64,000 bases of DNA. Origin: Malacoraja senta (lineage: Eukaryota). Position numbers and translations under genes: made by a program. The stretch lies in contig CM075995.1 of NCBI GenBank assembly GCA_038087875.1, forward strand, positions 10,728,001-10,792,000, given 5' to 3'. Shown here in pieces: positions 1-64,000 of the stretch (its first letter is position 1; each line of letters starts with the position of its first letter). Under the pieces are notes generated by a model. It made no database searches, was not told the origin of the DNA, and saw only the letters and a list, made by a program, of their open reading frames with translations.

Positions 1-60
1 CTGCAGCACAGAAAAATGGCCTTCGGCCCAACTTGTCCTTACTGATCAAAATGCCCCATG

Positions 61-278
61 TCTGTGGAATTCTCTGCTTCAGAGGGCGGTGGAGGCAGGT
101 TCTCTGGATGCTTTCAAGAGAGAGCTAGATAGGGCTCTTAAAAATAACAGAGTCAGGGGATATGGGGAGAAGGCAGGAACGGGGTACTGATTGGGGATAA
201 TCAGCCATGATCACATTGAATGGGGGTGCTGGCTCGAAGGGCCGAATGGCCTACTCATGCACCTGTTGTCTATTGTCT
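61..278 (+). mobile_element. CR1 LINE 3' fragment
   Basis: LWNSL...KRELD...GYGEKAG coding end plus the CR1 3' UTR seen throughout the window. Confidence 0.8.
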
Positions 279-1143
279 AAGCTGGTTCCATTTACCTGTG
301 TTTGGCCCCTGTCACTCTAAACATTTCCTATTTATGTACCTGTCCAAATGTCTTGTAAATGTTATTACTATACCTGCCCCAACTATCTCCTCTGCCAGCT
401 CGATCCATTAACCTACCACCCTCTGTGTGAAGATCCTGCCCCACAGGTTCCTATTGTATCTTCCCCTCCCACCTTAGAACAGTACAGCACAGAAACAGGC
501 CCTTTTACTCACAATGTCTATGCCGAACATGATGCCAAGTTAGTTTCCTCTGCCCGTCTGTGATCCTTATCCCTCCATTCCACTTTATTCATAGATTCTA
601 TCACCTTGCTCCAGTTTCCAGTGGACCACTATTCCTGTGGAGTGATTTTCAACCTAACCTCAGCAATTGGATAAGGTCAATTCAGAATTTAAACAAACCT
701 GTGGTTTAACACTGACGTCCTCTCAATGATCATGGGGCCATTTGATTGTGGTAACAATGTCCTGCAGAGTCTGAACAAGGGTTCCAACGCAAATTGCCAT
801 CTGTGCATTCCTTCCACATATTCTGCCTGGCCCACTGAGATCCTCCAACACTTTGTCTTCTGGTCAAACCAATGTCCCTACCCGCCAAGTTTACGTGTGA
901 TCCAGAAATACTACTGGAGTTAATTGTCACCTCAGCTACCGTAAATCATTTACCTGTTATCTCCACATGCCCTGAATACATGAACATTTCATGCAAATGC
1001 AATTTCCCCTTTCTCTAACCCAATGAAACAGATTTTCGCAATTTGCTTAAATCCCACCATCGTCATATGGTGCCTGCCATCATATCCCAGCCTGGGGGCA
1101 CAAAGAAAGGTCCTTCGCGAACTATTCTGGTGACATCTGACCA

Positions 1144-1453
1144 TCTAACATGATGCACAAGGTTGAAAGCGCGTACCACCAGGATCAGGAACTGCTTCTT
1201 CCCCGCTGTTATCAGACAACTGAATGGTCTTCCCATAAGCTAGAGTGTCGTCCCGATATTCCAAGTGTCATCATTGCAGCCCTTGCACGTTTTCCCCTGG
1301 AACTGTAACATTATATTCTGCATGCTGGTAGTTTTCTCTTTGTACCACTCCCTGTACTTGTTTGTGGCTTGATTGTACTCATGCATAGTGTGATTTGACT
1401 GGATAGCACAAAGCAAAGCTTTTCACTGTATCTTGGTGCAAGTTACAATAATA
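1144..1453 (+). mobile_element. Degraded Rex1/Babar-like LINE 3' fragment
   Basis: RTTR.RN.FFPAVIRQLN-type ORF end followed by a T-rich UTR. Confidence 0.5.
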
Positions 1454-1656
1454 ACCGATACCAGTACAAAGTGCTGGAGGAACACAGCAGGTCAAGCAGC
1501 ACCTATGGAGGGAATGGCCGGACTGAAGAGGGGTGCCGACCCGGAACATTATCTGTCCATTCTCTCCAAAAATGCTCCTCCAGCACTTTGTGTAAACTCA
1601 AGGTTCTGCAGTTCCTCGTGTTTATGACATGGAGAGACAGTGAGTGAACCAAACGT

Positions 1657-2213
1657 GAAGTATTGCGTACAGTTTTGGTCACCAAATCTGAGGAAAGACA
1701 TTCTTGCCATGGAGGGAGTACAGAGAAGGTTCACCAGACTGATTCCTGGGATGGCAGGACTTTCGTATGACGAAAGACTGGATAGACTCGGCTTGTACTC
1801 GCTAGAATTTAGAAGATTGAGGGGGGATCTTATAAAAACGTACAAGATTCTTAAGGGGTTGGACAGGCTAGATGCAGGAAGACTGTTCCCGATGTTGGGG
1901 AAGTCCAGAACAAGGGGTCACAGTTTAAGGATAAGGGGGAAGTCTTTTAGGACCGAGATGAGAAAATCATTTTTCACACAGAGAGTGGTGAATCTGTGGA
2001 ATTCTCTGCCACAGAAGGTAGTTGAGGCCAGTTCATTGGCTATATTTAAGAGGGAGTTAGATGTGGCCCTTGTGGCTAAAGGGATCAGGGGGTATGGAGA
2101 GAAGGCAGGTACAGGATATTGAGTTGAATGATCAGCCATGATCATATTGAATGGCGGTGCAGGCTCGAAGGGCTGAATGGCCTACTCCTGCACCTATTTT
2201 CTATGTTTCTATG
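1657..2213 (+). mobile_element. 5'-truncated CR1 LINE (young subfamily A)
   Basis: ORF 1640-2122 (YCVQFWSP...[10 protein letters not shown]) and a TTTCTATG repeat tail. Confidence 0.92.
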
Positions 2214-2339
2214 TGAACAAACGGTGCCACAGGTTTCCCAGCGCCTGATGCCTGTAATGCCCGCATCTCCAGAACCACCTTCAGAAGAGGAACCATCGCC
2301 AGCACCCTCTGCTCACTGTGACTATTTCACCTCTTCCAG

Positions 2340-2497
2340 CTGTGGGACTGTAATTTCCGTTTTCAACCCCATTATCTTCCACTGCAATGGAATCACGGGT
2401 CGTTACGTCAATATCTTCATCCCGGGAAACAAGAAGATCTTGACGCTGTGTGAGGTTCAGGTCTTTGGTTCAAAGCTGCCGTCACTGGAAATGGCAG
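2340..2497 (+). CDS. F-type lectin exon, C-terminal half of first visible domain ([52 protein letters not shown])
   Basis: Acceptor ctcttccAG at 2338-2339 and donor GTAGGT at 2498; 158 nt, phase 2 to 1; GRYVNI...[10 protein letters not shown] motif. Confidence 0.9.
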
Positions 2498-5400
2498 GTA
2501 GGTTCCATCACTGTGCAGCCACCCGCCGTATCACACTATTGTCTGGTTAGTGAGGCTACACCTGGACTTTAGTCTTCAGTTTGGACCACACTGTTACAAG
2601 AATGACATAATTATCCTCGAAAGAGTGCATGGAACATTTACGAGTGATCTTATTGGGGTGGAGAAATGGAATAGTTAGGGTGTTGTTCCCAGAGTAGGGG
2701 AATCAAGTTATAGAAGACATAGGTTTAAGGTGAGAGGGGAAATATTAAATAGGAACCTGAGGGGCAAAGTTTTCACACAAGGTGCTGTGTGTATATGGAA
2801 CGAGCTGCCAGAGGAAGTAATTGAGGCAGGTATAATAACAGCATTTTTAAAAAGCGCAGGTTCATGGATAGAAAAGGTTAAGAGGGGTATGGGAGAATCC
2901 TGGACAAATGGCTCTCGCACTGACGAGGCATTTTGGTCAGCATGGACTGGTTGGACTGAAGGGCCTATTTATGTGTTGTATGACTGACTCTATGATTTTT
3001 GGCACTACACAACAGTCAACCTGGCTTTGGATAGAAGAGCGATCCAGTCCAGCACCAAGAATCGGGCTGTTGCGAACCTTGCCATTGACGGCGACACATC
3101 CTCGAACATAGAGCTCTGTACTAGGACAAGTGTGGAGGACAACCCCTGGTGGGTGGTTGATTTAGAGGAGACGTTTATTGTGACGTTTGTCAGGATCACC
3201 AACAGTGTTCACCCACTCATGGATGCTGAGATCCGCGTTGGGAACAAAGGAAATATCAACAAACTGTGAGTATTCAGTGGCAATGGCTGGCTTGTTTCTA
3301 ACTGTATAAAGCAGGACTACGGTGGTCTTCCACAAAGTCCCATTGTTGCTGGTGCATTGTAGATAGCCTGTGCATTATAGATTGACTATGTTGATGTGGG
3401 TCATTGATGCAGAGCTGTGAACCTTTGAACCAGATGTGTGCACCAATGAACCAGGTGAATGGACAAAGGACCCCAAGGTGCAGATATTTGATCCAGATGG
3501 ATGGACTATTGATCCAAATGTTCGGACCATTGAACCAAAGATGAGAACCATTGCGCCAGAGGTTATGTCAGTTAATGTGAGGTGTGTACGATAGATCCAA
3601 ATTTGTGAACCATCGGTCTGGAGTTATGCACCATAAAACGAGAGGTTTGCACCAATAACCAAAGATGTGGACCATTTATCCAGATTTGAAATAAAGAACT
3701 GCAGCTGCTAGTTTCAATCGAATTTAGGCACAAAATGCTGGAGTAACTCAGCGGGATAGATACATAGATACATAGAAAATAGGTGCAGGAGTAGGCCATT
3801 CGGCCCTTCGAGCCTGCACCGCCATTCAATATGATCATGGCTGATCATCCAACTCAGTATCCCGTACCTGCCTTCTCTCCATACCCCCTGATCCCTTTAG
3901 CCACAAGGGCCACATCTAACTCCCTCTTAAATATAGCCAATGAACTGGCCTCAACTACCCTCTGTGGCAGAGAGTTCCAGAGATTCACCACTCTCTGTGT
4001 GAAAAAGTTTTTCCTCATCTCGGTCTTAAAGGATTTCCCCCTTATCCTTAAGCTGTGACCCCTTGTCCTGGACTTCCCCAACATCGGGAACAATCTTCCT
4101 GCATCTAGCCTGTCCAACCCCATAAGAATTTTGTACGTTTCTATAAGATCCCTTCTCAATCTCCTAAATTCTAGCGAGTATAAGCCAAGTCTATCCAGTC
4201 TTTCTTCATATGAAAGTCCTGACATCCCAGGAATCAGTCTGGTGAACCCTTCTCTGCACTCCCTCTATGGCTATAATGTCCTTCCTCAGATTTGGAGACC
4301 AAAACTGTACGCAATACTCCAGGTGTGGTCTCACCAAGACCCTGTACAACTGCAGTAGAACCTCCCTGCTCCTATACTCAAATCCTCTTGCTATGAAGGC
4401 CAACAATACCATTCGCTTTCTTCACTGCCTGCTGCACCTGCATGCTACTTTCAATGACTGGTGTACCATGACACCCAGGTCTTGCTGCACCTCCCCATTT
4501 CCTAATCGGCCACCATTTAGATAATAGTCTGCCTTCCCGTTTTGCCACCAAAGTGGATAACCTCACATTTATCCACATTATACTGCATCTGCCAAACATT
4601 TGCCCACTCACCCAGCCTATCCAAGTCACCTTGCAGTCTCCTAGCATCTCCTCACAGCTACACACTGCCCCCCATCTTAGTGTCAATCCGCAAACTTGGA
4701 GATGTTGCTTTCAATTCCCTCGTCCAGATCATTAATATAAATTGTAAATAGCTGGGGTCCCAGCAATGAGCCTTGCGGTACCCCACTAGTCACTGCCTGC
4801 CATTGTGAAAAGGACCCGTTTACTCCTACTCTTTGCTTCCTGTTTGCCAGCCAGTTCTCTATCCACATCAATACTGAACCCCCAATACCGTGTGATTTAA
4901 GTTTGTATCCTAATCTCTTATGTGGTACCTTGTCGAAAGCCTTCTGAAAGTCCAGATACAACACATCCACTGGTTCTCCCCTATCCACTCTACTAGTTAC
5001 ATCCTCAAAAAATTCTATAAGATTCGTCAGACACGATTTACCTTTCGTAAATCCATGCTGACTTTGTCCAATGATTTCACCACTTTCCAAATGTGCTGCT
5101 ATCCCATCTTTAATAACTGACTCTAACAGTTTCCCCACTACCGATGTTAGACTAACTGGTCTGTAATTCCCCGTTTTCTCTCTCCCTCCCTTCTTAAAAA
5201 GTGGGGTTACGTTTGCTACCCTCCAATCCTCAGGAACTACTCCAGAATCTAAAGAATTTTGAAAAATTATCACTAATGCATCCACTATTTCTGGAGCTAC
5301 TTCCTTAAGTACTCTGGGATGCAGCCTATCTGGCCCTGGTGATTTATCGGCATTTAATCCATTCAATTTACCCAACACCACTTCCCGACTAACCTGGATT

Positions 5401-8400
5401 TCACTCAGTTCCTCCATCTCCTTTGACCCGCGGCCCCCTGCTATTTCCGGCAGATTATTTATGTCTTCCTTAGTGAAGACGGAACCAAAGTAGTTATTCA
5501 ATTGGTCCGCCATATCCTTGTTCCCCATGATCAATTCACCTGTTTCTGACTGCAAGGGACCTACATTTGTTTTAACTAATCTCTTTCTCTTCACATATCT
5601 ATAAAATCTTTTGCAGTCAGTTTTTATGTTCCCTGCCAGTTTCCTTTCATAATCTATTTTCCCTTTCCTAATTAAGCCCTTTGTCCTCCTCTGCTGGTCT
5701 CTGAATTTCTCCCAGTCCTCTGGTATGCTGCTTTTTCTGGCTAATTTGTACGCAACATCTTTTGCTTTGATACTATCCCTGATTTCCCTTGTTATCCACG
5801 GATGCACTACCTTCCCTGATTTATTCTTTTGCCAAACTGGGATGAACATTTTTTGTAGTTCATCCATGCAGTCTTTAAATGCCTTCCATTGCATATCCAC
5901 CGTCAACCCTTTTAGAACTAATTGCCAGTCAATCTTGGCCAATTCACGTCTCATACCCTCAAAGTTACCTTTCTTTAAGTTCAGAACCGTTGTTTCTGAA
6001 TTAACAATGTCACTCTCCATCCTAATGAAGAACTCAACCATATTATGGTCACTCTTGCCCAAGGGGGCACGCACAACAAGTCTGCTAACTAACCCTTCCT
6101 CATTACTCAATACCCAGTCTAGAATAGCCTGCTCTCTCGTTGGTTCCTCTACATGTTGGTTTAGATAACTATCCCTCATACATTCCAAGAAATCCTCTTC
6201 CTCAGCACCCCTGCCAATTTGATTCACCCAATCTATATGTAGATTGAAGTCACCCATTATAACTGTTTTGCCTTTGTTGCACGCATTTCTAATTTCCTGT
6301 TTGATGCCATCCCCAACTTCACTACTACTGCTAGGTGGCCTGTACACAACACCCACCAGCGTTTTCTGCCCCTTAGTGTTTCGTAGCTCTACCCATACCG
6401 ATTCCACATCCTCCAAGCTAATGTCCTTCCTTTCCACTGCGTTAATCTCCTCTCTAACCAGCAACGCTACCCCACCTCCTTTTCCTTTCTCTCTATCCCT
6501 CCTGAATATTGAATATCCCTGGATGTTCAGCTCCCAGCCTTGGTCACCCTGGAGCCATGTCTCCGTGATCCCAACTATATCATAATCATTAATTGCTATC
6601 TGCACGTTCAACTCATCGACCTTATTACGAATGCTCCTTGCATTGAGACACAAAGCCTTCAGGCTTGTTTTTACAACGCTCTTACCCCTTATACAATTAT
6701 GTTGGAAAGTGGCTCTTTTTGATTTTTGCCCTGGATTTGTCTGCCTGCCACTTTTACTTTTCACCTTGCTACCTATTGCTTCCGCCCGCATTTTGCACCC
6801 TCTGTTTCTCTGCTTACCCATTTAAGAACCCCACCAACTCTTATTCTCTGTTTATTATTGTTTTCTTCTTTCCCCCCTACATGTTGGGTCTGAGTGCTTT
6901 CCTTCTCTGCCTCCTGCCTCACACACTGTCTAATAGCATTCTCTATTTGAGTCCCTCCCCCCAACCATTCTAGTTTAAAGTCTCCCCAGTAGCCTTTGCA
7001 GATCTCCCCGCCAGGATATCGGTCCCCCTCAGAGTTCAAGTGCAACCCATCCTTTTTGTACAGGTCGAACCTTCCACAAAAGAGGTCCCAATGATCCAGA
7101 ATTTGAATCCCTGCCTTCTGCACCAGTCCTTCAGCCACGCATTTATCCTCCACCTCGCTCCATTCCTACTCTCACTGTCGCGTGGCACAGGCAGTAATCC
7201 GAGATTGTTACCTTTGCTGTCCTTCTCTTTAACTCCCCTCCTAACTCCCTAAATTCTCCTTTCAGGACCTCTTCTCTTTTTTTACCTATGTCATTGGTAC
7301 CTATATGTATCACGACTTCGGGCTCCTCTCCTGCCCTTTCAGGATGTCTTGGACACGTTGAGATACATCACAGACCCTGGCACCAGGGAGGCAAACTACC
7401 ATCCGGGTCTCCCGACTGCGTCCACAGAATCGCCTGTCTGACCCCCTAACTATAGTGTCCCCTATTAATATTGCCCTCCTCTTCTTTTCCTTACCCTTCT
7501 GAGCAACAGGACCGGTCTCTATACCGGAGGCCCGGCCGCTGTCGCTACCCCCAGTAGGCTGTCCACCCCAACAGTGCTCAAACAGGAGTACTATTGTCAA
7601 GGTGTACAGCCACCGGGGTACTCTCTAGTCCCTGCCTGTGCCCCTTGCCTCTCCCAACCGTGATCCACTTGCCTGCCTACCTGTGGTGTTGGAGTGACCA
7701 CATCCCTGTAACTCCTCTCGATGACTTCCTCGCTCTCCCTGACCAGACGGAGGTCATCGAGCTGCTGCTCCAGGTTCCTAATACGGTCCATTAGGAGCCC
7801 CATCTCGATACACCTGACGCAGATGTGGACGTCTGGAGGGCTATCAGACTCCATGACTTCCCACATCTGACATCCAGAACAGTAAACTGCCCTGGCCCTC
7901 ATACTCCCCTTACCCTGGATAGAATACAAAACAAACTGCTACAATACAAAAACAAACTGCTAGAATACAAAACAAACTGCTAGAATACAAAACAAACGGC
8001 TAGAATACAAAACAAACTGCTAGAATATAAAACAAACTGCTAGAATACAAAACAAACTGCTACAATACAAAACAAACTGATACAATACAAAACAAACTGC
8101 TACAATACAGTACAATCAGCAGGGATTTGACTCCCAATCAGCTGCTCCCTCTTGTCTGCGTCCACCAATCAGCGGCTTCCTCAAACCCACTTGTTTTTGA
8201 AGTGGAACTTGGAACGTTACAGATTTGGGTTCCTTTTTAACTCCTACCGGTCGTGTGTAGCTCCTCCCTCTGCGATCTCTCCAACGGCTCTTGGGCCTCT
8301 GTAAGGAACAAGCCCCGCGCTCCTTTTTAACTCCTACCGTCGTGTGTAGCTCCTCCCTCTGCGATCTCTCCAACGGCTCTTGGGCCTCTGTAAGGAACAA

Positions 8401-11400
8401 GCCCCGCGCTCCTTTTTAACTCCTACCGGTCGTGTGTAGCTCCTCCCTCTGCGATCTCTCCAACGGCACTTGGGCCTCTGTAAGGAACAAGCCCCGCGCT
8501 CCTTTTTAACTCCTACCGGTCGTGTGTAGCTCCTCCCTCTGCGATCTCTCCAACGGCTCTTGGGCCTCTGTAAGGAACAAGCCCCGCGCTCCTTTTTAAC
8601 TCCTACCGGTCGTGTGTAGCTCCTCCCTCTGCGATCTCTCCAACGGCTCTTGGGCCTCTGTAAGGAACAAGCCCCGCGCTCCTTTTTAACTCCTACCGGT
8701 CGTGTGTAGCTCCTCCCTCTGCGATCTCTCCAACGGCTCTTGGCCTCTGTAAGGAACAAGCCCCGCGCTCCTTTTTAACTCCTACCGGTCGTGTGTAGCT
8801 CCTCCCTCTGCGATCTCTCCAACGGCTCTTGGGCCTCTGTCTGCCAGCATCACTGGAAAGAAGGGATGGGTAACGTTTCAGGTCGCGACCCTTCTTCATA
8901 CTGAAAGTAGGGGGCAGTGGGGGCGGGGGCGAGGTGGAAAGGTGGTGAAGTGCAGGAGGCGAGAAAGACTGGGAGCAATCAAGGGAAGCAACAAATGACC
9001 TCAGACAGGGAGGTACCCTGCTAAGTCCATTTTTGCTCGGGACGGATTAATCTCAAGAGGGATTTAATGTGGTGAACTGTGGAACTGGTTAAACGACAAG
9101 GGTGGAGGAAGGGGGCAACCTCCCCAATTGCAACCTCTCGAAAATATATCACCCATTTGGATGAGAATGCACAAGGCACGATTAGTAAGTTTACAGATGA
9201 CACTAAAGTGGGTGGAATCGTACACAGTGAAGTCGATTATAGAAACATATAAAAATAGAAACATAGAAAATAGGTGCACGAGGAGGCCATTCGGCCCTTT
9301 GAGCCAGCACCGCCATCCATTGTGATCATGGCTGATCGACCCCAATCAATAACCCGTGCCTGCCTTCTCCCCATATCCCTTAATTCCACTAGCCCCGATA
9401 GCTCTATCTAACTCTCTCTTATATCCATCCAGTGATTTGGCCTCCACTGCCCTTTGTGGCAGGGAATTCCACAAATTCACAACTCTCTGGGTGTAAAAGT
9501 TTTTTCTCACCTCAGTCTTAAATGGCCTCCCCTTTATTCTAAGACTGTGGCCCCTGGTTCTGGACTCGCCCAACATTGGGAACATTTTTCCTCCATCTAG
9601 CTTGTCCAGTCCTTTTATAATTTTATATGTTTCTATAAGAACCCCCCCCCCTCATCCTTCTAAACACCAGTGAATACAAGCATAGTCTTTTCAATCTATC
9701 TCGTATGACAGTCGTGCCATCCCAGGGATCAATCTCGTGAACCTACGCTGCACTGCATCAATCATAAGGATGTCATTCCTCAATTAGGAGACCAAAACTG
9801 TACGCAATACTCCAGATGTGGTCTTACCAGAGCCCTATACAACTGCAGAAGAACTTCTATCGTCCTATACTGAAATCCTCTTGTTATGAAGGCCAACATT
9901 CCATTAGCTTTCTTCACTGCCTGCTGTACCCGCACGCCAACATTCAGTGGCCGGACTACAAGGACACTCAGGTCTCGCTGTACCTCCCCCTTACCTAACC
10001 CAATCTGCCCCATTGTTTTTGCCACCAAAGTGGATAACCTCATAATATTCTGCATCTGCCATGCATCTACCCACTCACTCAACCTGTCCAGGTTACCCTG
10101 CAACCTCCTAACATCCTCTTCACAGTTCACACTGCCACCCAGCTTTTGTGTCATCCGCAAACTTGCTAGTGTTGCTCATAATTCCCTCTTCCAAATCATT
10201 AATATATATGGTAAACAGTTGCGGCCCCAACACCGAGCCTTGCGGGACTGCACTCGCCATTGCCTGCGCCATTCTGAAAAGGGCCCGTTCACTCCTACTC
10301 TTTGCTTCCTGTCTGCCAACCAATTTTCTATCCACGTCAATGCCCTACCCCCAATACCATGTGCTCTAATTTCAGTCACCAGTCTCCCGTGCGGGACCTT
10401 ATCAAAGGCTTTCTGACATTCTAGATACACTACATCCACTGGCTCCTCTTCATCCATTTTACTTGTCACATCCTCAAAAAAATTCCAGAAGATTAGTCAA
10501 GCATGATTTTCCTTTCATAAACCCATGCTGACGGACTAATCCTTTTACTGCTATCCAAATGCCCATTATTACCTCTTTAATAATTGACTCCAGCATCTTT
10601 CCCACCACTGAAGTCAGGCTAACTAGTCTGTAATTCCCGTTTTCTCTCTCTGGGTGGCAATGGATGTAGTGTATCTAGACTTTCAGAAAGCCTTCGATAA
10701 GGTCCCGCACGGGAGACTGGTGACAGAAATTAGAGCACATGGTATTGGGGGTAGGGCGTTGACGTGGATAGAAAATTGGTTGCGGATGACACAAAGCTGG
10801 ATGGCAGTGTGAGCTGTGAAGAGGATGTTAGGAGGTTGCAGGATGACCTGGACAGGTTGAGTGAGTGGGCAGATGCGTGGCAGATGCAGTATAATATAGA
10901 TAAATTTGAGGTTATCCAATTTGGCGGCAAAAACAAGGGGGCAGATTATTATCTCAATGGGGTTAAGTTAGGTAAGGTGGAGGTGCAGCGAGACCTGGGC
11001 GTCCTTGTATGGTCACTGAAAGTTGGCTTACAGGTACAGCAGGCAGTGAAGAAAGCTAATGGTATGTTGGCCTTCATAACAAGAGGATTTCAGTACAGGA
11101 GTAAAGAGGTTCTTCTGCAGTTGTATAGGGCTCTGGTGAGACCACATCTGGAGCATTGTGTACAGTTTTGGTCTCCTAATTTGAGCAAGGACATCCTTGT
11201 GATTGAGGCAGTGCAGCGTAGGTTCACGAGATTGATCCCTGGGATGGCGGGACTGTCATATGAGGAAAGATTGAAAAGACTAGGCTTGTATTCACTGGAG
11301 TTTAGAAGGATGAGGGGGAATCTTATAGAAACATATAAAATTATAAAAGGACTGGACAAGCTAGATGCAGGAAAAATGTTCCCAATGTTGGGTGAGTCCA

Positions 11401-14400
11401 GAACCAGGGGCCACAGTCTTAGAATAAAGGGGAGGTCATTTAAGACTGATGTGACAAGAAACTTTTTCACCCAGAGAGTTGTGAATTTATGGATTTCCCT
11501 GCCACAGAGGGCAGTGGAGGCCAAGTCACTGGATGGATTTAAGAGAGAGTTAGATAGAGCTCTAGGGGCTAGTGGAGTCAAGGGATATGGGGAGAAGGCA
11601 TGCATGGGTTATTGGTAGGGGACGATCAGCCATGATCACAATAAATGGCGGTGCTGGCTCGAAGGGCCGAATGGCCTCCTCCTGCACCTAGTTTCTATGA
11701 TTTTGTCAGGAGATGAGAAGCTGAGCAATGGTGAAATGTTGGATAAGGTAAAACTTTACTCTTGGAGTGCTAGCTGCAGGGTGATCTTATAGAGGTGTAT
11801 AAATACACGAGGAAAATAGAAAAGGGCGAGTGCACTGTCTATTGCACTGTGTAATGGAAGCAAAATATGAGGGCAAGATTAATATGATCTTGAAGGCCAT
11901 CCTTTTCACTCAGAGGGTGGTGGGTAGATGAAATGTGCTGTTAGAGGGGGTGGTTGCGCATAACAGCATTTAAAAGGCACTTGGACAGGTACATGGATAG
12001 GAAAGATTTAGAACGATATGGGCCAAATGCTGGCAAATAGAACTAACTTTGATGAGGAACCTTGGTCGGCATGAACGCATTAGGCTGAAGGGCCTATTTC
12101 TATGAACTATGACACAAGGTTTGGACCGTTGATCCAGAAGTGTGGACCATTGATGTAGAAGCACAGATAATTGACTCGGATGGATGGCCCATTGATCAGG
12201 TGTAGACCACAGAGCCACATGTTTGAACCATTGTCCCAGCTGAATGGACCATTGGTCCAGGAGTGTGGACCATTAATCCAGAAGTGTGGACATTGATCAA
12301 GAGGGGTGAATCATTGACCTAGATGAGTGTACAATAAATGAGTTGTGGATATTGACCAGAGGTGTGGAACATTGATCCAGAGGTTCGGGCTACTGTCCAT
12401 GCTGCCCAAGACTCCCATTATAGCTTCATTCCTTTTCCTGCGATTATCTCTTAATATCTTTTAAAATGTACCTCTCAAAGTCTTTTAAATGTTGTTATTG
12501 TACTCTGGCAGCTTATTCCATGGACCATCTTCTGTGTTGGTACGATTGTTCCTGAGGTGCCTGTTGAAGCTTTCCCCACTCAGCTTAGACCCTGTACTTC
12601 TTGATCCCCTACTTTAAACAACGCCTTATCTATTCCACTCATGATTTAATACACCTGTGGAACATGAGACACTGTTGTTCCAATTTGCTTGTGGTCTGCC
12701 GATGATCATGGCTGAGGATAGACAGGACAGTGTGGGAATGGGACGGGGAGTTGATCAGATCAGGGCGGCCAATTTGCGCAGAGCACAGGCTCCCTGTGGA
12801 TAGATCATTCGGTTTCAACAAAGACCAGCCACATTGTCAGCAGCAAGTGACCATCGTGCAGACGGATCTAATCTCTGAAGAAGTCTGAAGAAGGGTTTCG
12901 GCCCGAAACGTTGCCTATTTCCTTCGCTCCATAGATGCTGCTGCACCCGCTGTGTTTCTCCAGCATTTTTGTGTACCTTCTAATCTCCTTCATTGATGAT
13001 AATATGTCATCGACATTCTCGTCTGTTGAATACATTTCCAGGCCAGGTGATCATACTGTATCACCACCCATATACAGTGACTGAGTAATACAGCACAAAA
13101 AAGGCCCATTGGACAACAAACCAAAATGCCTCATCTAAACTACATCTGATGACCCATAACCCTCTATGCCTTTCCTATCCTTGTAACTGTTCAATTGTTT
13201 CCATGTACGATCAGTCCAAATAATATGATGATATCACCACCCATTGATGTTCATGTATGATCAGAGGTCATAACATAGCATCGCCACTCAGATTTTAACA
13301 CAGCCTCACCGTCCATGTATTAGAGATAGCCATAGAGTGATACAGTGTGGAAACGGGCCCAACTAACCCACACTGGCTAACAATGTCCCAGTTACACCAA
13401 TCCCATTTGCCTGCGCTTAGTCCATATCCCTCCAAAACTGTCCTCGCCCTGTACCTGTCTAACTGTTTCATAAATTATAGGATAGTCCCAGCCTCAACTA
13501 CTTCCTCTGGCAGCTTGTTCCATACACCCACCACCCAGTACATATATGACCAGACCAAATGATAATACGGCTTCACCACCCATATCTGTTCATGTATGTC
13601 CAGTCCCACTCAAACCCTGTCTTTCTCTGGGCATGGACGTTGTGCGTGACACCAGTACTGGCCTTGCCAATGCTTCACCAGCACATTCTGCTGTTGATGT
13701 GTATGGGTCAAAGTGTGGGGTCTGGCCCACAGATCCCCTCACAGCAAACGGGAGAAATGGCGGACAGACCCGCCCACTTAGTACTCGATCTCTGTCTCTT
13801 TCAGCTGTGGTACCATCCGGTCAATGAATGGATCAACGTTCACCTTCGCTTGTGGTGGTCTCAAGGGTCGATATGTGAATATCATGCTACCGGGCCTGGC
13901 TAAAATACTAAACCTGTGTGAGGTGGAGATCTACGGCTCTAAACCTCCAATCCTGGAAGGTGCAGGTGTGTTGGAATCCCATGCTGTAGCAATCTGTGTA
14001 CACCGTTGACTCCTCACTCAGTGGAGATGTGTGGTGACACAACTAACACACTGGGTGGCGATGTGCGCTGATACAACTAACACAGTAAGCGGGGACTTAC
14101 TGACACAACTTACACACTCACCCGGGGCGTGTGCTGAAACAACACACTCAGTTGGGACGTGTGCTGACACAACTAACATCCTTAGGGAGGACGTGTGCTT
14201 ACACAACTGACACACTCAGCAGGGACGAGTGCTGACACAAGTAACATTCTCTGTGCCTATGTCTGCTGGCACACAGCTAACATAAGCAATGGATGGGTAC
14301 ATGTACAAGAAATGTTCAGATGGATTCGGGCAAACACGGTAAATGGGATTAATTTATGTGGGGCCATGAACAGTCAACATGGATTTGTGCCTGGAAGGTC

Positions 14401-17400
14401 ATGTTTGACTAATCTTCTTGAATTTTTTGAAGAGGTTCCTAGGGAAATTGATGAGGGTAAAGTGGTGGATGTTGTCTATATGGACTTCAGTAAGACCTTT
14501 GACAAGGTTCCACATGGAAGGTTGGTTAAGAAGGTTCAATAGTTGGGTATTAATAGTGGAGTAGCAAGATGGATTCAACAGTGGCTGAATGGGAGATGCC
14601 AGAGAATAATGGTGGATAACTGTTTGTCAGGTTGGAGGCTGGTGACTAGTGGGGTGCCTCAGGGATCTGTGTTGGGTCCACTGTTGTTTGTCATATACAT
14701 CAATGATCTGGATGATGGTGTGGTAAATTGGATTAGTAAGTATGCAGATGATACTAAGATAGGTGGTGTTGTGGATAATGAAGTAGATTTTCAATGTCTA
14801 CAGAGAGATTTAGGCCATTTGGAAGATTGGGCTGAAAGATGGCAGATGGAGTTTAATGCTGATAAGTGTGAGGTGCTACATATAGGCATGGCAAATCAAA
14901 ATAGGACATACATTGTAAATGGTAGCCAATTGAGGAATGCAGTTGAACAGAGGGATCTAGTAATAACTGTTCCCTAAAGGTGGAATCTCATGTAGATAGG
15001 GTGGTAAAGAAAGCTTTTGGTGTGCTGGCCTTTATAAATCAGAGCATTGAGTATAGAAGTTGGGATGTAATGTTAAAATTGTACAAGGCATTGGTGAGGC
15101 CAATTCTGGAATACGGTGTACAATTTTGGTCGCCAAATTCTCGGAAAGATGTCAACAAAATAGAGAGAGTACAGAGGAGATTTACTAGAATGTTGCCTGG
15201 GTTTCAGCACCTAAGTTACAGAGAAAGGTTGAACAAGATAGGTCTTTATTCTTTGGAGCGCAGAAGGTTAAGGGGGGACTTGATAGAGGTCTTTAAAATT
15301 ATGAGAGGCGTAGCAGGGCTCTCGCTTAACTTTTTTTCCCTGTTGCCAGCCGGGCAACCTTGACAGCNNNNNNNNNNNNNNNNNNNNNNNNNNNNNNNNN
15401 NNNNNNNNNNNNNNNNNNNNNNNNNNNNNNNNNNNNNNNNNNNNNNNNNNNNNNNNNNNNNNNNNNNNNNNNNNNNNNNNNNNNNNNNNNNNNNNNNNNN
15501 NNNNNNNNNNNNNNNNNNNNNNNNNNNNNNNNNNNNNNNNNNNNNNNNNNNNNNNNNNNNNNNNNNNTTTGTGATAAAGTGATTCAAGGGATGGTAGGGG
15601 TAAGCCAATAATTTTTGATGCTCTGTTGATGATGCGCTGTAATTTCTTCCGGGAGAGTGAGTCGAGACTGCCGAACCAGACTGTGATGGATGAAGTGAGG
15701 ATGCTTTCAATGATGGCTGTATAGAAGCGGAGCATGAGATGAGATCTTACTCTGAACTTCCTTAGCTGTCGGAGATGGAAAAGTCTTTGCTGGGCTTTCC
15801 CATAAATGTGGTCTGCGTTTGTCCTCCATTTGAGGTTGTTGCTGATGTGGGTTCCAAGGAGTTTGAATGTGTCAGTGATGGAGATGGATTCATCATTAAT
15901 GAGCACAGGAGTTTTGGGGGATGGCTGGCGCCTTGGGTCGATGATAATTTCTTTTGTTTTTGATGAATTGAGTAAGAGGTCATGGTCTGTGCACCAGGTC
16001 ACTGCTTGGTTGACCTGTGCACGGTATTCAGTTTCTTGGTTGTTGGTGATGAATCCTATGATGGTTGAGTCGTCCGCGTACTTTTACAGGTTGACGGAGC
16101 TGTGGTGGGATGTGAGCTGGTTTGTGTAAAGGGAAAATAGCCAGGGTGAGAGAACACAGCCTTGTTCTCTCAACCTGGCCCCCCATTCTTCTTGAATGTG
16201 GGGATCAGTATGGGATGGATGGGGGGGATCAGTATAGGATGAATGTTCCCCCCATTCTCCTTGAATGTGGGGATCAGTATGGGATGGATGGGGGGGATCA
16301 GTATAGGATGAATGGGGGTTCAGTACAGGATGAATGGGGGTAGACAAAAATGCTGGAGAAATTCAGCGGGTGAGGCAGCATCTATGGAGCTAAGGAATTA
16401 GGCAACGTTTCGGGTCGAGACCCTTCTTCAGACTGTTCCCCCCATTCTTCTTGAATGGGGGGATCAGTACAGGATGGATGGGGGGGTCAGCACAGAATGA
16501 ATGGGGGGGATCAGTACAGGATGAATGGGGGGGGTGGTCAGGACAGAGTGGATCGGAGGGTCTATGCAGGATGAATGGGAGATCACTACAGGATGAATGA
16601 GGGGATCAGTACAGGATGAATGGGGAATCAGTAAAAGATGAATGGGGAGATCACTACAGGATGGATGGGGGGGATTGGTGCAGGGTAAATGGAGGGTGGG
16701 TCAGTACGGGATGAATGGGAGGATCAGTGCAGTATGAATGGGGGGAGAAGTGCAGGATGGATGGGAAGTGGGGTCAGTACAGGATGAATTGGGGGACCAG
16801 TGTAGGATGGATGGGGGGGTGGCAGGAGAATCAATGTGAGGTGGGTAGGGTGGTGAATACATTGGGGGGGGTAGATGGGGAGGGGAGCACAGGGGATGTC
16901 AGTGAGGACTGAATAGAGGAGGGAATGGGGATCAGTGCGGGATGGAGAGGAGGGGTCCCAGGATAAGAGGGGTGGAGGGGGGCGTACAAGAGAGAGAAAG
17001 AGAGAGAAAGAGGGGGGGAAGAGGCAGAGGAGGTGGGGAGGAAGGAAGGAAGGTCAGCGCTCCTCGGACAACATCGCCCCGCTGCCTTGGCCATCCCTGT
17101 CCAACGCCAAAGTGCCGCCGCCTCCTCGCCACCGCCTCCCCTCCTCCGCCAGCCGACAGGAAGGTGCGGGGCCGAGCGGTGCAGCTCATAGATCTTATAT
17201 GATCTGTCGTGCAGCTGCTTCAGACGTCGGAAGGAGACCTCCCTCTCCCTCCCTCCCTCCCGGCCTCGGCGTGCGAGAGGGGTTGGTTTGAAAGCGCCGT
17301 TAGCGGAGTTGCAAGCAGCGACCGTTATCAGGGCGATAGGAGCCGCTGATGGCAAATCCGCAAAAGGTGCTTTCAAATCCGCAAAACACCCCCTACAGCA

Positions 17401-20400
17401 TGCCGAGGCCAGGAGGAGGGGGGCGGGGAGAGGGAGAGGGAGGCCTCCTTCCGCCGGACGGGGTGCGGGAGGAGGAGGCGGTGGAACCGCTGTCGTGGCC
17501 GCTGTTCGGGGCCCGTCATTCGCCCTGACCCTTCGTCACCATGCACCTAGTATCTTTGACCCGCAATCAAAGATACTAGAGGAATATAGCCGCCGACACG
17601 AAACGTCAGTTCCTATGCGCCGGAGATGCTGCCTGACCCGCGGAGTTACTCCAGTTTTTTGTGTCTACCGGTATAAACCAGTATTTGGGTGCCAAGCCGG
17701 GCAAAATGAGTCGCCGTTTAGGTTGCCCGGGGGCACTTTCTGTGGACAATGGCAGCCGGGCAACCGCTAATTTCAAGCCCTGGATAGACAGAGTTGACGT
17801 GGATAAGCTTTTCCATTGAGAGTAGGGAAGATTCAAACAAGAGGACTTGATTGGAAAATTATTGGACAAAAGTTTAGGGGTAACATGAGGGGGAACTTCT
17901 TTACTCAGAGAGTGGTAGCTGTGTGAAATGAGCTTCCAGTGGAAGTGGTGGAGGCAGGTTCGATTTTATCAGTTAAAAATAAATTGGATAGGTATATGGA
18001 CGGGAAAGGAATGGAGGGTTATGGTCTGAGTGCAGGTAGATGGGACTAAGTGAGAGTAAGTGTTCGGCACGGACTAGAAGGGCCGAGATGTCTTGTTTCC
18101 ATGCTGTATGGTCTTGGTTGGCATGGGACATTTGGACCAAAAGGCCTGTTTCTGTGCTGTGGACCCGTCAAGACCCAACACTCATTCAAACACCTTTGCA
18201 GAGCATAGTTTAGGCAAGTGGGAGGTGCAGCGAGACCTGGGCGTCCTTGTACACTGGTCACTGAAAGTTGGCGTGCAGGTACAGCAGGCAGTGAAGAAAG
18301 CTAATGGAATGTTGGCCTTCATAACAAGAGGATTTCAGTATAGGAGTAAAGAGGTTCTTCTGCAGTTGTATAGGGCTCTGGTGAGACCACATCTGGAGTA
18401 TTGTGTACAGTTTTGGTCTCCTAATTTGAGGAAGGACATCCTTGTGATTGAGGCAGTGCAGCGTAGGTTCAAGAGATTGATCCCTGGGATGTCGGGACTG
18501 TCATATGAGGAAAGATTGAAAAGACTAGGAGTAGGCTTGTATTCACTGGAGTTTAGAAGGATGAGGGGGATCTTATAGAAACATATAAAATTATAAATGG
18601 ACTGGACAAGCTAGATGCAGGAAAACTGTTCCCAATTTTGGGTGAGTCCAGAACCAGGGGCCACAGTCTTAGAATAAAGGGGAAGCCATTTAAGACTGAG
18701 GTGAGAAAAAACTTTTTCACCCAGAGAGTTGTAAATTTGTGGAATTCCCTGCCACAGAGGGCAGTGGAGACCAAGTCACTCGATGGATTTAAGAGAGAGT
18801 TAGATAGAGCTCTAGGGGCTAGTGGAATCAAGGGATATGGGGAGAAGGCAGATACTGGTTATTGATTGGGGACGATCAGCCATGATCACAGTGAATGGCG
18901 GGGCTGGCTCGAAGGGCTGAATGGCCTCCTGCAACTATTTTCTATGTTTCTATTAATTATTTTAATACAGATAACGCTGTAGCTATTCAGTACACAGGGA
19001 AACCCACAATCCTCAACCCTCACTGAGATGATATTGTATTGGCATGTTTATTGTTGTCACTGTGTAAACTTTGCCTGCATGATCAAATCACACTTTTCAC
19101 GAGAACAATTAAGCCATGCACACGTACTGCAGGTGGTGCAAAGAGAAAATTCCCAGCGTTCCAAATATAGTGTTACAGCATTATGGTATTACATTTACAG
19201 ATAATTTGCAGATGAAAAAAAAATGCAAGGTCCACAGTCATGTAGATTGGAAGGTCAGAACTACACCTTAACTTAAGGGATGTGCATTCAGTAGTTTGAT
19301 TTTTTTTTTTTAAAGGGGGAGGAAGCTATTTCTGAATCTGACACAAAGGTAATTAATTGCTTCTGGGAGGGTTGTGTTTAATGTAGTGCAGCATGTCTGA
19401 GGAGCCTGAAGGTTGTTTGGAAGAAGCTGTCTGCTGGGCCTTCTTCCCGATGGTAACAGTGAGATTAGAGCGTGGCCAGGGTGGTGTGGGTCTTTAAATG
19501 ATGTTGGCTACCTTTTAGAGGCAGCGCCTCCTGTATGTCCCTGTGGGGAGGTTAGTACCTGTGATGGACCGGGCAGTGTCCGACACTTTCAGTAGCCTCC
19601 TTCGTTCCAGTACATTTGAGTTATTGAACCAGGCCATGATGCAACCAGTCAATATGCTCATTGATAATCAGCCAACTCCTGCTTTATCACAAGTCAGTAT
19701 GTTGCAGGACATTACTCGCCTCTAACTTGAATTCCCTTGCATCCATGACGCTTGCTGAAGAGTAATTTATTGTTCCATCTGCAGAGAACCTGGCACTGAA
19801 AGGGAAGGCGGCCATGTCAAGCATCTATCGCAGATCGTTTGCCTCCTACGCCATTGATGGTAACATAAACTCAATAATGCGTATAGGACCATGTACGCAC
19901 ACAGGAAAAGAGAAAGACCCATGGTGGCGGCTCGATTTAATGGAAAAGCACATCATATCATCGATAAGAATCACCAACCGACAGGACCGTTAGTATTGTG
20001 TGCAAATCTGGTTGCCCCATTTTTGGAAGTTTAGAGAGGCTTTGTAGAGGTTGCAGAAGACATTTATGTAAAGCTGGTGGATATAAAATGCTGGGGTAAC
20101 TCAGCAGGTGAGGCAGCATCTCTGGAGAGAAGGAATAGGTAACGTTTCGGGTCGAGACCCTTCAATGTAAAGTTGCTTGGAACTGGGGGCATTATCTCTA
20201 TGGTGAGTTTATGTAAAGCTGCTTGAGTAGAGAGAATTAGCTCCATGGAAAGTTTAGGCAGATGTGCATTGTTTTCTCTGGATCATCAGAGGTTGGGTCG
20301 TGACTTGGCATAAGTATATGAAATTATTCCCTCGGGTGGAAATGTCAAAAAGTAGAAGCCACAACTTTAAGGCGAGAAGGGGGAAGTTTAAAGGAGGTGT

Positions 20401-23400
20401 GCTAGCCCAGTTTTTTAGGCAAAGAGTGGTGGGCGCCTGGAACACACTGCTGCGGGTGGAGGCGGAGGCAAATATTATCGTGTCATTTAAGAGGCTTTCA
20501 GTTGGGGACATGGATAAGCAAGGAATTGAAATATACAGCACTTGCAGGGAGATAAGATTAGTTTAACGACATAATTTTCGGCAGGGAGATCATGGTTGAA
20601 GGTCCTGTCCCTCTGCTGTACTGTTGTACTTTCTATGTTCCATGCAGCCTGGTGTGAGAAACGGATCCTGGGAGCAGAGATCCACATTGGGAACTCGCTG
20701 ATGAAAAATGGGAATATGAACAGCCTGTAAGTATTCACAGCAACACTGATAGTTTGTAAGATGCATTGGATTAACAGTGACTTGCTCTATGGTTTCACAA
20801 CTGACTTAATGATGGAAACAGAGGGTGTGGTGGAAGGACAATATTCATTCTAGAGGTCTGTGACCAATGAAGTTCCACAGTGATCAGTGCTAGGATGTCT
20901 GCGGTTTATAGAAACATAGAAACATAGAAAATAGGTGCAGGAGTAGGTCATTCGGCCCTACGAGCCTGCACCGCCATTCAATATGATCATGGCTGATCAT
21001 CCAACTCAGTATCCCGTACCTGCCTTCTCTCCATACCCCCTGATCCCCATAGCCACAAGGGCCACATCTTACTCCCTCTTAAATATAGCCAATGAACTGG
21101 CCTCAACTACCTTCTGTGGCAGAGAGTTCCAGAGATTCACCACTCTCTGTGTGAAAAATGTTTTTCTCATCTCGGTCCTAAAAATTCCCCTTATCCTTAA
21201 ACTGTGACCCCTTGTTCTGGACTTCCCCAACATCGGGAACAATCTTCCTGCATCTAGCCTGTCCAACCCCTTGAGAATTTTGTACATTTCTATAAGATCC
21301 CCCCTCAATCTTCTAAATTCTAGCGAGTACAAGCGAGTACAAGCCGAGTCTATCCAGTCTTTCTTCATATGAAAGTTCTGACATCCCAGGAATCAGTCCG
21401 GTGAACCTTCTCTGCACTCCCTCTATGGCAAGAATGTCTTTGCTCAGATTAGGAGACCAAAACTGTACGCAATACTCCAGGTGTGGTCTCACCAAGACCC
21501 TGTTCAACTGCAGTAGAACCTCCCTGCTCCTATGCACAAATCATTTTGCTATGAATGCTAACATACCATTCGCTTTCTTCACTTCCTGCTGCATCTGCAT
21601 GCTTACTTTCAATGACTGGTGTACCATGACACCCAGGTCTCGTTGCATCTCCCCTTTTCCTAATCGGCCCCCATTCAGATAATAGTCTACTTTCCTGTTT
21701 TTGCCACCAAAGTGGATAACCTCACATTTATCCACATTATACTGCATTTGCCATGCATTTGCCCACTCAACCAACCTATCCAAGTCACCCTGCAGTCTCC
21801 TAGCATCCTCCTCACAGCTAACACTGCCCCGCAGCTTCGTGTCATCCGCAAACTTGGAGATGTTGCATTCAATTCCCTCGTCCAAATCATTAATATATAT
21901 TGTAAATAGCTGGGGTCCCAGCACCGAGCCTTGCGGTACCCAACTAGTCACTGCCTGCCATTGTGAAAAGGACCCGTTTACTCCTACTCTTTGCTTCTAG
22001 TCTGCCAGCCAGTTCTCTATCCAATACTGAACCCCCTATACCGTGTGCTTTAAGTTTGCATACTAATCTCTTATGTGGGACCTTGTCGAAAGCCTTCTGA
22101 AAGTCCAGATATACCACATCCAATGGTTCTCCCTTATCCACTCTACTAGTTACATCCTCGAAAAATTCTATAAGATTCGTCAGACATGATTTACCTTTCA
22201 TAAATCCATGCTGACTTTGTCCAATGATTTCACCACTTTTCAAATGTGCTGCTATCCCATCTTTAATAACTGACTCTAGCAGTTTCCCCACTACCGATGT
22301 TAGACTAACTGGTCTGTAATTCCCTGTTTTCTCTCCCTCCCTTTGTAAAAGTGGGGTTTCATTAGCTACCCTCCAATCCTCAGGAACTACTCCAGAATCT
22401 AAAGAGTTTTGAAAAATTATCACTAATGCATCCACTATTTCTGGGGCTACTTCCTTAAGTACTCTGGGATGCAGCCTATCTGGCCCTGGGGATTTGTCGG
22501 CCTTTAATCCATTCAATTTACCTAACACCACTTCCCGGCTAACCTGGATTTCACTCAGTTCCTCCATCTCATTTGACCCCCGGTCCCCTGCTATTTCCGG
22601 CAGATTATTTATGTCTTCCTTAGTGAAGACATAACCAAAGTAGTTAATCAATTGGTCTGCCATGTCCTTGTTCCCCATGATCAATTCACCTGTTTCTGAC
22701 TGCAAGGGACCTACATTTGTTTTAACTAATCTGTTTCTCTTCACATATCTATAAATACTTTTGCAGTCAGTTATTATGTTCCCTGCCAGTTGTCTTTCAT
22801 AATCTATTTTCCCTTTCCTAATTAAGCGCTTTGTCCTCCTCTGCTGGACTCTGAATTTCTCCCAGTCCTCTGGTAGGCTGCTTTTTCTGGCTAATTTGTA
22901 TACTACATCTTTTGTTTTGATACTATCCCTGATTTCCCTTGTTATCCACAGATGCACTACCTTCCCTGATTTATTCTTTTGCCAAACTGGGATGAAAAAT
23001 TGTTGTAGTTCATCCATGCAGTCTTTAAATGCCTTCCATTGCCTATCCACCGTCAACCCTTTAAGGATCAATTGCCAGTCTATCTTGGCCAATTCACGTC
23101 TCATTCCCTCAAAGTTACCTTTCTTTAAGTTCAGAACCCTTGTTTCTGAATTAATTATGTCACTCTCCATCCTAATGAAGCTCAACCATATTATGGTCAC
23201 TCTTGCCCAAGACTGCTAACTAACCCTTCCTCATTACTCAATACCCAGTCTAGAATAGTCTAGAATAGAATGATATGAATTAATGAATCGAATGTGAACG
23301 TAGATGGTTTGGTTCATAAATTTGCAGGTGACACCAAGATTGCAGGGTTGGCTAATTCTGACGAAAGCTATCAAAGGATGCAACAGGATATAATAATAAT

Positions 23401-26400
23401 AATACATTTTATTTATGGGCGCCTTTCAAAAGTCTCAAGGACACCTTACAAAGTTTAACAAATACTAGAAACATGTAAGCGGAATGAAATAAATAGTAAA
23501 GACATCACGAGTACACAAATTAAAGAGAGAATTCAATCCAAAAACAAAAATCAAAAACACAATATGGAAGAGAGAGCAGCGGCTGCTAAAGCGCACCAGC
23601 GTCCACTCTCCCCTCCGGCAGCCGAGATACAGATGTGGGCAGATCATTGGTAGATGGAGTTTCCTCTGAGTAAGTTTGAGATGTTGCACTTTGGGAGGAC
23701 AAATGTAAGGGGAGCCAATTAACGCTAAAATCATAAGAATCATTTGTGTACAGAGGCTCTTGTGGTCCACCTCCATAACTCCCTAAAAGTGTCAACACAA
23801 GTAAATAGGTTAAAAAATAAGGTACATTATATGTTTGCTTTCAAAAGTCAGGTCATTGAGTACACAGAGGGTGATGGATGCCTAGAACACGTTGCTGGGA
23901 ATGGTGATGCAGGCAGAATTGATAGTGTTTACGCTGCTTTTGGCGAGGCACATTGTTGTGCAGTTAATGGAGGAATATGGATCATGTGCAGGCAAAGGAG
24001 ATTAGTTGAACTTGGCATCAAGTTCGGCACAAAGGACCTGTTCCTCTGCTTTACTATTCTATATTCCACGATCTCAGTACGCAGCAGCCTTGCCGGCGCC
24101 CATGGTTCAGAATATTGTGCAATCAGGGGCACGGACTGTTCAATTAGATCGTAGGGTCGCGGAAACTATTCACAGTGAGATCCTCGAGACACGGACGCTG
24201 TTCAAAATGAGATCATAGTCATAGAGAGATACAGTGTGGAAACAGGCCCTTCGGCCCAACTTGGCCACACCGGCCACATGTCCCAGTTACACTAGTCCCA
24301 CCTGCCGCGTTTTGTCCATATTCCGCCACATCTGTCCTATCCATGTGCTTGGTAGGAAAGAACTACAGATGCTTGTTTAAATCGAAGGTAGACACAAAAT
24401 GCTAGAGTAACACAGTGGGACAGGCAGAATCTCTGGAGAGAAGGAATGGGTGACATTTCGGCTCGATACCCTTCTTCACACTGTACTTGTCTAACTGTGG
24501 GATAGTTTGGGATAGTCCCTGCCTCAACTGCATCCTTTGGCAGCTTGTTTCATACACCCACCCCACTTTGTGTGAAACAGTTATCCTCAGATTCCTATTA
24601 AATCTTTTCCCCTTCAGCTTAAACCAATGTCCTCTGGTCCTCGATTTACGTACTCTGGGCGAGAAACTCTGCAACGATCCGATCTATTCCTCTCATGATT
24701 TTATACACCACAATAAGATCACCCCTCATCCTACTGTGCTCCAAGGAATAGAATCCCAGCCTACTCAACCTCTCCCGATAGCTCGGACACTCTAGCCCTG
24801 GCAACATCCTTATAAATCTTTGCTGTACTGTTTCCAGCATGACAATATCTTTCCTATAACATGGTGCCCAGAACCGAACACAATAGTCTAAATGTGGCCT
24901 CATCAACGCCTTATACAACTGCAACATGACCTCCCAAATTCTGTACTCAATAATCTGACTGATAAGGATAATGTGCCAAATGCCTTTTTGACCGCCCTAT
25001 CTACATGCGACTCCACCTTCAAGGACATATGGACCTGCACTCTTATATCCCTTTGCTCTACAACACTCCCCAGAGCCCTACCATTCAGTATGTAGGTCTT
25101 GCCTATGTTAGACTTCCCAAATTGCAACACCTCACATATGGTATTAAATTCCATCAACCATTCCTAAGCCCTGCTGGCTAACCAATCAAGATCCTGCTGC
25201 AATTTTTCACAACCATCTTCACTCTCTGCAAAACCACCCCCTTTTGTATCATCAGCAAACTTGCTAATCTTGCCATGTATGTTCTCATCCAAATCATTAA
25301 TGTAGATGACAAACAGTAACATGCCCAGCAACGAACCCTGAGGCACACCACTAGTCACAGGCCTCCAGTCCGAGAAGCAACTTTCCGCCATCACCCTCTG
25401 CTTCCTTCCATGAAGCCAATTTTGTTCCCATTCAGCTATCTCTCCTTGGATCCCATGTGATCTAACCTTCCAGAGCAGACTACCATGTGAAATCTTGTTG
25501 AATGATTTGCTGAGGTCACAATGATATCTCATCTCTTTCAGCTGTGCCACCATCCGTACGCCTGATAAAAGGGTCACCTACCACTGTAACGGTCTCGTCG
25601 GTCGGTATGTGAATATCATAATTCCCGGCTCGAGGAGAATCCTAACACTATGTGAGGTGGAAGTCTTTGGTACAAAGATCCTGTCATCGAAAGGTATAGA
25701 ACATACAAACATAGAAAAATAGGTGCAGGTGTAGGCAATCCAGCCCTTTGAGCTAGCACCGCAATTCAATATGATCATGGCTGATCATCAAAAATCAGTG
25801 TCCCCCGTTCCTGCTTTTCCCCCCATATCCCTTGATTCCTTTAGCCCTAAGAGCTAAATCTAACCTCTCCCTTGAAAACTTCCAGTAAGTTGGCCTTCTG
25901 TGGCAGAGAATTCCATAGATTTACAACTCTCTGTGTAAAGAAGTATTTCCTCATCTCAGTCCCAAATGGTCTATCACTTATTGTTCTGGACTCACCAACA
26001 TCGGGAACATTTTCCCTGCATCTAGCCTATCCAATTCTTTAAGAATTTTATATGCTTCCATAAAATCCCCTCCCATCCTTCTAAATTTCAGTGAATACTA
26101 GCCCAGTTGCCCCATTCGTTCATCATATGTCAGTCCCGCCATCCCAGGAATTAACCTGGTGAACCTAAGCTGCACTCGTTCCATAGCAATAATGTCCTTC
26201 CTCAAATTAGGACACCAAAATTGCACACAATACTCCAGGTGCGATCTCACCAGGGCCCTGTACAACAGGAGTAAAACCACCTTGCTCCTAAACTCAAAAT
26301 AAGGGGTAGGCCATTTAGAACGGAGATGAGGAAAAACATTTTTACCCAGAGAGTTGTGAATCTGTGGAATTCTCTGCCTCAGATGGCAGTGGAGGCCGAT

Positions 26401-29400
26401 TCTCTAGATGCTTTCAAGAGAGAGTTAGATAGACCTCTTCAAGATTGCGGAGTCAGGGGATATGGTGGGAAGGCAGGAACGGTGTACTGAATGTGGATGA
26501 TCAGCCATGATTACAGTGAATGGCAGTGCTGGCTCGAAGGGCCAAATAGCCTATTCCTGCACCTAATGTCTATTGTCTATTATCCTCTTGCTCTATCTCC
26601 CCCATAAGCCCAAAAAACAATCAAATCTGCTTAACCTTACCCGCTGCCTCGAGGATATAAAGTGTTGGATGGCCCAGAACTTCCTCCAACTAAACGAGAG
26701 TAAGTCTGAGGTCATCCTTCTCGGCCCCTCGGACTCAATCAAAATGATACCAGGCAGCCTTGGAAGCTTTACCCCACTACTCAAACCTCACGTCACAAAC
26801 CTTGCCATGATATTTGACACTGAAATTTGACAAACAAGTCAATGCCCTGGTAAAAGCTAGCTTCTTTCAGCTTCGGACAATAGCTAAAATAAAACAATTC
26901 CTCCACTTTGATGACCTCGAAAAGATCATCCACACATTTATCTCCTCCCGCCTAGATTACTGCAACTCCCTTTACACTGGCATCAGCCAATCTTCCCTGT
27001 CCCGCCTGCAACTGGTCCAAAATGCCGCAGCGAGACTCCTGACGGGCACCCGAAAAAGGGACCACATCACTCCGATCCTGGCCTCTCTCCACTGGCTCCC
27101 TGTGCGGTTCCGTATACATTTCAAGATCCTCCTCTATGTCTACAAAGCCCTCAATGGGCTTGCCCCCCCCCCTTACATTAAAAATCTTCTCACCCACCAC
27201 TCCACCTCCAGGTCCCTCAGATCGGCCGACTTGGGGTTGCTGAATATCCCGCGGTCTAGGCATAAGCTCAGGGGCGACCGCGCCTTTGCGGTTGCAGCTC
27301 CTAGACTGTGGAACAGCATCCCCCTTCCCATCAGAACTGCCCCCTCCATCGACTCCTTTAAATCAAGACTATACTCCCAAGCCTTTCTTGACGTCCTCTG
27401 AGCGAGGGCTATATGTATATATGTATGTAGTTTGTTTGTTTATACTATTCTTATAACAAATGTAAAGCACTTTGGCCAATGAGAGTTGTTTTTTAAATGT
27501 GCTATTTAAATAAATTTGACTTGACTTGACTTGACTCTTGCAATGAAGGCCAACATGCCATTAGCTTTATTCACTGCCTGCTGTACCTGCATGCTTATTT
27601 TCAGTGACTGATGTACAAGTACACCCAGATCTCGTTGCACCTCCCCTTTTCCTAATCTGACGCCATTCAGATAATAATCTGCCTTCCTGTTCTTGCCACC
27701 AAAGTGGATAACCTCACATTAACCACATTATATTGCATCAGCCATGCATCTACCCACTCGCCCAACTTATCCAAGTCACCCTGCAACCTCATTGCATTCT
27801 CATCGCAGCTCACACTGCCACCCAGCTTTGTGTCATCCGCAAACTTGGAAATGTCACATTTAATTCCCTCATCTAAATTGTTAATATATATTGTAAATAA
27901 CTGGGGTTCCAGCACAGAGCCTTGGGGCACCCCACTAGACACTACCTGCCATTCTGAAAAGAACCTATTAATTCCTACTGTTTGCTTCCTGTCTGCCAAC
28001 CAGTTCTCTATCCATGTCATTACCCTACCCCCAGTACCATGTGCTCTAATTTTGCACACTAATCTCTTGTGCGGGACCTTCTCAAAGGCTTTTTGAACGT
28101 CCAGATACACCACTCCACTGGCTCTCCCTTATCCATTCTACTTGTTACATCCTAAAACAATCACAGATGATTAGTCAAGCATGAATTCCCCTTCATAAAC
28201 CCATGCTGACTTTGACCGATCCTGTCACTGTTTTCCAAATGCGCTGCTATAACATCTTTAACAATTGACTCAAGCACCTTCCACACTACTGATGCAAGGC
28301 TAACTGGTCTATAATTTCCTGTTTTCTCTCTCCCTTCTTTCCTAAAAAGTGTGGTTACATTGGCTACCCTCTAGTCCACAGGAACAGATCCAGAGTTGAG
28401 AGAACATTGGAAGATGATCACCAATACATCCACAATTTCTAGGCCCAACTCCTTGAGTCCTGTGGTGCAGACCATCAGGCCCTGGGGATTTATCTGCCTT
28501 CATTCACAACAGTTTACCTAACACCATTTCCTGATTAATGTGGATTCCCTTCAGTTCCTCCCTACCACAAGATCCTCAGTCCCCTAGTATTTCTGGGAGA
28601 TTGGTTGTGCCTTCCTTAGTGAAAACAGAACCAAAATACTCGTTTAACTGTTCTGCCATTTCCTTGTTTCCCATTATAAATTCACCTGTCTCTGATTGTA
28701 AGGGATCTACATTTGTTTTCACTAATCTTTACCTTTTTACATATCTGAAGAAGTGTTTAGAGTCAGTTTTTATATTCCCCGCAAGCTTTCTTTCAAGTTC
28801 TTTTTCCGCCTCTTAATTAATCCCTTTGTCCTCCTCTGACTTCTAAATTTCTCTCTGTCCTCTGGTTTGCTGCCTCATCAGGCCAATTTATATGCATCTT
28901 ACTTGGATTTAACTGTATCCTTGATTTCCCTCGTTAGCCATGGTTGAGCCGCCTTCCCTGTTTTATTTTTTCGCCAGACAGGGATTCAAGATACAAGAGA
29001 GTTTATTGTCATGTGTCCCTGATAGGACAATGAAATTCTTGCTTTGCTCAGCACAACAAAACATAGTAGGCATGACTACAGAACAGATCAGTGTGTCCAT
29101 ATACCATTATATCAATATATACACACATATGAACATTTTTTGGAGTTCATCCATGCAGTTTTTAAAACTTTGCCATTGCATATTAACCGTCAACCCTTTA
29201 AGTATAATTTGCCAGTCTATCCAAGCCAATTCCCATCTCATACCTTCAAAGTCTCCTTTCTTTAATTTCACGACCCTAGTCTCTGAATTAAGCGTGTCAC
29301 TTTCCATCCTAATGCAGAATTCCACCATATTATGGTGACCAAGGGGCTTTGCACAACAAGATCGCTAACTAATCCTTCCTCATTATATAATACCCTGTCA

Positions 29401-32400
29401 AGGATGGCCTGTCCTCTGGTCGGTTCTTCTACATATTGGTTTAAAAAACCATCCAGTATACATTCCAGGAAATCCTCCTCATCAGCGCTGCTACCAATTT
29501 GGTTGGCCCAATCTATATGCAGATTAAAGTCACCCATGATAACCGCTGTACTCTTGCGACACACATCCTTAATTTCCTGCTTGATGCTGTCCCCAACCTC
29601 CCTACTGCTGGTTGGTGGTATGTAGACAACTCCAACAAGCGTTTTCAGCCCCTGGCTATTTCGCAATTCTCCCCATACCGATTCTACAGCATCCAAGCTA
29701 ATGTCTCTCCTTGCTGTTGCATTAATCTCCTCTTTAACCAGGAATGCCACTCCACCTCCTCTTCCTTTCTGTCTATCCTTCCTGAATATCCCATGCATGT
29801 TTCGCTCCCAGCCCTGGTCATGTCTCCGTAATTCCAACTATATCATATTCTTTAACTACTAACTGCACATTTAATTCATTTAATTCTTATTACGAATGCT
29901 CCTTGCTCTAAGGCACAAAGCTTTCAGGTTTGTTATTCTTATCTCCCTTCTACCTTTTGCTTCTGTCCTCCTTTTATGTCTCTCTGTCTCCTTGCATTGG
30001 TTTCCACCCCCCTGCCCTGTTAGTTTAAATGGGACCTTTCCTACACTCTCCTTCACGTTGTTGACACCATCTACCCCACCCCTCCCACACCCGTACTGTT
30101 TAGTTTAAACCCACCCGTGCAGCACTAGCAAACCTGCTTACTAGAATGTCGTCCCCCCTCCAATTAAGGTGCAACCCGTCCCTTTTGAACAGGTCACCCT
30201 GCCCCAGAAGAGATCCCAGTGATCTAGAATTCTAAAACCCTGCCCCATCCACCAACTCCTCAGCCACACATTCAGATCCCCTATCTCCCTGTTCCTCCCC
30301 TCACTAGCACGAGGTAATGGAAGCAACCCGGAAATAACCACCCTAGGTCCTGCTTTTCAGCCTCCTACCTGGTTATCTACACTCACATTGTAGAACATCC
30401 TTCATCTTCTTATGCACACCATTTGTTTCTTAATGCACAACTGCATCTGGCTGTTCACCTTCCCTCTGAGGATGTTCTTAAGTTGGTCTGAGACATCTTG
30501 GACCCTGGCACCAATGAAGCAACACACCTTCCCCGACACACCTTACATCTCCTGTCCGCACCTCTGACAATGGAGGGGTTGGAAACTTTCAGTGCACATC
30601 CTTACCCATCCCTCAACTGGTTGTTGCCCCGAGTGGACTGTGATCACCTCAATGACTGACTGATCCTCTGCTCAACAGTAAATCTGGCTTTGGGAAAGAA
30701 GGCCACCCAGTCCCATGCCAAGGACCTCGTCGTTGCTAACCGAGCCATTGACGGCAATAAGAACAGCAACGCAAAGGAGGGTTCCTGCACGCTATCTGAC
30801 ATCGGCAACAATCCGTGGTGGATGGTTGATTTAAAACAACCCTACTTTGTAACTTTTGTGCGAATCACCAACAGAATGGACTGCTGCGCAGATCACCTCC
30901 TGGGAGCAGAGGTTTATCTGGGTAACGATGGCTACGACAGCAGATTGTAAGTATTAAATGTCGAAGGTTGGGGACCCCAGATGTTCCCGCAGAGTCCCAA
31001 CTCATACATTGTCCATTTCCCTCCATTTCATAGAATCATACATGATCATAACAAGCACTTCAGGCCAACATGTACGTGCTGACTGAAATGGCCATTCTCA
31101 GATAGTCCTACTTGCCACATCTGTCCCATATTCCTCTGAACCTCTCCTATCCATGTCCCTATCCAGGTATCTTTTAAATGTTGTTGTTGTAACAGCCTCA
31201 ACTACCACCTCGGAAAACTCGTTCCATATACCCACCACCCTCTGAGTGAAAAGTTTGGCATTAGTTTCCTTGTAAATCTTTCCCCTTTCACCTTGAACTA
31301 TTTTCTAATTTTCCGAACCTGGGGAAAATATCTGTCCATTCACCCAATCAACAAAGACTCACACCGCACCGATCTTGCTGCTACCAGTGGAAGGAATGTA
31401 GAGGAGTCTAAAAACCGGGACCTCCCGGTTCAAGAACAGCTTCTGCCCATCAACTATCAGGCGCCAGAACATTGCACAACTCTGACCGCAGGAACTATAA
31501 TCTTCTACTGATTGTGTTTTTGGCTGCACTATGGCCTTCGATTTTACACTATTGTGGTTACTTGGTATTGCTGTTATCAATTCATAGAATTATTGATTAT
31601 ATATATATCTGTGTGTTACTGTGTTTACGAGCCCGTTAAGCTACAACAAGTAAGAATTTTGTTATTCTATTGCTGGTACATATGATAATTAAACAATCTT
31701 GACTCCATATATTACGATGGTCACGATAGCCAATGATGGGCAACAGAGTCGGTGCGCCCTGCCTGTCCCTGGGACCTGGATTCAGAAGACCGCAGAACCT
31801 CAACACTCGATTCTCATTGTGCAACTTTTTAATCTCCTTCAGATGTGGAGTTGTCGAAGTTGCCACCGCGGATACACTCTCCTTAAATTGTGGTGGCCGT
31901 ATTGGAGATTATGTGCACGTCATCATCCCGGGAGTGAATAAAAGCTTGGCTCTCTGCGAGGTGGAGGTCATTGGCTTGGGAGACAAGAGGTGAGACAGTA
32001 ATACCGTGAACCATTACGTGCCGACATGTTACAAGTTGTCCAGACCTGGCAATGGTTTTATGGGAAGTGGTTTTAGGAAAAAGTAGATCTGTGGACTGAA
32101 CATATTCAAAACTCACTGAGATGTGAGATTGGCACAGTATTGGTTTATTATTGTCACGCATTCTGAGATAGGTGAGAGAGGGACTGTGCCCACATATGCA
32201 CACATGGACGATATGTACCAGAGTACATAGTATAGCATTACAGAGACCGGGAAAATGCAAGTGGGTTCAAGAATAGAGGGAGGCAAATGGTTGAAAGCCA
32301 TTAGCCAGTTATCAATGTGCAGGAAGGAACTGCAGATGTTGGTTTAAACCGAAGATACGCACAAAATGCTGGAGTAACTCAGGACGTTTTGGGTCAAGAC

Positions 32401-35400
32401 CCTTCTTCAGACTGAAAGTCACTGGAAAGCGAAACGAGATGTAGACGATGATGTAGAGAGATATACAACAAATGAATGAAAGTTATGTAAACGAAGTAAC
32501 AATGATAAAGGAAACAGGCCATTGTTGAAAAAGTTCACTTAATAACAGACAAAGACACATAGTTAAGACCATTCAAAGCTTTAATTTTCACGTCCGACTG
32601 GTGTGATTCTAGGGACCCAGAGGCAACAGTGTTACGTCTGAGTTCTCCAGCAACACACACAGAAATATCAGAAAACCGGGGTTAATATACCCCCAGACTC
32701 AGTATCAATTGCATGAGGTGATGTCCAAGGAAACACCAGCCACCTAAAAATATGGAGTTGTTTTTCACTCTTTGCCAAAAGCTAGACATTCCAATGGCCT
32801 TAGCTGTACCCCACCGGCCCCTTCTTATCTGATTAAACTATTCAACTCGCCTAAAAAAACCTTGCCATGATATTTGGCCAAGTGTCCCACAATGCAATAG
32901 CAATTGCCATATTACAACAGGAAAGCTTAAATATGACGGCAACCGATAATAGTAATTAACTCTTTCATTGTTAGCTGTTTGCTAGGTGAGAACGAAAAGC
33001 TGGTGTGACTTGGGTGCGGCAAGAATGGAGAAAGAGGGAATGCAGGGGTTGCAGGAGATGCAACACCTATCCCTATATCTCCTCACTCGACTCTCTCAAG
33101 GGACTACAACAGTCCTTTCAGGTTAGGCAGATGTTCATTTTCTTCCCATTCCCACACTGATCTTTCCGTCCTAGGCCTCCTCCATTGTCAGAGTGAGGCC
33201 AAATGCAAATTGAAAGAACAGCATCTCATATTTTGCTTGGGCAGCTTACAACGCAGTGGTAGGATCTTGATTTCTCTAACTTCAAGTAACCGCTGCATTC
33301 CCTCTCTGTCCATTCCTCTCCACCCAAGTCACACCAGCCTTTCTTTCTCACCTAGCAAACAGCTAACAGTGGCCTGTTTCCTTTAACATTGTTACTTTTT
33401 GAATATATTTTTCATTCATTTGTTCTATATTGCTCTACACCATTGCCTATATCTCTCGTTTCCCTTTCCCATGACTTTCAGTCCGAAGAAGGATCTCGAC
33501 ACGATATGACATCCATTCCTTTTCTCCAGGGATGCTGCCTATCTCGCTGAGTTACTACAGTATTTTGTGTCTAGCCAGTTATCTTAACATCTATTATAGA
33601 CAATGGACAATAGGTGCAGGAGTAGGCCATTCGGCCCTTCGAGCCAGCACCGCCATTCATGGCTCATCATGTGATCATGGCTCATCATTCACAATCAGTA
33701 CCCCGTTCCTGCCTTCTCCCCATATGCCCTGACTCTGGTATCTTTAAGAGCCTTATCTAGCTTTCTATTGAAAGTATACAAAGTACCGGCCTCCACCACC
33801 CTCTGAGGCAGAGAGATTGTTGGAAAGATGCAAGCCTTGCATCAAGTGAAGAATACTGGTCAGTTTGAGAGGCTTAAAGCAATTAAAGCAATCTGTTTGT
33901 ATTCACGAAAGGAAGATGAAATCTGGCAAATTTGCTGCTTTACTTCAAGAATGGAACAAGCAAGGCTGCTTGAGTGCAGCTGATACTGTAGATGGAGAGA
34001 AAGTGCGGTTCAGAATGCATTTGACAAGTCACTTCAGACATCCTGTGCCTTGTATGCTGATACTGTAAGTGTGATAACATAGGATGAACACAAGTTGTTA
34101 GAAGCTGGACCGAGACAAGGGTTAACTGCGTCACATAAGACAGCATAGAATAGGAACGGACCCTTTGGCCTGCAATGTGAATCTAATCACTGCCTGCATG
34201 GGGTCTTTCCATTTCCTGCATATCCATGTGCCTATAAACCTCTGAAGTGCCACTGTCATATCTGCGTCAAGCATCACCCGCAGCGTGCACCGGGTACCCG
34301 CCATTCTGTGGAAAAGTCTTGCCCCGCAAACCTCTATTAAACGTTGCCCCTCTCACGTTATGTTCTCTGGTCTTCGACATTTTGATTTCCACCCGAGGAA
34401 AAGGTTCTAGCCAATCTATGCCTTTCCTAATTTTATACCCTGTTATTAGGTCTTCCCTCAACTTCTAGCTTTCCAGATTCAACAATCAAATCTATCCTAC
34501 CTCTCGATGTAACTAATACCTTCTAATCCAGCTAGCTTTCCGGTAATCTTTTGCACCCTTTCAATAGCCTCCACATCCTTCCTGTAACGGGGCGACCAGA
34601 ATAACACACTATACTCCAAATGCAGTGCAGTTCAGATTCAGTTTCAGTTTAATTTATTGTCACGTGTTGCGAAGTAGAGTTAAATTACAGCTTTTGTTGC
34701 ATGCTATCCAGTCAGCAGAAAGACAATACCAAAGCAACATAAAGGTGCAGCATGACCTCCAGACTCTTCTACACAATGTGTAGGAAGGAACTGCAGATGT
34801 TGGTTTAAATTTACCCCCACGCATAATGTGGCGGGACAGGCAGCATCTTTGGAGAGAAGGAATGGGTGACGTTTCGGGTCGAGACCCTTCTTCAGACTAG
34901 AGTTAGGAAAAAGGGAAATGGAAGATATGGACGGCGATATAGTGATGAGTCAGTCTACTCCACCACAGAAGTGGGGGGAGTTGTACGGTCTGATAGCCAC
35001 AGGGAGACAGGATATGCGGTAGCGTTCTGTGCTGCATCTTGGCGGAACCAGTCTGTTGCTAAATGTACGAAGGGATAGGAGAGTATGGCCAAGTGAAATA
35101 GGAATCAATATGAAATGTGCGGTGAGTAATGGATTAAAAGTATTATATATGAATGCGCGAGGTATAAGGAGCAAAGTGGATGAGTTTGAGGCTCAGTTTG
35201 AGATTGTTTGATATGACATTGTGGGGATTACCGAGACATGGCTGCAGGAGGATCGGGACAGGGAACTGAATATTCAGAATATCCAGATGAGGTGGGGTAG
35301 CTCTGTTGGCGAGGGATGAAATTCAGTCCCTTGTGAGGGGTGACATGGGGACTGACGATGTAGAGTCACTCTGGATAGAACTGAGGAAATGTAAAAAGGT

Positions 35401-38400
35401 AAGAAGACACTAATGGGAGTCATCTATACGCCCCCAAACAGTAGCCTGGGTATAGGGTGCAATTTGCGGCAGGAGTTAAATTGGCATGTAACAAAGATAA
35501 CCAAGGTGGTTATGGGAGATTTCAATATGCAGGTAGACTGGGAAAATCAGGTTGGTTCTGGACCCCAAGAAAGTGAGTTTGGAGAGTGCCTCCGGGATGG
35601 ATTCTTAGTGCTGCTTGTACGGGAGCCTACCAGAGAGAAGGCATTTCTGGATTTAGTATTGTCTAATGAACTCAAGCAAAAGGAACCGGCAGGTGTTGGT
35701 GAACATAATATGATACATTTTAACCTGCAATTTGAGAGTGAGAAGGTTAAATCAGAAGTGTCAGTGTTGCAGTTGAACAAAGGGGACTATGAAGGCATGA
35801 GAGAGGAGCTGGCCAAAATCAACTGGAAAACCATCCTAGCAGGAATGATGGTGGAAATGCAATGGCAGGAATTTCTGGGCATAATCCAAAAGGTGCAGGA
35901 TCATTTCATTCCAAAGAGGAAGAAAGATTCTAAGGGGATTAAGAGGCAATCGTGGCTGACAAGGGAAGTTAGGGATGAAATGAAACTAAAGTTATAGGTG
36001 TATAACATTGCAAAGAGTAGCAGGAAGCCAGAGGATTGGGAACTTTCAAAGGACAACAGAAGGTAACAATAAAGGCAATACGGGCTGAAAAGTTAAAGTA
36101 CGAACGTAAGCCGGCCAAAAAGATAAAGAAGGATAGTAAAAGCTTCGTCAGGTACAGTGCATTCAGAAAGTATTCAGACCCCTACACTTTTTCCACATTT
36201 AGTTATGTTACAGCCTTATTTTAAAATGGATTAAATTCTTTTTTCTACACACAATACCCCAGAATGAAGAAGTGAAAACAGGTGTTTAGGCATTTTTGCA
36301 AAGTAATTTTTTTTTTAAACTTGAAATATCACATTTACATAAGTATTCAGACCCTTTACTATGACACAAAATTAAGCATAAATTCATCCTGTTTCCATTG
36401 ATTATCCTTGAAATGTTTCTACAACCAGTGGTAAATTAAATTGATTGGACATGATTTGGAAAGGCACACACCTGTCTATATAAGGTCCCACAGTTGAGGT
36501 GCACGTCAGAGCAAAAACCGAGCCATGAAGATGAAGGAATTGTCCGTAGACCTCCGAGACAGGATTGCGTCGAGACACAGATCTGGGGAAGGGTATAAAA
36601 CAATTTCTACAGCATTGCAGGTCCTGAAGAGCAGAGAGGCCTCCGTCATTTTAAATGGAAGAACTTTGGAACCACCGGGACTCTTCATAGAGCTGGTTGC
36701 CCGGCCAAATTGAGCAATCGGGGTAGAAAGGCCTTGTCAGGGAGGTGACCAAGAACCTGATGGTCACTCTGATAGAGCTCCAGAGTTCCTCTGTGGAGAT
36801 GGGAGAACCTTCCAGAAGGACAACTATATCTGCAGCACTTCACCAATCAGGCCTTTATGGTAGAGTGGTCAGATTGAAGCCGCTCCTCAGTAAAAGGCAC
36901 ATAACAGCCCGCTTGGAGTTTGCCAAAAGGCACCTAAACAAGATTCTCTGGTCTGATGAAACCAAGATTGAACTGTTTGGGCTGAATGTCAAGCATCACC
37001 TCTGAAGGAAACCAGGCACAGCTCATCACCTGGCCAATACCATACCTATGGTAAAGCATGGTGATGGCAGCATCATGCTGTGGGGATGTTCTTCAGCGGC
37101 AGGAACTGGGAGACTAGTCAGGATCAAGTGAAAGATAAAAGGAACAAAGTACAGCATGCTCCCTGATGAAAACTTGCTCCAGAGCGTTCTGGACCTCAGA
37201 CTGAGGCGGAGGTTCACCTTCCAACAGGTCAACAACCCTAAGCACACAGCCAACACAGCACAGGAGTGGCTTTGTGACAAGTATGTGAATGTCCTTGAGT
37301 GGCCCAACCAGACATCTCTGGAGGGACCTGAAAATAGCTGTGCATCTACGCTCCCCATCCAACAGAGCTCGAGAGGATTGTGAGAAATTACACAAATACA
37401 GGTGTGCCAAGCATGTAGTGTCATACCCAAGAAGACTTGAGGCTGTAATCACTGCTAATGGTGCCTCAACAAAGTACTGAGTAAAGGGTCTGATGTGGCA
37501 GTTCCTGGGGAGTAGGCCACTCCCTGGTTCATCCCCCTCGGCACTTGATGGACAGGTCCGGGGGCGGCTTCCAGCTACGAAGATAAGAGCAGGGATTTTT
37601 GGCGCGACACCAGTTTTCAGTCTCTCACTGAAGTGGAGAGTAGTGTGCTGTGCTCATTAAACCCTCTACAGAATTTGCCTGGCTTCTCGCCGGACATCCG
37701 GTCGGACAACCGCCTGCAGCTTACCAGCGACCCTTTCACCGACATGCAGTCAGTGGGCGAGCGCACCGATCTACTTTGGATGGCCCGTCAGCAGCCCCTG
37801 GATGCGCTGGAGATCCTACCGATGGCGCCGGGCAGCGGACAGCAGGTCGGTGCTTCAATTGACAGCGTCTCCGCCGCTCCTAAACTCCCTCTACGGTGGG
37901 ATCTGGCCGCCAGCTATGCCAGCGTCTCAGCTATATCAGTCAATATAGCCAAATGCCGTTTCGGGGTGACGTCCTGGGACACCACGTACCTCCGCAGGGT
38001 GCGGTGCCGCTCCCGGCCAAGGTAGACGCTGTGCGCCCGTTTCCACGACCGGCCACCTTGAGGGGCCTCCAGGAATTTGTCGGGATCATGGCCTCCAACC
38101 ACCGTTTTGTACCGTCCGCAGCCAGGATCATGCGCCCGCTGTTTCACCTCATGGCGGGCAAACGAAAGGATGTCGAATGGACAGACAAAGCGGTGGCGGC
38201 GTTCCACCAGGCCAAGGAGGCCCTGGCTAGGGTTACGATGCTCGTGCACCCACGGGCGGATGCACCAATCGGGCTGACGGTCGACGCTTCCGATGTAGGT
38301 GTTGGAGCTGTGCTAGAGCAGCTGTTCGACGGGCGTTGGAGGCCTCTGGCCTTCTTCAGCAGGCACCTCAGCGGCACTACAGTGCCTTTGACCGTGAGCT

Positions 38401-41400
38401 CCTCACCCTTTACCTGCGCCACTTCCGTTATTTTTTGGAGGGGCAGACTTATACCGCTTACACGGACCACAAGCCCCTCACCTTTGCGTTCGCCGAGGTT
38501 TCCGACCCGTGGTCCGCTCGCCAGCAGCGGCAGTTGGCATTCATCTCTCAATATACTACCTCCATTCGTTTCATCGAGGGCAAAGACAACAGATTAGCCG
38601 ACGCCTTGTCTCGTCACGCGGTCAACGCCGTTTTGCAGGTGTCCGATGGCATTGACTACTCAGCCCTGGCTGCTGCCCAGCTGATAACCATATAACCATA
38701 TAACCATAACAGCACGGAAACAGGCCATCTCAGCCCTTCAAGTCCGTGCCGAACACTTTTTTTTTTTAAATTTTTAATTTTATTTACTTCCCCCTAGTCC
38801 CATCTACCTGCACTCAGACCATAACCCTCCATTCCTTTCCCGTCCATATACCCATCCAATCTATTTTTAAAGGATAAAATCGAACCTGCCTCCACCACTT
38901 CCACTGGAAGCTCATTCCACACAGCCACCACTCTCTGAGTAAAGAAGTTCCCCCTAATGTTACCCCTAAACTTCTGTCCCTTAATTCTCAAGTCATGTCC
39001 CCTTGTTTGAATCTTCCCTACTCTCAATGGGAAAAGCTTATCCACGTCCACTCTGTCTAACCCGCTCATAATTTTAAAGACCTCTATCAAGTCCCCTCTT
39101 AACCTTCTGCGCTCCAAAGAATAAAGACCTAACTTGTTCAACCTTTCTCTGTAACTTAGTTGCTGAAACCCAGGCAACATTACAAGTAAATCTCCTCTGT
39201 ACTCTCTCTATTTTGTTGACATCCTTCCTATAATTAGGCGACCAAAATTGTACTCCATACTGCAGAATTGGCCTCACCAATGCCTTGTACAATTTTAACA
39301 TTACATCCCAACTTCTATATTCAATGCTCTGATTTATAAAGGCCAGCACACCAAAAGCTTTCTTTACCACCCTATCTACATGAGATTCCACCTTCAGGGA
39401 ACTATGCACAGTTATTCCTAGATCCCTCTGTTCAACTGCATTCCTCAATTCGCTACCATTTACCATGTACGTCCTATTTTGATTTGTCCTGCCGAGATGT
39501 AGCACCTCACATTTATCAGCATTAAACTCCATCTGCCATCTTTCAGCCCACTCTTCCAAATGGCCTGAATCTCTCTGTAGACTTTGAAAATCTACTTCAT
39601 TATCCACAACACCACCTATCTTAGTATCATCTGCATACTTACTAATCCAGTTTTCCACACCATCATCCAGATCATTGATGTACATGACAAACAACAGTGG
39701 ACCCAACACAGACCCCTGAGGCACCCCACTAGTCACCGGCCTCCAACCTGACAAACAGCCATCCACCATTACTCTCTGGCATCTCCCATTCAGCCACTGT
39801 TGAATCCATCTTGCTACTCCACCATTAATACCCAACAATTGAATCTGCTAACCAACCTTCCATGAGGAACCTTGTCAAAGGCCTTACTGAAGTCCATATA
39901 GACAACATCCACTGCTTTACCCTCATCAATTTCCCTAGTAACCTCTTCGAAAAATTCAAGAAGATTAGTCAAACATGACCTTCCAGGCACAAATCCATGT
40001 TGACTGTTCCTAATCAGACCCTGCTTATTAAAATGCTTATATATATTATCTTTAAGTATCCTTTCCATTAATTTGCCCACCACTGACGTCAAACTAACAG
40101 GTCTATAATTGCTAGGTTTACTCTTAGAACCCTTTTTAAACAACGGAACAACATGTGCAGTACGCCAATCCTCCGGCACTATTCCCGTTCCTAATGACAT
40201 TTGAAATATTTCTGTCATAGCCCCTGCTATTTCTACACTAACTTCCCTCAATGTCCTAGGGAATATCCTATCAGGACCTGCAGACTTATCCGTTTTCATA
40301 TTTTTCAAAAGTGTCTGCACCTCCTCTTCTTTGAATCTCATAGTTTCCATTGCTACTCTGCTTGTATCCCTACGCTCACATAATTCCTTATCCTTCTCCT
40401 TGATGAATACCGAAGAAAAGAAATTGTTCAATGTAACCATATAACCATAACAGCACAGAAACAGGCCAACTCGGCCCTTCAAGTCCGTGCCGAATCTCCC
40501 CCATCTCTTTTGGCTCTGCAGATAGCTGTCCACTCTGACTCTCTAATGGACCAATTTTATTCCTTGTTATCCTTTTGCTATTAATATAGCTGTAGAAACC
40601 CTTTGGATTTACTTTCACCTTACTTGCGAAAGCAACCTCATATCTTCTTTTAGCTTTTCTTAATATTCTTTTTACCTTCTTTATACTCCTCAAGCACCTC
40701 ATTTACTCCATGCTGCCTATAATTATTGTAGATCTCTCTCTTTTTCCGAACCGTGTCCAATTTCCCTTGAAAACCATGGCTCTTTCCAATTTTTACTATT
40801 TCCTTTCAACCGAACAGGGACATAAAGATTCTGTACTCTTAAAATGTCACCCTTTAATGTCCTCCATTTCTCTTCTACATCCTTCCCATAAAACAACATG
40901 TCCCAATTCACTCCTTTTAAATCCTTTCGCATCTCCTCAAAGTTAGCCTTTCTCCAATCAAAAATCTCAACCCTAGGTCCAGTTCTGACCCTCTCCATAA
41001 TTATATTGAAACAAATGGTATTGTGATCACTGCACCCGAAGTGCTCCCCGACGCATACCTCTGCCACCTGCCCTGTCTCATTTCCTAACAGGAGGTCCAG
41101 CACTGCCCCTTCTCTAGTAGGTACCTCTATGTATTGCTGCAAAAAACTATCCTGCACACATTTTACAAACTCCAAACCATCCAGCCCTTTTACAGAATGT
41201 GTTTCCCACTCTATGTGTGGAAAATTGAAATCTCCCACAATCACTACCTTGTGCCTACTACAAAAAATCTGCTATCTCCTTACATATTTGCTCTTCCAAT
41301 TCTCGCTCCCCATTTGGCGGTCTATAATACACCCCTATAAGTGTTGCTACACCTTTCCCATTTCTCAGTTCCACCCAAATAGCCTCCCTAGACGAGCCCT

Positions 41401-44400
41401 CTAATCTATCCTGCCAAAGCACTGCTGTAATATCTTCCTTGACAAGCAATGCAACACCCCCACCTCTTTCCCCTCCAATTCTATCACCCCTGAAGCAACG
41501 AAATCCTGGAATATTTAGTTTCCAATCACAGCCCTCCTGCAACCATGTTTCACTGATCGCCACAACATCATGCTTCCAGGTGTTAATCCAGGCTCTAAGC
41601 TCATCCACCTTTCTTACAATGCTCCTAGCATTAAAATATACACATTTAAGAAACCCACCACCACTTATTCTCTGTTTATTATCTTTTTCTTCTTTCTCCC
41701 CTACATTTTGGGTCCGAGTGCTTCCCTTCTCTGCCTCCTGCCTCCCACATTTTCTACTAGCTTTCTCTATTTGAGTCCCTCCCCCCAACCGTTCTAGTTT
41801 AAAGGCTCCCCAGTAGCCTTTGCAAATCTTCCCTGGATGATTAGATGTCCGCCTATCGTACCGCAGTTACGGGCCTGCGGTTGTAAGATGTTCCATGTGG
41901 CCCCGGGGGTGCGAGGCTGCTGTGCGACATCTCGTCTGGTCAGCCGCGGCCCATCGTCCCCGTCGCCTGGCGGCACAGAGTTTTTCGAGGTGCTCCACGG
42001 GCTGGCCCACCCTTCCGTTCGGGCGATGACGGCCCTCGTGGTTTCCCGTTTCATGTGGCACAGGTTGCGCAAACAAGTTGGGCATTGGGCGCGTACCTGC
42101 ATCCCGTGCCAAACTGCCAAGGTACTGCGACATGTGCGGGCACCCCTCCAGGAGTTCTGCGTCCTACGCCAACGGTTTGACCATATCCACGTGGACATCG
42201 TGGGGCTGCTGCCGCATTCTCGGGGCTTCACCCACCTCCTGACCGTGGTCGACCATTTCACGCGGTGGCCGGAAGTAGTTCCATTGGCAGACAACTCTGC
42301 GGCCACGTGTGCCCGTGCTTTGGCGGCACACTGGATTGCCCGATTCCGAGTGCAGCTGGACATTACGTCCGACTGGGGGCCATAGTTCACATCTGAACTG
42401 TGGTCGGCCATGGCCCGCCTTCTAGGGGTTAACATGCACCGCACTACGGCGTATCATCCGCAGGAGAACGGCCTGGTGGAGTGTTTCCACCACCACCTCA
42501 AGGATGCCCTGAAGGCTCGGCTCACGGACCCCGACTGGGTCGACGCATTGCCGTGGGTTTTGCTGGGTGTCCACACCGCGCCCAAAGAGAACTTGGCCTC
42601 CTCCTCAGCTGAGTTGGTGTATGGGGCCCCGCTGACAGTGCCCGGTGAGTTTATCCCATCAGCACAAGGCCAGGCAGAGCAGCCATCAGCCGCCCTGCAA
42701 TGACACCGGTGACGTCTCGCCACGGTTCGTTCAGACCGCTCCTTCCTTCCGCTCTCCAGGACTGCCCATTTGTTTTCCTGCAGCGGGACGTGCACCGGAT
42801 GCCCCTTCAGCGGCCGTACGAAGGACCATTCAAGGTCCTCGAGCGTGGCCCTTCCACTCTCGTTTTGGACATGGGGGGTCGACGTGAGACGGTCTTTGTT
42901 GCGCGGCTGAAGCCGGCACAAGTGGACATCAGGCTACTTGCACGACCTCGCCCTCGGGGTCGCCCTCCGTTCCGGCCCTTTCCCCAAGCGCCTGCGCCGC
43001 CACCTTCACCTGGCAGTGTGTCTCCAGTTCCTGCGCCCGCAGTGGTGCGCACACGGGCTGGGTCGTATCGTACGTCCCCCTGTCCGATTCGTGCCTCCGG
43101 TTCTTCGGGGGGGTCCTGTGGCTGTTCCTGGGAAGTAGGCCACTCCCTGGTTCATCCCCCTCGGCACTTGATGGACAGGTCCGGGGGCGGCTTCCAGCTA
43201 CGAAGATAAGAGCAGTGATTTTTGGCGCGAGACCAGTTTTCAGTCTCTCCCTGAAGCGGAGAGTAGTGTGCTGTGCTCATTAAAGCCTCTACAGAATTTG
43301 CCTGGCTTCTCACCTTCATTCCGGGCTCTCTCATGCACCCGCTACACTGAATACTTATGTAAATGTGATATTTCAGTTATTTATTTTTAATTACTTTTCA
43401 AAAATTTCTGAACAACTATTTCCGCTTTTTTATTATGGGATATTGTGTGTAGATTGATTTTTTTTTTTTTAATTTAATCCATTTTAGATAAGGCTGTAAT
43501 GTAACAAAATGTGGAAAAAGTTGAAAGGTGAATACGTTCTGAATGCACTGTATGTTAAGAGAAAATGATTAGTAAAGACACATGTGGGTCCCTTGAAGGC
43601 AGAAACAGGTGAAGTTATTATGGGAATAGCAGAAGAGTTGAACAGGTTATTGAGTTCTGTCTTCACTAAGGAAGACACGAACAATCTCCCAGATGTACAG
43701 GAGGACAGAGGATCGAGGGAGACAGAGGAACTGAAAGAAATTTGTTTTAGGCGAGAAATACTATTGGGTAGATTGATGTGACTGAAGGCTGATAAATTCC
43801 CAGGGCCTGATGGTCTTTATCTCAGGATACTCAAGGAGGTGGCTCTAGAAATCGCGGATGCATTGGTGATCATTTTCCAATGTTCTATAGATTCAGGATC
43901 AGTTCCTGTGGATTGCAGAGTTGCTAACGTTATCCCACCTTTCAAGAAAGGAGCGAGAGAGAAAACGGGGAATTATAGATCAGTTAGCCTGACATAGGTG
44001 GTAGGAAGATGCTGGAGTCAATTATTAGTCAATGGAGTCAAGTAATAACAGCACATTTGGATAGCAGAAAAAGGATTGGTCCAAGTCAGCATGGATTTAT
44101 GAAGGGGAAATCCTCCTTGACTAATTTTCCGGAATTTTTTTAGGATGTGACAGGTAAAATGGATGAAAGAAACCCAGTGGATGTAGCGTATCTGGACTTT
44201 CAGAAAGTCTTTGGTAAGGTCCCACACAGGAGATTAATGGGAAAAATTAGAGCACATGGTACTGGGGGTAAGGTATTGACATGGATAAAGAATTGGTTGG
44301 CAGACAGGAAACAAAGAATAGGAATAAACTGGTCCCTGAGAGAATGGCAGGCAGTGGAGAGTGGAGCGCCACAAGGCTCGGTGCTGGGGCTGTAACCAGT

Positions 44401-47400
44401 CACTGAAAGTAAACATGCAGGTACAAGAGGCAGTGAAGAAAGCTAATGGCATGTTGGCCTTCATAACAAGAGGATTTGAGTATAGGAGCAAAGAGGTCCT
44501 TCTGCAGTTCTACAGGGCCCTGGTGAGACCACTTCTGGAGTATTGTGTGCAGTTTTGGTCTCCTAATTTGAGGATGGACATCCTTGCTATTGAGGCAGTG
44601 CAGAGCAGGTTCACGAGGTTAATCCTCGGATTGGCGGGACTGTCATATGAGGAAAGATTGGAAAGACTGGGTTTGTAATCACTGGAATTTAGAAGGATGA
44701 GAGGGGATCTTATTGAAACGTATAAAATTTTAAAAGGACTGGACAAGCTAGACGCAGGAAAAATGTTCCCAATGTTGGGAGAGTCCAGAACCAGGGGCCA
44801 CAGTCTAATTTTTATAGGGGAGGTGAGAAAAAAACCTTTTCACCCAGACAGTTGTGAATTTATGAAATTCTCTACCACAGAATGCAGGAGAGGCCAATTC
44901 ACTGGATGAATTTAAAAGAGTTGGATGGAGCTCTAGGGGCTAGTGGAATCAACGGATATGGGGAGAAGGCAGCCGTGGGTTACTGATTGTGGATGATCAG
45001 CCATGTTTACAATGAATGGCGGTGCTCGAAGGGCCAAAAGTCCTCCTCCTGCACTTTTTTCCTATGTTTCGATGTACTCCTCAGGTTAACCAGTGTGTCA
45101 TGGAGGGGGTGTATTGGGGGAGCTGTATTGCCAAAGATGGTCTGCAGTTTGAGGAGCATCCTCCTCCAAGACCATCTCCAGGGAATCCAACCCTACCCAC
45201 AGAACAGAGACAGCCTTCTTGATGAGCTTGTTAATACTGTTGGCGTCCGCAGCCTTCGCCCTGTTACTCCAGCACACGACTGCGAAGAAGTTGGCACTAG
45301 CTTCTACCGATTGGTAGAATATCTGCAGCATCTTACTGCAGATGTTGAAAGAGTGGAGCCTCCTCAGAAAGTACAGACAGCTCTGTCCTCTTTTATACAG
45401 TGCCGCAGAATTTCTGGACCAGTCCAGTTTACTGTCCAGGTAAACTCCAAGGTACTTGTACTGCTCCATAAACTACACATCCACACCCTTGGTGAAGACG
45501 GGGGACAGGGGTGTTCCTCTCCTCCTAAAGTTCACCACTAACCCATTTGTCTTACTGGTGTTGAGCTGCAGGTGATACAGCACTGAACAAAGTCGTTGCC
45601 TACACCTCTGTATTCAGGTTCCCTCTCCTCACTGGTACAGGCCACAATTGCAGAATCATCCAAAAACTTCTGCAGGTGGCAGGAGTCCGAGTTGCACAGG
45701 TATCTGATGTCCGAGGTGTAGATGGTGAACAGGAAAGGAGAGAGGACCGTCCCCTCTGGGGGCACTGTGTTGCTCACCACCATGTCAGAGACACAGTTCT
45801 GTAGCCTGATGTAATGTGGTCGTACAGTCAGGTCATTAGTGAAACAGGACACCAATGGTGCATCCACCCGCAACTTTGTCAGTTTGCACTCTTGCAGTGC
45901 AGATTGGATTGTGTTAAAGGCACTGGAGAAGTAAAACATCTGCAGTTGGAAAGTAACTAGAGAGGTTATACAGGCATTTGGATAGGCAAGGGCTGATCAC
46001 AGACAGTCAGCATGGTTTTGTGCATGGGAGGTTGTGTCACAAATCTGATTGAGTTTATTGAAGACATGATCAAAAAGGTTAATGAGGACAGCTGTAGATG
46101 CTGTATAATGGATTTCAGTTCGGGATTCGACAACGTGCTGCATGGTAGGCTGCTCTGGAAGGTTAGATCGCATGGGATACAAGGAGAGATTGCTTCATGA
46201 AAGGAAGCAGAGGGTGATTGTGGAAGTTTGCTTATCCGACTGGAGGCCTTTGACTAGTGGTATGCATCAGGGTTCGGTGCTGGGCCCATTACTGTTTCTC
46301 AAGTCAAGTCAAGTCAAGTTTATTTGTCACATACACATACGAGGTGCAGTGAAATGAAAAGTGGCAATGCTTGCGGATTGCGCAAAAAAACCTACAAAAC
46401 AGCAATCTTAACAGCAACCAAAATAACAAAAAACAGCAATTTTAATAAGACACAGCACAACAGTAAATTGGTACAGTGAGTTAGTCCCTGGTGAGATGAG
46501 AGTTTACAGTCCTAATGGCCTCTGGGAAGAAACTCCTACTTATCCTCTCTGTTTTCACAGCATGACAGCGGAGGCGTTTGCCTGACCGTAGCAGCTGGAA
46601 CAGTCTGTTGCTGGGGTGGAAGGGGTCCCCTATAATGTTGCTGGCTCTGGATGTGCACCTTCTGATGTATAGTTCCTGCAGAGGGGCGAGTGTAGTTCCC
46701 ATAGTGCGTTCGGCCGAATGCACTACTCTCTGCAGAGCCTTGTCCCGGGCAGAGCAGTTCCCAAACCAGATTGTGATGTTTCCAGACAAGATGCTTTCTA
46801 CATCCGCTGAGTAGAAGCACTGGAGGATCCTCAGAGAGACTCTGAATTTCCTCAATTGCCTGAGGTGGTAAAGGCGCTGCCTTGCCTTACTCACCAGTGT
46901 TGCAGCGTGTGATGACCATGTCAGATCCTCTGAGATGTGGACTCCCAGGTATTTAAAGCAGCTCACCCTATCCACAGTATCCCCATTTATCTTCAGTGGC
47001 GTGTGCGTCCTAGGATGTTGTGCCTTCCTAAAGTCCACGATCTTTGTTTTTTTGACATTCAAGAGGAGGCTGTTGTCCTGACACCAGAGTGCCAGATCAG
47101 CCACCTCTTCCTGGTAAGCCTTCTCATCGTTATCGGAGATCAGGCCCACCACCACAGTGTCATCAGCAAACTTGATGATGGAGTTGGAGCTGAACCTAGC
47201 CACACAGTCATGTGTGTACAGGGAGTACAGTAGGGGGCTGAGGACGCAACCCTGGGGGGGATCCTGTGCTCAGGGTGCGGGTCTTTGATGTATTTCCTCC
47301 CATCTTGACTACCTGGGGCCTGGCGGTGAGAAAGTCCAGGACCAAGGCACACAGGGGAGTGTTAAGTCCCAGTTCCAGCAGCTTCTCAGCAAGTCTGGTG

Positions 47401-50400
47401 GGGACTATCGTGTTGAAGGCTGAACTGAAGTCAATGAACAGCATCCTCACATAGCCCCCCTTCTGGCTGTCAATGTGAGAGAGAGCGGTGTGCAGAACCT
47501 AGGAGACCGCAAAATCCGTGGATCTGTGCGGACGGTATGCGAACTGTAGCGGGCCCATGTTGCGAGGGAGGAAGGCGTAGATGTGTTTCTTGACTAGCCT
47601 CTCGAAGCATTTCATGACTACCGAGGTGAGGGCCACCGGTCGGTAGTCATTCAAACAAGCTGGAGAGGCATTCTTTGGTACAGGTACAATGATGGATCTT
47701 GTGAAGCAGGCAGGGACCACGGACTTAGCCAGGGAGAGGTTAATATTGTAGTGAGCACCGGAGCTAGCTGAGTAGCACAAGACTTAAGTACTCGCCCAGA
47801 TATGCCATCTAGGCCTCCAGCTTTCCTCGTGTACACACATGTCAGAGCCCTCATCAGGTCATGCTCGGACAACGTGAATGTGTGCACATCCCCAGCGGAG
47901 GACCTCCCTCCAGCCAGTTTGTCATCTACATCAATGATTTGGTTGAGAACATACAGGGCAAGATTAGCAAGTTTGCTGATGATACAAAGATGGGTTCAGG
48001 TCAATGGGCAGAGACTTGAGACAACCCGTGCAGGGGCGATGGAGCGGTACTGTCGGAGGACTGGTACTGAGGGAGCGCCGCACTGTGGGAGGAGCGGTAC
48101 TGAGGGAGCGCCGCACTGTGGGAGAGGCAGATTGAGGGAGAACCGCCCTGTAGGAGCAGCGTTACTGAGGGAACACCGCACTGTAGGAGGGTCGGTACTG
48201 GGCGAGCGCCGCACCACAGGAGGGGGGCAGTATTGAGTGATTATTGATTTATGGGAGGGAGGCAGTACTGAGGGAGTGTCGCACGGTGGGAGGGGTAGTA
48301 CTGCAGGAATGCCGCATTACGGGAGGGGTAGTACTGAGGGAGCGTCGCACTGTGGGAGGGGCAGCATCGTACTGTGGGAGGAAAGTACATCAACCTCTTT
48401 CGCAGGATCATCAAAGCAAAGGATGTCTGGAAAGCGGGTACGTGGCCCACATCCATCTGAGCAGCTCCTGTCTATATATCCTGTCCAAATGTATTTTATG
48501 TCGCAATTGTATCTGTTTCTGTAATTTCCCCTGGCGTTGCATTCGAGTTCCCGCCCACCATCCGACTGAAATGGTTGTCTTTGAGATAAAGCTCTCACCT
48601 CTCATCTGTAGTTTTAGAATCCTCTACCCCTGGAAAAGACTGTGAGCGTTGATGTTTTCCGTGTGTCTCATGATCTTGTTACCTCAATATTGCCGTTCCT
48701 CACCCTCCTACACTCCCGAGAAGAGAGTGCCAGCCCTTTCTCAATAAACAAAGCCAGTAAAAATACGTCACATCTTCACGAATCTCTTGTGCACCCTTTC
48801 CAGCGTTATGGCATATTTCTTACATCTGGGCGACCAGAACACACACAGTACTCCAAGTGTTGTCTCACCAGTGACTTGTACAGCTGCATCATGGCGTCCC
48901 AACGTACTCTATACCGTACTCGAGTATTGAGTTTAGAATTTGGGATGTCATGTTGCCGTTGTATAAGATGTTGGTGAGACCACATTTAGAATATTGTGTT
49001 CAGTTTTGGGCACCATCTTGTAGGAAAGATATTGTCAAGCTTGAAAGGGTTCAGAGAAGATTTACGAGGATGTTGCCAGGACTAGAGGATCTGAGCTATA
49101 GGTAGAGGCTGGGTCTCTATTCCTTGGCGTGCAGGAGGATGAGGGGTGATCTTAGAGAGGTGTATAAAATTATGAGGGGAATAAATCGGGTACATGCACA
49201 GAATCTCTTTCCCAGAGTAGGGGAATCGACGAACATTGACATAGGTCAAGGTGAAGGGGAAAAGATTTAATAGGAATCTGAGGGGTAACTTTTTCACACA
49301 TAGGGTAGTGGGTGTATGGATCAAGCTGCCTGAGGAGGTAGTTGAGGTTGAGACTATACCAACGTTTAAGAAACATTTAGACAGGCACATGTTTGCAGCA
49401 ATATGGACCAAACGGAAGCAGTTGGGACTAGTGTAGCTGAGACATGTTGGCAGGTTTCGGCAAGTTGGGTCGAAGGGCCCGTTTCCCCACTGTATTATTC
49501 TATATCTCTATGACTATAGTTACGGATAGGGATAGAGAGGGCTCACGTGTTAAAATGCTAAATTGGGGTTAGGCCAACACTAACGGTATGAGAGAAAGTC
49601 TCGCTCATGTTGATTGGCGCATGTTGTTTATGGGGAAAGGAACATCAGCCAGTGGTCTGTTTTTAAAAGTGTGATGACAAAGGCACAGGATATGCACGTC
49701 CCTATTACAGTGCAGGTCAAGGCAGGCAAACATAAGAAAGCTTGGCTGACGAGAGAAATAGAGGCATTGGTTAAGAATAAAAACTAGGCGTTGGACAGGC
49801 ATAGGTAGCTGTGGATGAGTTTCGGTAAATAAGGAGCAAAGTAAAACAAAATCAGAAGGGCAAAAAGAGGCAGGAGATAGCTCTGCAGATAGCATTAAGG
49901 ACAAACGCAAGAGGTTTTTCGTAAATACATAAGGGGAAACGGGTAATCAGAGAAAGAGAGTGACCCCTCAGGAATGAGTGCGGTCAACTCTGTGTGGAGC
50001 CACAGGAGATGGGCAAGGTCCTCAATGAGTATTTCTCTGTATTTACCGAGGAGAAAGGGCTGAAGGTACAATCGTGTATAAAAGTAAACAAATGTCCAGG
50101 GCCTAATCAGATATATCCGAGAACATTGTGGGATTCCAGAGAGGAAATTGCGGGAGCCCTGGTTGAAATTTACGAGTCGTCTTTAAATACAGGAGAGGTG
50201 CCGGAAGACTAGAGGGTGGCAAATGTTGTGCCTCTATTCAAGAAGTGAGTTTAACATCTGTTGTTGGAAAGTTACTAGACGGTATTCTGAGGGATAGGAT
50301 ATACAGGCATTTAGACGGACAAGGGCTGTTTCGGCATAGTCAGCATAGTTTTGTACGTGGGAAGCCATGTCTCACAAATCCGAAGACATTTTTGAAGACG

Positions 50401-53400
50401 TGACCAATAAGGTCGATGAGGGCAGAGGTGTCGATGTTGTAAAGCAGTAAAGCATTCTACAAGGTTCCTCATGTTAGGTTGCTCTGGAAGGTTAGAATGC
50501 ATGGGATCCAAGGAGAGAGCTGAATAGATGGAAAATTGGCTTCCTGGAAGGAAGCAGAGGGTGGTGGAGGAAGGTTACTTCTCAGACTGGAGGCATGTGA
50601 CAAGTGGTGTGCCTCAGGATATGGTGCTGGGCCCATTACTGGTTGTCATCTATATCAATGATTTGGATGAGAACATACACGGCAAGATTAGCAAGTTTGC
50701 AGTTGATGCAAAAGTGAGTGGTTTTGCAAATAGTGAAGATGGTTGTGAAAAATTGGAGCAGGAATTTGATCAATTGGCTAAGTGGGCTGAGGCATGATTG
50801 ATGGTATTTAATGCAGAAAAGTGTGAGGTGTTACGTTTTGGGAAGTATATCATGGTCAGGACTGACACAGTGAATGGTCGGGCTCTGGGTAGTGTTGCAT
50901 AGTTCCATGAAGGTGGAGTTGCAGGTAAATCAGGTGGTCAAACAAGCTATAGCCTTCATCAGTCAGCGTATTGAGGAAAGCAGGAAGATGAGGGGTGATC
51001 TAATTGAGGTGTATAAGTTCATGAGAGAAATAGATTAGGTAGATGCACAGAATGTCTTGCCCAAAGTAGGTGTATTGAGGATCAGAGGACATAGCTTTAA
51101 TGTGTAGTGGAAAATATTTAATAGGAATCTGAGGGGTAACTTTTTCACACAAAGGGTGGTGGATGTGGAACAAGCTGCCAGAGGAGGTAGTTGAGACAGG
51201 GACTATCCCAACATATAAGAAGCAGTTACAAAGACGTATGGATAGGAAAGGTTTGGAGGGATATGGACCAAATGTTGGCAGATGGGACAGTGTGGCAGTG
51301 ACATTGTTGGCCGGCATGGGCAAGTTGGTCTGAAGGGCCTGTTTCCACACTGTATCACTCTATGACTCTACGACTCTATGACCTGCTCAGCCTTGATGGT
51401 CAGGTGTGACGAAGAAAGGGCAGAGGAATTGGACCAAGGGGGAGAGTCTGTCGGGATGCAAGGGATAGGGTGGGCAAAAACCCCTCCATCAACTCCGTTA
51501 AAAAACAGGTTTAGCTTGATGTCCCTGGCCTGATTGCTTTCCCTGCCCAGGCCACTGGTCATCCTGCAGTTTGTAATGTTCTTCATACCGCTCCACACAT
51601 CCCTCATGATGTTCCGTTGGTTTCAGCTCCAGCTTCTTGCTGTAGTTGTCCTTGCCCTGTCTTAGTCTCACCTTCAAATCTTTCTGTGACCTTCACATCA
51701 TTCCTGAAAGCCCTCTTCTTCTGCCAGAGCAGGGCCTTAACAGCACAGGTGACTCTGTGCTTGTTGTTGGGGAACAATTGTACAGTCTCCTCAGGGACAA
51801 GTTATCCACACATAACTTTATCTAACTGGTAACAATGTTCATCAATGTCATCTCCGTGGGGACTACAGATTGCGTCCCTCTGACCTCCTTCTCACTTACC
51901 TTGTGGTCACAAGCAGCCTCTGAACCATTGGGTTTCTGGGTAAAATGTGAACCAGGTTGTGGTCGGATCTTCCCAGTGGCGGAAGAGCCATGGAGCAGTA
52001 ATGCCCCTGTCCCACTTAGGAAACCTGAATGGAAACCTCTGAAGACCTTGTGCCGCACCCAAGGTTTCCGTGAGGTTCCCGGAGGTTTTGGTCACTCTCC
52101 CTAATGGTCGAAAGTGGTTTCCACGTAGTCGAGGCTTCTATGTTTCTGAGATTATTTCAACAAAACCAAAACCGGCCTCGACTAAAAATAGGTTGCCGTT
52201 TGGTCGAAGCCAGTGGAGTGGGGTTGCTATTTACTTACAGGCAGTCGAAGGCAATCTCCTTCGCTGACCGGCCATTTTGATTGGCTCATTGGAGTTTTCA
52301 GCAAAGATCCTGTAGGATCTTTGGTTTTCAGGACCTAGAAGATGTGTGCGGTCGGTAGCAAAGATCCTGTAGGATCTTTGGTCAGTACATGCAGCTCACG
52401 CTTCGGTCGAGGCTTTCCAGGCAAGTGACCAAAACCTCCGGCGTACGGCAAGTCCAGTGTTTTCCTATTCCTGTCTGGACAGTCAATAATCTGAGTAAAA
52501 GTGGGTACGGTAGCGTCCGAAGTCACGTGGTTGATGTCCCCTGAGATTGCAATGAAAGCCCTCCGGTGTTGTGTCTGGGGTCTCGCCCTGACTGTGTGGA
52601 TGGCAGCGGGTTGGCGGGCGGAGGGATGTAAACAGCTGCCACAATGGTGTGTTAGAATCTCCCGGGCATATTGTATGGACGGAGATCAGATCCATGAGTT
52701 CAATGTATACAAGCTCCTTAACAGTGGTGTGACCAGGGTTGCGCCATTTGTTGTTACAAGGATAGCAAGTCCCCCAGCTTAACACTTGCCACTTGACCCT
52801 GTCTGAAAACCGTCCACACCCGCGTTGAACTCAGGGATGGGCTCGTGGAGCCATGTCTCCGTGAAACACATCACGTTGCTCTCACGGTACTCACTCTGAG
52901 TCCTCGCAAGGGATACATTAACAATTTTATACACTTATACCAAGCCAATTAACCTACAAACCTGTACTTCTTTGTAGTGTGCGAGGAAACCGGAGATCTC
53001 GGAGAAACCCCCACACAGGTCACGGGGAGAACCTGCAAACTGCGTACAGACAAGCCCTCGTAGTCAGGATCGAACCCGGGGCTAGGGCGATGTAAGGCGG
53101 TAGTTCTGCCGCTACGCCGGCCGGGTGTTGCCACTTTCAAGATTCTATGAACCTGGGCCGCAATATTCCTTTGTATATCACTGGTGTAAAGTGTCTTGCC
53201 ATCAACCGCATATCTTCCCCTTACATTCGACATCTCAAATTGCAACGCCTTACACTTACCCCGAAAAAAACCCACCTGCCATTTCACCACCCATTTCTAT
53301 AACTCCCCTCCTCTTACTGAAAGGATTGTTTCTGTGCTGTATTCCATGAGAAACCTCACAGAGTCATCGCCTCAGTGTCAATGCGGGAGTCTCGCACTTT

Positions 53401-53515
53401 GTGAGTGAACTTGCTGATGGATCGTCACATTATGATGGGCAGGGTGCAAATGTGACACAAGATTCTAACCCTCTCTCCTTCCATTGTTTACAGATTCCCC
53501 TGGTCATATAACTAA
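2340..53515 (+). CDS. Multi-domain F-type lectin (fucolectin/FTP tandem-repeat protein), spliced and 5'-incomplete; exons 2340-2497, 3016-3265, 13805-13965, 19785-19988, 20648-20726, 25542-25693, 30679-30946, 31843-31989 (or stop at 31993), probable last exon 53494-53515
   Basis: The exons translate to F-type lectin motifs (NLAL..A.QS, AIDG, C, PWW.VDL, I.ITNR.DCC, GAEI.IGN, C.G..GRYVNI.IPG...L.LCEVEVFG). All have AG/GT boundaries and their phases join into one open frame. Confidence 0.9.
2545..2995 (+). mobile_element. Degraded CR1 3' fragment filling the intron between the first two lectin exons
   Basis: [19 protein letters not shown] motif and a CR1-like 3' UTR. Confidence 0.75.
3016..3265 (+). 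CDS. F-type lectin exon, N-terminal part of domain 2 ([13 protein letters not shown]...AIDG...CTRT...PWWVVDL...[24 protein letters not shown])
   Basis: Acceptor caacAG at 3014-3015 and donor GTGAGT at 3266; 250 nt, phase 1 to 2. Confidence 0.9.
3410..3690. repeat. Degenerate ~21-bp minisatellite (TGGACCATTGATCCAGAGGTG-like), left part
   Basis: Repeated ggaccattgatccag variants. Confidence 0.7.
3854..6821 (-). pseudogene. CR1 ORF2 (APE endonuclease plus reverse transcriptase), frameshifted after FAD
   Basis: 712-aa ORF 4683-6821 ([33 protein letters not shown]), continued in shifted frames 4378-4686, 4206-4412 and 3854-4225. Confidence 0.92.
6970..7929 (-). pseudogene. CR1 ORF1 (CxxC zinc finger, coiled coil, SGNH/GDSL esterase-like domain), frameshifted
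   Basis: CSGCQMW...[29 protein letters not shown] and DGLHLN motifs spread over three ORF-track frames. Confidence 0.85.
7921..8110. repeat. 20-bp tandem repeat (TAGAATACAAAACAAACTGC), about 9.5 copies, in the CR1 5' UTR
   Basis: Directly visible. Confidence 0.95.
8231..8840. repeat. 90-bp tandem repeat, about 6.8 near-identical copies, at the CR1 5' end
   Basis: Unit cgtgtgtagc...tcctaccggt starts at 8341, 8431, 8521, 8611, 8701 and 8790. Confidence 0.95.
9240..10650 (-). mobile_element. 5'-truncated CR1 LINE
   Basis: RT C-terminal ORF fragments and a tail at about 9240. Confidence 0.9.
10653..11699 (+). mobile_element. 5'-truncated CR1 LINE, inverted relative to 9240-10650
   Basis: 284-aa ORF 10764-11618 and a CR1 tail. 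Confidence 0.9.
11700..12112 (+). mobile_element. Older CR1 3' fragment; its upstream part is probably 9140-9239
   Basis: Degraded [13 protein letters not shown]...FTQRVVG motifs and 3' UTR. Confidence 0.65.
12115..12390. repeat. Degenerate ~21-bp minisatellite, right part (same unit as 3410-3690)
   Basis: gtggaccattgatccagaag variants. Confidence 0.75.
12880..12980 (+). mobile_element. Penelope-like terminal fragment with a hammerhead-like core
   Basis: CTGAAGA-A-GGGT-TTCG-GCCC-GAAAC at 12885-12909, followed by the shared catagatgctgc...ctccagcatttt tail. Confidence 0.65.
13805..13965 (+). CDS. F-type lectin exon, C-terminal half of domain 2 ([53 protein letters not shown])
   Basis: Acceptor ctctgtctctttcAG at 13803-13804. 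Donor GCAG|GTGTGT is placed by homology with exon 2340-2497. 161 nt, phase 2 to 1. Confidence 0.88.
14017..14250. repeat. Degenerate ~33-bp tandem repeat (GTGCTGACACAACTAACACACTCAG...)
   Basis: About 7 diverged units just after the lectin exon at 13805. Confidence 0.7.
15368..15567. other. Assembly gap (200 N)
   Basis: Run of N. Confidence 1.
15568..16165 (-). mobile_element. Rex1/Babar-like LINE RT fragment
   Basis: [47 protein letters not shown] and [14 protein letters not shown] motifs. Confidence 0.8.
16175..16960. repeat. G-rich degenerate tandem repeat (GGATGAATGGGGGGATCAGTACA) with a nested Penelope-like end at about 16340-16435
   Basis: Directly visible. Confidence 0.8.
18205..18952 (+). 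mobile_element. 5'-truncated CR1 LINE
   Basis: ORFs 18093-18578 and 18638-18865, plus tail. Confidence 0.9.
19785..19988 (+). CDS. F-type lectin exon, domain 3 part a ([68 protein letters not shown])
   Basis: Not in the ORF track. Acceptor ttccatctgcAG at 19783-19784; manual translation gives the FTP motifs; candidate donor GTTAGT at 19989. Confidence 0.85.
19989..20644 (+). mobile_element. Degraded 5'-truncated CR1 inserted in a lectin exon, with a Penelope-like end fragment at about 20081-20163
   Basis: Starts with the (E)YCVQ.W.P-coding tagtattgtgtgcaaatctggttgcccc, contains LFPRVEMS...[12 protein letters not shown], and ends in the CR1 tail ctgttgtactttctatgttccatg. Confidence 0.85.
20648..20726 (+). 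CDS. F-type lectin exon, domain 3 part b ([27 protein letters not shown])
   Basis: Acceptor ttctatgttccatgcAG at 20646-20647 and donor GTAAGT at 20727; 79 nt, phase 1 to 2; [10 protein letters not shown] motif. Confidence 0.82.
20908..23267 (-). mobile_element. 5'-truncated CR1 (subfamily A), nested in an older + strand CR1 (about 20810-20905 and 23270-24070)
   Basis: 418-aa and 136-aa RT ORFs nearly identical to the 3756-8838 element; (CATAGAAA)n tail. Confidence 0.92.
24215..25518 (-). mobile_element. Older CR1 fragment ending about 20 nt before a lectin acceptor
   Basis: RT ORF fragments 25164-25577, 24903-25157 and 24646-24927. Confidence 0.85.
25542..25693 (+). CDS. F-type lectin exon, C-terminal half of domain 3 ([50 protein letters not shown])
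   Basis: Not in the ORF track. Acceptor ctcatctctttcAG at 25540-25541 and donor AAG|GTATAG at 25694; 152 nt, phase 2 to 1. Confidence 0.85.
25696..30570 (-). mobile_element. Degraded long CR1 (ORF1 end, EN, RT, tail) with nested insertions
   Basis: Tail right after the lectin donor; RT at 27667-28113, EN at 29268-29837, esterase at 30141-30341. Confidence 0.85.
26590..27535 (+). mobile_element. L2-clade LINE 3' fragment
   Basis: SRLDYCNSL...[12 protein letters not shown]...[14 protein letters not shown] motifs and a (TTGAC)n tail. Confidence 0.88.
30679..30946 (+). CDS. F-type lectin exon, N-terminal part of domain 4 ([12 protein letters not shown]...AIDGNKNSN...SCT...PWWMVDL...[28 protein letters not shown])
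   Basis: Acceptor ctcaacAG at 30677-30678 and donor GTAAGT at 30947; 268 nt, phase 1 to 2. Confidence 0.92.
31843..31993 (+). CDS. F-type lectin exon, C-terminal half of domain 4 ([49 protein letters not shown])
   Basis: Acceptor atctccttcAG at 31841-31842. Ends either at TGA 31991-31993 or at donor AG|GTGAGA after 31989. Confidence 0.88.
32317..33575. mobile_element. Penelope-like element remnant with inverted terminal copies (minus 32317-33045, plus about 33050-33575)
   Basis: Degraded GIY-YIG C-terminal coding (CRRCNT...SFQVRQ...[25 protein letters not shown]) and mutually inverted terminal regions. Confidence 0.7.
32526..32967 (-). mobile_element. Solo LTR (442 bp), ERV-like
   Basis: Inverted termini TGAAAAAGTT...AACTCTTTCA and a 4-bp TSD TTGT. 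The minus strand has a TATA-like TATATTAA at about 32682-32689 and ATTAAA at 32580-32585. Confidence 0.75.
36525..37480 (+). pseudogene. Tc1 transposase remnant
   Basis: [13 protein letters not shown]...[27 protein letters not shown] and [13 protein letters not shown] in broken frames. Confidence 0.9.
37494..37688 (+). repeat. Gypsy 5' LTR (3'-truncated)
   Basis: Near-identical to 43117-43310. Confidence 0.9.
38684..41831 (-). mobile_element. CR1 LINE (subfamily B, whole ORF2 frameshifted), inserted in Gypsy pol
   Basis: EN at 41258-41788 and 40723-41244; RT at 39074-40533; (ATAACCAT)n tail. A short copy of the tail is nested at about 40432-40493. Confidence 0.92.
43117..43346 (+). repeat. 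Gypsy 3' LTR (230 bp)
   Basis: TGTGG...CTACA with ATTAAA inside and a PPT before it. Confidence 0.92.
45080..45940 (-). mobile_element. Rex1/Babar-like LINE fragment
   Basis: [21 protein letters not shown] and [14 protein letters not shown] motifs. Confidence 0.8.
46300..47915 (-). mobile_element. Rex1/Babar-like LINE (RT to tail), nested in a + strand CR1 fragment
   Basis: [34 protein letters not shown] and [12 protein letters not shown] motifs; (CAAGT)n tail at 46300. Confidence 0.88.
47991..48915 (+). repeat. ~0.93-kb local duplication, copy 1 (includes a ~30-bp GTACTGAGGGAGCGCCGCACTGTGGGAG minisatellite)
   Basis: Near-identical to 53732-54677. Confidence 0.9.
48918..51366 (+). mobile_element. 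Two adjacent degraded CR1 fragments (about 48918-49515 and 49520-51366)
   Basis: RT and 3' end motifs with many stops; CTATGACT-type tails. Confidence 0.8.
52925..53115 (-). mobile_element. tRNA-derived V-SINE-like element
   Basis: Minus strand has B-box GGTTCGATCC, then GTTCTCCCCGTGACC...CTCCGGTTTCCTC.CACA (V-domain-like). Confidence 0.7.
53494..53515 (+). CDS. Putative terminal coding exon of the lectin gene (R-FPWSYN-stop), followed by a short 3' UTR
   Basis: Branch-like CTAAC, long pyrimidine tract and CAG at 53491-53493 in non-repeat sequence. Phase matches the donor after 31989. AATAAA follows at 53618. Confidence 0.5.
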
Positions 53516-53617
53516 GACAGAGGTATGACAGTGCCAAGAATTCCGTGACCTACCTCCACTTCCTAACTTATCCCCATGAACCAACGGAGACAACTGTAAC
53601 TCTGTAAACTACTAGAA

Positions 53618-53623
53618 AATAAA
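53618..53623 (+). promoter_or_regulatory. Candidate polyadenylation signal AATAAA
   Basis: About 100 nt after the putative stop at 53515. Confidence 0.45.
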
Positions 53624-53731
53624 CATATCCACCATTACAACCCATCTCCAGAGGATTCTTGAATTGTTGGTGACCAGTCATAAAGCCTTTCCCGAGCAAT
53701 GCTGAGTCCCTCGCTTGATAAACAAAGGCAT

Positions 53732-54677
53732 TGGGTTCAGGTCAATGGGCAGAGACTTGAGACAACCCGTGCAGGGGCGATGGAGCGCCGCGCTGTGGGA
53801 GGAGCGGTACTGAGGGAGCGCCGCACTGTGGGAGGAGCGGTACTGAGGGAGTGCCGCACTGTAGGAGGGTCGGTACTGGGCGAGCGCCGCACCACAGGAG
53901 GGGGGCAGTATTGAGTGATTATCGATTTATGGGAGGGAGGCAGTACTGAGGGAGTGTCGCACTGTGGGAGGGGTAGTACTGCAGGAATGCCGCATTACGG
54001 GAGGGGTAGTACTGAGGGAGCGTCGCACTGTGGGAGGGGCAGCATCGTACTGTGGGAGGAAAGTACATCAACCTCTTTCGCAGGGTCATCAAAGCAAAGG
54101 ATGTCTCTGGAAAGCGGGTACGTGGCCCACATCCATCTGAGCAGCTCCTGTCTATATACCCTGTCCAGATGTATTTTATGTCGCAATTGTATCTGTTTCT
54201 ATAATTTCCCCTGGCGTTGCATTCGAGTTCCCGGCCACCATCCGAGTGAAATGGTTGTCTTTGAGATAAAGCTCTCACCTCTCATCTGTAGTTTTAGAAT
54301 CCTCTACCCCAGGAAAAGACTGTGAGCGTTGATGTTTTCCGCGTGTCTCATGATCTTGTTACCTCAATATTGCCGTTCCTCACCCTCCTACACTCCCGAG
54401 AAGAGAGTGCCAGCCCTTTCTCTATAAACAAAGCCAGTAAAAACACGTCACATCTTCACGAATCTCTTGTGCACCCTTTCCAGCGTTATGGCATATTTCT
54501 TACATCTGGGCGACCAGAACACACACAGTAATAATAATAATAATAATCATTTTATTTACTGGCGCCTTTCTAAAACCCAAGGACACCTTACAATGCATAG
54601 AATCACAAAAAATCACAAGTGTTGTCTCACCAGTGACTTGTACAGGTGCATCATGGCGTCCCAACGTACTCGATACC
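53732..54677 (+). repeat. ~0.93-kb local duplication, copy 2 (has an extra ~90-bp AAT-tailed insert at about 54528-54616)
   Basis: Near-identical to 47991-48915. Confidence 0.9.
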
Positions 54678-56054
54678 CTTCGTAATGAAGGCAAACCTGT
54701 CAAATGCCTTCTTCACCACCCTGGCCATCTGACTCAGCACTTTCTGGGAATAATGCACCTGTATTTCCAGATCTCTCTGTTCTGTCACACTCTCCTGGGC
54801 TCTGAGGTTTACTGTGCATTCTCCACGAACTCTGGATAGAATTTCAGTGATAGTTCAAACACCAACGGAAAATCATTTATCGTGTACACCCGAAGAAAAT
54901 GGTCTAGCTAATCAAGATCGCTGTAATTCTTGATCACCTGCTTCACTGTCTACAAAGCCAACTATTTTAATGTAATCTCCAAACTTATTCAACCATCTCT
55001 GTACACTTTCATTTAAATCGTCCACACAGATGAGAAACTGTCCCCGCTACCAAAACATCGATACACCACGGGACATTAAGTCCTACATTAATGCTTCCTA
55101 CCTAAGGGGTGCCATGACCTTTCCCGAGTTACCCAGTCTTCAGAACTGTAGGTGCTGACTAATACCAAAGATATGCATTAAAGTGCTGGAGTAACGAGGC
55201 ATCCCTGGGTCAGGTAGAATCTCTGAGATCTTTGGAGTCTGAAGACGAGTCCCAATCCGAAATGTTGAGGGACAACCGCATTATGGGAGGGGCAGTACTG
55301 AGGGAACGACGGTAGACAAAAGTGCTGGAGAAACTCAGCGGGTGCAGCAGCATCTATGGAGCGAAGGAAATAGGCAACGTTTCGGGCCGAAACTATTCTT
55401 CAGACTCAGGGAACGATGCACTAGATTTCGAAAGTCTGAATCCTTGTTCCATTTTTATATAGTCAATATTTGGTCTCGGCGATGTAGAGAAGGTCGTATC
55501 GGGAGCACTGAATGCAGTAGATGAGTTTGGAGGGGTGCAGGTGAATCTTTGTCAATGCTGGAAGGGCTATTTAGGTCCCTGTCGAGATCAGGTTGATGGA
55601 ATATGGACAATTTCGTGAGGCTGCACTTGCAGTTTTTCGAGCACTTTTTGTCACCCTGCTCTAGGATTGGTGCCATTGCGCTGACAACCATAAAGGGAAG
55701 ACTTACGAAGATGTTGCCTGGGCTCGAGAGCCTGAGCTATGAGGAAAGGTTGGGCAGGGTGAGACTATTGCTTGGAGCGCAGCAGGCTGTGATCTTATAA
55801 AGATGTATAAAATCATGACAATCACAATCACAATAATACTTTATTAGCCAAGTATGTTTTGCAACATACGAGGGGTATAATTAGGGCGAATGCACAGTAT
55901 TTTACCCAGAGTAGGGGAATCATGAACCAGAGGACAGAGATATGAGGGGAAACATCTAATAGGAACCTGAGGTGCAAACTTTTCGCACAGAAGGTGGTGG
56001 GTATATGGAACACGCTGCCCGAGAATAATTGAGGCAGATATTTTAATAACATTT

Positions 56055-56557
56055 ATAGAGTCATAGATTGATAAAGTGTGGAAACAGGCCCCTCGGCCCA
56101 GCTTGCCCAAACTGGCCAACAATGTCCCAGTTATCCCAGTCCCACTTGCCTGAGCTTGGTCCATATCCCTTCAAACCTGTCCTATCCATGTACTTGTCTA
56201 ACTGTTTCTTTAACGATGGGATAGTCCTAGCTCCAACTACCTCCTCTGGCAGCTTGTTCCATACACCCACCATCCTTTGTGTGAAAAAGTTACCTTCGGA
56301 TTCCTATTAAATCTTTCCCACTTCATCTTGAACCTATTCGGTCTGGTCCTCGATTCCCCTACTCTGGGCAAGAGACTATGTGCATCCACCCGATATATTC
56401 CTCGCACGATTTTGTACACCTCTATAAGATCCCCGCTCATCCTCCTGCGCTCCATGGAATAGAGACCCAGCCTATTTATCCTCTCCCTATAGCTCACACC
56501 CTCTAGTCTTGGCAACATCCTCGTAAATCTTTTCGGAACCCTTTCAAGCTTGACAAT
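56055..56557 (-). mobile_element. CR1 3' fragment
   Basis: ORFs 56237-56581 and 56061-56273. Confidence 0.85.
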
Positions 56558-56563
56558 ATGTTT

Positions 56564-57685
56564 CCAAAACTTAAAGCACACGGTGTTGGGGGTTCAGTAT
56601 TGATGTGGATAGAGAACTGGCTGGCAAACAGGAAGCAAAGAGTTGGAGTAAACGGGTCCTTTTCAGAATGGCAGGCAGTGACTAGTGGGGTACCGCAATG
56701 CTCAATGCTGGGACCCCAGCTATTTACAATATATATTAATGATTTGGACGAGGGAATTGAATGCAACATCTCCAAGTTTGCGGATGACACGAAGCTGGGG
56801 GGCAGTATTAGCTGTGAGGAGGATGCTAGGAGGCTGCAAGGTGACTTGGATAGGCTGGGTGAGTGGGCAAATGCATGGCAGATGCAGTATAATGTGAGGT
56901 TATCCACTTTGGTGGCAAAAACAGGAAAGTAGACTATTATCTAAATGGTGGCCGATTAGGAAAAGGGGAGATGCAACGAGACCTGGGTGTCATGGTACAC
57001 CAGTCATTGAAAGTACGCATGCAGGTGCAGCAGGCAGTGAAGAAAGCGAATGGTATGTTTGCATTCATAGCAAAAGGATTTGAGTATAGGAGCAGGGAGG
57101 TTCTACTGCAGTTGTACAGGGTCTTGGTGAGACCACACCTGGAGTATTGCGTACAGTTTTGGTCTCCAAATCTGAGGAAAGACATTCTTGCCATAGAGGG
57201 AGTACAGAGAAGGTTCACCAGATTGATTCCTGGGATGTCAGGACTTTCATATGAAGAAAGACTGGATAGACTCGGATTGTACTCGCTAGAATTTAGAAGA
57301 TTGAGGGGGGATCTTATAGAAACTTACAAAATTCTTAAGGGGTTGGACAGGCTAGATGCACGAAGATTGTTCCCGATGTTGGGGAAGTCCAAGACAAGGG
57401 GTCACAGTTTAAGGATTAAGCGGAAATCCTTTAGGACCGAGATGAGAAAAACATTTTTCACACATAGAGTGGTGAATCTCTGGAACTCTCTGCCACAGAA
57501 GGTAGTTGAGGCCAGTTCATTGGCTATATTTAAGAGGGAGTTAGATGTGGCCCTTGTGGCTAAAGGGATCAGGGGGTATGGAGAGAAGGCAGGTACAGGA
57601 TACTGAGTTGGATGATCAGCATGATCATATTGAATGCCGAATGGCCTACTCCTGCACCTATTTTCTATGTTTCTATGTGTCTATG
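56564..57685 (+). mobile_element. 5'-truncated CR1 (subfamily A)
   Basis: RT ORFs 56558-56932 and 56971-57606, plus tail. Confidence 0.92.
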
Positions 57686-58644
57686 AACTGAACCGAACAC
57701 AATACTCTAAATTCAGTTTAAAAGACATTTAAACAGAGACATGGATAGGAAAGATTGAGTGGGATTTGGGCCAAACACGGGCAAATGGGCCTAGTTTGGT
57801 CGGCATGAAGTTGGGTTGAAAGGCCAGTTTCCTTGCTATGTGACTCTATAACTAAATGGGGCAAGGAGAGCAAAGGTGATTGGAATGGTGGGGAGGGTGA
57901 GGGACAGTGTTGAAGCAACGAGAATGAGGGAGACTCCATCCTCAATAACGGCCACATGGGACGTCAGAGGTGTCTCTGATGGGGACCACTTTGGCCATGC
58001 AGAGTGGAAGAAAGTGATTGGATGGTTTTACAGCCAGAAGCTTTTGGCAGGGTAGGCACTAATGTAAGGGAAAGGAATCTTCAATTCTATAATTATACCC
58101 TGTTCTTTATAGATAGGACAAAAAAACAAAAGACGTTATGCAAAACGTTTACAACTGTGGTTTCAAAGAATTAAATTTCTCTGAATTACATTGCTTTCTC
58201 TGGGTTAACTGAAAATGATCCAAGGACAAAGGGCTTGCGATCTGCAGGGAAACGGAGAACGCTGCTGTTATAGAGTTTAGTTTTGTTTGGTTTTGTTTAA
58301 TTTGGTTTGGTTTAGTTTTGTTTTGTTTAGATTCATTTAGAGATATAGCACAGAGAGTCTAGGACCAGAGGTCATAGCCTCAGAATTAAAGGACGTTCCT
58401 TTTGGAAGGAGATGAGGTGGAATTTCTTTAGTAAGAGAGAAATGAATCTGTGGAATTCATTTCCACAGAAGGCAGTGGAGGTCGTCAATTGATTTTTTTT
58501 TAAGAAAGATAGATAGGTTATTGATTAGTACGAGTTTCAGGGGTTATGGGGTTGAGAGGGAAAGACAGATCAGCTAAGATTGAATGGTGGATTAGATTTT
58601 ATGGGCCGAATGGCCTAATTCTGCTCATATCACATTAACTTATG

Positions 58645-58875
58645 AAACAGGCCCTGCAGACCAGCGGTCCCGCACAATTACACTATCCTACACACACTAG
58701 GGGCAATTTACATGTATAGCAAGGCAATTAACCTATAAACCTGGATCTTTGGAGTATGGGAGGAAACTGGAGATCCCGGAAAACGTACGCGGTCACGAGG
58801 AGAATCTACAAACTGCGTACACACGGCACCCATATTCAGAATCGAACCCGGGTCTCTGTCGCTGCGCCACCGTGC
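58645..58875 (-). mobile_element. V-SINE-like element
   Basis: Same B-box and V-domain pattern as 52925-53115. Confidence 0.7.
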
Positions 58876-60959
58876 ATAGCAACAGCCCTTTCGGCCCACC
58901 ATGTTTGTGCTGACCACTAGCATCCATCTTTACTAATCAAAATTTACCAGCAGCTTGTCCTCAGCTGACTATACCTTGGCGACGGCGCGTCAGATGCTTC
59001 TTAACTGTTGTAACATTGGTATTAAAAGAAGACACAAAGTGCTGGAGAAACTCAACGGGTCAGGCAACATCTTTGGCGAACATGGATAGGTGATGTTTTG
59101 GATCAGATGTGAGGAAAGGTCCCAACCTGAAACGTCACCTATTCATGTTCTCCGTTGAGTTACTCCAGCATTGTGTGTCTTTTTTTTTGCATCTGCAATT
59201 GCTCGCGTGGCATTAGTATTAATTTATTGTCATATATACCGAGATACAGCGCAAAACTTCATGTGCTACGCAGTCACGTCATACTATACATGCTGCCATC
59301 AAACCACTCACACAGGGTCATCAGTGTGGTGTGCATAGAGAAGCAAGAGTCCAGAGTGTTTACGTCATTTATATCAGTGTCAGAACAAATATTAGCAGAA
59401 GCTTTACAGACTTATTAACACAATAACACAAATAAATATGCAATGATTAATAATACAATGCTAATAATCAGCAATACTAGATAAACAGGTCACAATAGTG
59501 CAAAACCAAATCAGTCCATAGTAGGTCTTTGTTGCTGAGGTTAGTAGAAAAATGGAACTGCAGATGCCGGTTTACAAAAAAAGACATACAGTGCTGGATA
59601 GGGCAGCATCTGTGGACAACTTAGCAAGGTGTCGGGACGCTTCTTCAAATTGATAGACATGAAGAAGGTTTCTGACCCGAAACATCACCTCTACGTTGCT
59701 GGGTTAGTGTTCTGCCGAGTTTTCTAGAGCCTGATGGTTGTGGGAAGAAGTTATTCTTGAACCTGGAGAAAAGATACAGCCACAGATAAAGTGCCGATAA
59801 AAGTTGTAAGTGCTGCAAGAAGGTGGATTGGAAGATCGAGAATACATGTGACAATAAACTGACCTTGAAACCTTGAAACCTTCAAACATCCTTAGCTTAT
59901 GAAAGGATGTTCAGTCGTCAGATAACAGCGGCAAAGAAGCTGTTCATGAATCTGGTGGTATGTGACAATGGGGGAAGAGTAAAAAAGGTGAAGGGGAAGT
60001 CTGATCTGTGTGAGGGACTGGGCTATACCCACAACTCGCTACCATTTCTATCGGTCTTTGGCAGAGATGTTGCCAACCCAAGCTGTGATGCTTTTACAGA
60101 ATTTGAGTCAATCTAAGATACAGCACAGAAACCGACCAACGTGCCCCATCCAAACATTTGCCCCATCTCCCTCTAAACCTTTCCTTCCCATGTACCTGCC
60201 CGAATGTATTTTAAATTATGTGATTGTACCTGCCTCAAATCTCTGACAGCTTGTTTTGTATACCCACCGGCCACCACCATTATTTGTGTGGAAATGTTGC
60301 CCCTCGGGTTCCCATTATCTCATTAAACCCGTGTCAGCTGGTTCTTGATTCTCTTACTACGGTTAAAAAATCTCAACGTATATATCCCCACGATGATTTA
60401 TACACCTCCAGAAGGTCACCCCTCTACCTTTTGCGCTCCGAGAAATAAAGTCCTATCCTTCCCAACCACTCCCTCGAGTCGTGGCAACATTGTCCTAAAT
60501 CTTCTCTGCACCCTTTCCAACTTAGCGGCATTCATGACCCCTGTTCACACAACTCTGTCATTGCTACGATGTAATGCTCCAGTCTGCTGATCAACCATAG
60601 GATCTCATTGGCATGTGTTATTCCTCTGACTGATCATCGGCTGATCCTGTCATGTACTCCAGGGTCGTCAACAACAGGACGTACCAACTGTGCCCCCCCC
60701 CCATCTCCCCTTCCACTCATCCTGGAAATGCAGAAGGGTTGGAATATTTGGGAACACGGGCCCTTGAGCCAGGAGTACAGCAGCTGATGGGATCGCTGTG
60801 AAAGATCTGACCTTCAGACGTTTACTCTTCGTCTGGACAAGTGCCACGTTTTTTTTTCTGCCATTGCCATAACAATGTTTTCATTTTTGCTCTGCTCAAG
60901 CGAGTCAAGAGTGTTTAGTTATCATGTGTACGGCAACAGAACAATTACATTGTCAATAA

Positions 60960-61420
60960 TAGACACAAAAAAAGCTGGGATAACTCAGCGGGACAGGCAG
61001 CATCTCTGGAGAGAAGGAATGGGTGACGTTTCGGGTCGAGACACTTCTTCAGACTGAGTCATGGGAAAGGGAAACGAGAGATATAAGCGATGATGTAGAC
61101 GGATGATATAGATGATATAGAACAAAGATATGCCAAAAAGCACCGATGACAAAGGAAACAGGCCATTATTAGCTGCTTATTGGGTGAAAGCAAGAGGCTG
61201 GTGCGACTTGGGTGGGGGATGGATGGAGAGAAAAGGAATGCCGAGGTTACTTGAAGTGAGATAAATCAATGTTCATACCATTGGGCTGTAAGCTGCCCAA
61301 GCGAAATATGAGATGCTGTTCCTCCAATTTGCGTTTGGCCTCACCCTGTCAATGGAGGAGGCCTGGGACGGGAAGGTCAGTGTGCCAATGGGGGAAAGAA
61401 TTAAGGTGTTTAGCAACCAG
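60960..61420 (-). mobile_element. Penelope-like element 3' fragment
   Basis: Minus strand reads GLLH.QGEAKRKLEEQHLIFRLGSLQPNGMN, then a terminal region with a CTGAAGA...GAAAC core at about 61025-61054. Confidence 0.72.
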
Positions 61421-64000
61421 GATTGCAGGTTGCTGCAGCTTTACGGGCCTGTAAACCCAATAACACACAAATAACACATTAATCAATAATATAATCTATT
61501 AATAACAACATACCATGAATCAATAACAGTGTAAAACTGGAGATCACAGTGTTAACCCAAAGACATATTCCACAGTGGATCATAGTTGTTGAGGTTAGGG
61601 TTGGGCAATGTTCAAGAACATGATGGTTGCTGGGAAGAAGCTGTTCTTGAACCTGGAGGTCACGGGAGGTCACCTTCCTCCCGATGGTAGCAGTGAGATG
61701 AGACCGTGACCAGGGTGGTGTGGGGCCGTTGATGCTATGGCCAGCACCTCCTGCAAATCCCTTGGATGGTGGAGAGGTCAGAACCTGTAATGCTCCAGGC
61801 TTTTCTGATTTCACTTAAGGAATATTGAGCTGTGCAGCACAGAAACATGCCCCTCAGCCAACCTTGCCCATGCCGACCATGTTGCATTCTGAATTTGTCT
61901 CATTTGCCCGCAATTCTCTGGAACATGGAAGGATTGAGGGGAGACCTGATAACAGTATATAAAATTATTAGATAGGGTGGACAGACAGAATATTTTCCCC
62001 AGTTTGGAAACATCGAAGACTGAAGGGCATAAATTTAAGGTGAGAGGGGCAAAGTTTATAGAAGATTTGGCAAGATAAATATTTTATACTGAGAGTGGTG
62101 GGTGCCTGGTTTACACTGGTAGTGGTGGAGGCAGATACGATAGTGACGTTTCAGAGATTTTTAGATATGCACATGAATATGTAAGGAATAGAAGGATGGG
62201 GGAGTTGGTTCACGTACAGGCAGAAGAGATTAGTTTAACTTGGCATCATGTTTGGCAAAGACAGTGTTAGCTGGAAGACTTGTTCCTGTACTGTTCGATG
62301 TTCTGTTTGAGCCGTGTCCCTTTAAATCCACTAAATGATGCACCCTTTATTCTTTATCTGTGATCTGTGGATGGCATGATTTGTAACCACGTATAATATT
62401 TTCTTTGATTGGATAGCATGCAGGCAATCTCTTATCACAGTACCCCCGGTACACATGGCCATACCAAGCTACACTAAACTGTAGTTTGGTGTGGCCATGT
62501 ACCCGCCTAAGTACATTTAAACTTTTAAATTGTACCCACCTCTACTACCTCCTCCAGCTGCTCGTTCCACATATCCACGATAATCTATCCGAGGAGAGGT
62601 TTTGCGGAACATAGGCCAAACGCGGGTAAATGGGACTAGCATGGATAGGGCATCTTGCTCGGCCAAGGACAAGTTGGGCTGACGGACCTGCTCTCATTCG
62701 AATATACCAATTCACTGCTCTGCCTCCCACACATCCACAGCTTCCTGTCCGACCCCCTCACGTTCTCTCTCAGTCTCCTGGTCCAACCCACCCCCACCCC
62801 CAGTCTCCCAGACCACACACTCCTTCCCCTCAATCTCAAATTTCACACAACAGAACAGCACAGGAACAGGCCCTTCAGCCCACAATGTCCTGTACTGAAC
62901 ATAATGCCAATCCCTTATCTGCATGCACGTGATATATCCCTCCATTCCCTACCTATCCATGTGCCTATCCAAATGTCTCTTGATACCACTACCGTACCAG
63001 CCTCCACCACCCCTGGCAGCACATTCCAGGCACCCATCACTCTCTGCGTCAAACGTTATCCTCTCGTCATTGACACCCCCCCCCCCCCGGTAAGCGGTTC
63101 GGACTGTCTATACCTCTCGTTATTTTTTAGACCTATCAGATTTTCCCTGAACTTCGTGTTCCTGAGAAAATAATGCACGTTTGCCCAACCTCTCCTTATA
63201 GCTGTGTTGGAAGGAACTGCAGATACTGGTTTAAATCGAAGATAGACACAATATGCTGGAGTAACACAGCGGGACAGGCAGCATATCTGGAGAGAGGGAA
63301 TGGGTGACGTTTCCGGTGGAGACCCTTCTTCAAACATTCTCATTACGTGTCTGAAGAAGCGTCCCGATTCCAAACGTTTTTTTACCCATATTCTCCAGAG
63401 ATACTGCTGGTCCCGCTGAGTTACTCTAGCATTTTGTGTCTATCTCCTTATAGCTAATGCTCCCTAATCCAGGCAGCATCCTAGTGAACCTCCTCTGCAT
63501 ACTCTCCAATGCCTCTATATCCTTTCTGTAATGGGGCGACCAGTTGCACGCGAACGGGCCATTCGGTCGGTGATTCTTATCTACCGATTCCGTTATATCG
63601 AGCCGCCACCATGGGCTTTCGGTTTGTTTTATGTTTACAGGCACATATCCTCCAAATGCAGCCTAACCAAAGCTTCAAATGACTTCCAGATTCTAAGAGG
63701 CAGGTGAGATAGTGGTGGAGTATGGGGAGCCTTGTGCTGTTCGAGAGCTCTTCCCACTGGCAGAGAGAGTCTGAAGTCTGAAGAAGGGTCTGAAAAGGGG
63801 TCTCTAATGAGTCTGGAGAAGGAAGGGTCCTCGGCCCGAAACGTTGCCTATTTCCTTCGCTCCATAGATGCTGCGTCACCCAGTTTCTCCAGCATTTTTG
63901 TGTACCTCCAGATTCTAATAAATAACCCCCCTCCTCCCAGTTTCCTGCCCCCCCCCCCATTCCCAGACCACAGAGACCAATAAGGTCTGGTAGGCTCCAC

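Follow-up and report, generated by a model that had tools for sequence, protein, structure and literature searches.

Results and discussion

An F-type lectin exon split by a 659-nt insert

The 64-kb window, by which we mean the whole stretch of 64,000 nucleotides analysed here, carries on its forward strand a multi-domain F-type lectin gene of the skate Malacoraja senta that is intact to its stop codon and poly(A) signal (Table 1). Six lectin domains were found in this gene, and the first exon of the fifth is split by an insert of 659 nt (19989-20647, GT..AG) that begins GTTAGT and ends TTCTATG-TTCCATG-CAG. Both exon halves keep native outer splice sites, and removal of the insert restores the lectin frame with one extra codon at the junction. 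Joined, the halves (19785-19988 and 20648-20726) contain no stop; once spliced, the reading frame stays open over 574 residues, followed from domain 3 through the last exon. The initial annotation had given the same boundaries and ends, uninterrupted paralogous exons, a stop (TAG, 19991-19993) in the unspliced frame and a spliced loop one residue longer than the canonical NRxDCCxxRxxGAEI, all of which we recovered; it had counted the split domain as the third, which the six domains now found correct to the fifth.

Table 1. Features of the lectin gene, the insert and the related exon fragment
Position	Strand	Feature	Remarks
2340..2497	+	Second exon, domain 3
3016..3265	+	First exon, domain 4	Uninterrupted
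13805..13965	+	Second exon, domain 4
19785..19988	+	Split lectin exon, 5' half (domain 5)	AIDG calcium motif, motif His, R-x-D of fucose motif
19986..19996	+	Predicted donor ACC / GTTAGTAT	AGTAT from LINE, GTT junction-made
19989..20647	+	Predicted phase-1 GT-AG intron	Sense-oriented, 5'-truncated LINE
19992..20075	+	5'-most LINE piece, late ORF2	92% match with two other copies across 38 nt
20076..20163	+	Arm of high-copy palindromic MITE-like element	Later insertion; full palindrome at 63240-63445
20164..20644	+	Remaining LINE	Short duplicated piece, ORF2 end, 3' UTR, two heptamer tail units
20600..20647	+	AG-free pyrimidine-rich tract and acceptor CAG	Tract from LINE 3' end
20648..20726	+	Split lectin exon, 3' half	Ends at native donor GTAAGT
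25542..25693	+	Second exon, domain 5	36/51 identical to P0075
30679..30946	+	First exon, domain 6	Uninterrupted
31843..31989	+	Second exon, domain 6
53494..53623	+	Predicted last exon	Seven codons plus the stop, in register with Rhinoraja; AATAAA, 53618
63553..63650	-	Decayed domain-5 exon end with same CCGTT junction	Inside another LINE copy, about 62844-63700

Among 72 lectin-exon matches in the genome, the exon at 19785-20726 is the only one split at this position; the other partial or broken matches (seven loci and W1) are frameshifted, stopped or divergent, and none is split. In the single sequencing run that was used (X1, which looks like DNA and is possibly the source sample), contigs span both junctions unbroken and with no differences among the matches listed, so the insert is not an assembly error; an empty allele would still be compatible with the joints listed for this run.

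Domain 5 matches solved F-type lectins (3cqo, E 2e-36; 1k12, E 8e-13) and scores above the PF22633 cut-off. A vicinal Cys-Cys pair that contacts fucose is common in F-type lectin domains, though not universal. The first of these Cys is Trp in domain 5, giving Trp-Cys, and the counterpart in Rhinoraja is Cys-Cys; loss of this vicinal bond is known in tandem F-type lectin domains (PMC5712786, in part). The same source gives the fucose motif H..R-x-D-X4-(R/K) and the calcium motif h2DGx. Domain 5 has both: its His, Arg and Asp align with those of AAA, AIDGN is present, 26 residues lead from H to R as in the AAA numbering, and in the spliced form K occupies X4+1 with R one further on. As the only one of the six domains with the motif His, domain 5 is probably the gene's fucose-binding domain.

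Composition of the insert

Repeat homology spans 19992 to about 20644 and leaves only the 5' GTT and the 3' CAG unmatched; with three such bases at either end, there would have been no room for a prior intron at the site. The segment had been described as CR1 from about its first bases to its 3' tail, heavily decayed and with an insert of its own. This description holds, with LINE homology running from base 4 to the heptamer tail units at 20631-20644, duplicated LINE pieces flanking the MITE arm, and 75% identity to the family majority (343 of 458 columns for the piece at 20164-20644; other copies, 66-89%), a majority built from copies chosen by likeness to the insert. Relative to well-kept copies the insert shows eight gaps. 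The LINE is old; dating by decay is loose, and is not enough by itself to put the insertion earlier than the split from Rhinoraja.

From its ORF2 motifs and tail we take the element to be a CR1. It shows 5' truncation, a short tandem 3' tail and high copy number, with about 194,775 candidate copies in a rough first look at the genome. That the family encodes an APE endonuclease and a reverse transcriptase is suggested indirectly: one copy from the subfamily of the insert shares 42% identity with the ORF2 end of a sister subfamily (E 8e-32), and related ORFs within the window match RVT_1 and Exo_endo_phos. The insert's own fragment matched no Pfam family, and the ESM Atlas returned unnamed clusters and no named family. 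The CR1 label also draws on the share of CR1-group elements in elasmobranch genomes, 22-34% (bioRxiv 10.64898/2026.01.13.699120, in part).

Predicted splicing signals

The insert has the sequence features of a U2 intron, namely GT..AG ends, pairing with U1 and a pyrimidine tract, and its removal from the RNA is predicted on these grounds. The donor pairs with the genome's own U1 at 7 of 11 positions, equal to the native donor at 3265, with no pairing at -3 to -1; the LINE supplies positions +4 to +8. The insert itself contains donors nearer the consensus, at 20108, 20139 and 20203, and their use would include the TAG. At the acceptor, the tract holds 15 pyrimidines in 20 bases, the highest value among the AG sites scanned in 19989-20726. 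It could be traced to the 3' end of the LINE, as had been proposed for the CR1 tail; this end is pyrimidine-rich and free of AG over at least 25 bases in 16 of 21 other copies with the full tail anchor.

Conservation of the split domain

Domain 5 keeps 38 of the 41 columns that are conserved in 956 domain hits. Neutral expectation for the same columns averages 22.5 at d 0.30 and 27.1 at d 0.20, and 38 columns were reached in none of 3000 simulations at either distance and in 35 of 3000 at d 0.12. With three different settings for decay, the simulated frame was still open in 37, 207 and 1465 of 20000 runs. Both exon halves would thus appear to have been kept by selection after the insertion. 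A different reading is that domain 5 is dead or mostly bypassed, its three exons being skipped or the transcript truncated at the TAG, with the GT/AG ends due to chance. Skipping the whole domain would preserve the frame (phase 1 to phase 1), the donor is weak and has competitors, one Cys is lost and identity to the orthologue is the lowest among the lectin exons. Against this, the conserved columns are retained, an open frame is unlikely after such decay, both halves still match Rhinoraja, and the truly lost domain of the same gene, domain 1, is frameshifted; we therefore judge a bypassed domain to be quite improbable.

An extra loop residue common to a second skate

The orthologue is a predicted protein of Rhinoraja longicauda, P0075 (XP_078280558.1, gene LOC144607535), with which the spliced frame is colinear to the stop (46/68 residues identical in the 5' half of the split exon and 13/23 in the 3' half). 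These halves are the least conserved lectin exons relative to Rhinoraja (68% and 57%; others, 69-81%). P0075 carries the extra loop residue at the junction position, as His where Malacoraja senta has Pro. Across 557 surveyed D-to-GAE loops, 552 have seven residues and three, including P0075, have eight. Domain 5 groups with domain 3 of P0075 at 100/97 in the careful tree, on a branch of 0.20 (neighbours, 0.10-0.24). In the AlphaFold model of P0075, domain 3 is a beta sandwich whose loop block, 351-360, has a pLDDT of 65. We infer that Rhinoraja has an intron at the same site, as judged from its predicted protein model. The empty site expected in related skates is thus not what the sole skate orthologue found suggests, for it seems to share the event.

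Apart from Rhinoraja P0075 and Narcine P0001, no close match stood among those listed by the homology and representative searches. These searches are lossy (one missed P0075, another gave the best 120 of 941), and the absence of Amblyraja and Leucoraja from them does not imply absence of the gene. Domain 5 of Narcine lacks the extra residue; it is sister in a quick tree (92), and because its position was not settled in the careful tree, the empty state rests on paralogues. The accessible parts of PMC8303890 and PMC10115646 gave no divergence date for skate families, and a metagenome scan for the lectin-LINE junction returned no match.

The extra residue could instead have come first, for instance by duplication of the Asp codon and change to His, with the LINE later landing in that codon in the Malacoraja lineage only and being spliced out cleanly, without a scar; the intron would still be LINE-born, only younger. 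A plain Asp duplication does exist in an unrelated loop (P0090), the Rhinoraja gene is represented by a predicted protein, and decay dates loosely. We regard two such events as unlikely, as they require a rare codon gain (3/557 loops) and then a LINE that hit this very codon among some 94 and left no target duplication, where a single insertion before the divergence needs one event.

The junction codon and an exon fragment at 63 kb

A cag target-site duplication had been proposed (left cag-gac-c, right cag-cc). This is doubtful: in the old junction copy at 63.6 kb the Asp-equivalent codon follows ATG rather than CAG, and at that place Rhinoraja has Phe. Duplication of GAC (or GCAGAC) fits better. 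Of 34 paralogous contexts, 32 use GAC for this Asp, and a second GAC would leave AC after the acceptor and hence His in Rhinoraja; this reading does not account for the bases CA before the acceptor G.

The fragment at 63553-63650 is identical to the domain-5 exon end at 75 of 96 positions and scores 73 against it (at most 46 against seven other exons and at most 30 in 3900 random windows). We rejected this piece as a duplicated gene, since neither the second exon half nor the LINE tail is present; a mobile lectin-LINE chimera was also rejected, genome searches showing no other junction copy. The LINE piece in the exon might conversely have been copied by DNA repair from the 62.8-63.7 kb element with its captured exon fragment, rather than retrotransposed: that element has the same exon end and CCGTT junction, and both share CTGTTGT near the tail, as does one other copy. 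This is very improbable, given that the two show no excess of shared derived sites (10 in 338 columns of the 3' part, like other copies), that the intron terminates exactly in tail units absent from the 63-kb copy, and that copying in reverse, from intron to 63-kb element, is simpler.

Origin of the intron

The most likely explanation, and one in which we have fairly good confidence, is that a LINE insertion older than the divergence of the two skate genes gave rise to the intron, which was then kept by selection. A CR1-type LINE would have retrotransposed in sense orientation into the lectin exon, directly after the Asp codon in the sugar-binding loop (R-x-D-C-C), at a time when the Malacoraja senta gene and its Rhinoraja counterpart had not yet parted. 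The exon would retain one C from the 5' junction, and a duplicated GAC on the 3' side would have given the acceptor G and two exon bases, AC; C plus AC makes a His codon, as in Rhinoraja, later changed to Pro in Malacoraja senta. The spliceosome would remove the 659 nt efficiently enough for a full-length multi-domain lectin, and selection would have maintained the two exon halves as the intron decayed and acquired the MITE. The initial annotation had already held that a LINE-created intron was kept by selection; this gains comparative support from the Rhinoraja residue, the intact gene and the conserved columns, splicing still being a prediction. Its term intronisation strictly denotes an exon turned intron (PMC12124190, in part), which an insertion-born intron is not.

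Relation to known systems

Intron gain in vertebrates is rare, and where the new introns come from is mostly unknown. In the skate gene one can read together the donor element, its two junctions, a codon that was probably duplicated and dozens of uninterrupted paralogous exons, as well as a probable scar common to a second skate, so that the stages between a damaging insertion and a fixed intron become testable. The event would also have changed the ligand loop of an innate-immune lectin by one residue. CR1 may even make introns in sharks and rays, slowly and at low yield, a rather doubtful proposal that we base on its pyrimidine-rich, AG-free 3' end, the U1-matching AGTAT in ORF2 and its many copies. 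If true, sense CR1 insertions in exons would occasionally be spliced out and reach fixation, and the skate intron would stand as the first example of a whole class, old coding introns born from LINEs and missed by introner screens because these seek young families of look-alikes.

Introns born from transposable elements are already known, including non-LTR ones in non-vertebrates; our literature search found no CR1-born coding intron for a vertebrate. Introners likewise turn an insertion into a spliceable intron, with splice sites carried or co-opted from the target, but form families of several similar introns, whereas the skate intron is one old event (PMC12130899 and PMC9860276, in part). 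The available portion of PMC12130899 assigns 14 'non-LTR' introner rows to sea urchin, oomycete, fungi, dinoflagellates and a haptophyte and lists no introner families for Amblyraja or Leucoraja; 'CR1' had no match in 12 of the 14 files of its supplement. Relative to the F-type lectins AAA (1k12) and MsFBP32 (3cqo), which share the domain and have two exons per domain (PMC12221842, in part), domain 5 differs in its three exons, its additional loop residue and the Trp that replaces the first vicinal Cys. In human 3' UTRs, Alu-induced introns also arose from a retroposon in a vertebrate exon, with partly element-derived splice sites, but the four cases are all untranslated and alternatively retained (PMC2394776, in part), whereas the skate intron lies in a coding, ligand-binding loop. 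Introns 3 and 5 of notothenioid slc26a2 are likewise vertebrate coding introns of transposon-like sequence, though of putative elements with direct and inverted repeats and no LINE assignment (PMC12357937, in part). A plant SINE intron, finally, is also a single new intron made by a non-LTR retroposon in coding sequence; the skate case differs in being a vertebrate LINE with a one-codon scar seemingly common to a second species.

Origin of the insert

Judged from its sequence, the segment that divides the domain-5 lectin exon quite likely arose in a single event, in which a LINE insertion gave a coding exon its intron. The coordinates and sequence readings of the insert in the initial annotation were borne out on re-inspection. 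A very abundant repeat matches the insert up to unmatched ends of GTT (5') and CAG (3') only, the 3' end carries two heptamer tail units resembling those of other copies, and a MITE arm and short internal duplications are later additions. By an indirect chain the repeat family would group with APE-RT LINEs, and its motifs make it a putative CR1. Contigs from the DNA sequencing run X1 span both insert junctions with 0 differences.

Features of the split exon, its insert and their surroundings (window positions unless a contig or locus is named)
Feature	Position	Strand	Remark
Domain-4 exon	3016-3265		native donor at 3265
LINE copies, long and fairly young	4686-6821, 21947-23215, 39077-41866	-	endonuclease and reverse transcriptase frames; antisense in the gene's introns
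Assembly gap	15368-15567		200 bases; intron upstream of split exon
Split domain-5 exon	19785-19988, 20648-20726		two halves
Insert (predicted intron)	19989-20647		659 nt, GT..AG
Repeat match within insert	19992 to about 20644
MITE arm within insert	20076-20163
Donors nearer consensus within insert	20108, 20139, 20203		all past the stop
LTR-retrotransposon-like frames	37884-38594, 41798-43206	+	last intron; polymerase/integrase pieces, by eye
Second LINE copy	62844-63700	-	also contains a full palindromic MITE bordered by a 13-nt direct repeat
Domain-1 exon	L048:8033-8286		frameshift near start
Lectin exon array	G000:C19:10251745-10517494		loci L014-L041, L061, L062; ~270 kb

Open frame and predicted splicing

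Joined from domain 3 on, the exons form an open frame of 574 codons, alignable over its full length with P0075, the predicted protein of the Rhinoraja longicauda orthologue (XP_078280558.1). The predicted last exon, of 7 codons, lies 21.5 kb further downstream; its stop is in the same register as that of P0075, and AATAAA follows it. Of the 4189 AG sites scored, it tied for first place and was the only one to put the stop in place. Inclusion of so short a last exon suggests that the 3' end of the Rhinoraja model has RNA support.

In the split domain 38 of 41 conserved columns are kept (lost: Q10M, V60I, C69W), against 22-27 expected under neutral decay at the level of the LINE, and an open frame survived simulated decay at rates of 0.2%, 1% and 7% in three settings. 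In a careful tree the domain has accumulated about as much change since diverging from Rhinoraja as its neighbours have. Per-exon lectin identity to P0075 is 57-81%, the split halves being lowest (68% and 57%). The gene differs from P0075 by 19-43% per exon, against ~8-22% for array exons, an excess that may reflect either fast evolution or hidden paralogy. Unlike domain 5, domain 1 carries a frameshift and sits on a very long branch; its exon has probably died, unless the assembly is wrong there.

The insert is very probably spliced. The new donor pairs with the genome's U1 at 7/11 positions, all intron-side, as many as the native donor at 3265, and no pyrimidine tract in the insert is better than the one before the acceptor. 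Since the donors nearer to consensus lie after the stop, some transcripts may be lost through them.

Age and scar of the junction

The end of the domain-5 exon (about 95 nt) and the CCGTT junction recur inverted inside the second LINE copy, flanked by contiguous LINE parts. No excess of common derived sites was found between the 3' LINE part of this copy and the intron. The simplest reading, and a likely one, is that DNA repair used the intron junction, 44 kb away, as its template. The inverted piece is 78% identical, which shows the putative intron junction to be old.

In 259 fetched proteins 557 loops were matched; the stretch from Asp to G-A-E spans seven residues in 552 of them and eight in three, one of which is that of the Rhinoraja orthologue; it reads R-F-D-H-C-C, and the predicted spliced product of the window R-Q-D-P-W-C. 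The extra codon would comprise the C of the left exon and two bases past the acceptor. Had the target Asp codon GAC been duplicated, its G would close the acceptor and the following AC would yield CAC, His, which is the residue found in Rhinoraja; the Pro of the window is one change off. The Asp codon is GAC in 32/34 paralogous contexts. The duplication may have covered 3 or 6 bases, because GCA GAC, present in 19/34 contexts, agrees with the right junction at 10/12 bases. The duplication first proposed needed CAG on the left at insertion and is doubtful: ATG stands there in the 63.6-kb junction copy, in domain 6 and, by residue, in domain 5 of Narcine. At the 5' junction the GACC of the exon is similar to LINE sequence just upstream of the matched part, which may represent microhomology.

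The extra residue is absent from domain 5 of Narcine, a putative orthologue that scored 92 in a quick tree and received no firm placement in the careful tree. The homology searches for relatives were lossy.

The gene and its relatives

Of the six F-type lectin domains in the gene, the split one is the fifth rather than the third as initially annotated. Two exons per domain are the norm, as in striped bass (PMC12221842). Domain 4 lacks the entire R-x-D-C-C loop, a deletion shared with Rhinoraja, and is likely a non-binding spacer.

Genome-wide, 72 lectin-exon matches were obtained, 55 of them in the array at 10.25-10.52 Mb of contig C19; none besides the domain-5 exon is split at the insert site. 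On contig C19, where the window occupies 10728001-10792000, protein identity of the lectin exons outside it is 89-92% with three Amblyraja domains; it reaches 92% against domains of Rhinoraja and no more than 46-58% against Narcine, which marks the animal as a skate. Many array exons are near-identical and spaced ~2 kb apart. Their tandem domains far exceed the 2-5 that a review gives for fish and frogs, and akin long models occur in Rhinoraja and Amblyraja. Further lectin exons (L063, L064, L065), on contig C4015 and at C19:9.52 Mb, are interrupted by a stop or are frameshifted.

Comparison with known intron gains

We consider the LINE-born coding intron real, old and probably functional on this sequence evidence. 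That introns can be gained by TE insertion is well established: a 2012 review (PMC3443670) counts 35 such gains, in rice, maize, Drosophila and Oikopleura. Non-LTR elements make up ~5% of classified introners; in the 12 of 14 supplement files of that survey covered, the 14 non-LTR rows include no vertebrate and two skates have 0 families (PMC12130899). In the mostly open-access literature searched, no CR1- or LINE-born coding intron of a vertebrate was found. Among vertebrates, Alu elements have given rise to introns in human 3' UTRs (PMC2394776), and slc26a2 of notothenioids has introns that are transposon-like (PMC12357937).
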